The translations under genes were made by a program, and so were the position numbers. From the NCBI GenBank assembly GCA_002633005.1, contig NMRA01000015.1:1174218-1238217 (forward strand): DNA of 64,000 nucleotides. Direction: 5' to 3'. Below, in pieces: positions 1-64,000 of this stretch. The stretch is from Phoronis australis (lineage: Eukaryota > Animalia > Phoronida). The notes beneath the pieces are model-generated. The model had not been told where the DNA came from, ran no database searches, and saw nothing but the letters and a program-made list of their open reading frames with translations. Position 1 is the first letter of the stretch. Each line of letters starts with the position of its first letter.

Positions 1-618
1 CATTCGTTGTTTGCACTGAATCTGATACCGTTATATTTTGTAAGTACTATTTAGTGCATTGTAGCTAACAGGTATTAAGACAAGTATTGTACCACACACA
101 CGTATTGTTAGCTTTTAATTATCAAATGTATGATTCATGGCTAGCTCAAGAGGAGCCGAAGTGTAATCTGGTACTCAAATAGACCCACTAATCATAATGG
201 TAATCTAAATCAGAACAAAGAATAACAATTTCACAGCATAAAATATATAAAGACCACTGTACTGTAGAGGAGAATATACAGTTCAAGGGTATAATTAGAA
301 TTTACAGCAGATGGATGGGAGTGTCTCAATACTCATAGAGAGGAAGAGACACCTATTGGTTGTACTATGAAGTGCATTTGGTTTCACTTGTCTTTACAAG
401 AGCATTGGTTATTGACATTGCATGGAAGATGAACGGTGAAACACTGGATTTCTTTCCATTTTGTATTCCATAGTTTTAATTAAATAATAAAATTTTTACA
501 TCCAAATTACAACAGATGACACAAATAATTTATCACCAATTCACTTTTCATTTGTAAAAATGTCTGCGAAATTGAGATGGAGTATTATTTATTAAGAATT
601 GTTTCCCCTTTGTTTCAG

Positions 619-1932
619 TTTCTTCATTGTCATCGGTTGTGTGGTCGGTGGTGTCATTCTCATCTCACTGTTCATCCTTCTGTGCTGTTGTTTCTGCGTC
701 GGTTGTCCTGGTTACAAAAGGAGGCAAATCAGCCGAGGCCAAGTGATCAGAAGTGAGTAGACCTCTCATGTGCTGAGACTGTGAGACATCTCATTTGTCT
801 GTAGTCTGCAAGTCATCATTGAGAACCAATCAAGGGTCTGTTTCAGGAAAAGGGACAACTTAAATCATAAATTTGGTCTTGCGCACCACACAACTATTTC
901 TGAAAATAATCGAATCTCACTTAGTGCAACAATGCAAAGTCTCTGAGAATACATACATAACTGCTAGTTACTGTCAGACTTAATTTCCATAAATTATTGC
1001 TAAAATGTTATGAGCTCATAATTACTTGGCTGAACCTTCATTCAGCTGCTGTGAAGTGGGAGCGTAAGACCAAATGTCTGTCTTTTAAGTGACTTAAAAG
1101 TCACTTTCATGAAATAGTCCCCACATGCCTTAGCCAGTTAAATGTTTGAGACGGTTTTGAATTTGTTTTTTCAGATATAACTAAACAGAAGTGCAAAATG
1201 CAATTTTAACATCTTGTCATGTTCACTGCTTTCAGCCCAACAGCCAGTTTCAACAGAAGTGATGTATCAAACGGTGCCTACGCAAGCAAACAGTGGTCCA
1301 TCACATGACCAGACAAACGCATATATGCCACAAGCAGGTGGTCCACCCCAAGGGTATCCTCCACATCAAGGTTATGCCCCGCATCAGGGTTACCCTCCCG
1401 CACAATCAGCTCCTTATCCGCAGCCATATAACAGCTCGTACCCTCTAACGCAAGGGCCAGCGCATTTTGGAGAAGCACCAAGTAGCATAGAAATGAGTAA
1501 AAGAGTGGAGGTAATTCATTTTTATGCATTTTTAGTGTAGTTTGTTACATTATCATAAAATTTGGATGTAAAGTACTTGCACACATTATAGCCGCAGTTA
1601 TTTTCTAAAATTTCTAAACAAAAAAAACATGAAGATAGTTGTGCAACATCAGCTGCCCAATTCTTCCTAGTAATAAGTTGTAGGAAACATTTCACACCTG
1701 ACAATTTGCTTGATACTTTTATTTTCAAAACAACGCTTATCACAAAAACGTGAAGCTACTGAACAAATAACACTAATTTGAGGATTTCACTGCCATTTGT
1801 TTCATTTTCTCACTAGTACTGGAAAGGTGGTACCAATTTAATGTATTCCATTTTGTGCGATGGTGTACTCTCTGTCACATGTTCTATGTGTTGTTTCAGG
1901 CAAGTGCACCACCTCCCCCTTATGACTACTAG
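619..1932 (+). CDS. 3' portion of a Shisa-like / WBP1-VOPP1-type single-pass membrane protein; exons 619-752, 1236-1510, 1900-1932; upstream exons not identified
   Basis: Phase-consistent AG/GT exons give FFIVIGCVVGGVILISLFILLCCCFCVGCPGYKRRQ (TM, Cys cluster, CPxY, basic stop-transfer), then a P/Q/Y-rich tail ending ASAPPPPYDY* (PPxY motif). Family call is from this architecture. Confidence 0.75.
834..1122. mobile_element. Degraded MITE resembling the 4418-4645 element
   Basis: GGGTCTGTTTCAGGAAA...TTTCATGAAATAGTCCC terminal complementarity, with ACTTAA/TTAAGT subterminal motifs. Confidence 0.4.
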
Positions 1933-4417
1933 TACAACTAGTGACCTCTGGTGAGAGTGCAAGTCTGACAAGCTTCGTTCCAATGAGATGGGAAATCACT
2001 CTCAATTCCACAGAGAGAGAGTGCTGTTTTACCGCTTGCACCAAGCTACTTAGTTTGGATTGAAAGGCTTGTGTTTGACTAGCACAAACATTGTGGAAAT
2101 TTCTTGTAATTGTGCTAACCAGTTATATACATCAAAGGACTTTTCTCTTGTTGATAGTTTGAAATGGTCCTTTGCTGAATGTATAAGGGTCTCTTGTGCA
2201 AAATCAGATTTTGTGATTTAAGATGTGCATCTGGGCAGCGGCCGACCTTAGATGTGCATCTGGGCAGTTTAAGGTGCCCACAATTTTGAAAAACTGCCAT
2301 ACATCGAACTGAAGTCATTACAAGCTATGGTTTGTGAACTCATTACGATAAAACGTGCCGACTTCACAGGGACAAAAGTAAAGGAACGAAATGCCGATCC
2401 ACCATGACAGATAATTTCACTAACGTACTTGAAGACAGATGTTGCCAGGTGTGCCTTATAATTGCTGTATGATCTTCTGTATGGGATCTGATAGTCACTG
2501 TGTGAACTCCCATGATCCCTTTTCAATACAAGCAACTATTATTTAGGCCAAAATGTTCATACAAAATGACCCACAATTCCTTGTCTTAACTGCTGGGCGG
2601 AAGCGAATATTATCGTCCGAGTAGGCTTCGCTCATGACCAAGAATGAAAGGAAATCAACAACAAATTTAGCATAATGATTAAGCCATTCTGTAAGTAGAA
2701 TTTTGCCGCCTTAATAGTCATTACCAGTAATTTTCCTGTTGCAGAATTGGCGGTAATGACGAAGAAAGGGTATTTTGTCCGATTGCTTTTGTCTTGTCCT
2801 GTACTGTGCCAGTGAATACTTCTTACTGTAAACTGTCACGAGGGTTGATTGCAGATCATTTTATCCGATTAGTATTGACGAGGTCCACAAGGTGTATGGC
2901 AACACCGGGCTATTGTACTTAAACACTGTGGATTGTAAATTTTTTATTTTTGCTGCTATAAGTAGCCTTGGAAGTATTTAATTTTGATATCAATACTGTC
3001 CTGATAGAGTAAAGCTAAAACGGACCATGACGTGTCATTGACATATTTAGACAACTATAATCTGATTGATGATGGACTGCTAAGTTTGGTGTCCATGGAA
3101 CCATCAGCTAGTTTCGCCAAGGTTACCATATTTTGCTTAAAAGTGTCATTTTGGACAAGAGGCAGAATACGTTTGAAAATCTGAGGCAAAGTAGCATTCT
3201 GGTCATAATGTGAGTTGTACAGTTGTTTTTTTATTCCAGTTTTGAAGTAGATAAGAGTTCAGTTGACCATCATTGTTTTGTATTGTTCATTTTGACTATT
3301 GTTATATTATTGCATTGTAGGTTGCTTAGTTACCATATAGTACATGGATTGTTGAAGAGCTGTGCAGTTCACTATTGTGTATAGAACGGTCATTTTATGA
3401 TTGCATGGCTGTTTCAACCAGTTAACAGTTTGTGACGTTTCTGAGCTCTTTAGTGAAGTGACATCAGTACAAGTTAAACTCTTTCACTGCCAAGCTTCAA
3501 CGTCTGTAAACTGTGTTAAATTCATTTTTACCCTTAGCTTTTGAAAATATTTGGTATGCGTCCCGACTTCTTACGCATCATGGCTAATGGAGCTAGGGAA
3601 GTTGTTGGAAATTTAAACCAAGACAAATAAAAAATCATTTTGAAAGTCTTACTACGAGTTCAAGTAATCATTTAGTCATTTTAGTTGTACTATTTTATAA
3701 TCATTTATGCTTGACAACACCCATTTATTTTAAAATTAGCATCCGTGTATTTTTGTGCTTAATTCCTGGAAAGTGAACACATTGTAAGAAGAAACCATGC
3801 CGGACTTTCATGGAATCTCAATCATTGTAAAATAGGAGACTTGTACTTTTTCCATTACCTTGCCATTGTTTGGGTAGTTAAGACATTGTTGTGAAAAGTT
3901 TTAAGACATTGTTTTGACAAGTAATGCTGTAGTTCCTGTTTCAGTAGATTTTCAACAGTTTGATGGTCACTGTTATGCATTTTCAAACTATTCCTGAAGA
4001 AGTGCGAATATACATTGTATTGATTCTCAATATTTCTTACTCTTTGGGGAAATTTTACACGGTGTCAACATTATCATTGGCCAGTGTTGAACTCTCCTTT
4101 TTCGCAATGGTAGAAAAACAGTTAGCACGAAAAATAGGGTGCAGTAATGCATTCCAGATTTCAGGACCTAATAAAAAACAATACGTCACATACCCATAAA
4201 CAATTGTGTTTTCTCAAATTATTGTCTTTTGTATTGTAATGGACTCTACAACAGTTTTATTGGCATTAGAATCGTAATTGTTGAGTTTTGATGTGCAGTA
4301 GGGAGACCATGCCAGCAGTCACGGTGAAGAATAGCTAGATCAGAGTCTGATCCATTAAAGCAGCATTGTGGGTAAATAACTGGAGACTCTTAATGGCATT
4401 GTGGTATTTCAGTACAG

Positions 4418-4645
4418 GGACCCATTCCAAGAAACTGACTTAAGTTCATGTTTGGCATAAATCTAAGATTTGTCTCAACTTCCAAGCCTTCAAACCTTGA
4501 AACCTTCCACATCTGGTAAGATAGTCAAAAATAATACAAAACTTAGTAAAAAAACTATTAGTCAAACGGATGTGAGACAAATTTTACGTTTACCTTAAAA
4601 TTGATAGATTTGTGTTACACAAGTCAGTTTTCTTGAAACGGGCCC
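4418..4645. mobile_element. MITE, PIF/Harbinger-like, CAG TSD
   Basis: GGACCCATTCCAAGAAACTGACTT ... AAGTCAGTTTTCTTGAAACGGGCCC, flanked by CAG on both sides. Confidence 0.65.
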
Positions 4646-7420
4646 CAGGGCTATAAGTTGTAATTTAAGGTTTCAAACATTGTTTTCAAAAAAACAATGC
4701 ATTCGGCAATGAAATAACATCAGTTACAAGGCTTAACATTGAAGGAGACACAAATCCCAAGATCCCGACAGTGCCTGGGAAAGAACCTTACATCACCATA
4801 CAATGATTGTTATTTCTTACAATAACTCCAAACAAGGACCAGTCCCTTGGCAATGTCAGTTTGCATAACCAAAGAATAGCAATTTTACTTCCGGTCAATA
4901 CTATTCATCTAATTTCAGTCAGTGCACATTAATGCATCTTTTCCTGCTTGTACTACCATAATCTGTCCACTTTGTGTTTATGATCAGGGGTTTAATGCTT
5001 CTGCTCAGTTATGTTACGTGGCCAACCAGGCAAGAATTTGCAGTTGATGGCCAGAGACCCCCAAATTTTATGAAAGACTTCTCGAAAATTGGCCAATCAC
5101 ATAGCGTGAAACTGAAAAAAAATACTTGTCAATTTTTAAATAGTCTTGAGTAAAGTTTGGAAGTCTCGGGGCAAGTGTAGAAGTAGGATATAAATATTGA
5201 TGTTTTAGAATGGACAAATTGTCCACTCTTGCTCCTTTACTTCATTTGAAAATGTTCAGATTATTCTACTATAATTTCAAAAACTAAATTTCAAATTACT
5301 TCTTAATCTTGACCCATGACATCCATTGGCCAGAAAATTTTGGTCACAAGACATCAATTTATTTAAAGTAATCCCAAGGTTTTTTTCAAGCTCCAACAGT
5401 AACATCGACTTCATTGCTTTACCCGAAAAAATGTTGGATTCTATGCCACGTCAATTCATGTGAAAATTTATTCAAGTATGCAAACTTCGATCGTGCAGAC
5501 AGGCATGAGAGATATCTTAATCTTGACTGTGCTGTTTGATGACAGTAGGAATATGCAGATAAAATAGCAAGTCCTTATCAGACATATATATCTATATATA
5601 TTCATATTCACCACGAAACATCTACACATTCTCACTAGTGATGCAATATATACATTTCAAGTTCTAGTTATCATAGCCGATGCTTTAGACAATCTATAAC
5701 TAGAACTCAACCCAAAGTGAAATCCAGAATACCGAGTGTAGGCCAACATCTTGCGCAATTCTAAATAATACACTGAACATTCCCATGAAATTATATTGCC
5801 CAATAACCATGACATGTTTTTAAAACAACCAGTGACTCTGAAAGAAGACTAATCTCCCATTCAACTATTCTCCTGACAGTTTACTGACATCCTCCAAGAC
5901 AGAAGAGCTCTTTGAATAAGACTGCTTCAGATGAAATTGACTGAAATGATTGGGAATGTGAAGACATGCAATGGTTAGTTGTCATGAAGCAACACTCCGA
6001 AATTTAGTGCGCCAGTGATGCAGCGCACATATGCCAAAAATGAACCCTGAGATAATTGTACGTATTTGATTTACAAAGTCCCATGCAAGATGTTCCCTGC
6101 TCACCCGTTCATATCTGGTCACTCGATGGAAACAGAAAAAATAAATACAATCAGCAACTTTTACTGGGTAAAGCACAAGAGACTCCAAACTTAAACTTTT
6201 TAAACTTACAAAACAGCAAAAGGTAACACAAACATAAAACATTGCACTAATGACCAGATAATTTTCTATGTGGTGTTGCTGAGACAAGTCAAGACATTTG
6301 TAAACCAACGAATTCCACAGAAGAGGTCAAATGCCGAACAAGCTTTGTTGACCTTTTGATCAGAGGGGAGTAACAAGACGACTACATGCGAAAAGAACTC
6401 TACCACATTTTGAAAATCCTGTGGTTCACAGTATAATATACAGACTCGACAATTTACAATTAACATAAATTACATTAAAATAGTTTTATGACAGTAATAA
6501 TAACATTAATGATAGTATTTCCCACAACTCCCAGAAGCGATATCACATACAAACCTACAAATTTTTGAAAAGCTTATATATGCAATATTTGTGTCAAGTA
6601 CGTTTCACTAACACAGAACTAATAGAAGTGAAGTTTTCCCAACTGAAAGGAAACCGTGCTTCTAACCCAATCAGCACCAAACTCAATGTTCAAGAAATGG
6701 CAAACAACAGCGAGTACAGGAATGATTCCACGTAGTCCAGGTGGACCGTATGACCAAACAATATGTACATTTATCGACAGCTTGTCACAGACTCACTCAT
6801 GGACAGCAGGCGGCAATTTTTACGCACCGAAAATTTTCCGCCATTTGGAAATCCGCAAATGTTTGGGTTGAAACTTAACCAATATCCAGTAGATACGTAA
6901 ACAAAAAACTAATTTAAATCATCATTAAGAATTCTCTAAGTTGTCCCAACAAAGAACGAAAGCGTGCACACAGACGAGTACTGTTCTACAATTAAACCAG
7001 CCACCTGCTGTCTAAGAGCGCCACCTAGTGATTTAATTGCAATAAACAAGTAGATCTAGAAAACATTACAAGGTTGAAGAAAGTGAAGAGGCTGTAACTT
7101 AAGTACAGACTTACTTCAATATCATGTCGGTTGTGAAGCCTGCGAGCACATGCACACGGTATGTAAAGTTGTGTGGTTTAAATCCACATGAACCACCATG
7201 CTTTGTAGAGTTGTAGAAATAAAGCAATGTTAAAACACTTGGGTCATTTTTAGAACCATGAAACAGTCAAACTTTCAGCAAGCGCTCGCACGCAAAAGAA
7301 CGACAAGAAACCACCTACAGTCGAGTAATCATTTCTGGCAATAACCTGAACTAGTTACAGTTAGTAATAGTGTGTGTGAACTATGATAAGAATACAAGAC
7401 AGTTGTTCCTGGGTCTGGCT

Positions 7421-7503
7421 TCACTGTGGTGAAGTGGTTACAGCTGGAGTAGTCGGTGATGGGTTAGGTTTGTCGCCAGTCCCTACACTGGTGGCGATCC
7501 ACA
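7421..7503 (-). CDS. VAMP: VAMP terminal exon B: short T/P/S-rich luminal tail ([27 protein letters not shown])
   Basis: ttgccatttcag|TGTGG acceptor in phase 1; begins V-W like terminal exon A; open to TGA at 7423-7421. Confidence 0.8.
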
Positions 7504-10500
7504 CTGAAATGGCAAGAAAATCCTCAATCACATGTGACCAGGCATTGTGGGACACCTGCTTCACACACTGCAAAGGCAGAAGCTGGGAATTCACCCAACT
7601 TCTCTATCTTCAATAAATCACCATTTTCACACGATTAGAAGACGTTTATGATAAACCGTTCTACTCGGCTGTGAGAAGTTTGCTTCGTAAGTACTACTCA
7701 ACATGGTGCCGTGAACCTTCAACAAAACCAGCCAACATCAAAAGTCCCCAGCAAAACACAACTGAGAAGTAAAGACAACTTCACTCTCCCTTGATGTTAC
7801 CTTATCTGAACTTCAACAGAGAGCCTGAAATATATCAGGAGTCAAACAATTCCCACCAAATCAATAAATAATTCACTGATACATCCACCTTCCATAAAAG
7901 CTGTTGCAAGGTTATGCAGACCATTCTCAACAGCGCCGTGCATAAAGCCAAATATCAAACTACGAAGGTAAAAGCTGATACTTTCTTAAAGTAGAGTGGG
8001 ATTTGTGACCATTCGCCATTAATTGGGGCATATAAAAATTAGCAAAAGTAGAAAGGTACATTCATACCAAAACAAAGGTATATTCATACCAAAACAATGG
8101 CATCAGTAACATAACCAAATCTCATTTGATAAAAATTTTCGAGATGAAATCTCAAAAAATGCCATTTTTTTAAATTATCACTTCATTTTCGTTTTATGCA
8201 AATATTGATCTTTTTAATGAATAACATAAAAATTCCATTTAGATGCAAAAGATGAACATATTATGAACAATTCCTAATGTATTGTAGAGCAGTGCATAAA
8301 GTGTATTACCTGACAGTATCATCTGAATCCCATCAGCCATATCATGTTTCCAAGTTACCAAATTTGCACATTTTTGTATGGTCCTACATAACTAACATTG
8401 GACCTAGTGTTAAAAAGTTGACCTATAAATCTGACCATTCATAACTCCAGTACTTAAACTGGTCTACCTTACCCTTTTCCAAATAACATTTTCAGATAGG
8501 GTTCTCAGGAGTCATTTTGACTACGCAACTCCAGTTTGTTTCAAATTTGGAGGATGGCATATAAACAAAAACCTATAAGTATGGTTGCTTTTCAGGACAC
8601 CAGCTAACTACACCTGTTCACAACGAAAATTTCTTACCCTTTGCACTGAAACAGTAATTATCTCATAAGAATTAACAAAAGCAAAGCACACCACTAGGGC
8701 CCTCCCTAATTACACAACAACAGAACTCTCCTTTGTCCTAGATATAAGAAATGTGTTGTTTTCTGAATGGCCTTGTTTTGGAGTGCCAGACACATTTCCA
8801 TGTCGGAGGTGTATGGCCGTGAAAATATTCCCCGATTCAACTGCTTAAAAGTTTGGGAATTTAAATGGTATCTTCGAGAAAGGTGACTTTGTTAAGTTTA
8901 AAATTATCCGGAAATTTTGCTTTATCCACACGCTCTATGTTTTCTTGTCTTTGATTGATTTCGGGAAGGGGAAGAATTTATCATCACGCGTCCATGCATT
9001 TGTCCAGTTTATCTAACACACTCCCGTAGGACCTGCAGCCCACAGCACAGCAGTAATACTCACTGACAGATATTGCGGCGCTGTGGGTAAATACAGCGAG
9101 ATTCGAGAGTAGCTGTGTTATCTAGGACGACCCTATTGCAATGTGGCTACTTCGGTGCATCACAAACGACAAAACTACAAGAAATTCATCAGGTGTACTA
9201 ATACAAGTAGACTACCAACAACATTAAAATGAATTACTGTACAGCAAAGTACAGGCCTGTTCTATTGACAGCAGAACCTGCCTTCCAACTGTATCAATGT
9301 GTCAATACTTCAAGGTTGAAGCCAGCAGCTTACAGCAACGTTGTGCCACTTAGTTTTATACATGAACAGATCTAAGCCTTCTCACTGAGCCGACTTTACT
9401 GTACTCTAAAACAAATTGTAACACTTTCATACAATCTCAATAAAAGTGAATGGTTTTTAAGCCTAGGTATCACCTAGAACGGCGTAGTGTCAATCAAACA
9501 GAAGGACCAGAAGAGGTCAAACAGAAGGACCAGAAGAGCTCAAATAGAAGAATCCACTGGAGACAGATTCATGAAGTTATAAACCTTTGGGTCTTTTTAC
9601 AAACGTGACGTCGAAAGGACAAACAGACAGACAGACCGGGATGATGGTACTATACATCCACACAAGTGTGAACGTAAAAATTATTCTTATTTTTTTTTCA
9701 TTTTCAAAACATGCACTCCTTACCTTTCCAACTATTTAAGGACATATCAATTGAAACTTCAGTTAAAAAGTTTTTAAAGACACAGCGAACTAAGCAAAAA
9801 AAAGTGAGGAAATAGATCCTACTTTTACGATACTCATGAAAATGAAAAGAATACGATGATGTAGCAAATGTAGGGTGAAATGAGGGCACAACAAGGTGAC
9901 GACAAAATGAAATTAAATGAATTTATGCTCCTGGTCCCAGTAGCAAAAAAGAAACTAAAGTGGAAATCAAGACTCAAAAAAAAAAACAAATCGCAACAGC
10001 ATGTGAACTGTAGACTTAAACAGTCACAGCTAAACTACTTGCAGCAGAAAAGGGTGTGCAAAATTGAGTCAGCAACTAAATGCCACAACTTAAAGACTTG
10101 AAAAAGTAAGATGGCAGAAAATGACTCAAGAACACCAACACGCAAAATAATAATGACAACACAACCATGTACCCTGTCTACGCTCAAGCCTGGGCACCCG
10201 CTGGAGGGCCCTGGCCGGTCCCCTGGCCGGTCCCCTGGCCGGCCCCCGGGCCAGGCACCTGGCCAGCAGGGACAACGGGTTGCTGAGGTTGCCCAGGGGC
10301 AACGGCACCAGGCGGGTAGGCATTTGGCTGGTAGACAGCGGGTGCCGTCGTCGGTTCAGCTGAGGTTCCGAATTTCTGCCACAACCACACTGAATGAATG
10401 CATGGGAGAGAGAGAAAGTGGGGGTGTTAAGCATTACCCAAGACACCATTACACTCTTATGATATACTAAGGATGAAGTGACTGGATATGGTAATCACAA

Positions 10501-13500
10501 AACATGAAGGAATAAAGCTTTGAGTGTCCCATAGCACCAAGGCAAGCAATTGCTATAGGTTAGGAAAGTTACGCAAAATCACCAACAAACTGAACAGCTC
10601 CTAAACCACATAAAACCAACATTTTACTGCATTTGTTTTTTGCTTTAATACTTTCAAAAAATTATGTTGTGACAGTACGAGGAATGACAACATGTCTCAT
10701 GATGGGAGATGACAAAAGAATGAACAATGTCAATCAAGTTGCTATTGGAAACACGCTGATATGACGATAAGTGAAACACCTACAGCTGGTACACACACAC
10801 TTAAGTACAGCTAGTATGAAGACTACAATATTGTCATGAAGCTTGATTACACTTAAGTATAGCTAGTATGAAGACTACAATATTGTCATGAAGCTTGATT
10901 ACACTTAAGTATAGCTAGTATGAAGACTACAATATTGCCATGAAGCTTGATTACACTTCCATGTTGATACCAAGGAGCGTAGTAGTATAGGAGAGTTCAC
11001 TTCTGAGTTCGCTGTTACCGCTACTACTAGCGCCGCCAAGTGGTGAACAAGCTACGGTCAATCAGGAAGCGCCAAAACAATGGGGACGGACGCATTTTGC
11101 AGTGCGATAAATTGCATGAATTCATCCACGAAAACCCCAGACGTGTCATTTTGTAGGTTTCCTAAGGATCCAGAAAGGTAAGGATTATCTGTTATTCAAT
11201 AATATGATACATTGTCTTTCATTTTGTGTGTTCTGTTCACGGTTGTTAGACAAGTCGATCGCAGTCCCGGTGCCCGGCACTGTCTGTTGTCTGCAGTGTA
11301 GGCTAGACCTACTGGGCAGCCGGCGGAAGAGGACTATGATTAACGTACGATGTGATCGTCAGCTTTTTGGATACTTGCAGTCCATGTATTCCAAATCAAA
11401 ATGTCACTCTAACGATCGCAGGGATAATTTTAGGAAAACATTCCCATGGCCATGGGTGAATATGAATCGTGGTGACACGGCCATGGCACAATCACAGCCA
11501 CAGGCCACAGGGCCTTTTAAGTCTTTCATTAGTCAAGTCAGAGAATCTGTGGGTCTCGGTGAAAAGTTGTGCAGCCCTTAAAATATCCGTGGATCGACAT
11601 TTGAGTCCTAGTTTTTTTAGTTGACACCAAGACGCTTTTGTCTCTATCACAATCACAGTACGACAGGACTTCTGTAGTGTAGTTTAGTGTAGGCTACCAG
11701 TCTCTGTGAACCTGGTGAGTATGAGGTTTGTTCCTGAGTCTCTCATTGATTTCTGTTCAGGTGCAAGCACTGGGAGCCGACCTTATGAATAGAGTGCATC
11801 CTACTTGTCCAAGAACTGCAACTTATGCTCTCATCACTTCGAGGAGTCCATGTTGATGAATGAAGAACAAGCTGGTATTGAATGCAGTGCCCGAGCAGTA
11901 TTTGATGTCCCCAGTCCACCAAAAATGAAGACGTCAAAAAGTTCTACGGAAATTATGTTACAGCTGTGGAATAGGCTTTTTGCATTTCTGATTATCGTCT
12001 CACAAAGCAAGTACTGGAACATCACGTGTAGAAAGGACAATTAGTCAAAATCTGGTTTTCGTATTTTACTAAGGTTGATCAGATTGAAACATTTTATGAA
12101 TGGTTAGCCTGTGATTTGAAGAGAGCCAAAGTGAAACTGATGGGTCTTTTAGAGTCTGAATGGTGGGCTGACATTTTGTTAAACCCAAGCTATCCATATC
12201 ATTTTGCTTCTCAATGACACTGAAACACCTCTGTGAGTAAATTAGTTATCAGCTTCAACGCATTTCGTTGGCAAAAAGAGCTGTTGTTTTCTAGTGAATA
12301 GAGAGTGAGAAGGTTGGTTAGATTTTCTTGTTGTATTGGTGTATGTGTTGCCTATTTTGTACGTTTTTGGAGATTGTGATTAATTTAAGCTCCAGTTGTG
12401 GCTAAGTAACAAATATGATCTTGTGGTCTAGCTTTAGCTTACCTGAAATATTTACTGTTATTGATAATATGAACAGTGGGTATAGAAAATAAAAATTTTA
12501 GTTTTATCATCCATTAAAAGTCTTTTTAATTCAGTTTTGTATGAAGTTGTGTGGCTAGTGAATATTTTGATTGCTGTTCAGCACCTCTTAACTTTTTTGT
12601 CATGACATTTTGAGCTTGGACTGGTTATGGTGGGGATATACTCAATGTGGGGGGGGCTCGAATTCCCGACGATGTAGACCTTTTGCTAACAAGTGAGTGG
12701 GCGGACTAAAAAAAAAAACGGGGACCACCACTGTGAATTGCGCGTTTCCGTTTCTTTAGTGGACTTTTGTCCCATTTTCTCGGACTTTTTGTCTCGTTCA
12801 AGCCCCCCGAGCCCCCTGGGTGCGCGCGTGGGAGAGTGCAATCGAGTTTACCCTATGCTGGAATGTCCAAGAAATAATGGGATGTTCTAAAATTATATTA
12901 CGATTTTGTGGTAGTGATGAATTGCTTTCTTCTTCTTACATGTGTAACACCCACTACACCAAACAATTATTCACATTGTTAGTATCCTGGTGCATTGAAT
13001 AAGGAACACATGCGAAATTGGGTGGAGGTGAAACCAGCAGTGAGCTGGGAGCAACATGTTTGTCAATGGTCAGGGGAGCAACCAAAATTTATGACAATGG
13101 GAATGGCTCAACACCCATGTGGCATACCCCATTGGTTTTTACCTGTTTAGCACTCCTCCCATGTAACCCCCCTGGGAGATGGTCAACACCCATTTGGCGC
13201 CCACATGGTTTTTGCCTTGTACCCCCTTAGCTGTCACCTGTGGGGAATTACCCTCTGAACCCCCAGGAGCAATCATTCAAATTTTATTGTCCATGGAGGT
13301 ATGAACTGTTATAAGGAAAGATAATTTGCCTTGTTAAGAACTCAAACATGAAACAAAACCGTGATAGATTTTGAAGGGAGCTTCAAAAGAATAAAAACAA
13401 ATACACTTTAATATTGATTAAAATACACATTTTCATTCTCATTCGATTATAAGTGGATGTTAGTTTACGTATTCTAACCATTTTCAATCACACAGTAATT

Positions 13501-16500
13501 TTATTGCACGTTGAACGTCATTAAAGTATGAATTCATCAGTGTTTACATTGTTCGGACTGCGCTCCTAAGTAAGTATTGATTATTCACCGCTTGGAGCGC
13601 TAGTGTTTCGACCGGTAACCATTGCGGCGAATGGTAAAATGGCGGAGTGAACTCTCCTATACTCGTACACTCCTTGTTGATACCATACAACTGAACAGTT
13701 TGGTTAAGAACACTATTAAGCGTTTATTTCTGTTAACAAAGTTTTACAGTACCAAACATCAAGTTATTCCAATACACACAGTCCAACTTCAAGTGTTCAT
13801 ATGCTACTGTGGCAGAGAGAAACAGCTCTCAATTTTGTGAATTTACCTTGCCTAAGACTGGTAGATAGGCAATAGAGAAACCGAACATTCAGCGTTCGGT
13901 TTCATTATAGAGTGCCGTGCTGCTAACCAGTGTTTGTTGTGTCAAGAATTATAGAACCAGTTGGCAGCTTACAGATGCGGTGGACAAACAGAACGCATCC
14001 CTTCACACTCTTAAGTGATCACGACAAGACATACCTAAGCACTCGCATAGCATATGATCGATGCAGTATATTTTTACCAACTGAAATGTGGAGTTGGTGA
14101 ATTGATTTAGAAAATTGTTTTCAAACAGAAGCAATAAACTCTGACATTCTCACGGGGAACACTTGAAGAATGACATCCTGGAATTCAAGATATGTTTGTT
14201 ATCAACACAAGACAGACAGTAACAATCATTAGTGAACCAAATTAAAGTGCTCAATTACATAGAAACAAGCCATGTGATTGACAAAATCAAACAATGAAGG
14301 CTCACTGGAAATTTCCGAGAACAAGCCAACTCGTGAGCCCATATGAGAAATCTTTTTCAAATGTACGCTGGGGTAAATTCTGCAATAGCCACTTTCCAAA
14401 TATAGAGGGCTTGCTATCAGAAATTTCATGTAGTTCTACCCACAAACACATACGCACACCAACACTAGATAGATGACCCATGTCATCCCAAATGGGTTTG
14501 CTCTTGATTGTTCAAGAAAGTCAAGAAATATCCATATTAGAGATGCAGAAAGGAAATCTTAACATTCTGCTGTTGTGACAAACAAATAAAATACTCTTCT
14601 TTTCACAGAGCAACAAGCATTATGTTAGCTGTCAAGGGAAAACAGTGCAACTCCATTGCAGTGGTGCGTGAGTGCATGTTGTGTACCTTGGTGTTTAGAA
14701 TGGAAGAAAGTTGACTTACCAGCAATGATAACGACGATTAAGAGTACAATACCAATTATAATTAACCACATCTGAAAGTGCCAAGAAACCAACTCAAAAA
14801 ACTTAATACAGGTAGAACATAGACAACTCAGGTCAAGTATAAGGCGTGTGCAGAGATCTGATACTGTCCTGGGCTAGTTAACATCACCAGGCCACTAGCT
14901 TTTATTATTAAAATCCTGCAGCTAACTGTGAGCACAAGAACAGGCAAAGCGTTTACAGTTCTGGCTACTTATTGCCGTAACGGTCTCATTTTATAGTCAG
15001 GCAGAAAACGAGAGTGGTTATAATTTAGATTTTCTTTTCGTAACATCACTTGGAATTCTCACTTATCCTCGTGGTCCTGAATAGTATGTAATACCGTAGC
15101 CATCCAGGTTAACACCCACCCTCAAATTTGCAAATTTTCACTTTTGAACACCCATGCTCCACCTGGTGCCCACCCTCCATTAAGACAATTGAGACTCCTT
15201 TAAAAGTGCCAGACTCTATGTGAACGCCAGTCTCACAAGAACCTTGGCTTCCAAAACATCTCTAACACACTTAACTTTGGCAACAAAAAGTCACTCTCAG
15301 TGTCGCCTTTACGTATTCAGGCAGGGAAAGAACTTTTTAATGAAGCACACCTGTAATGGTTCTTTTGGCTCATGTACATTCCAATATTATCGAACTTGTG
15401 TGAAATAATATCGCAGAAGGCATTTGTGAGAGTGAGTCCACCATTCGGCTAAAAGCCCGTCCCTGATTTCTCAAACAAAATTTTAAGTGCCCCTGCCCTG
15501 CTTCATGGCCATCCCGATTAATTTTGTTGATTTCCCAATCTAAGCACTTCCTATTGTTAACCCAGATAAGCATGGCATTCTGATAATGAGAGGAAAACGT
15601 AAGACAAGCAGTTATTTCAAAACATTTTGCTTTAATGCTCTTACCAATCACAGTGCTCGGATACATTAAAAAAATTTTGGTTTATTTTCTAACCCAACAA
15701 CTTGCTGATCAAATCTCTGGACACGGGTATAAACATAAAAGTGAATGGACAAAAACTAAAAAAATTGAAAGAAAAAACTGCGACATCGACGTGTTATACA
15801 GGTTCAGGGCTAGGTCGTCATAAACTTACCGATTAGGACTATAACCACAACCCCGATAACCACGCCCAAAACAATCATCATCTGTAAAGTGTCAACTAGC
15901 GTGAAATGAAATGAACACACAAGTGTGCACCTTCGTGCACAGAATGAACACAGTTGTAAATGATATGTGTATAATACTTAATAATAACAATGAATAACCC
16001 TCAGAGGATACCAGCCGTGTTCTTTTCCCACGCTATTTCATCAACAAGGATTTTTTGTTGGAAAGCCATACATTTTATAGTATGGGTAGGGATTCTTGCC
16101 TGATTTTGGATGGTGTCATTGGTATGAACACCACACAAGGTTTACAACACCTTATGTGGGTTTCCACTAATAGATCGAATAGAGCTGAGGTGAAATTGTA
16201 TGATTCCAATCGGAAATGGGACAAAAGTGTCTATTAAAGATATGGCACTGGCTGTCCCTCTGAAAACAATTAGTGAAAAGTGTTTCAAATCATACAGTCA
16301 TAAAATATACAAATTTGCACATGTGAGCCCATAGGCATCAACAAAACAAGAGGCATTCAAGAGAAACCAAGACCGGCAAACATCCGTAAACACAAACAGG
16401 CAAACAGACGGACAGACAAACAGACACGCAGACGGTGAACTGAAGTGACCACAAGAGGGCACCACTTACCACCGGCCACAATGACCACCAAGCCAATCAC

Positions 16501-19500
16501 CACACCCATCATGATCATGCTCTGAAAACAACGTTAATAATATGCACAGGCCGAGGTCAAAGGTTAGTGCAAAGCAGGAGGGACAGACAGGCAAAGCTCC
16601 ACCCACATCTAGCTAAAGCTTGAGATCATACAGGGGTACAGCTCAACATCACTTGACTAGACAGGCCAAGCCCCGCCCATATCTAGCTGAAGCTCGAAAT
16701 CTTAAGGGGAGACAGCTTGGCAAGCCAGTAAAAGGGGTTCCGCAGTTTGAGAACCAGTTTTATCCACAGAATAACAGGAATAACAACTGGTTCTCGAAAT
16801 CCAGGACCTCTGGAAGTGACTATTGCGGACAGCTTCACGTTTGTCTGGAAGGGCTGCATTTTGTATAAACATGCAGATCAGTCAAACTGAAAATCTTTCA
16901 GTTTCAGGAGCACTTGCGACACCCTAAGTTCCACTGCATCAACCAGTAACTCACCCTGGTGTTCAGTCAAAGAACCCGGTTATTTTCATTAGAATGACTG
17001 TCACATTGCTTTCGGCACATGAAACAACTAAACCAAGAATTTCAACTTCTTGAGTTTTGTCTTCAGCCCTGATTCATCGGGGAACTGTCTTGAGTCCTGA
17101 CTTTAAGCTAAACATCAGTCAACGGTTGACTTAGCCAGCTTCATGAAATCAGACCAAGGCTAAACGCCAGAAAATCTGTCTACAATTTGAAGCCAAAAGA
17201 CAGAAATTCATAATCTGCTCTGGAGCAGACTAAAAGCCAAAGTCAAAAGATAAGAAATCAACAGTTGGCTATAGACTCTAGGAGAAACAGGCCACAGTTC
17301 CTTTCAGACCAGAAATAACTAATCTGTGTAAGGCTAAAGTTGAGACCCCTTATATCAGTAAGCAGTTGGATTTAACAGAAAGCATTTTTATATCAAAACT
17401 TGCCAAGAGGGACTAAAAATATTTGACCACATTGTTTTCATTTACAGCTAGCTGACAGTGCAATTTTGACAGTAAAGCTGATGAAACCCAAATCTCACAA
17501 TCCCAAAATATCCCAAGGGCTAGTTTCAACACAAGTAAGAAAAATAAGCAGTCAGAAGGACTTGGGAGGTCACAAAGCCACACAGGCAGACTTAATGCAG
17601 GTGAGAAAGAATTCTGACAAATCTGACAACTGCATCAAACCTTAATCAGATGACCCACAGCCGACTATTAGCACATAAATGACTTTAATGACTATTCATT
17701 TCCATACGCAGCCTACTGAGACACAACAGATTAAAGCCAGTTTGCACCGTGAAAAGCAAATGCACGGCACAGATTTAAAACGCTAAATCATGCAAAAGAC
17801 TGCGAAATAACATAGAGATCACAAACCTCCAAAAAGACATACTCAAGAGCTAGAAACCATTGAACTTCTTTGTTAAAAATATTTATTTCGCCCAACAACT
17901 TGTTTGAAAAGGTTCGTAATGAATAAAACCAGAAGAGAACTCGTTTATCAGTTGATGCATCTAGTAGTCAAATTCAGCAAATATGGCGAAAAACAGGACA
18001 AACCAACACCAACAGAGTGACTCCACCAAGAGCAAAGCCTACCGCACACTGTACAACTCGACTCTATTCAACGACTCAATTCAATGGATAGTTCCGACAA
18101 ACACACCTAGGTCATGCCCACAAGTCCACCAGATATGCAGGTTATCTATTGTAGAATTGCAACAGATACTTTTTGTTGTGTTCCTAATATTTCAGTTCTA
18201 TTACCAAATGTAGCTGTACAATCACAAAGGGCCCTAGTGGAAAGTTAACCATTACACGCAGGCAGCAGTATATATATCCACAATATGAAGTCTTCGAGTC
18301 CACGCAGATTACTAAACCATTCGCATAAATTGGGCTCCACTCAAATAACAGCTCAATTCAAACTATCAGGAACCAAGGTTGTTACTCAATACTGTTGCAT
18401 TACGCTGCACTTAAAAAAAGTTTGGTGACACAATAAGGTGCACTCTTAAGTTATTTCATAATACAGCTGACAATGAAGAAAAACTGTGTTCACACGATTA
18501 GTCAGTCTAAAGTTTTGTTGGTTGCCACTTGTGATCTGCAGTACATCCACAGTCTGAGTGTCCCAAGCTCATTCGAAAAACCAAGTTTCTGCTTTTGTTA
18601 GCTACAAATATTTGTGGGACAAAGATGGAGGATGATCGCAACATTTACGATTCCCTGCAGTCTGACTGGTTTGAATTCACAGCTTGATCAAAATGTCGGA
18701 ATTATCCATTGTTGAGATGTAGGATGAGGCACACAATGCTGTCTGATAGCAACTAATGCTCTGTTGCCTCGTCAAATATCAGAGGTCATGTAATTCACAA
18801 GATTATAGTCCTAACAGCAGCTGAGATGAGTTATGCCACACAGTATGCGGCAAGCTTTGGAGGATTGAGCCATTACAGCAAAAGGCTAAAAGCAAATCTC
18901 ACCCCAGTCATAAGTTATGTGACGCCACTTTGTTTAGCAGTACCCGAGCTGCACAAGCGAATATCACACATTTCGTTGACTCGGTAAAAACCACTTCTCG
19001 CACAAAAAATGAAACTTGACGGCTGACAACTAAATTTGAGACTGTTCACTGGCAATAAACCAATGCTTCCATGGGTGGATTGTTGTCTTCCATTTGGGAA
19101 CATAGCGCGAACATTTCAGAAACCACTTAAAGCCACAAGCAGCGAAAAGTACAAAGATGTCATTTTAGTACCTTAACCATATGGAGGTTTTTTGGCAAAT
19201 TGAAGTTGTCACTCTATGACTCAAAATAGAATTCACCGAATGTTTCTAAAGCTTAATTCACTGCTGCAAACTTGACTCACTCTTGTATCAGAATTGAGTT
19301 GACCTAATTATCACTACATGTGGCTCTAAGTGGATAATAAATAAAAACTACAAACCAAATTGAAGAAAAAAGGGGACACAATTCCTAAGAGGCTCGCAAA
19401 TTTAACGCAGCTTTACCAAGAACACGAGTGAACCGCAACTGTGCAACGTACTCAAGTCTGGCGTGTTGGGGTTAGCGAGTGCAACCGAAAGTCGAATTTA

Positions 19501-22500
19501 AGCATAGAACACCAAATAATCCCAATCCCCAGGACAACATAGAATTTTTGGACCTTGGTATTATTCCACCACATTTTCCTCTTGAGTCGGCTGGATGTAT
19601 TAACAAATTGTGCGGCGCCTAATTCAAGCTGGCCTATTGGGAACAAGAAGAGGACGAAGCAAGATTTTGTGAGGTTAACAATTGAAGGGTAAAAGCAGGT
19701 CAACAGGTGACCCTGAGCTGAAAAAGGGTTCAACGATGGCGTTCGGCAGAGAACTGTTACAGGACAAAAATGTTCTTTGTTCGAGTGCTGTTTACTAGAG
19801 GCAAACGGGTTATGTTCATGTTCAAAAAAAAAACTGTTCTGTTATGCAAACACAACCTTTTACTATTTAAATACAACAGAACAGTCAACACGTTGTCATA
19901 AGTTTCAGCCAAATGCATCAGTGAACCCTTTCCTATGACCATACAATACAGGCACACCATGTTGGGACCAGCCACTGTGTTAGTGGGCAGCTTTTGTGGA
20001 AGCAACTCACAACAAACAACTAGAGCTAACAAATGAGGGCGCTACCTTGCAGTTCTTCCACCACATCTTTCGCTTTAGTTTCCCGGCGCTCGCCTCAAAC
20101 TGCGAAGCTCCAGCCTGTAACGCATCTAGACAGCACAAAACAGTGTTTAGCTGATGACCAGATCATAGTATGGCGCAACACATCTAGCACACTACTAACT
20201 CCAGCCTAACATTACTACATTATTACAAGACAATACTTCCCCACCCATAGCACACACAAATAATAATGCATGGCAAGGTTGTTATGTCCAGAATGTCCCC
20301 CCCCCCCTAAGAGATCAAAATGCTTACAGTGAGTAAAGAAACACTTGAATGCATTACGTTACTCAAATTTAATGAAAATAAGATTAAACACCTTGTTAGA
20401 TTTCTAGCAGATTCTAAAACCCGTTTTTCATATGGAGCATGTTTGAAGTAAAGATTCTTTGTTCAAATTAACATAAATCCTGTTTTTGAGCTTTGAATTG
20501 CCAGGTATCTAAATTACAAAAATTGATTAACAGAAACGCATCAACAGATTCATAATGTAAATGTGATCAGCCACTGGTTTCAAAATACACAGAGACTGGT
20601 TACAAATCTGGTCAAATCTTGGCCTCATTACCTGCCCTGTCGTCCAACTCGGACAGTTTCTGATCCCTCTCCAACACTTTGTCCACGTTGACCCTCATAA
20701 TGTCCACCACCTGTCCAGTAGAAAGCACTGTTTAGAATTGGCCATCACCAACCACAATTCAAATGCATAGAAAGCTTAGGGGGCAAAATACTCTAAATTT
20801 TGTGAATTTTGAATGACAACTTCAAAACGAGATGTACAGAAATGCAAGTGCAGTACAAACCAAAAATAATCGTACATAACATATGTTTCCCATCATGCCA
20901 AGTCGTCATTTCAGTTGCTGTGTAATTGAACTCCACTTCCACTCAAATATCACGACAGAGAACACTGCATGCACTCAAGTCATCATGATGGGGTCTCCTG
21001 CATCATTCTGCCCGATTGTTTATGGTGTGCACTTTAGCTATTTGTTTAAGCCTGCTTTAAACTAGAAGTAAGTTTTTTAACTTCTTGGTTTTGATCCAAG
21101 TTTCAAAAGATAGAAGCAAAACTATGCGGGTGAGGTTCGAATTAAACTTCTGCCCCTGCAGTCATTGAAACACACATTTTGTCTTCAACATTAGGTAAGC
21201 ATCTAACTTTAATAACCAGCCACACAGTGTTGTCGAAGAAGGCACTTGTCATTCAAGTGCCACTCCAGGGGTACTGGGGAGTTCTGACTGGCCACAAGTT
21301 GGCAGGGGCTCAGTACCGAAGACGAAAATGCTGAAAGAATAAAAATTACCACTAGGGTGGACAACGGCAACCGGATCTGTCTGAATAAGTGTACCTTCGA
21401 GACCACCATACGCAAGACTAGATAAAAATTGATCAAACACTTGGCAAGCTCAACAGAAACTTTGTTATTTCGTGTGCTGCGATTACTCAATTGACAAGTA
21501 GTCTTGCATAATGTTTGGTAGCCTCATTCTCTGAGGTTTAGAGAAAATCTCCTTAAGTTTCCTGAAGTTCTGTCTCTAGCTTTACCTCGTCCACTTGGGC
21601 CTGTGTCTGTTGAAGTCGTTTGCTGGGCTGAGCCTTGACTGGGGCGGGTGGTGGGCCACCTGTGCCACCTTGAAGTCCGTCAGACCTGTAATTACAGGTA
21701 AGAACAGGTAAGACAAACAACTAATGACTTTGGACCAAGAATAGGCTCAAGCTGACAACACGTTTTTCTGCTATTTAGCAGGGATGCCACTCAAGACTCG
21801 TCAGTAGAATTTTTTTTCAATTTCAAAAACTACACATTATAAAATAGACTGAAGATTGATGAAATTGTTTACAAATTGAGGAATTAGACTAATTAATTCA
21901 ACAAAGCTTCTCCGCACGTTTTAAAGGACAACAGCATTAGAATGTGCATTTGTCATTGCTAATGGATGTAATATAGGTTCCTCTGCTCATGGTGACGTCT
22001 TTAAACCACGGGCAAACTTGGCAAATGAACTGTTGTCAGACAAGATAGCACAGATTCAGCGGTTTAAACCGGAAAACCAGCAAACTTGAAAGACAAGGAA
22101 AAAAGCTTGTTTTGTGAAATGAAAATAGGTGAAACTTGAGGAGCCAAGTTTCCAAGGAGCGTGAAAGCCACCAGGCACTATTCAGTATCCAAAAGGGATT
22201 TGCCTCTTTGCGTAAAATATCACAAATTTAGGACACGATATGGCCCACAAGTCAATTTCATTTGTTTTCATAAAAGATGAGCAGTACCAATTAATGTCAT
22301 TGTTCTCTTTACGCTCTATTCCATAGCAGTGCTTTGGCAAATTGAATGCATTCACAGAAATGCTAGCAACTTTTGAAACATACAAACGATTAATTTTGGC
22401 AATCATTTTGGTGCGACTTTATCAAGAGCAATTCCGAGATAGTCAATAACCTATAATGCCCCAATATTACAGTTCCACGAATGAGTGAGCTTGGGCTACA

Positions 22501-25500
22501 CATTCACAACTATAGACTACATCCTTCTCTGTGTATCTCTGAGTATTTTGGACATCCATGTTGCAATGAAAGAACAACTGTTTGATAGCTGTTTAAAAAT
22601 AACTTGATGATCCACTAAAAATGAACAATCATGGCAGACAGATTAATTACATAAAAACAATATCATGTTTTTGTTAATCAAATACTGAGATTAAGTCATT
22701 CTAAACAAAGAGTACTGGTCACTTATTCTAACGACTCTATAGATCAGAAACCAACATGTAGAATTTTAATAACCCGCAGTAAAAATAACACACTGATGTG
22801 ATACAAACCTGGTCCACCTGCTAATAATTATATGCAAATGAGTAAAAAGTGAAAAACAAATCATACCAGTACAAACTCATATATACACAAAAAATACACT
22901 CAAATAAGATCTAATAGGGCCAAGTTCAGGGACAAGCACACACTGACACAGAGTTGTGTACATTACAAGACCTAATGTATCCTTCTCAGACAAAAATAGA
23001 ACTGCACACAATTAGGGTAAAAATAATTCCTTTATGCAGAATACTCAAGATTTTCTGTCTCCTGAGCTTCACGCAAGAGGTCTCACTTCAAACTTACAGA
23101 GCATATCATTCAGACTCATTCCTTATTTTTTTTTTCAGAAAAAAAAAAATCCAGAAGTAACACAAGTTTTTATCTGTCACATGACAAACGTACTGTTTAT
23201 GATATTTACTAATTCTAAACTTAATTTTTGCATCAGCCTGAATGTAATCCCTGAACGTGACCAAATTATAATTCATTGTGCATTCAAAACTATCACTCAA
23301 AAACAAAAAGCATAAGATAAACCAGGAGACGTCTAGTGTCTCAGGCAGTGGTTACTATGGATACTTACAAGGGGCCATCAGGCCCCTGTGAGCCCCCTGC
23401 CTCAGAGGCGGGCTGGTCATCGCTAGGAGCAGACCTGAACATCGACAAGGGGTGAAGTCGATCAGACAAGAAATGACAACAGGTAAAGAAACGAGTAGAA
23501 AAATATAAAAAAATAAGCGTATGGGCATGCCAAATGACACCGAGAGCGGCAATTTTTGAAGCCACATCAATTACTTTCCAAGAGATTTTCATTACACAGG
23601 GCCAGGTGGAAAATTCGGAAGTTTTCTGCACAAATTTGACTTCAATTCAAGTATAACCACATGTATAGTTTCAATTCCACACCCACTGGTAATGGAATCT
23701 CCATGTGTTTGGTTTGGCGTCATGGCTCGTTATGCACATTTTCCATTTTTCACATTTCTTGGTTAAAATACACAGACACAAAGTGGCCTCTGTACAGTAA
23801 TGTAGACGGGTATCCCACGCCGTCGACCACGTGTAGCCACTGTACGCGTGACAGTAAATAGTAGAAAACGTGAACAATAAAAGCCTGCCATACAGCATAC
23901 TTGATCCTGAACAGAGCGCCACTTAGTGTGTGTGTAAAGAAGATTAAACTAGATATTAAATATGCATGCATCAAATATCCAATTGCAGCACACATACGGA
24001 GGAGGTACAGGGCTAGGCTCCATAATAACTCTGAAATGTAACAGTCGACTCATGAATGGTCAAAATATCCCAAGTCTACCCCAAACTAAAACACACAATG
24101 CAAAGCAGAGGTGGCCATGCAAGGCCCTCACTAAGTTTAGGAGAAGGAAACTGTGACTTCCAAGACAGAATGCAGCACTCGACGCTTAGCCTAACGCCAA
24201 GCCGCATTTGGCAACCTTTTAACTTTTTGTTATAATTTAAGCATGTGTTTGATGTGTGCTGACTGCTGTGGTAGGTGGCAAATACACTGATTTCACAAAA
24301 TAACCGGAACAGTTGTGAGCCAAAGATATTAATTCTAGGAAAATTCTTAGTCATTTAAAGTTTTAAAGCCAACGCAAACTTTGAAACAAATTTCGGGGTA
24401 ATTATTGTCTGACTGATGCTTGCAGCGGAGACTTTGTGGCGACTTGGGAGTTTTCTCAGGTCGCCAAATACAATCTGAGGTTGCATTGAGTGCTAGAATG
24501 TGTAAATTTTCTCCACCCCGCATAAATATTTGTTTTAAAAGGGAAAAGAGGCCAATATCTGACTCCAAAATCAAGGCAGCGAGAGCCTAGCAGGTTTTTA
24601 ATTTAGTTCTGAAAAAAAGAGGATCTAACAATCCAGAGGCCATGAAATTGAATGGTAATGTGACAATTTAAAGTCGTCTTTACATGAGAGACAGCTGAGC
24701 CAGCGCAGCTAACACAGAACAGTTGTACTCGATCAGTTGCTAAAGCCTCACCTGTACCACTAAACACAACTGGGGCAGGGCGGAAATGGATCATCTTTCA
24801 TTGCACTAGCACAATAGCGCAATAGCGTATATTGGGGTGATCAGCTGGTATTTCACATGGTTTGGACATTGGCAAATGTTTATGCCAGCATGCCCTGACA
24901 GTCTTTGTGTAAGTGACTCATGCTGATCCAGTTTGTGATCTAATGTTGTGTAAATGCAACTTAAGTGAATCAAGTCGCTCCGCTCCGTGACAACTGACAC
25001 GGTGACATCAGTCTACCGTGTAAAAGCGGCTTTCAAAATCCATGCAACACTGGGTCTACCCTCAGCATTAAATGATTCACCAATGCCAGCCAGTTACACA
25101 AAATGAGAACGAAATGCCTGGCTGTAAAATATTCATGAACCATATGTTTCAAGATAAATACAACAAAAATCAATTTCAACAGGTACTTCCCCTTACTATC
25201 AACCATGCAAATTAACAGGTTTTGATAATTAACAAACCAACATTTAATGCAAAGAGTTATTAATTAAATTCCTCCAATAATTAAAAAGTATCTACAAATA
25301 TTTCTGTTTTCTTGAAGTAGTAAATGGTGATGAATTTCAAGAGTTAACTCCCCTGAATACAGATTAAGAGTTCCCTATCACTTCATCAGAGGTCTGTGAG
25401 CACCAACAATTCTCATGGCTTTTGATTTGCATAGCTTAGAAGTTCCTGACTTGATATTCAGGAATAAGTGCCAGATGAACCATTTTCTCACTTCAACTTT

Positions 25501-28500
25501 TATTCATTTTTTATTATGCTAAATTAGATTGCAACTCAAGTTAACAGACATGGATCAACTATTAAGGATTCAGACCAAAGGTTTTGTATGGTACCCGGTA
25601 ATTAGCTTCACAACGTTCATTTAGAAAACCTGGCCTTGACACACGTTTCACCATACTCCTCGAGTCCCCGTGGACACCACAACGGGGTGGCTGTGTCATT
25701 GATTGACACACGGACCAGAACACCCGAGCCACCAGCTGTTGTGACCAATACTAAATTATTGATCAGGTACGAGTACGTTGGAGGATACAATCAATAAATC
25801 CTTCACCGCTGCTGAGGGGACCAATCAATAGCCTTCAGCTTCAGTACTAATGGAGCTGGGAGATGGCAGATTTGAGAACGCCAGTGTAACCAATCGATGT
25901 ACATGTCAACTCCACAGCTGATTATGGTAGATTGGATGTGAAGGTTGAATTGTTCTGTGACCTGATTGTTGTAATTTACTTTACACTCACTACTCATCTG
26001 ACTCAATCAAGATGAAAATACTGTGTTGGCTCATACAAATACCAACCAGGAAATATAGCATTGGTGTTTGAGAAATTACAATATAAAAGACAACATGCCA
26101 GCCTCCAGAACTCACAGTGAATCAAGTGTTACTATGGGATACTTGCGCATAGCTTCCCACACCTGAACTGAGAAAATTTCAAGAACATCTAAAGAGTTAC
26201 ATGACCCTAATGCACAAGCAAATTTCCGAAAAAACCTAACAACTCTGCAACTTTCATTCCATGCACACCTATAGGCAAGAATGATCAGGATGGGAGCTTC
26301 CATTAACCTCACCTTGGTTTTTACATGAATGCATGGTAGTTGTTTTTACATGCCTTTGAGAGTTATTTTTGACAGAAAATTTTGGACTGCAGTAATTTTG
26401 AACATGTTGAACAGAAGCATATTTTGAGAGATTAGGCTTATTTTTCATTCAGGAAAGGTTGAGCAGAGACTGACGGATCATTCAGGTAAAGTTGAGCAGA
26501 GACTCACTGATCATTCAGGTAAGGTTGAGCAGAGACTCACTGATCCTGAGTTCACTCTCAGGTAAAATTGAGCAAAGACTCACTGATCCTGAGTTCACTC
26601 TAAACCAGTGTTTAACTGGACTGAAAGGAGAGCAGGGCTCGCAAAATACAACATGGCAACATTACCTGGGCCCGGTCTCCAATCTTTTTACTCGAAACGG
26701 AACTCGAAATTAGGTTTGGCATCTTCTTCTCTACTTTTGGGCGAACTCAAGATAAGTGTCTATTATTCTATCCTCAAGTACACAATAACTTACGTAGATA
26801 ACTTATTGCCCCTAGTTCACAGTTTGTGAATCCAATATTAAAGCAATAAGTTCGAGTTTGAACTCGAAATTTCGAGTTTTTACTCGAGTTTGTAGCACGA
26901 ATATAAGGGTCTTCAAGGGGAAACTTGAACGAGAAACTCCTATGCATAAACTATAATGTATTCGAGCACAGTCTGATAACCAATTCTCTTAAGTTCGCAC
27001 AAAAGGAGCAGAGAAATTGCCAAAAATAGTTTCGAGTTCGTTTCGAGTACAACGATTAGAGACCGGGCCCTGGTCACTAAATGGGAACTGGAGTTGCCAA
27101 ATGAGAGTTGCCATCACCAGGGAAGCCTTGCTGACAAGAGGTAAAAATGAAATCCCTGAAGTTAATGCCAGCGGTCACAAAAAAATGCCCGCCGGTGCAC
27201 CTGAGTTTGTCCGAGTGGCATTTTTTGCTCGAACAGAATATTAGGAGTGTCTTGCATGCTTGGTTCTGACCAATTTCTCTCACTCGGGCTCAATATCCCA
27301 CACACAGACTAGCCTCCTGAGGCAAAAGATCGTGATCTGGCCTTTACGATTTTTGCTGAGCTGTTGCGATTTCCGTCCGTTTACTTCCTGTAGTATTTTG
27401 AGTGCATGCCCGAATGCGGCGTGACGACCTGGAATTTTTAATAGGGCACCCAACAAATTCTAAGGTCCCACTGGCATCTTGCAGGTCCCAAATCAAGTCC
27501 TAAAGTGCTGTGTACATCAAGCTACACATGACTAACAGTCTGTACTGGGAGTTTAATAAAGTCTACCTGGGGAGAGTATACGAGGGCTAAACCATCTCTA
27601 TGGAGCTCTAACGAAGTCTACTCAGAATTTCTTCACACTTTTGGTGTTATCTGACGCACATACGTGGAAGACATGCTTCTATAAACTTATTTAACGCAAT
27701 GCAAGATAGTTGTGAGACACCGCCTTCTATAACCCTTGATGATAAAACACTTCTGCAAATGACCTTCCTATTCTGTCTTATCAGGAGCCTTGAGACTAAA
27801 TCTGATAACAAAACTTCTTGATTATGAACAACCAGATAACGAAAGCAGTAATATGCTGGGGAATATTGCCTTGACAATGAAAAACAGGCCAGTTTCACAA
27901 TCCACAGGATTTATAGGTATTACATAGATACCAAGGCCAGGAGGTGAAGGCAAGTTTGTACCATTGAATACAATGACATCAAAATAACATCCATCAACGG
28001 TTGAGTTAGATTTATCACTTGCACTGTCTGTTGGCTTCAAATGATCCATTCAGATCACCTTGAACATTTAAAGCATTATTTGAGACTATTGAAATACCAG
28101 CCATGGAAATAAACATAGCCACAGAAGCAAATGGATTTGGATTTTGCAAAAAATCAGTTCCATTCTCCTACGCCCTACGATATTCCCAATTTCACTTCAT
28201 ATATCAAAAATATTTTCAACCGAATTATCATGAATTTTACTAATCTGTCGCAACCACAAAGAACAAAATTTTTTTGGCAAGTTGTATCGTCCATTGGCAG
28301 GCCTTGGCATAGGCAACACGCTGTGTGATTGGTTCACACAAAGCGGTAGTACTAAGTATCATATGAGCAAATATGCACTAGGAATAGATAACAGGACACT
28401 GATGAGATACGGACACGTGTTTACTGAGCAAATGAATTGCAACACATCAGAAGAAAAATTACTGGAATGAACCAACCAAATGTAATGAAATTCTGTGAGC

Positions 28501-31500
28501 CTGCATTTCTATAAGCAATTGCAGATAAAATACTCGAATTAATTAGAGTACTTCTGTTATGAGAATGGCATGTATACTCAGGTTTATGGCTCAGTGAATG
28601 TACAGAAGACTCAGTATTCAAGTTCACTTCTGCAATTGGTTTTAAACTTTATGCAGATTCAAGTTGGATCTATAAACTAAACAATCAGAGCGTGTTGAAC
28701 TTCACATTGTGTAGAGCCATAAATCTCTAGCATCAGCTACTGGCCCCAGCTTGTCATTTAATTAACAAGGCTACTCATTTTGATATCTAATTTATATTGG
28801 AGTACAAGCCAGTACAGGCATGACACAGATGGGTTCACATACACGCATTCAGCGCAGCCGGCACACGAGCTTGTCCATTTAATCCTCAAGGAAAACAGGC
28901 GAGAGAGCGAGAGAGAGTGAGAATGCATTTGTAGTTAAAGATGTATTCCCAGATATACCAAGCCCGACTATTGATTTTCCTATTGAACCTTGCCATATTC
29001 AGAATCAAATGTGTATATTTCAGCACACGCCAGTTCAACTAACTTAGAGGGTCAAACACGATTTTACGACAGAATAACATGAAGCAACAATGTGTACACA
29101 GGGCCAAGTAATGTCAAACACAAAACACCACAAATGCAAAGCCAGGCATTTAAGCCTACATAACAGTCACTACACAGTTAAGCACCAACTTTGCTAACAT
29201 TTCATTTAGAGGACTCGAAGTTCCAGTTTTTGCCCATCCAGGTTTTGCTGTCATTTAAGTTAAAAATGGAGAGTGCTTTCCACGGGGAAATCAGGATTAA
29301 TTACAAGTTGCAAGGTGACGCAGGTGAAACAGAGGACACTGAACACAAACCAGTGGCGTTAACATAAATCAGTCTCATAATATTCCTTACTGTGATAGGA
29401 CTTCATTTTGGTTACCAACTCAGCAATGAATGCCTGTGCCATTGCTCAAGAGGGTTTGGGTAACCCTGGAAAATGAAGCTACGTTTAACCTGCAACTGGA
29501 GTTAGCAATCGAAATGGATTCCTATCATGATAAAAAAGAATATTTGACACTGAATAAAAAACCCTAATCTGGAGTTAGTTCTTTAACCAAATGCAGTTTT
29601 AACTGATCGCAGCCACTCACAAACCTGTACATTGAATTGTTTCAAAAGTAAGTGATTTTCTGTCGCAACTGAAAGACGGACAAATTTCCCTTCCTTGCTT
29701 GGCCATGAAAGGGTTATGTGATGTGTGCAGGACCAGTTTCCGCACACTTGCCAATTGCTCCGTTTCGCAATGTATTCCAAAATACTGCAAAAACAATTCA
29801 TTTGACCCCCCTCCCCTCCAAAACTTAATGTACTCGTTATCAGAGCAGGTGATTATCAGTTAATACCAGATATCAGAAATAACATTTTGATCAACGGAGC
29901 TGGCATTTCTGAGGTATGATTTCAAAGAACTGAAAAAATTTTAACATGAATGTCAATAAAGATTGAAAGCATGATAAAATATTAATTTTGAAAAATCTAT
30001 ATTGAAAATCTAAGATTTTGTGCAAAACATTCTACTATCTTGCATTGGTCTAGGTTTAAAAAAGAATGAAACAAGACACACTAAAAATAGTGTTTAAAAT
30101 TGAATACTTTCCCTTGAACAATCCAAATTTATCGCCGTTGTTTACAGATTCATCATATGGATGAGCTTTCAGCTGCATGGAACAGAGCACCACCTTTTGA
30201 TCAGTTGAAGATCGTATTCATCAGGCAAGTGTGTGGTGCAACTAAATGATGTTTTGCCAATTTACAAGTCCAAGCACTGATTGAATGCCAAAGTGAGAAA
30301 GCTTGTCCACTTAGTTCTAAATTGAAGAAAACATACAAAAAGAACTCTTAAGTAACGGGGCGGGCATACAAATGAACAACCTGTCAAACTTAGACACCCT
30401 AGCCAAGAAGCTGTGTTCAGCATTGGCATGACTTATCAGCATTTGGACACCCTGTTCAGCATTTGATGCCCAACTAAAAATAAACAAGTGAGCATAGGTG
30501 TCTGTTATAACTTCCTAAAAGCTAAAAGCAGGTCTGCGAGCTCACTGGTCTGTCCAGATAAAGAAAGTTAGTAAAATATCATTTAAGATATGATAAACTT
30601 TAGTGCAGACTCACACCTTCTCCACCCATATAAACAGGAACAATATTCCATCTCTATGGCAACATAACACACCAATATAAACTTGGGGTCACGCCGCGTC
30701 AATGGTTATGGACATCAGACTTTGGGAAACCTATTTTGGACACCCTATTTTTTAAACGCTGGTCTTAAAGACACTCTGTAGATTTAGCCGGTTTGTACAC
30801 AGATCAATTCCTATACAAACAAACACCTGTAATTTATGAATATTTACTGATGTCATAGAGTACCAGCTGTTTCAGACATATCACCATAACTGTGACAGTA
30901 TTTTGCTCCAAAAAGCATGTTTCATTATTTATTAATCTACTGACGAACGAAGCAGATATCTACATCATTAATTTCGCACGCGCTTACAGTTCAGCTAAAG
31001 GGTATGTATGCACAATATTTCATTTGTATTTTTACTATTTCATATACAGCAATATGGGGGGAAAGAATGAAGAACTAATTTTGCACACTTTAAGTGTGCT
31101 TTTGAAAGCACAAAAACAAAATCCTCAAATCCAGACTAGGATGAAACCAGTGTGAGACAATATAACACACCAACATCATCATCACACTATCAGTTCCTAG
31201 CTTAACATTACACCATTTGTGAAGATTATCATCCAGTCGCACACAATGAATACAGGTCAGTTCTAAATACTCAGTGGATTTACTTAAGAATTTTAAGCAA
31301 TGTTTTGTTGGCTTGTGCTTTTGTCAGCAGGTCATCGACAACTATTAAACTTCTGCAGTACGGTGTTGGCCTGTATTGATTTTGAGACAAACGGCACAAA
31401 ACTTTTAACGAAATCTGGTCTCAATCCCACCGAGGTGATAGGCTGAATCTCAAACCACCATGTACCGAGATAAAGTGATATTAAGCCCGGGAGCGGGACC

Positions 31501-33003
31501 GCATTTTGTTCAGTTTCCCAGTTTGGCTTAAGATCCACACGCGCCAACTTGTAGTCCCAGAAGCTTGAAAAAGTTGGTGAAGAAACATTACTAAAAATTT
31601 CTCAGTCAAGGGAACATTTTTATTTTTTCTGTATCCATTTCCAACAGTACACGAAAATCGGAACAAAACTTTCACCTGAACACACACATGTTGCAACACA
31701 ACATACTTATAGTTGTGCAACTGACTTATGCAGTCACGCACAATGTCTGTTACCGAAGCAGTTACAAGTAGCACGTCGTGACCAGAATCAAGAGAATCAA
31801 AATTGTCTACTTACATGGACAAGAAATCATTTATGGGTTTCCAAAAAAAACTGACAGTTCGCTATTCCTAGAACCCTAACCAGCCAGCTAACTGTGAGAA
31901 GACAAACATCAGAACTGATACAGGTAAAAAACATTGTAATAAACATCATTCTCCAGCTTTTGCAACACAAAAAAGTCTGTCATCAACTTGAAAATAGTAC
32001 GCTTGTGTCACACGCACATACCACAAGCTAAACTTTCTGCATCAACATTCGGTAGATGATAACTTCACTGAAGCTATATCTGCTCCCGAATTCGGTTTTC
32101 TCATGTGTGAAATCAGTTCTGATAATTTGTTGTAACATGTGTGGAAACCTTGTGGAAGTAGAACACCTAACAGGCAAACAGGCATATGATCAATCCACAA
32201 ACTAACCGCAGAACTGAAGAATGGCAATTTTTAGCACTGATAAATAATATGGTTTACTCAAGTAATTGTGTAGTTTTTGATGATACTAATTTTTTATTAG
32301 ATTTTATTTGATCAGTTTTCACCAATACCAGTCCAATGTTGCATATTTATAGTTCATAAGGCTTCACATCAAGGCTATTAAGATCTAGGCACTTCAACCA
32401 CTCTGGTGGAGCCCACCCAGAAGCCAGACTAGCAGGGGCTACTTGTTGAGGTCAAGCTCAGTGCACAAAAAGTCATGAAATGACAAGACAACCCCACTTG
32501 CAGAGCCTCGTCTAAAGCAATAACTAACTGCCAGTTCTTTTGCAGCCCTGAAATCACCTTATGGAATAAATTGAGACCCATTTCATAACAGTAAGGGTCT
32601 AAACCAAAAGTTGATTTTTTTGACGGCAGGCAGGTTCATCTGCTCCATTCACTAGCAGTTGCATTGACTACCAGTACCAGGCAGCCACTGTCCAATGATG
32701 GTTCATATGCTACCTTCCTCCTGGTCAGCGGATGCAATTCTCGCGAATTACTTAGTTACTAAAACATAACACGGCCAATAATAAACACAGTTTGGAATAT
32801 ACCACCTATATACAGAAGGTATGAGTAACTCCGAGACAGTGAATTTACTTTTCTGATCGCTCGATCATCCGATCGATCGAAATTGTGGTGACTGAAGGTT
32901 TGACGTACATTCTGAAATAATACAAAATGTACTTAAGAACAGTTTCAAAGTACGACCGAAGCAAACGATCTAATTAATCATCACAAAACTTTCATACTCA
33001 CAT
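7421..33003 (-). CDS. VAMP: Synaptobrevin / vesicle-associated membrane protein (VAMP1/2/3-type R-SNARE), whole gene span with alternative exons
   Basis: Spliced exons give ...[13 protein letters not shown]|[26 protein letters not shown]|[27 protein letters not shown]|TM, nearly identical to canonical synaptobrevin. The split start codon (AT|G) and 52-nt TM exon match vertebrate VAMP gene structure as I recall it. Confidence 0.97.
10184..10389 (-). CDS. VAMP: VAMP terminal exon A: long P/G/Q-rich luminal tail ([15 protein letters not shown]...[18 protein letters not shown])
   Basis: cattcag|TGTGG acceptor in phase 1, in frame with every TM exon; matches ORF 10184..10390; GC-rich coding-like island. 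Confidence 0.85.
10797..10958. repeat. 52-bp tandem repeat, ~3 copies
   Basis: Unit ACACTTAAGTATAGCTAGTATGAAGACTACAATATTGTCATGAAGCTTGATT. Confidence 0.92.
10971..13676 (+). mobile_element. Non-autonomous P-element-superfamily DNA transposon (~2.7 kb) in a VAMP intron
   Basis: Imperfect ~33-bp TIRs (CAAGGAGcGTAgtAGTATAGGAGAGTTCACTtC versus the reverse complement at ~13644-13676). 7-bp TSD TTGATAC at 10964-10970 and 13677-13683. Internal THAP remnant. Confidence 0.88.
11080..11930 (+). pseudogene. Decayed THAP-domain transposase 5' end (exon 11080-11177; second exon from 11761 with frameshifts)
   Basis: [33 protein letters not shown]|[33 protein letters not shown] carries the C2CH THAP signature (CxxxxC, FP, W, LCxxHF, AVP). 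No catalytic domain ORF seen. Confidence 0.8.
14720..14771 (-). CDS. VAMP: VAMP transmembrane exon variant 3 ([17 protein letters not shown])
   Basis: tttcag|ATG...GCTG|gtaagt, 52 nt, phase 0-1. Confidence 0.88.
15830..15881 (-). CDS. VAMP: VAMP transmembrane exon variant 2 ([17 protein letters not shown])
   Basis: ttacag|ATG...ATCG|gtaagt, 52 nt, phase 0-1; closest to the canonical MMIILGV. Confidence 0.9.
16470..16521 (-). CDS. VAMP: VAMP transmembrane exon variant 1 ([17 protein letters not shown])
   Basis: tttcag|AGC...GGTG|gtaagt, 52 nt, phase 0-1. Confidence 0.85.
16735..16810. mobile_element. Miniature hairpin element, same family as 46957-47030
   Basis: TTTGAGAACCAGTT-tatccacagaataacaggaata-AACTGGTTCTCGAA. 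Confidence 0.6.
19554..19633 (-). CDS. VAMP: VAMP SNARE C-terminal exon, variant B ([27 protein letters not shown]), duplicate of variant A
   Basis: ttcttgttcccaatag|GC...AAG|gtccaa. Same 80-nt length and phase as A, 14/27 aa identical, no stops. Donor is weak. Confidence 0.8.
20046..20125 (-). CDS. VAMP: VAMP SNARE C-terminal exon, variant A ([27 protein letters not shown])
   Basis: tctag|AT...AAG|gtagc, 80 nt, phase 1-0, canonical sequence. Confidence 0.95.
20632..20710 (-). CDS. VAMP: VAMP exon: SNARE N-terminal half with zero-layer Arg ([26 protein letters not shown])
   Basis: gacag|GTG...GCAG|gtaatg, 79 nt, canonical sequence. Confidence 0.97.
21586..21685 (-). CDS. VAMP: VAMP exon: Pro/Gly-rich N-terminus and start of SNARE motif ([33 protein letters not shown])
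   Basis: ttacag|G...GAG|gtaaag, 100 nt, conserved [11 protein letters not shown]. Confidence 0.95.
23369..23434 (-). CDS. VAMP: VAMP optional 66-nt N-terminal cassette exon (M)[22 protein letters not shown]
   Basis: ttcag|GTCTGCT...CCCCTT|gtaagt; phase 2-2, so frame-neutral; MSA start typical of synaptobrevins. Confidence 0.8.
26447..26602. repeat. ~33-bp degenerate tandem repeat, ~4 copies
   Basis: Unit CATTCAGGTAAAGTTGAGCAGAGACTCACTGAT. Confidence 0.75.
26669..27069. mobile_element. MITE, PIF/Harbinger-like, CTG TSD
   Basis: ~40-bp imperfect TIR GGCCCGGTCTCcAATC..TACTCGAAACG(g)AACTCGAAA; CTG at 26666-68 and 27070-72; internal ACTCGAA/TTCGAGT motifs. Confidence 0.8.
31815..31816 (-). CDS. 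VAMP: VAMP candidate alternative first exon 1B (AT of the split ATG)
   Basis: Minus strand ttgtccAT|gtaagt: consensus donor with the same AT| geometry as 1A. Confidence 0.4.
33002..33003 (-). CDS. VAMP: VAMP first exon 1A, coding part (AT of the split ATG)
   Basis: Minus strand ctaaaaaAT|gtgagt next to the shared promoter region; both candidate downstream exons begin with the G that completes ATG. Confidence 0.75.
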
Positions 33004-33340
33004 TTTTTAGTATGTGCTTTTGAGAGAAATCCCACAAATGAATGCCGTCGAATTTCGCACCAGTAAAAACAAATATGGCGATGAGATCATTCACATCCGG
33101 GTATGTGTGGAAAAAACGGAAGCAACACTTCATTGTTGATATCGGTTAAAAGGTGGCGCACTCACAGCAGCTCGCGCCATCTATTGTAAATAGTGGCCAC
33201 GTGACTCGGCAACAGGTCGGCTGAATACATAGCAACCACAACACTCGCGTGTGTAAGATCGATCCATTGGGGATGTCTAAATGGATTAGTTAAGTAGACT
33301 ACTGCAGGGTTGTTGTGCTGTGATTGTTCAGTAAACAGGT
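33004..33340. promoter_or_regulatory. Probable bidirectional promoter for VAMP (-) and EFCAB6-like (+), including a likely non-coding first exon of the latter (donor near 33338)
   Basis: Start codons are only about 570 bp apart. YY1-like AAATATGGCG (33071), ETS-like CACATCCGG (~33092), E-box GGCCACGTGAC (~33195), RFX X-box half site CATAGCAAC (~33228). Confidence 0.6.
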
Positions 33341-33571
33341 GAGAAAGGTAATTGGTGGCATAAGACCCCAATTATTGGTGTTTTTGCCTGAGAAACGGAC
33401 TCCCTACTGTAGACATCTTCATCAGGATAAAATTTTAGTAAGCCATAATAATTAATATTGACCTTTTAACTTTTTGACAGCTCAGTGAACCCGAGAGTTC
33501 ATTGCACTGTGCCTATGCCGGTATGGGCTTGTATAGGTTTTCAATTATTTTTTTCAGACTGTTTAACCTAG

Positions 33572-36500
33572 ATGTCTGCCTCAGCGCTAGTTATGCCTGG
33601 GGCCATGCGTCCCAATACCTCGGGGGTCGTCTTCACACCTAGACCTGTGCTTAGGACCAGTGCAGGAAGCCGTCCTGCTACACCTAATGGCAGAAGGAGT
33701 GTGCCAATTCCATACCAAAAAGGTGAGTGTTGATCTCTGTCACATTTTCCATTGAATAACTTAGGATAAGTTACAACAGTATGACAATTCAGGCCCCCAA
33801 TCCCACCACGTATTGCATTTTGGTCGTGATAGACCGACCCGAAAAACCTCGCCTCATTTTCACGTCGGTGGAAATTCCTGAGAAAAGCACAAACTTATGT
33901 TTGTCAGGTAACATGCGATTTCACGCCTATACATATTATCTGATGGCGTTTATTGAGCTCCAGATCTGCAGGCATATAATTACCCTGTTTATTGCCCCCA
34001 CAGCCCGAATTGGTAATCAGTAAACTAGTGAAATCACTGATAAAAGTGTCAAGTTTATAGTCCCTGTAACCCCTGAACATTTTGCATTATGTGATTTTGG
34101 GTCTGAATATCCCCTCTGAAACATACTATATCATACAAAATTCCCCTCAGGAGGCTCAGAAGTTCCCCACAAATGATTGAAAAATTCCCCTCAAGGTTTG
34201 AAGCATAGTGTTGCTGTGCGTGAACTTGGAATCCTGCTTAATCTCAAGATTACGTATGAGTGAAATTGGAATTGAACATATATTTGGGCAATCAGGTGAA
34301 ATTTTTTGTTCAATGTAAAGAATTTTTGTAATTATTGGCCTTATACTCATATCACTTTCTTCTTTACCGTAACTTGTGTCAAAGAATCGAAGGAATTTGT
34401 GATTGGTTAAAACAATTGTTTGGTGAATAAGATCGCCAACAGATTAGTTGAATGTTACATTATTTTAATAGCATGTAATGTGGTTTAGTGCAGTGCAAAT
34501 TTTTGTCCACGTGAACGTGATTATTTGAGTGCAGAACTTGTCAAGTTTGATCCTCATGTATTCCAAGTTCACACAACACTCACTTCCGCTTAATCTTGAG
34601 ATTAAGCAGGATTCCAAGTTCACGCACAGCATTGTAACTCACTTAGGTGACAATAAGAAATAACACAAAATGTTAGTTTTGGCTATTCTTGAGCTAGAGC
34701 CTATGAGAGCTTGCAACAGGGTGGGGGTGCTCACTGATGGTGATTGGCAAATTTGGCAGGTAGAATTTCCCCCTGACTCAAAAAAAATTTCCCTCTTAAA
34801 TGGCACAGGCACCTTTCCCCTAGAATGAATAAGGGCCCTGCAATTTCCAGGTTATATCATGATAGGGTTTGAGGAGGGGGATACAGGACAACTTTCAATT
34901 ACTCCTGCCAACACAAGCGAGCTGGTTATGATGCCAACAGTTAACAAGCACATTGTTTTATGAATTAATGAGATTCCTAAAGCCCTAAAGTATTTAGGTG
35001 ACCAAGCTAGCAAGCAGCCCAATCATTCAGAACTGAATTCAACAAGCTATTGTGTTTGCATGAGCAAACTCCATACCTTCAGATGATTATAACCCGATGA
35101 CGATCAATTTTTACCTGCATTAGGGTGTAAAGGTTCTGGGGCCCCACGGGACCTGATAAATTGAACAAAAACTTTTTGTTGAAAATCTTGCATGTGACAT
35201 CATTCATTTTATTTGCACCATTGTCAATAGACTTCCGGTTAGAGGCAGTGAAGTTCAGAGGGCTGTTTTCATTTTAGCTACACATCAGTCAGTTGATGGT
35301 TCTCTCACAAGTATCGAGATTGAATCAATCCTCAGAAGCATAATTAAAGAGAAATACTCCGCAATACAACAGGTAAGAAATAGGGCTTCTAGTAGTTTAC
35401 AGGAAGTCATGATTTACTCAAAATGTTATCTTGATTTTTGTTAAGAGAATTAATCTAAATTTCTACCCGGTTACTATTAACAGTTGCATAATTTTCCCGA
35501 ATATCATGACGTTAAGCGGTACCAAGACTCAACCTTTATGAAGTTGAACGTTGGAGCACTGATCAACATAGCCCAGTTTGTTAAAAATTTATATTTCATT
35601 GAAGAAGACCCTTGTTTGCCTCGTATATGTATTAAACTGTGACAGATAATGTGGCATTCGTGTTTGCATGAAAAGGTAATATCTGATGTTATATGCCATG
35701 TTTGCATGAGAAGGTATTATCTGATGTTATATACCATGTTTGCATGAAAAGGTAATATCTGATGTTATATGCCATGTTTGCATGAGAAGGTAATATCTGA
35801 TGTTATATTCCATGTTTGCATGAAAAGGTAATATCTGATGTTATATACCATGTTTGCATGAGAAGGTAATATCTGATGTTATATACCATGTTTGCATGAA
35901 AAGGTAATATCTGATGTTATATGCCATGTTTGCATGAGAAGGTAATATCTGATATTATATACCATGTTTGCATGAAAAGGTAATATCTGATGTTATATAC
36001 CATGTTTGCATGAGAAGGTATTATACGATGTTATATACCATGTTTGCATGAAAAGGTAATATCTGATGTTATATACCATGTTTGCATGAAAAGGTAATAT
36101 CTGATGTTATATACCATGTTTGCATGAGAAGGTAACATGTGACTTTACATACCATGTCCCACAGTCATGTACCGTACTTTACCTTTTCTGTGTCATTCCA
36201 GGCTTGCCTGAAGTATGATGTTGACAAGACTTCATGCATATCAAAGGGTGAATTCCGTCGTGTGCTTGAATTGTTTTGTCCTCTGACATCTGAACAATTC
36301 GAAGCTATAATACAAAAAGTAAGAGTTGATTTGTCACGTTCAAATTCAAGCTTGACTTCCACTTTGCACTTGATTGTCTTGATTTTGCTTTCCATGATGT
36401 TTTGCTAAAGAATTTTTTAATGAATGTTGAATGTCCATTCTGCACAAATTGCGGGTAAAACTCAGAGCAAGTATTCCTGCATTCACCTCTCTATTCATGA

Positions 36501-39500
36501 CTGGTTGCACATCTAGGACTCATTGTGGGTTTTAGTTTTCATTCACCAGGTATGGTTGCGATGTGATTTATCAAAAATAATTACTTTTCCATGTGTTATT
36601 TTGGCAACAATGTTTTTATTTTTTGACTCATAGTGTCAAGGTATGCAAAGAAACAGTTATGCAGTGGCCTTGATAACTCTTTCAAACCCTGTGCTTCAGT
36701 TTATAGTTTGTATCGGCGTTTTATCTTATCTTTATACATTAAATTAAATTCCTCTGGTTATTTTTAAAAATAGTGAATACAAACATATCTTAAATTAGTA
36801 ATGGACTGTTAATTATATGTATTGTATTGACAGGCACCAATGGCTAGAAATAATACAGTCAAGTACTGTGAGTTTCTGGATAAGTTTTTTGGTATGAACG
36901 CAACGTGGTCAAGCGCTACACACAAGTAAGTAAGAGTGAAATACCTGTGTGATAAATGTTTTGAAATATCAATATGTGAATCTCAGGCACACTCATGGTA
37001 AAATGATAACTTTTTTGAATGATTGTCCTTGTTATAGTGAGACCTGCTTGGGTGCGGGGTCTGATCTCTGTACTCAAAACTCGACTCAAAGATTGAGTAC
37101 TCTAATCATACAATCGCGTGATTGGTTAGTTTTGAGTCTGAGTCAAGCCTGTATTCGAAGTTGAGTTCCCTGATTCTGGGGATTTTTTAATGCACACTAA
37201 TTACCTTATTGTTTTTAGATATGCTCAAAACAATCAGCCACCCAAAGAAATGAACATTGACACGGTGGAGAAAATGCTGCGTGAAAAACTGACGAAGCAT
37301 CTGAAGGACGTGCTGCGATCACTGCATCTTTACGACTATAATAGGGACGGAAAGATTCAGCGGCATGACTTCCGCAAAGTGTTGGAAAACCATGCGTTCA
37401 AAATGAATGACTTTCAGTTTGACAGGTAAGACATTGTTCGTTTTAATTGATTGTCTTGTAGTCTTTAAACTCTGTCACAACTAGTGTTATTCGTCACATA
37501 ACACCAATCAATTGTTTTAAACAGGTGCAATTGACTTAAAAGTATGATACAGCGCTCTCTCACTATTACGTTTTTTGCATGATATCATCTTGATGTTATG
37601 TACAGTAAAATTTGACCAACGTCGAACAACAATAATTCCCATAATTAATCGTTTTTATTTTCTGTCAGTGACTTCTAGCGTTGTTGCGAGTCTGCACAAT
37701 TTTTAACAAAATATTACTTTGGTACTACTTATCATTTATGAACAAATGAGAAAATGCAATTTCACTTGTCTGCAGTATATTGTGTCCTCAAATAGCAAAT
37801 GAACTTTTCCTGAGTAACAGAAAATAATAATTATGTGCAAAGAAAAGTGGAGCTTGTAAATAATAAATTGATCTTTTCTGAAAATCACAGAGCCCGATTT
37901 TCCTTTTTTTAAGGTAACATAATTAATGATAACCCTTATTAAACCATTCATAAACTCAGTCCATCTTCACCTGTAATTTGTGATATATATATCATGTTGA
38001 GTATCAAACTGAGGGCTGTTTTGAACCTGGCTTACACGCAGAAAATGCTTCAAATCATATCCCAGTGATGATTCATTCATTTAATGTCAGTGATACATTG
38101 ACCCTTTCACCTGTTGATTATGCTGCAGCTAATTATAATTTATGCTTTCCCGTGTTTCAGAATCTGGCAGAGATTCGACTACCATCATGCCGGTGTATTA
38201 GACTACAAAGACTTTCTCTATAAAATTGGAGTGAGCACATTAAAAAATCCACCGCCAAACAATCACCGTAAGCTTCATTAATACTTCATTTATTTCAATT
38301 CAATAAACACATATAAGATGTCACTTGTCAGTCGTGCTACTTAGTTGAAGAATTATAAGAATGTTTTTGATCATTTTCCTTTAAAAATTTTAGGACAGAT
38401 ATTAAAATTTTAGGACTGGATAACAAAATTCTGGGACTGGATAACAAAATTCTAGGACTGTATATTGAAATGTGTTTTTAATTTCCAGTTGTTCTTCATT
38501 ACAGGCGTTCCATGGAGTGCTCAAGCAACACCTCATCCAAATGTTGTGAAACACATGCCAAAGTCTGACATTGATCTCTCCAAAATGACCTTCTTGCAAA
38601 TTGAATTAGAATTTCGTAAGAGGGTAAGTAGGTGATTTTTGTTTTTGCCTGGCAGTCAATGTTATAGAAAGCATCGTTACAATGCAAATAGGACCATTAC
38701 TTCGATACGTGCTTAATCTGTATTATGGACATAAATGTACCAATTGTGCCTTATTCTGGATATAAACTCAGGTACTTAGTTGGTCCATGCATGCGGCCAT
38801 GTAGCCTGGTAAGTGATGATGCATGTGAGATCTGTTCTGATCAGAGCTGCATGCACAGTAGACGTTACATGAAGTCTCAGCTGTTATGCTTTACTAAGAA
38901 TATAATTTTATGGTATCTGCCTTGGCCACAACTGGGAATATTTCTGGTAAACACAATACTGACCTTCTGTCGTGATGCAGTTTTAATAGTGTGTTTGTAA
39001 TTTTCAGATGAGACAGCACTACGCAAGTCTGAAGCGAGGCTTCTTGGCTTTTGACAAGTGCAATGATGGCTTTGTACAACTGGATGACCTGAGGTCTTTG
39101 CTCAATCACTTTATCTTCCCCATGTCTGACCAGTTGTTTGATCAACTCATGGTCAAGTAAGTGGTTTATTAGGCACTGTAAAGTATTTTTTGACAGATAA
39201 CTGCTTGTAATTGTTACATAATTTTGTATTTACATAATTTTCTATTTGCCTAGAAATGCTTGTCTATGATAAATGATGTAAAACAGTATTTTGTCAAGTT
39301 AAATTATAGATATTATAATATCCAAATACACTATATAATTTTACTATGCACTATATATACTGTGTTACATTATTGTGCTATTTACAATACACTATATATA
39401 GTGTGTTACATAATACCCTAATTATACTACACTGTAATTTTACTATAGGCTATATATAGCGTATTACTTTATACCCTAATTATACTATACTGTAATTTTA

Positions 39501-42500
39501 CTATACACTATACATACTGTATTACATCATACCCAATTATATTATATTATATTATGATTTTACTATACACTATATTTACTGTATTACATTATACCATACG
39601 TATATTGTAATTTTATTATGCACTATATATACTATATTACATGATTATACCCAATTACACAATGTCCACAACAGATTGTGTTAACACTAGATTAAGATGG
39701 TCTAGCTTTTTTAATTACAAACAAGCAATATGTTTTATGGGAAGTTTAGGTGCAAGCTGCAAACTGTTCTTTTGAATCTGTGCTTTCGAAATGATATTAT
39801 TTTCTGAGAGTACATTGCAATGTTTGTGCCAAAAGTTTTGTCTGAACATGCATACTGTCTACCTTTACAGGTGTGAAATCAAAGCTACTAAGAAGATCTC
39901 TTGGGAATATTTTCTGGAAAAGTTTCAGGATCCTCTTGGCTCTGGAAATGGCCAGACGATCACCATCAAGCCAGCTCACAAGTGAGTAAACCTAACAGAT
40001 AATTACGTGCAACCCAATGTAGCACTTTGTCAGTTTTCTACACTTGTGAACTTTTGCTTTGAATCTCAGGTGTAGAGTTGTTTTCAGAAGGAAATGTTAG
40101 AATCTTTTCTTGTCAAATGTAGATCAGTCTTGAAAACAAAACATTTCGGACAGCTAATTTTCCAGTGTTTTGTATTATTTTTCCTGATATTTTGACAAAA
40201 CTTGCCTTATTTCGATCAAATTTGATAATTTCAAAAAAATCAATGACTACTACATTCTAACACTTATACAGCCACTTTAATTTCAAACAGAAAAAAATGA
40301 TTTATTTGAAATATTTGTAGTTTTGTTTATGTGCAAGAGAAGCAGATTGTTTTGTACTATTACGTCATAATTATTCATTCAGGATCTTAATGAATATGTT
40401 AATCTATATGTGCGCATGCTCATGTCTGCCTTAATGTTTTAAATATAGATTACCTAGTGAGTTTAAATAATTCATGAACCTAAAATTTCTTGCAGATTTT
40501 TCCCAATTCGTGAAAGCGAAATTTCCCCAGATGCTGAGACTCTGTTGAGTATGCTTGATCGACATATTAAATGTGCCCATGGTTCATTCAAGAACACATT
40601 CTTGCAGTATGACCAGGTTAGTACAACATGTTATTTACAAAATAAATCCAACAATTTGTAATTAACCAAAATTATTTTAGTTGGATTTAATTACCCATGA
40701 ATGACCGCTAAACTCTGTCGGAGTATGAACACAGTAAAGTAACAGCTAAATGATAAAAACACCTAACATACCATGACACAAATGTATGCAAAATTTATAA
40801 AATACACTAAAATGCTTGACATCATATCTGATACTCAGTTTTGTGTTTCACTTTTCAGGCTAGAAAAGGAAAGATTACGAAAAAGGACTTCCGGCGAGTC
40901 ATCGAGCAGTTCAAAATCAAAATCTCCGATGACGAGTTCAATACCCTTATGGCTTATTTAGATCCTTTTGGTACCAACAGTGTGTCTTATCTCAAGTTCC
41001 TGACTTTGTTTGAGCCAAGAGAGACAGAAGAGGGACACAAATGGCTGGACTCCGATCATCGGTTTAACAGTCAGCCCAGACCTGCTGTGTTGGCCTGGGA
41101 AACTGTGAGTTTACATTTATTTATTATAAGTGCATTTTGATTAATTTATTGTTCGTTTCACCAGAAACATACTAGGTGCTCAATATGGAAATCAAGCAAC
41201 ACATTTTGAATGTTAAAGAAAATGTCATTTTATGTGACTGTATAAATGTTTTATCTGTAAGTTAACAAAATCTAAATCATGAACATCTCATTTTATGTTT
41301 AAATTGTGTCTTGCTCAGTCACATTTGCAAGTGATACTCAAAAAGATAGACAAAATGGAAGTTGGAGTAGGCATTAATACATAAATCCAACTTACATCTT
41401 GTTTCAAATAGAAATCCATCTCGTGCAAAACCCATAAGTGCAGTAAAATAAGGGACATAACTCTACTAACTCAACATCTCAAAATAGTTTCAGGAAGAAA
41501 CGTTCACATACATGTAGACTTACAATGCGCAGTTAAAAATAGACTATTCAAGGCATATGCATGACCACTTCCTGGAACATATAGTAATGCCTTCTATGAT
41601 TTTGTAGTATTTACCCACAATTGTTCTTCATTGATGCAACTCCTGTCAGAAGTGTATTATTGGCATTACCTTTAGAAAATTAGATCACTGCGTGCATTCG
41701 TTTTTCTACCTCCGCAGGAGAGCAGAGCTGAATCCGAGATGTTGAGTTATTTCTTTCTCTTTTTGCCAGGTCGAGGACATTTTGCGCGAGAAGATCACTC
41801 TCTACTGGAAACCGTTTAGTGACATGTTAGTCCAGGCGGACCCGGAGAAGACATACATATGTAAACCTAACCAGTTGAGGCGAGCTATTGAGGTGCATTG
41901 TCTCCCCTTGTCTACAGCACACTTTGAACAGTAAGTCATGATGGAATGCTTCTCATGGGGCCGCTTTAGAGTGAAATTGAAAGAACCAAGGTGTATGTGG
42001 TACCATTTTTCTAATTAAGTGTTTACATTAAATGGGGTAGCTGAAATCAACAGATCAGCCATTGTGGTTACTTTAATCTTGCGCACATCTCAACTCCATC
42101 AAGTTTTCTGAGTTATGAAGTTGGGAAAGCATCACACTGAGTGTGGAGTTCCTCTCTAGGTTTGGCTAGTTCATGTTACAAACTAACCTTGCCTGACTTG
42201 TGTTACCGTTGGATGAATTGTATTTTTATTGTAAGTAAACATTCACAGTTCATTTTCAAAACATAAAAATTGGCCCATGAAAGTTTCAACTTGTGCTTAG
42301 TTTTAATCCAGTTAATTAAGTCTTCCAGCGTACTGTCCAAAAACTCCTGGCTCACAAATAAAATATGAATCTGCTGCCAGCCTAATCATATGGAGGAGAA
42401 TAAATATAGGACAACCTTAAGTAACCTATCTGCTGATGACTCACGTTTCACACACATTTTGAGTTTCAATGTTTTCACCTAATATGCTCAGTAATTAAGA

Positions 42501-45500
42501 AACTAGGTAGTGACATAATGACACTGATTAAGATCTGACATTTATTATTTTCAGAATGGTATCCCGTTGTGAGAAGCACGCTGATGGGAATGTTAACTAT
42601 GTTGAGTTCTTGGAGAAACTTGGTATTGACGTCAAACCAGGCGACGTGATTGGTTTAAGCACACAGATCCATGCCTTGAGCGAAGCCATGGAGAATGAAC
42701 GCTCAGCAGATCTGGCTATAAGGTAACTTTCATGCAAACTATCAACATTAATCCTGAACTTCATACTTATGATAGGAGCTGTTCTCGTATTATTTTCTAT
42801 ATGTCAGACAGAAACTCTTGGTGTAAACACAGCTTTTTTCTAACATGTTTTAAGATAGATATTACAAGAACTTCCAGTTTCCTTCTTGACTGTAGTGATA
42901 AACAGGTCAGAATTACAATTTAAAATAAAGCGAAGAGTGCACAAAATACAGTTCAATGTCTTTGTTAAAGTTGAATCTCGTTTTTATCTTCTTCTAGTGT
43001 CTTCTAATGCATCATTCTGTTTGAGTATTTAATTGTAGTAAAATAATTGGATAGCAAAATGGAGGTTGGGTGACATTTTCATCATTATGGCTGTACAAAC
43101 ATCCCTTTCATATGGAAAATTTGTTTAATTTGTTTTTCAGGCAGCACAGAAATAAAGAGCTGATATTAAATCGCACTGACACAATGAGTCCAGATGAAGT
43201 GATAGTGAGGCTGCGGGACAGGATGTCCCAGCATTCAATGGGAATTAGAAAGGCGTTCCTGTTTTATGCGCGTAACAAGAATGGGAAATTGTACAAGAAG
43301 CCCTTTAGACAGGTAGGATGTGTGCTGAATGTAATCATATTTTTATTTTTGTTGACATTTTTGTCTGGACTTGGGGGTTTTGATGATAGTAGTGACGTGC
43401 TATGCAGCCATGGTGTGAGCTTTGTTGCACCTTCAAAGTGGTTGTACTTTAGTTGAGTTGAAATAAATGGTGCTCTGGATTCTCTTGAACAAACTTTTAC
43501 AGACCACAAGAAACTTTCTGACAAAATGGAGTTTCAGGTGTCAGCTGCAAAATTATGATCAACTTAGTCTGAAGTAGTTCAGGGTGTTGAAATTAAAAGA
43601 GATATAGATATTGAAAAGCGTAACCAATAGATTTTGTCTGGTGAAGAAAGAGGGTATGCCTTCATATTGTTGGTCATCTACTTGTTGTCTCTTGATGTTT
43701 ATTTTCTTAATATTAAACTGCAAATTCAATGTTTCAGATTATGGCAGACCATGGAATACATCTGTCAGATGATAAATTTGACGAACTCTGCACCACACTT
43801 GGATTTGTAAATGGCTCTATGACCTATACTGATTTTGTGGCCCACTTTGATAATCCTCGTAGGGAAGATAGAGCAGAAGAGACCGTCCGCACTTGCAACC
43901 ATCGTGTCAATCCAATACGTGGGGATGAAGTGGGTATGACTGCTGAACAAGTGGCCAGTAAACTACAGAGCAAGCTAAGAGAAGGATTTGAGGTGTGTTG
44001 ATTCAGGTTGATCTCTTTGTATCATGACAGGTGTCTTCTAATGAAGCGTCCATACTTGTCCCAGTGTTTGTCGCTTATAATCATATGCGCATATATTAAA
44101 CAGATGGTCTTTTTAATTACTTGTGGTAAAGTTCATTTAAATTCAAACACGTACTTATCTGATAATTCCGATATATCAGGTTCGATACAACTTATGATAT
44201 TGGTAGTTATATTTTGTTGTAAAAATTGTCATCTAGACAAGTGGTGTGAGATACAAAAAGCAACTAGTGACTCAAATTGAGAAAGTTACCATCTGGCAGA
44301 GTTGTATTGAGGTCTGACATATTGGCAAAAATCTAGCATTTTAATGTATTGGTGCTGAGATGTTTACGGGATTTAATAACAATATATGTTCCACTCTGAT
44401 TGACTTAATAAAAATATCATTTGTCAATTCCCTGAGTAGTTGTGAACTTAGGACTTGAATTGTGGTTTTTATACATCCAAGAACTGACAATTAAGATATT
44501 CAAACAGTCAACTGATTTCACTAAATAAATACTGACCGTGTTGCTTTTTGTCTGTTCAGAACCTGCGTGGTGCCTTCTACAAGTTCGACGACAATCACAA
44601 AGGCATTCTGACCAAGTCTAAGTTCCGTCGGCTCTTGGATGCATTCATGTTCATCATGTCCAATCAGGAGTTTGAGCGGCTTTGTAAGATGATGGGCATC
44701 GACAAATCAACGCGTATCAGCTACCTGGACTTTATCAATGCCTTTGAAATGCGAGACTCTGCAGAAGGTTTTAAGTGGATATCAGATCACAAGTAAGTTT
44801 TCATTTTTTGTCATAATTTGTCTGTTTTTTTGAAATACGTTGTGTCGTGCCATGCGTGTGAACATGGATGGAGTTCTTGAAAAGGTGCTGTTTTTCAGTT
44901 GTTTATTTATTTTTCACATAGTATAGCTTTAAGGAATACGATGCCTGCTGTAAAATATCATATAAGATTGAAGTGGGTAACTGTTATCTTTAAGCCATGT
45001 AGCTTATAAGAAAATCGTTAAGGAATTTAGTATTATTAAATGTTTTATCTATTGTCAAAGTGATACAGGGTTTTTTCTTCTCTTACCACTAATTCTATAT
45101 TATCATTCCCTATCTCTTCTAGGTACAATGAGGTGAAGCCAGTGCCCCCTATGAGCGCTGAGCATGTGCACAAGGTACTGTGCGAGAAGACCCACCGCCA
45201 GTGGAAGGACCTGTCTACAGCCTTCATCACTATGGATGGCAACCAACGAGGAAAAATTACCAAGAGGAACCTCCGTGAGGTTCTCAATAAGTTCCTCATT
45301 CCTGTCACGAAGGAAGAATTTGCTAAACTATGGGCCTTGTGAGTACTCAAGTTATTTTTAACTTAAAAGTCATATTTCTAGTGCGATACCGAATTGCTCA
45401 TGGTTACTGCACCAATACTGTAGCTTTCTGCTTTTTCTCATTGATAACGGCCATGGCTAATTTTGCAAACTTCATTCTTGTGGTGTTGGTTTGTGATCCA

Positions 45501-48500
45501 GATGTCGTGTTTTATAAAAATTTGCTGGCTATATAGGTGATTATGTGTGCCTGTAAGTACAAGCTAAGACAATGTATTTAAAATGGTTTAACATGGGCCA
45601 ATTACCAAACCACCTGGCAGCAGTTGGATTTCAATGGATTTCAAGGCAAAAAGTGTCATTGTACTATTCTTGGTATGGAATAGTCACATCACTGTATTTT
45701 GAACAGATGTTAGTAAAATTGTCTCTCATTTCAGCTATGATGAAGGTCAGAAAGGATTCATCAGCCATGCAGATTTCTTAGAAAAGTTGAGTGCTGAATT
45801 TTTCACACCTGGTGATCAAACTGGTGTCTCGCGAAAGTTGATTGACCAGAGTTATCTCACCCTGGAAGACCACCACAGAGAGCAGCAGGAAAGACAGGAG
45901 CGGATAACTCTCAACCAGGCATACAAGACCAACCATTTGTCTGTGGCTGAAGTGGAACAAGATTTGAAGTAAGTACTTGTTTGTGTTGATCTGTGTTATG
46001 TTTAAACACTTAAATGGAATCTGAAATGGGATCACCATGAGACATTCAATCTACTTTCTGAAAGTCAGTGTTTACAAAAGATGACAAACTATTTTATTAA
46101 TTTTGTTCCCAATTAGTCACATGTTTCTAATTTACTGCCATATAATGAGAGTATAATTTCTGAAACATTGAGAGTAATGTTGTACTTTACTTATTTTAGC
46201 AACGGATTTACTGTACAGCTGTTGAATTCAATATTACAGGGATTCACTGTACAGCTATTGAAGTCAATATTACAGAGATTCACTGTACAATTATTGAAGT
46301 CAATATTACAGGGATTCACTGTACAACTATTGAAGTCAATATTACAGGAATTCACTGTACAGCTATAATTGAAGTCATTATTACAGAGATTCACTGTACA
46401 GTTATTGAAGTCAATATTACAGGGATTCACTGTACAGCTATTGAAGTCAATATTACAGGGATTCACTGTACAGATATAATTGAAGTCATTATTACAGGGA
46501 TTCACTATACAGTTATTGAAGTCAATATTACAGGGATTCATTGTACAGCTATTGAAGTCAATATTACAGGGATTTACAGTCTATATCATAACATTACAAT
46601 ATTACAAAAACTTAAAAAAACTTTTTTTGATACTAGGTCATCCTTTGTAAATGATAGGGAATGATAATCTTCATTTCATTTTTGTGAATATTAGTTTTGT
46701 TAATAGTTTGATTATCAATTACTATTGCCATCCTTGTATTTTTAGAGACAAAATTCGTGAAAACTACGACCACTTCTACACAGCATTCAGGAAGTACGAC
46801 ACCAACAAAGATGGCTACATTTCTGTCGCTGAATTCCAAAAAGTTCTTGTGGATCTCAACTATTTCTTAGATGATGATCAGTATTTCACACTTATGGACA
46901 GGTAAACAGAACGGAGTGCTTGAGTCTGCAGATTTGTGGATAATAGTCATCTACAGGGACACCGGATTTTGAGAACCAGTTTGATACCTGTTATTCAGTG
47001 GAGTAAACTGGTTCTCAAAATGTGAGATACCAGTAAGTGACTATTATGACTTGTATACTAATTTGAAGAGGGGCTAAGGATGGTATATTGAGATAGTCAC
47101 TCTTCTGACACAACTTTTAACAAGTGCATAACAAACATTTTTACTGATTACCATGAGTGACAATTTTCTGTTGTTGGTATATCTACCCATGAAAGAGTTG
47201 TCATGCATTCTGTTGGCATCACATCCATGGCTTTGCTATGCTGTCACTTCTGTTGAACATAAATTTGGTTGGACTCAGCAGAGATGTTATCCAGTAAAAT
47301 CTCATTAATATTGGATAAAAATAATTTCTGTAAATGATCGTTTTTTGTTCTTCAAAGACATCTAGCATTGTTGAGAGTGCTTGTTGAGAATGCTTGTTGA
47401 GAATGCTTGTTGAGAATGCTTGTTGAGAATATGCTTGTTGAGAATATGCTTGTTGAGAATGCTCACAATTTCTTAGAACTCTATTGGTATCTATGATTAT
47501 ACAACCGAAGATTGTCGAAGATTTCTGAAAATTTTTGAAAAATAAAATTTCACTTGTCTGCCATGCTGCATCCTATATTGGTGAGATTTTTCAAAAATGA
47601 AGTTTACGTGCATTGGTACCTCTCTTTGGTTTTCTAAAATTTCACTTTTTAAAAGTACGTTAAAAATTCCACGGATCAATACCACATCCTTAATTCAATT
47701 CTTCTGTGTTGCGGAAGTAGGAAAATACATTGTGTGATTGACCCATAGGTAGAGCCACCAACACACCTCTGACATATGAGTCATGTGAATAACTATCAAT
47801 ATATCTCCATTCAGCTTTTCTGGTTATTTTTGTCAGCACTGCAGCTCATTATGAAACATTGGAACTTTAGAATGAAGAATGTTGAACCAATTTTAATGTA
47901 AAATAGTGATTATCATGGCAGTAGTGCATGTAATCTACTGACGCATTGTGGGTAAATACCACCGTCATAGAGGGCGCTGTGCTCCTTCTTGGTGTTTTAT
48001 ATTGATTTGTTTGCAAGATGATCAAAGAAAACAATTAATCAAAAATGTTAGATGAATTAAGAGTCCATTAAAAGTTGTGATCTGCTATGCTTTACATAGC
48101 AATTGCTTGCCTCTGAATATTGGATCTTATCTTAAGTTGAATATGTCTAGTGGATGAATTTATTTTATGACTGTCATTTAATGTGTGCCGTGAAATATTT
48201 TTGATGCTGTTTTTGAAAGAACTAAAGTTATGCATTGAAAACATGTTGAGTGGTATTTGAGGAATTCTAACACTGTCTCTGATCTACTTTTGTTGTCAGC
48301 TTTGTCCTGGAATTAGTAAGATTTTATTTATTTGCACATGTGCTGAGAGTTTTATGATGTAATGTATGACTGCCAATTCCCTTTTTATGGCCTCAACTTA
48401 TAATCCCATATCATACAGGAGATACTTACACCATTAAGTATATTTAACACACGTCATTTCCATGCCTGTCTACCTTAATTGCGCTGACTTAATCCTGTAT

Positions 48501-51500
48501 AGTGATTCCATGTTGGGAACCAGTAAACACTTTATTTGCTCCTTTTTATTCCTTTTTTGCCTCACAGTTTAGAACATCTCAGTTTGGGTTGTTTATTGTG
48601 CAGTGGAACTTGGCTTAAATATACTGTTGACCTTGACCCAGGTGCCTGACACGGCAGTAATGAGCACATTGCTAAACCTCTTATCACACTATTGCTCTAC
48701 AAGCGAGTGAAGTATAGAATTTATTTTCTCAGTACTATTTTGCTTTAATTCTGTTACTGTATGTCATTCCGTTGCATCTAATGACTTTGATTGGCTCCAT
48801 GTGTGCATTCGGAATGTCTGGTTTTGTTTCTTTTTGCACTTTTTCAATTTGCAGTGTTTTTAACGTATTGCGAGAGCCTGATAATTTTCTATTGTTGATA
48901 AATATATTGTGTACGTATATGTAGTTAAGCACTTTGTTGCATATATATTGCTGTTAAAATGACCACTTCTGACTAGCTGCACGCTAATATTTTTTCTGCC
49001 AATTTTATAATTTCACTAAAATTATTTTAGAGTAGTATATCATGTTTTGTCGTGAATCCTAATGATTGATCTTGAATATTTAAGGAATGTGAATATTTAA
49101 AGAATGCACCCCAAATGAAGTCCTTGTAATAACATGACAGTAATTAAATCTTAATTTTATGCTTCACCCAGTTGTTAAGCATGAAACATTCTTTAGTCTG
49201 ACCTTATGCATACAAAGCCTACATGGGTAGTATTAATGCTGTACCATGTTTAACATTGAAACACTACATCAAGTGTGCCATAGCCTGGTCATTGTACCAG
49301 TCTAATGCCTATTCAAATAAAGTTTATCTCCAACACATAAAACCTCCTTTTGAATGGCTGTTGCTAGGCGCCCAACTCAAACAGTGCAGCCTCCATGTGA
49401 GTTAGGTATCTGCTTGTGGGTAAATCTAGTCTTCCTCACATATTCACAGGGTTGGATTGGTTGAGGACAATAGCAGGCTCTCTTATGAGAAGTTTCTGAA
49501 AGCATTCCAAGAGGGGAGGAAAGACAATTATCCTCCTAAGCCAGCTGACGTTAAGTTAGAGTCATTTGACCATCTAACTCCTGAGAAGGCCGTGAAGAAG
49601 TTTGAAGAAAAACTTGCAAATCAAGTTCAGCCATTTAGTCAGGTAGGTTAACTCTTGTGCTCATTATTAAATCGTCAAATTGTGTTCCTCAAATGGGCAT
49701 AATGGACTGTTTGATTGATATCCAGAATTTGCAAAGTCACATGATGTCACCTGCTTTAGTTCTGTGGAGTTAATTGGTAATTTAATGCCTTGTCTTCTCA
49801 TGACTGATTGATTTTCTATGGAATTATTGGGTTATAAGTACCTACCTATAGCTGTGATTTATTGGCTGCTATGGTAGGGATTAGGGATGTGGTAGTGCTT
49901 TAAGGATGACTGTGAGCTGTGTTCCATGGATTCATTGGGAAAACAAAAAACTATTTGTCAAAAATGGATGATATTTGAGATGTGTGCTCTTGGCAAGTGT
50001 CGGTGGCATCATTTGTTGACCTAGCTATTGTTGCTGTATGGTTGTTATTGTCCCGGGGGTTTACTCCTAGTAGAAGAGGTACATACAGCTCAGAAGGGGG
50101 ACCAGTTTCCCTATGTAGGAGTAGGGCCTGCCTTTTCCAACAATTTTCTTCTTCAAGTTGTCAGTCATTTGTCATGACTTGGAAGCAAGATGACTTTACT
50201 TGTCTGAGTTTACATGTTATTTGATGATCAGTCAGTGTAATGCTTGTATATTGTACATTTCACCCTCAGTTTTTAAAATTTTTAATTAGTACTGGTACCA
50301 TACTTTGCTTCAACTAATTTGCATTAAATTTCTTACAAACAATTAGTGTCAAGATTGTTGATTTTATTTCCACATTATGCTTTCTGCAGGTACTTGCAGC
50401 CTTTGACAAAGACAACAGCGGATTTATAAAAGTTGAAGATTTCCGTCGAGTTGTTGACAGCTTCTGTTTTATCATGTCAGACGCTCAGTTTAAACACATG
50501 CTGAGTCGGCTAGGAGTCGGCGGAAACAGCATGGTCAACTATCCTAATGTGATTGAACACTTAGGCCGAGGACCAGATATGGTGAGTATGGGACGTATGT
50601 TGAACTTAAATATTATTGATGTTCTAGAAGTGAAGGCTTTCAAGTCTGAATACACTTGTTTAAGTGTGTTTTGCTATTCAAGTTGCATAGATATACATAA
50701 CTGTTAAATATTCCTGCAGTTTTGACGCTTTTAACCTTCTTACCTTTTTCTGTTTTCAATTTGTGTTAACCAAGCTTTCTCTTAAAGGGGCGATCAAAAC
50801 CTGTCCTTTCAGTCAAAAACCAACTTTTGATTCAGGCCACTCACTTGCCATAAAATCAGCTTCATCATGCTCCTTTCTCAGATCAGAAATGATTTCAATG
50901 GTTGAGGCGACCTAAGAGGTCATTAGTGCTTCATACCAGGTCCATTGTAAGTTTGCTTGTCATGGCCTGGTTGCACTGGGCAGTGTGGTCATTGGGAGAA
51001 GTTCAAGCAATTTCTTATTACTGAGTTTAATTCAAACAAAAGATAACAACGCGGTGTCGTTATTTTGAAAAACGAGTACGCCTGTGAAGATATTTATGTT
51101 CTTTAAACACTGGTTCTTGGTTAACTTTATAACTGTATTGGTGTTTTTTTCAATGACATTTTATTTAAAGTGATATGATGAGGAACTTAAACAAGTTTAC
51201 TGCCAAGTTCATTTTCTGTCATTATATTAAGATGTTTACCTTCTTATCTCTTATTTTTCAACGTGTAATCTTCGTTATAGATGATGATCGACAATATTCT
51301 GGACACTGTTCTTCTGTGTGTGCGTACTTACTATGAACTTTCTTACTAACATCTTACAATAACCATATTTGTGATATTTGTTGGTAATTTTTCTATTTTG
51401 CTCACCATTTCAATGCAAATGATTGTACTCCATTGTTGCTACATATTTCATGTCACTTGATGAAAACTAATTGTACCAAAGTAGTACACTTTGAAAATAG

Positions 51501-54500
51501 AAATTTTGCAATTTTGTCAAGGATTATGTGGGCAAAACAGCTGAAGTATTATGGTTGCAGTTGTCTTTATGAATATGTAGATTGCAGGTCAACTGTTGCT
51601 ACTGTCTATGAACATTTGAACAATAGTTCATAAAATTTGTGGTCATCAGTTCACACCGGTTTGTTTTGACCCCATACTTCTGTTCTAGTTGTGTATTATG
51701 TGTGAATTTTGTTTACTGTTTAATGCTTGCTAATTATTTTGGTTCAATATTATTAATGACCATTATTGTAATGCAACGAGAATGCAACTAATAGGTATTT
51801 AGTAAAATGTGTATCTTTGTTCTTCTAGACGACAGACACTTTTGTAGATCAAGTACAGAGCAACGCTCGTCAGTTTGGTACAACACAATCTGTGGACAAT
51901 CTTTACGAAGTTGATGAGAAGTTACGCGAGGTTGTGAGGGCGCGAATGTATGCATTTGCTAAAAGTTTTGCTGATATAGACTATGCAAAGATTGGGGTGG
52001 TTTCAAAGGCAGACTTCAGGGATGTGTTAAACAAGCATGCCTTCCGACTGTCTGATGAACAGGTAAAGTTTATGTTCCATCATAGCTACAGTGTTTTGGC
52101 TGAGAATCTCTTATTTCCTGTTACATGTGATTAACATATTCTAATATTATGTGATGCATTAATAATCAGTAATATATGTCTATGTTTGTGCTGAGTTTTA
52201 GTTCACGTTACGCGACTGCTTGCAACTGAGTTGGGGGATTATTATTTTTTCAGCTGCCCTTGTTCAATAGGCAAGGGAATATAGAAACACTGGAAAAATT
52301 TTTACAAATGTTTTTGTTCGGCATATGCGAATGTGTGGCAGACTTGAAGAATATAGTTAAAGTATTATTAAAATAGTAGTGCACGTTTACTTATTTAATT
52401 GACAAATTTCTGTTGAAAATGAGCAAAATGAGTAACGTATTCAACCAAAAATACTGATTAAAAATATGGACTACTTAAATAAGGTATTCAAACTTACCAA
52501 AGCATTTAATATCCTGGCCTACATGTGGATAGCTGAGGTCCAGACTTCTTGTGTCAAAGTTATGGCATTCGTCATCTCTGCCTATTCTTCCTGTAGTTTG
52601 ACCAACTCTGGCTTACTTTGGATGTCAATCAATTTGACAACGTGGATTACCGAAGGTTCTTGAACCGATATTGCGGTGGAACAGGAACATCCCCTCGTCC
52701 CCCCTCTGTTGGCGAGCAAAGACCCCCGTCCGAGAGGGCCTCGTCTGTTGTTCTAGGAAGAACGTCAAAGTCACCAAATGGAGTCACTTCTCCAAGGCAA
52801 ATGACGTCACCCAGGAATGGAGACCTAGTAAGTATATTGGTCCGCTGCATATATCAATTGTGTTTCTTTAACATTAACCCTCATCACAGTAGTGCAAAAA
52901 GGATCGGTTTAAATATCACTAAATAATTTCATGAGGTTGGCAGAATACAAGTTCATGTTGTGAATTGATCTTACTCATTTCATTCAGACACTAACTCACT
53001 TCACAAGGGTATTAAGGTAATTGCATGATAAAATGCAGAAGGTAAAGTAACCGAATCCTCCGGCACATTCCACTTAGTGCTTATCATGGTTAGAAATCAA
53101 CCGGGAAGGTGAAACATAAACACATTCTCTGAGACACTGCATACTCGTAATGTGGACATCTGTTCTAAAAGTATTTCAACTTGCAAACAGATGAGCTCAC
53201 ACCTTGAGTGGCATGCTGTTGAAAGGGATTATGAATTAAAAACTTTAAATTTTAGTAATTCAGCATTCCTTTTTAATTGAGCAACATATTCTAGAAAATT
53301 TGCCATTTTTAACCCACTGTTATATATTAAATCTGTTCTTCATATTGATAGTTCTGACCGTATGTGTGTCTTTTCGTGTAACAATGCAGCAGTGTCTGTA
53401 ATACAGTGTGTTGTATGCTTTGTCATGACAATTGTGACATTTCTGACAATATTGAATATCTGCTGTTCCAGAATGGTCTTCTTCGCGTTGAATCTCGTTC
53501 GCATTCTCGTCTTCATACACCACTGGTGAACGCAGAACCATTGGAAAAGAGAATACAACAGAAAATATATAGTCACTGGAAAGCGATACAGAAACAGTGC
53601 CGTTCCCTTGACCCACAAAACAGAGGAACAATTCCTGTGTCAGAGGTCAAAGGTGAGATTTTTATTTTGGTGACATAGGTTAAGTTCTTTTTGATGTTTT
53701 GGAAAGTAAATAGTTTTATTTTAAATTCAGAAACTCCGGTTGTAGGTGTAGGATGCTTGAAAACTTTTAACATTATTGATATTATTTCACTTGAGCTTCA
53801 TTTTGTATAATCACCGAGACCCGCGCTTCACGTGCACAGCCCGTTAAATTGCTTGGTCGTCTCTTAGTCCGAAACTTTGAACAGACATCACGATTTACCA
53901 GTTAGTGTTGTGAGGACAAAAAATGATGAACAAGATGCTTACAGTTCATCCTGTAGTGACCATGTGACGTTCTTACCCCCTGTCTGTCCCGGCATCGAAA
54001 TAATTTTAGGTCTTTATTGTAAATGTCGATGTGAGATAGAATTGATTGTTAGTGTCGCATTTTACTTTCATTATGTATGTGTGGTTTCAGGTTTGATGAC
54101 TAAAATTGGCCTGGATATGAATGAAGATGACCTAGATGTGCTGGCAACAAAATATGACATTGACAACAATGGCCAGTTCTGTTATACCAACTTTCTGCAT
54201 CAGTTTGTGATCACAATGAAATCTGACGACTTCACTGGAGCGAGGAAAAAACTACAGGAGCCGAGGGAGGCAGTAAGTAATGAAAATGCTGTTGCAATAA
54301 TCAAGATATTAGCCTTGAAGGTTCCTTTACAAAACAACATCCAAAGTTTTCCTATTTGATGTCTGAAGGAAAATCAAATATCTGTGGTAAGGTCTGCCAT
54401 CAGTTATAGAGCACAAAATTAATGCGCAAAGTTTCATGCAAATCATCCAGTCTCCAAACAACTACAGCATGTTTAGGGTAGCAGTGAAATATATAGATTC

Positions 54501-55002
54501 AATTTCATGAAATATATGTGGAAACTTTTTATTAAAAAACAAATGTTGACAATTACTGTCATAGACTATGTAGGACAAAGTGATTGTGTCAAAGGTTAAC
54601 AATTATTGTTTAGACTATTTAGAACAAAGTGATGTCAAATCCTTTACTTGCTTTGTTTGATTCATTTGAAAATTCATTCTGAAGTGCAAAATTTCTTTAC
54701 ACTTTTTATTTCTGTTCTTTCAGATGTCACCCGGAATAAATAGCGCCAGTTTCTATGATGTCTTGGCACGAGTGCAGAAAAATGTCTTGCTGCACTGGAA
54801 AGAGATGAGACGGAGGTTCCGTTCCATCGACTGCGACGGCGTTGGCGTTGTAAGCCCACTGCAGTTCCGGAAAGTTCTCAAGGAGTTTAGTATCAACCTG
54901 TCTGAGGATGAGTTCTTCCACCTGATGTCGTTTTATGACAAAAAGTTGGTGGGAAAAATAAGCTACAATGATTTCATTGGGGCGTTCTTGAAAAAATCGT
55001 AA
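33572..55002 (+). CDS. EFCAB6: EF-hand calcium-binding domain-containing protein 6-like, 26 coding exons, 1533 aa as reconstructed
   Basis: Phase-consistent exons: 33572-33722, 35278-35372, 36202-36318, 36834-36925, 37219-37425, 38161-38267, 38505-38623, 39008-39156, 39871-39981, 40496-40616, 40859-41104, 41770-41930, 42555-42722, 43141-43312, 43738-43992, 44560-44792, 45123-45338, 45735-45968, 46746-46901, 49450-49642, 50390-50581, 51829-52062, 52597-52827, 53472-53652, 54091-54272, 54724-55002 (4602 nt). Repeated EF-hand pairs (DYNRDGKIQRHDF, DTNKDGYISVAEF, DIDNNGQFCYTNF) and the C-terminal GKISYNDFIGAFL resemble EFCAB6. Confidence 0.88.
34212..34631. mobile_element. MITE-like element with a perfect ~41-bp inverted repeat
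   Basis: TGCTGTGCGTGAACTTGGAATCCTGCTTAATCTCAAGATTA at 34212 and its exact reverse complement ending at 34631; no clear TSD. Confidence 0.75.
35661..36156. repeat. 38-bp minisatellite, ~13 copies
   Basis: Unit CATGTTTGCATGA(A/G)AAGGTAATATCTGATGTTATAT(A/G)C. Confidence 0.95.
39320..39660. repeat. Degenerate AT-rich tandem repeat (~55-60-bp unit)
   Basis: Recurring TAATTTTACTATACACTATATATACTGTATTACAT motif. Confidence 0.7.
46204..46577. repeat. 36-bp minisatellite (some 39-bp units), ~10 copies
   Basis: Unit GGATTCACTGTACAGCTATTGAAGTCAATATTACAG. Confidence 0.95.
46957..47030. mobile_element. Miniature hairpin element (CAG TSD); a related inverted copy lies at ~16735-16810
   Basis: ATTTTGAGAACCAGTTT...AAACTGGTTCTCAAAAT stem; the loop is also similar between the two copies. 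Confidence 0.65.
47368..47463. repeat. 13-15-bp tandem repeat, ~7 copies
   Basis: Unit TGCTTGTTGAGAA(TA). Confidence 0.9.
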
Positions 55003-55185
55003 GATCTTGTGATATTTTGCATCAGTCTTTCATTCTGGATATTGTTCCTAAAACATTTGCCAATTCAGTTAGTATTCTTTGATACAAGGTATTTTTAAAC
55101 TTCATGTCGATTTTAATCAAAGTGCTTTATGCTTTAAAACATTCTCGAGCTTTATGTTGTCCAGAATTATGTTTGTTTTATTTTN

Positions 55186-55750
55186 TAGAACAAAGTGATG
55201 TCAAATCCTTTACTTGCTTTGTTTGATTCATTTGAAAATTCATTCTGAAGTGCAAAATTTCTTTACACTTTTTATTTCTGTTCTTTCAGATGTCACCCGG
55301 AATAAATAGCGCCAGTTTCTATGATGTCTTGGCACGAGTGCAGAAAAATGTCTTGCTGCACTGGAAAGAGATGAGACGGAGGTTCCGTTCCATCGACTGC
55401 GACGGCGTTGGCGTTGTAAGCCCACTGCAGTTCCGGAAAGTTCTCAAGGAGTTTAGTATCAACCTGTCTGAGGATGAGTTCTTCCACCTGATGTCGTTTT
55501 ATGACAAAAAGTTGGTGGGAAAAATAAGCTACAATGATTTCATTGGGGCGTTCTTGAAAAAATCGTAAGATCTTGTGATATTTTGCATCAGTCTTTCATT
55601 CTGGATATTGTTCCTAAAACATTTGCCAATTCAGTTAGTATTCTTTGATACAAGGTATTTTTAAACTTCATGTCGATTTTAATCAAAGTGCTTTATGCTT
55701 TAAAACATTCTTGAGCTTTATGTTGTCTAGAATTATGTTCGTTTTAATTT
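55186..55750 (+). repeat. 566-bp tandem copy of 54620-55184, including the last EFCAB6 exon (55290-55568); probably an assembly/haplotype overlap
   Basis: The copies are separated by a single N at 55185 and differ only at a few positions near their 3' ends. Confidence 0.85.
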
Positions 55751-56408
55751 AATCAAGTATTTTGGGGTTTTGGACTAAACTCATTTTGTCTGAGTGTGTC
55801 AAATTTCATATCACTCTTCAAGTGATTTACGTTTAACTTCAATAGACAGCTGATAGTTTAGATGTCTAAGCCTTATTAAATTGCTCAATTTTTTATTAGT
55901 ATTTAGTATTTATTAGTGTAGAACAAAGTTAGTTTCAATCAATTTGCTTTGTATGGGTAGAACCTTTGGCGTATCTTATTTTTCAAGTAAACTCGATAAT
56001 CTTTACGCACTATTTTTGCACTAGCTCAACTGTTAGCAATTTTCACATTTTTGTAGAGACGTAGGATTCCCGGGTGAAATGACCGTCGCTTTTTTAGAGT
56101 GCTAATCTTCTTGCTCAAAGTTTTGATCATGTAAATATTTTTAATTTGTTTTGTGTACAAGGGCGAAACTGTTGTGCTGTCTGGTGATAAGATTGCAATT
56201 AAAGTATGTTATCAGAATGTGCGCTTGTGTTCTAATATATCACTGTTGAGATGTGCTCTTTAAAGGCACCTACTGCTGTATTGGGGGGGGGGAGGTTATT
56301 AATGAAACTAAATTTTTTACATTACCCACAATCCCACACCGTGCCAAATACTTGTTTGTCACTCTACTGTGTAGCAAACTCTTTGTTGATACTGTGGAAG
56401 TGCGTACA

Positions 56409-56645
56409 CAGTGGGGTGCACAGGTTTGGTGATGCCCGGGGCATTTTTCATTGGATTCCCCCTCTACTTAAATGCATGGACCCCAGTATTTAGAAAAGTA
56501 AAAACTTTGAAACATAAAATAAAAACTTTATTCACTTTAACTACAAATCAGTCACAATTTCAAAAAGTTTTGTTGATTTGATGCCCTGGCAATATGTATG
56601 CCCAGCGCCATTGCCCTGTGGCCCCCTCTCAAGTGCACGCTACTC
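56409..56645. mobile_element. Possible degraded non-autonomous DNA element
   Basis: AGTGGGGTGCAC ... GTGCACGCTACT ends, with repeated TGCCC/GGGCA subterminal motifs around an AT-rich core; no TSD found. Confidence 0.35.
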
Positions 56646-59600
56646 TGGGCTTGCATGAACGAATATCGTAGAAATTGAAGCTGTGACAATGGAAGATCAT
56701 CCCGATAAAAATATTTTGAAGGTTACTACAAATACTTGCAACTCCAATGAAAGTAGAAAAGAAGAAATCAGATTGGCTATTAATTTTTAGTGTTAAATGT
56801 GGAAAGCAGTTTTCAAACATCTTGGACCACACACATAAAGCTGAACATAGTGTATGCAGCTGGTGGCTACAATTTTACATACAATTTGCAATGGCTGAAC
56901 AAGCAAGAACTATATTTCGTCTTTATTGTCACAACAGTAATTTTTGTATCAAAGGATAATGCATCTTGTCACATGACATGCGTGTACATTGTGTCATAAT
57001 CGTCTGCTTTGCTCGTGTTGCTGCTTGTCACTGTGGCATTGTTTTACACACGGCATGAAAGAAATCGTTATTAAAATTCAAACAATAACTTGAAACTTGA
57101 AAGGAGTCTTAAGGCTGGTTGAAAGAACCACACAGTCACCAATAAAGTGGTGTGCTGAGGAAGAGTATTGAGAAGGTATCTTCGAACTGATCACCCAGCA
57201 AATCAGTAATTTTAATGGTGAGTTGTAAACTACTAGTGTTAGTGGAAACTCAGATGCTGAAAAAGACTTACTCATCAACAAAATCTGATGCCCTCTTAGG
57301 ACTGGATATTAAGAAATAAATTGAGATTATTTTTAAGACTTGAATGAACCAGTTTATTGTACCTGTTTGTGTAGTTATTACTGCCAGGCTCACCTACCTG
57401 ACACAAATACAATAATTTATTGAAAATTGTATTTTTTTAAAGTCACAATGAGTAATCCAGAATTCTGCAGATCTGAAGAATTATGCCCCCATAATGTCCC
57501 CATACACACCTCCTCCCCCCCCTCCCCCCATTGGAAACCTCTACGATTCCATTTGGCGCAGCGTGTTAAAAATGATATCTCACACAGGAAATACAACTCA
57601 GAAGTAGGAAAAGCACTTAGTTCTTTGTGTAAATCAAAACATTGTTGTTGAAACTCTTAAGCCATTTTGCCCATACAATTATTGTCACCCGTATCTGAAA
57701 AACATTGGAGAAGAGGTTTAGTTCTACAACAGTACTGTTATTTGCAACTTACTAACATGCAGACAATTTTTGACACATTATTCATCAATTGTAACTAATT
57801 GTTTTTTTTAAAGACCAATTGAAATTGGTCTTTAACCTCATTGCTATTTATACAAAGTAATCAACAAATGTTGAGAAATCTGAAAATTTATATTATAGTG
57901 AAACAGTAAACAAATCATATAGGCAGCTACAGACCTTTATGTAATCAAACAGACAGAGTTAAATTACAGACAGAATAAGAACAGTGATACAGAAGAATTC
58001 AATGAAGGCAATTTTGGTCAAATCAGCACACATTTTATTAACAGCAAACATAAAAGAATTCAAACCTTTTAGTTTATTTCTGTAAGATCAAAATTAATAA
58101 AGAAAATTCGTCAAACATGAAGCGTGACACAGTAATGTCAATTCCCAGTACATCAGACAGGGCAGGTGAGGTATGTTCTCTCATTCCATTCACATGACTG
58201 TAATCAATAGTCGAGACAATCACCAATTTCAGCCCTGGACTCGGAACATACCAACTTATCATTTTACAAGAGAAATGCCAGAAATATGTAATGAAACTAA
58301 TACAACAGTGATTCAGCTGGTGAGACACCCGAGGTTTGTAATGAGTGACAAGATCGTAGCTTCACACTTCTGATTAAATTTTCAGTATTTTTTTCCATTA
58401 AAAATCCTTAAAAAGCTTCAAAACATTTTCAAGGGTAAATCAACGTGTCAAACTGATCAAAAATGTCCTCAAATAGGTAACATTTCCCCTTTCAGTATGT
58501 ATCCACCTTGTGCTGTCTTGGTGGTCACATGGTTAGTAAAGCTTAAGGTGACAATCTTGATACAGTAAACAGTGATGACAAACACCTTGACAAGAACAAC
58601 AAGCAGAATCTGAAATCTCAAACAACACAAGACTAATTGGCCTTTATGTTTTAGTTAAGTCATCAAAACACTTATCAATAACATTTTACCTGAAAACAAA
58701 CACCAACACAGCAAGAGGCCAGGCCAACACCGCAAACTTGTTAACACTTAATACAGAAAATAGAGTAAGAAATCAGCACAACTTTAACTTTGACCTTCAC
58801 AATATCAGCAACTCAAATACAACCATGATAGTAACACAAAACAAGCCAAACCACAATCAACCACACTGACACTTTGCCACAATACTTAAACTTATTTGCA
58901 AATTGGGATGATAGCAATAAAAACAATAATTAGCATGAAACTTATTTTTGAAAAACAATCTGAAATTGAACCGAAGATTCGAATGCCTTGGATAATTACA
59001 ACCAAAACAGGTATTGGCATTTTTCCAAACTAATAACACATATGACTATGGTCAGGATGACCTTACCATGACTGGTACGTTCATCCTGCTTTGTCGTAAC
59101 CCGCAAATGCAATATGACTTGAAGCATAGCGGGACATCTACAGTTCAAAGCGTACACTCATGGTTGCCGATTTCAGCTCAATCACTTAAGAATTAGGATC
59201 TGCACAAACATACACGAGTCAGCAACAAAATATAATTCACCAAGCAAATTGTGAATTTTGACAATTTTGATTTTCGCTTCTAACAGATGATGTAGTAGAG
59301 CACTGAACAAACAAAACAATCCTTCAATTGCACATGGATTCTCACTTAACAACAACAACCAACTAAAATTCTGATAAAAGTGATGAAAGCCAATGGTGTA
59401 AGACAAGAAATTACACAGTATAAATTAATAACCAACTGGCATGGCTACTGTTATGTCAAATTGTCTACTCTGGAGATAAACTGTGGGTAATTATGTCCGA
59501 ATATTTTTGGCACATACTGTAAATAATATAGACATTTATGCCATGATCATATTTGCTTTGGCTCGATTCCAATTACTGTAGCCTTCTCTCAGGACCAGTA

Positions 59601-59924
59601 ATGAGCAGTAGATAACACAAAACATTTTAATAAGGTGGTTAAACCATTCTGTAATTAGAATTTTGCTGCAATAACAGTTATTAGCATTCATTTTCACTAC
59701 TAACAGAATTAGGCCTAATGATGGAGAAACAGCACTTTTTCCCATTACTTTTATCAAGTACCATATTTGCAAATTGTCACAAAATAGCACTTAACATCTT
59801 TGCGACAGAGCAAATGTAGCAAGTTTAAAAAATAACCAAAGATATTTAATCAACAAGAACAGGTGGTCACAAAGCAACGTGCCAAACTGCTCGACATCAC
59901 ACCTAGTCCCTATCAAGTCCAACA

Positions 59925-61651
59925 TCAACAAATCCTCTCATAAAACAACAAGTAAGCCTGACATTTCAGCACCCTCTCTTCACTCACGGATTCTACATGG
60001 GAGTCACTGATGTGATACCAACTGCCATGACACTCCTGTTCACGAGACGGCTCGGTGGACGTATGTGAAAGTTTTTCAGACTCCTTCTCAAGCTCGTCGA
60101 TGGTTACATCGTGCCCGAGACCGTTGGCTTGAAGAAAATTTGTGAGGAGATCACTATGAGGCCTGGCCTTGACATACGCTGTGTAGTGTCCTCCGTGAAG
60201 ACGGCCGCCATGAACAACGACACCATACAGCCTGTAAAGCACCTTGACCTGACCCGGGTTGACACCCTGAAGAGACAGAAAATGGTAACAATAAATAATG
60301 AAGGGTTATTTAACTTTTCAAGTTAAAGCTTTCTAACACAGTGCAAAAATACATAACGACAATAAACCTGGTATAATAACATACAAACACTTTAAATACA
60401 TCATATATTTCTGAGTGCAGTCATTCCACAGGCACAAGTGATGAACAAGCTAGGATAGACATTCATCATCTCTACATTTTATACTAATTTGTATAGTAAC
60501 AGCTGACTGCAGAATTTGTATTTGGACACTACTCACAGAAACTCAGTCAAAATGGAGGTTACTGACAGGAAGTAGCTCTACATGGACTCATTACACATAA
60601 CATTGCAGCCTAATGAAGACCACTGGATTCAGTCTTAATGCCATTTTGTATTCAAAGGCGTCGTTGACACAGAATAAGAAGGTTGCGCACAACTTGGTAC
60701 ATCTCAAATTCATGAGACAATTGATGCCGCTGATTCAAGTTGCACCATGGTATCAGTATGCACCATGGTATCAGTATGCACCATGGTATCAGTATGCACC
60801 ATGGTATCAGTATGTACCATGGTATCAGTATGCACCATGGTATCAGTATGCACCATGGTATCAGTATGCACCATGTTAGTTTGCGCCGTGTCAAGAATGT
60901 AATGTATCATAAGGATTATACCTACTCTACATTTAGATGAACAAAACGGTGCAAGATCCAGCTCGACTGGGAACTCAACAATTTTGTTGTTCTTGCGAAG
61001 GCCATAACCAATCTGGAAGTAAGCAAAAATCTCAACACATTTAGTCATTCAAATATTCATTTACCCACTACATCATTTAACAGGTCAGTCTGCAAAATCA
61101 TTTATTTTTATCTTACTTCACTGTGGGCGAAAAATAATTGTAGTTCATGGTCAGATCAAAGAAATGCCCACGATTGCTTTCAGTGTTTGCTCATATTGAA
61201 ATATACCGTGCTTTAAGACTGACAGGTGCTGTTTAGACCCTTAGTTCCCCAGAGTTTTTGCCTCCTCAAGACAGGGTTACTCTGCTGAGGGTTTTTGCAA
61301 CAACTCACCACAGCAGAGAATTGAAACCAGAAGCTCACAGCTGTCGCCCTAATGCTTTCAGATTATGTAGATTATGATTGACAACCATATATAATTAGCC
61401 ACATATCTATAAAACTATTAGATTTTAACTCAGTAAAACTGTATATTTTCTGAACGTAGAATCCTGTAGAATTTGATTTTTGCCATTAATTGGATCATAT
61501 GACCACAAATGGACCACATGACCACATGTTTTAGTGCAATTCAGCTAAAAAGGACGATACATCGATAGCAAAACCACGATATCAATAAGAAACATGACGT
61601 AAAAATTTGTATACACCCATAAATCACACACACAGACACACAGACAGAAAA

Positions 61652-61682
<31 letters not shown>

Positions 61683-63677
61683 CACATTCACATATGCTCT
61701 AACACAGTCACATACGCACACAGAGAGACAGGCAGGCAGGCAGACAGACAGACACACATTCACACATGCTCTAACACAGTCACATACGCACACAGGCAGG
61801 CAGGCAGGCAGGCAGAGGCAGGCANACACACACACACGCACGCACGCACGCACGCACAGAGTCACAAATGCTCTAATGCAGTCATATATGCAAACAAACA
61901 CTCACCCACACACACAAACACAGTCTCATGAACACCAACACACAGTCACATACAAACACACGCATGTACGCTCACATAAATGCACATAACAGGTGATATA
62001 AGACAGACAGTAGTCACCTGTATGAATCGCTTGATGTGAAGTGTCAACACAGCAGGTGGGCTATAAATCATCATCTGCTTACTGGCATTGGTGAGAACCA
62101 TCTCTGCATCTTCTGCAAAGTGTGTGTAAGAAAAAAATGCAAATGAACAGGTCTAATCACATACAACTGACCGCACCAAATGGTCCAGAGAACATGGGGG
62201 AGCACTTTTGTCATAGCGAAATGTATCACATAAATAATCCAGGTAAAGCACTTAAATTTAAAATCAACATTTTGTTATTATTCTTCAACAAAATGGCCAG
62301 ATACATGAATTATCTTTAACATGCGAGACCAAGAAGAGATGCTCATCTCATCAAGGTGGGAAATAACCCAACAAACTCATAATGACAAAGTTAATTGTGT
62401 CTCGCGCTCTACCTACCAACACCAGGCTTCATCCTCTCTGTGCAAACATCACAACCAAATTTGTTGGCATCCCTTAACACTTCCTTTCCTGTGAACTGTC
62501 TCAGGCTGGCAATCACCGACGATCCAGACACGTTTTCCTGAGCTTCCGTTGCCAGAGGCTTCATGGCCTCCAATCTGGGATCACATTCAACGTCCACCCC
62601 ATCTCCATCCCTAGCAGGTCTGCTGTAGTCACTGCCGTTGCTGTTTTGTCTGCTGACAGAACGCTGGTTTCTCATTTTGTTATCGTTGCTATTTGCAGAA
62701 TTATTTCTTTTCAAAGAAGACTTGTTCCCATCAAATTTGGCCTCTTTTGATACTGATGTTTGACTCATGCTCTCTGAACTACTAGTAACAGAGTTATTAG
62801 GGCAGTGATTAGAACCGTTGACAGTTAGCACTGTGCTGGCCTCCAAGCCTACAGACTGTTCTAGTTTCTGCTCTGAGTCTATACTCTCATCCGAACAACT
62901 ACGTTTTGTACCTAAGGAGCTTTCAAGATCTCCGTTCTCCTGAGAAGCTGTTTGGGTTTCATCACCTGAGCTGGGCTGCATTGTACTTGGTATGTCCTCC
63001 TTAGCATTGCCACTTGACAAACATTTAACACCATTCTCGTTTTCACTCATCGTAGTTGGCGATAACTTGTCGCTGGTCTCAACCCCATCCCCGTCAGGAG
63101 CTGACAGTGTATCTGTATCAATATGAAGTTCATTCATCTTTTTCGCTAGATCAGACACCTCCTTATCTCCCTCATTGCCATTTGACAAACATTTAACACC
63201 ATTCTCGTTTTCACTCATCGTAGTTGGCGATAACTTGTTGCTGGTCTCAACCCCATCCCCATCAGGAGCTGGCGGGGTATTTGTATCAGTATGAAGTTCA
63301 TTCACTTCTTTAGCTAGATTAGACACTTCCTTATCTTCCTCATCAACTTGAGTTTTATTTGGCATGGGCTCATCATTGTCTTCACCTGGAAAATATATCA
63401 CACATTTCCTAAACATTGCATTCAATGATAAACTTGGTTCTTGTTATCATTATATAAATATGAAGTGATAAAATTGTTTTCACTGGTGTTGAACTCATTT
63501 CTTTGTGACATTACACACAATGAGTATATCTGAGATATTGCCAGCATCATTCTGAGTTTTAAGGTTGGATTTCAGATTTGTGTGTCCAAATTTACCTTCC
63601 TGAGAGAAATCCTCTTGTGTGGCTGCACCTGTCGACTGTGCTCGGTTCTTCCTCCTGTTTTGCTTGTTTTGTTGTTT
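59925..63677 (-). CDS. Ubiquitin carboxyl-terminal hydrolase, USP16/USP45-like, 3' exons 63677-63596, 63385-62417, 62112-62018, 61012-60926, 60266-59925; the gene continues past the window
   Basis: Phase-consistent exons give NKFGCDVC, TNASKQMMIYSPPAVLTLHIKRF, RKNNKIVEFPVELDLAPFCS, the His box YGVVVHGGRLHGGHYTAYVK and WYHISDSHV...QAYLLFYERIC. The long low-complexity insert is typical of USP16/45. Confidence 0.92.
60741..60874. repeat. 18-bp tandem repeat, ~7.5 copies, in a USP intron
   Basis: Unit TGCACCATGGTATCAGTA. Confidence 0.95.
61625..61985. repeat. Compound microsatellite (CA/CAGA/CAGG/CACG) with a repeated ATGCTCTAACACAGTCACATACGCA block
   Basis: Directly visible; includes an N at 61825. 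Confidence 0.9.
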
Positions 63678-63829
63678 CTGCAACAACAAAACCAATAGAA
63701 AACAACAACAACTACTACTACTATTAGCTTAGCCACGTAAATATTATTAATCAATGTCACCTGAAAAATTACAAAGTTTCATACAATCTGGACCATTTTT
63801 AAAAAAGTTACAACAAAAACAAATTGAAG

Positions 63830-64000
63830 TCACCACCAGGGGGCATAGCAGTAGTCAGAACAGTCCAAAGATTGGTGGTACTAATCTCTTCTGGACAGAC
63901 AAATGTCTATCAAATCACCACCAGGGGGCACAGCAGTAGTCTGAACAGTCCAAAGATTGGTGGTACTAATCTCTCCTGGACAGACAAAAATGTCTATCAA
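63830..64000. repeat. ~84-bp tandem repeat, at least 2 copies, running off the window
   Basis: CACCACCAGGGGGCA.AGCAGTAGTC.GAACAGTCCAAAGATTGGTGGTACTAATCTCT.CTGGACAGAC occurs twice. Confidence 0.9.

Follow-up and report, generated by a model that had tools for sequence, protein, structure and literature searches.

The synaptobrevin/VAMP gene of the phoronid Phoronis australis carries two neighbouring copies, here called A and B, of the exon that encodes the C-terminal half of the SNARE motif. Exon B is genuine, under coding constraint and expressed at a low level as an alternative to A. Our preferred reading, to which we give a probability of about 60%, is that B is a tandem duplicate of A, likely maintained as a mutually exclusive exon, and that it is predicted to yield a full-length v-SNARE which zippers but would be less tightly coupled to complexin. 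The window analysed is a stretch of 64,000 nucleotides (assembly GCA_002633005.1, contig NMRA01000015.1, positions 1,174,218 to 1,238,217), and all coordinates given here are positions within it.

The gene is of the spiralian type, lies on the minus strand, as do all features described here, and spans from about 33000 to below 6000. RNA data came from three raw read runs (X2, X3 and X4) carrying the same species label, about 18–19% of each being read, and from a contig set, X1; counts separated by slashes are given in the order X2/X3/X4. The 3' end of the first exon (33002..33031) gives the AT of a split start codon; its donor was checked, its 5' end is unmapped, and the loose ends of reads running past 21685 match it (107/90/384 reads), the first exon being spliced straight to E3. 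Bypassed by this splice is E2 (23369..23434), an optional 66-nt N-terminal exon of phase 2-2 predicted from its open frame and splice sites; no joint was listed for it and its bin depth was 0/0.44/1.14, so that it is skipped in the reads seen. E3 (21586..21685) encodes the proline-rich N-terminus and the start of the SNARE helix and is joined (93/73/338 reads) to E4 (20632..20710), a single-copy exon for SNARE residues 42–67 including the zero-layer Arg. There follow exon A (20046..20125), which encodes the canonical C-terminal half of the SNARE motif and the juxtamembrane linker (residues 68–94) and is the major form, and exon B (19554..19633), its diverged duplicate and the minor alternative form.

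Three alternative transmembrane (TM) exons of 52 nt each are located downstream of B and all are used. In detail, these are T1 (16470..16521, phase 0-1), joined to A in 0/2/12 reads; T2 (15830..15881), of the MM type as in VAMP1/2-named proteins, joined to A in 0/2/35 and to L1 in 0/0/29 reads; and T3 (14720..14771), of the MW type as in VAMP3-named proteins and the major form, joined to A in 50/52/167 and to L2 in 47/64/192 reads. The choice of TM exon differs among the runs (p=8e-6). An optional luminal-tail exon, L1 (10173..10389), is rich in Pro, Gly and Gln, reaches a stop some 11 nt upstream of its donor and was joined in X4 only (29 reads from T2, 37 reads to L2). A 24-nt micro-exon (7801..7824) encodes a short basic tail followed by a stop (5/7/0 reads from T3, 6/4/0 reads to L2), and the last exon, L2 (6000..7503), has joints at 7503 and high depth, contains a short luminal tail and a long 3' UTR, and ends farther on. 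In the window, A has no copy other than B and E4 no copy at all, and a fourth TM exon was not clearly recognisable. At the Pfam Synaptobrevin (PF00957) cut-off of 26.4 bits, E4 (28.2 bits) and A (34 bits) pass and B alone stays just under it (26.1 bits, E=7.7e-6).

Exons A and B are each 80 nt long, are bounded by AG..GT, have phase 1-0 and are separated by an intron of 412 nt; an earlier, sequence-only reading of this DNA had given the same coordinates, lengths and phases and a distance of about 410 nt, and its translations agree with ours. The two copies are identical at 44 of 80 nucleotides and 14 of 27 residues. When the 88 open 80-nt candidates with AG..GT/GC bounds on the minus strand of the window were scored against A with BLOSUM62, A itself reached 141, B 82 and the next candidate 0; as only A and B score against A, B is a real duplicate. 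The closest solved-structure matches to B are synaptobrevins, and the alignment to residues 70–94 of 1sfc_A bears out the VAMP2 numbering that had been adopted for it. In this numbering B leaves unchanged L70, A74, F77, L84 and the KRKxWW motif, as the sequence-only reading had stated, along with Q76 and the full KRKMWW linker, and the zero-layer Arg, which sits in the shared E4, is common to both forms. Thirteen of the 27 residues are changed, namely the seven already named in that reading (D68G, A69Q, Q71E, A72L, E78V, A81S and C93T), all of which are present, and six that were missing from its list (S75A, A79N, S80T, G82S, K83R and K91N). Residue 81 corresponds to layer +7. The exon A peptide is of the type found in named mollusc, annelid, nemertean, flatworm and priapulid proteins and is identical in the fetched proteins P0007, P0008 and P0011.

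The junction reads that had been suggested as a check of the duplicated exon were found on both sides of B. Over the three runs the E4 donor was joined to A in 428 reads and to B in 8 of 436 (1.8%). In detail, the joint 20632>19633 from E4 to B was seen in 0/1/7 reads compared with 75/104/249 reads from E4 to A, so that B takes 0/75, 1/105 and 7/256 of the E4-donor reads (0%, 1.0% and 2.7%); the excess in X4 is not significant (7/256 versus 1/180, Fisher p=0.15). The joint has canonical ends, seven distinct starts in X4 and 64–65 letters on its short side, which shows that these are not misplaced A reads. Loose ends at the B donor correspond to the start of T3 (four reads in X2 and four in X4), and this splice leads in frame into a TM anchor. 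A and B have E4 as upstream and T3 as downstream partner in common, as seen from joints in separate reads, with no single read seen to run from E4 through B to T3. Since A likewise uses T3 (269 of 320 reads from its donor to TM exons), the pairing of B with T3 is uninformative on function. The X1 contigs contain the path from A over T3 to L2, and B is absent from them.

That B is under selection rather than decaying, as had been suggested from its pattern of kept and changed residues, is supported by the comparison of the two copies. Silent sites are saturated (pS 0.92), pN is 0.32, and 8 of the 11 degenerate codons that encode the same residue in A and B differ silently. Neutral decay was simulated under a simple model, with A as ancestor and no indels, in which A accepted silent changes only and B any change; for each of seven divergences there were 20,000 runs. 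The joint outcome of a B copy free of stops, with 14 or more of 26 residues retained and 8 or more of 11 silent differences, had a P of at most 0.0006. In addition, two alleles were read in B (19593 and 19611) and both are third-position silent changes; with 46 of 234 possible point changes being silent, the chance of this is about 0.04 (46/234 squared), a figure that concerns two sites only. Conservation of the layers by itself falls short of significance (P=0.21, 4 of 5 retained), and a test on a 9-residue core gave P=0.0006, the core having been chosen after the data were seen. A once-functional exon which is now decaying and is spliced by leakage only would account for the use of about 2%, the weak donor described below, the six B residues seen nowhere else and the absence of an orthologue from our searches. 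Such decay is nevertheless improbable, because length, frame and both splice sites are intact at saturated silent divergence and both segregating alleles are silent.

The protein sets searched comprised the best 120 of 1089, the best 120 of 3244 (profile search) and 10 of 10 (representative search). A homologue search with B and its read-through among proteins of 105–2000 residues revealed no candidate, the profile search revealed no B-like protein among the best 120 of 3244, and the 10 matches of the representative search consisted of 8 synaptobrevin-like proteins, none of them a B orthologue, and 2 repetitive unrelated proteins. The best match to B among the matches listed, 17 of 27 residues, was reached by an ordinary octocoral VAMP segment, which matches A at 19 of 27, and by an unnamed protein that matches each copy at 17 of 27. 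One protein, P0124, was considered as an orthologue of B and rejected, as it equals the canonical octocoral VAMP segment. The minor share of B (about 2%), a possible read-through of its donor, the lack of an orthologue in these searches and the age of the protostome TM exons are points that the sequence-only reading had not contained.

With both A and B included, the frame is shifted and a stop arises 5 codons into B, which is 65 nt upstream of the B donor; skipping both copies also shifts the frame. Products that contain A and B are expected to be degraded by nonsense-mediated decay (NMD), since their stop lies 65 nt before a downstream junction. Exclusivity would come mainly from the reading frame, A+B products being removed by NMD, with A as the default and B as a weak alternative whose donor would help to hold it rare. 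The B donor matches the consensus at 4 of 9 positions, the lowest value among the correctly placed donors scored, compared with 5 of 9 for A and 7–8 of 9 for the TM exons. Two other mechanisms were considered and rejected. For steric exclusion the 412-nt intron between A and B is too long, and a candidate branch point lies 42 nt before B; as for pairing of docking and selector RNA, 10, 11 and 4 of 30 shuffles equalled the best intron duplexes, and the repeat listing was undistinctive.

No joint from A to B was listed in X2–X4, where B is rare and a joint in the A–B region was listed only if supported by at least 3 reads, and no joint from E4 to a TM exon, containing neither A nor B, was seen among the 15 of 28 joints shown in the splice-joint table of the whole gene. 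From the earlier proposal of a mutually exclusive exon, the duplication and the alternative use of A or B can be retained; strict exclusion is compatible with the data, although the test is a weak one because of the rarity of B and the 3-read minimum.

The same frame relations would allow B to act mainly as a poison or decoy exon, so that RNA containing A and B, or A with a retained A–B intron, stops early and is degraded, thereby tuning the dose of synaptobrevin, with clean splicing from E4 to B as a by-product. The position of the A+B stop would suit this role, retention is seen in part for the A–B intron (depth of up to about 7) and hardly at all for the E4–A intron, and X2 contains reads from B to T3 and none from E4 to B. 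Retention of this intron and the X2 reads suggest that some of the B reads are probably unproductive. A poison exon, however, would need no amino-acid conservation in the frame that skips A, and B has such conservation; furthermore, the spliced reads from E4 to B in X4 (7) exceed the intron depth beside B (3.8). We therefore give the poison exon a small probability.

A further alternative starts from the weak donor of B, which may be read through so that B serves also, or mainly, as a terminal exon. The in-frame read-through (19452..19553) comprises 33 codons with a modestly hydrophobic stretch followed by a stop and would provide the protein with a membrane anchor of its own. Its inclusion lifts the Pfam match from 26.1 to 32.6 bits (+6.5) and extends it over the TM part to profile position 85 of 89, and reads are present just past the B donor in X2 and X4 (depth 5.6/0/1.9). 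The best 17-residue hydropathy of this extension, however, is 1.87 compared with 2.6–3.4 for T1–T3, and the first AATAAA follows only about 1.5 kb downstream. In addition, the depth past the donor equals the general intron background, splicing from B to T3 is seen, and neither the homologue nor the representative search revealed a protein with this extension, which makes a terminal exon very unlikely.

Under the preferred reading, in which B is spliced into a full-length v-SNARE, SNARE assembly of the B form would be expected, because the core layer residues L70, A74, F77 and L84, the Munc18 anchors Q76/F77 and the KRKMWW linker are retained. Q76 and F77 stabilise the Munc18-1 template complex; F77 is layer +6, and C-terminal zippering is weakened by changes in layers beyond it, which leave the template complex unaffected (PMC6320071). 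The aspartates D64, D65 and D68 of synaptobrevin bind the central helix of complexin (PMC4611016), and B changes one of these three (D68G), the other two being located in the shared exon E4. A further contact, between the accessory helix of complexin and the membrane-proximal end of VAMP2 (PMC7116205), falls in the region remodelled in B. Over residues 68–84, A has a helix cost of 6.09 and B one of 7.48, the latter being close to the upper end of the range of 4.99–7.88 found for 43 homologue segments. The loss of D68 and E78, together with a Ser at layer +7 and the lower helix propensity, would be predicted to weaken both clamping and C-terminal zippering in the B form; as regards complexin, this prediction is drawn by analogy from one of three contact aspartates and from mammalian mutants. 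The B form would most likely operate in a minority of cell types or on a route of constitutive or spontaneous release, in analogy to Drosophila c-Syb beside n-Syb, c-Syb presumably sharing Q69/E71 with B. No link of B to clostridial toxins emerged, and the Q76-F77 pair is the same in A and B.

The functional distance between the two forms may be smaller than these predictions suggest. At 7 of the 13 changed sites (Q69, A75, T80, S81, S82, R83 and N91) the B residue is found in ordinary synaptobrevins of other animals, S81 in that of one other animal, suggesting that the changes need not disrupt and may have little effect. In Drosophila, n-Syb mutants are rescued by overexpression of c-Syb (PMC8377282), which suggests that v-SNARE differences of such a kind may be mild. 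Together with the kept core layers, these points would be consistent with a real, constrained exon B whose protein works approximately like A and differs in its site of expression or in other partners, such as retrieval adaptors, alpha-SNAP or palmitoylation at residue 93. On the other hand, G68, E71, L72, V78, N79 and T93 occur in none of the 43 distinct segments among the matches listed, which come from 229 of the 232 fetched proteins and were selected by their similarity to A or the A4 profile; for this segment, moreover, 13 changes in 27 residues is a large number. We therefore regard a B protein nearly equivalent to A as rather unlikely, and the v-SNARE with looser complexin coupling as the better reading.

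An extended version of the latter is possible, and we put it forward tentatively. One gene might build combinatorial v-SNAREs (two helix halves, three anchors and alternative tails), in which B would provide a complexin-uncoupled, weakly zippering v-SNARE for a dedicated release mode. This would be an independent route to the split between regulated and constitutive exocytosis, alongside the arthropod duplication of the other half-exon and the duplicated genes of flies and vertebrates.

The intron in codon 68, which separates E4 from A and B, had been given in the sequence-only reading as absent from vertebrate VAMP2, and the fetched proteins agree with this indirectly. In thirteen of the 232 the VAMP part begins precisely at codon 68; no vertebrate-type signature is present in these, and one contains the octocoral segment. 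A further 83 are unbroken across codon 68 between non-VAMP flanks, 81 of these having vertebrate-type signatures. These protein boundaries lend indirect support to the suggestion that the codon-68 intron is of old origin and has disappeared from vertebrates. In six arthropod models (P0130–P0133, P0135 and P0136) there are two tandem copies of the E4 type with the codon-68 intron as one edge, the copies showing few differences in spiders and a woodlouse and more in thrips. Since E4 is single in Phoronis australis, the arthropod duplication and that of A and B would be independent. Isoform models of chiton, oyster and snail, as well as spider models, combine an unchanged SNARE helix with a TM exon of either the MM or the MW type, and two of the mollusc models read as frame-shifted double inclusions. 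Judged from these public models, the use of alternative TM exons is old in protostomes and already annotated, and the pair A and B is the new element.

Residues 68–94 of synaptobrevin hardly vary among animals, and it is this segment that drives the final step of fusion. B may therefore be seen as a natural test of the surfaces that matter to clamping by complexin, to templating by Munc18 and to the end of zippering, in which the N-terminal half is constant. It also suggests that animals with a single synaptobrevin diversify it by exon duplication, with different halves in different lineages, and that flies and vertebrates use additional genes instead. The weight of this is limited to one species and to a use of about 2% in the samples seen.

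A literature search, mostly without subscription papers, revealed no report of a duplicated SNARE-motif exon in a synaptobrevin. The closest known system is vertebrate SNAP-25, in which a tandem exon duplication (5a/5b) provides two mutually exclusive isoforms of a core exocytic SNARE (PMC2581893) that differ by 9 residues (PMC3104942). A and B resemble this system in structure and splicing, both being cases of a tandem duplicated exon inside a core exocytic SNARE gene. SNAP-25, however, is a Q-SNARE whose isoforms are both abundant and have a function demonstrated in mice, whereas A and B belong to an R-SNARE, differ at 13 of 27 residues, exchange the late-zippering half and the membrane linker, and are known from sequence and reads, with B at about 2%.

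The arthropod synaptobrevins belong to the same gene family and likewise have a duplication within the SNARE motif bounded by the codon-68 intron, yet there the N-terminal/central half (residues 42–67) is duplicated, whereas in Phoronis australis it is the C-terminal half, E4 being single. Vertebrate VAMP2 and VAMP3 are a comparable pair of v-SNARE genes. Drosophila n-Syb and c-Syb are two versions of a secretory v-SNARE, for synaptic and general traffic, respectively (PMC8377282). Both pairs are separate genes, in contrast to the Phoronis australis variants, which are spliced from one. In an account of SNARE splicing, tomosyn and C-terminal variants of VAMP1 are the only R-SNARE cases named (PMC3123573). 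The VAMP1 variants and the mollusc, priapulid and spider models have alternative anchor or tail exons comparable to T1/T2/T3, L1, the micro-exon and L2; in these, however, the anchor or the tail is altered and the SNARE helix is not. Duplicated SNARE exons of the SNAP-25a/b kind and the TM cassette are thus already known, and what is new here is a duplicated exon for the C-terminal half of the SNARE motif in a synaptobrevin.

All three of the alternative transmembrane exons of the synaptobrevin gene (T1, 16470-16521; T2, 15830-15881; T3, 14720-14771; minus strand, 52 nt each) are in use according to the reads, and the choice between them differs between the RNA read runs, as T1 and T2 together account for 47/214 of the reads from the donor of exon A (20125-20046) in run X4 vs 4/106 in X2 and X3 combined (p=8e-6). 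RNA joints identify the optional luminal-tail exon L1 as the onward partner of T2. The alternative between a T2-like (MM-type) and a T3-like (MW-type) exon is likewise present in mollusc, priapulid and spider isoforms; two mollusc models, P0080 and P0107, look like double inclusions with a frame shift.

Reads cover the introns downstream of exon A (14021-20033) at low depth all along, whereas those between exons E2, E3, E4 and A (20126-23275) are almost without reads. It therefore seems that the donor of exon A is spliced late, during the choice of the transmembrane exon. Short repeated elements at 16746-16778, which sits within a 27-nt inverted repeat, and 12755-12792 pick up reads in the hundreds that stem from other parts of the transcriptome. 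Inside the T3-L1 intron, a spliced antisense transcript runs on the plus strand (about 11100-13400), its joint 11175>11759 being covered by 28, 11 and 189 reads in X2, X3 and X4. By motif, its peptides are similar to a THAP zinc finger; a Pfam search with two short pieces of them gave no match.

Exon B (19633-19554), the diverged duplicate of exon A, is enclosed by a frame of 129 codons without stops (19452-19841, minus strand), including 69 intronic codons upstream; this long open frame is probably due to chance. Six arthropod models (P0130-P0133, P0135 and P0136) carry the E4-type exon in two tandem copies fused by the annotation; the half of the SNARE motif duplicated in them is not the one encoded by exons A and B but the other. 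Among the neighbours in the window are a ubiquitin-specific protease gene (59925-63443, minus strand; Pfam UCH, 54.5 bits) and a multi-EF-hand protein gene (43055-55568, plus strand). An EF-hand exon region is present there as an exact tandem duplicate of 526 nt (54620-55145 and 55186-55711, with an N at 55185 between them), most likely an assembly artefact and not an exon duplication.

Downstream of T3, a micro-exon of 24 nt (7801-7824, minus strand), which appears in the reads of X2 and X3 and not in those of X4, encodes a short basic tail followed by a stop. This tail brings to mind the VAMP1 variant that has a short tail and a mitochondrial signal, named in a title in the reference list of PMC3123573.
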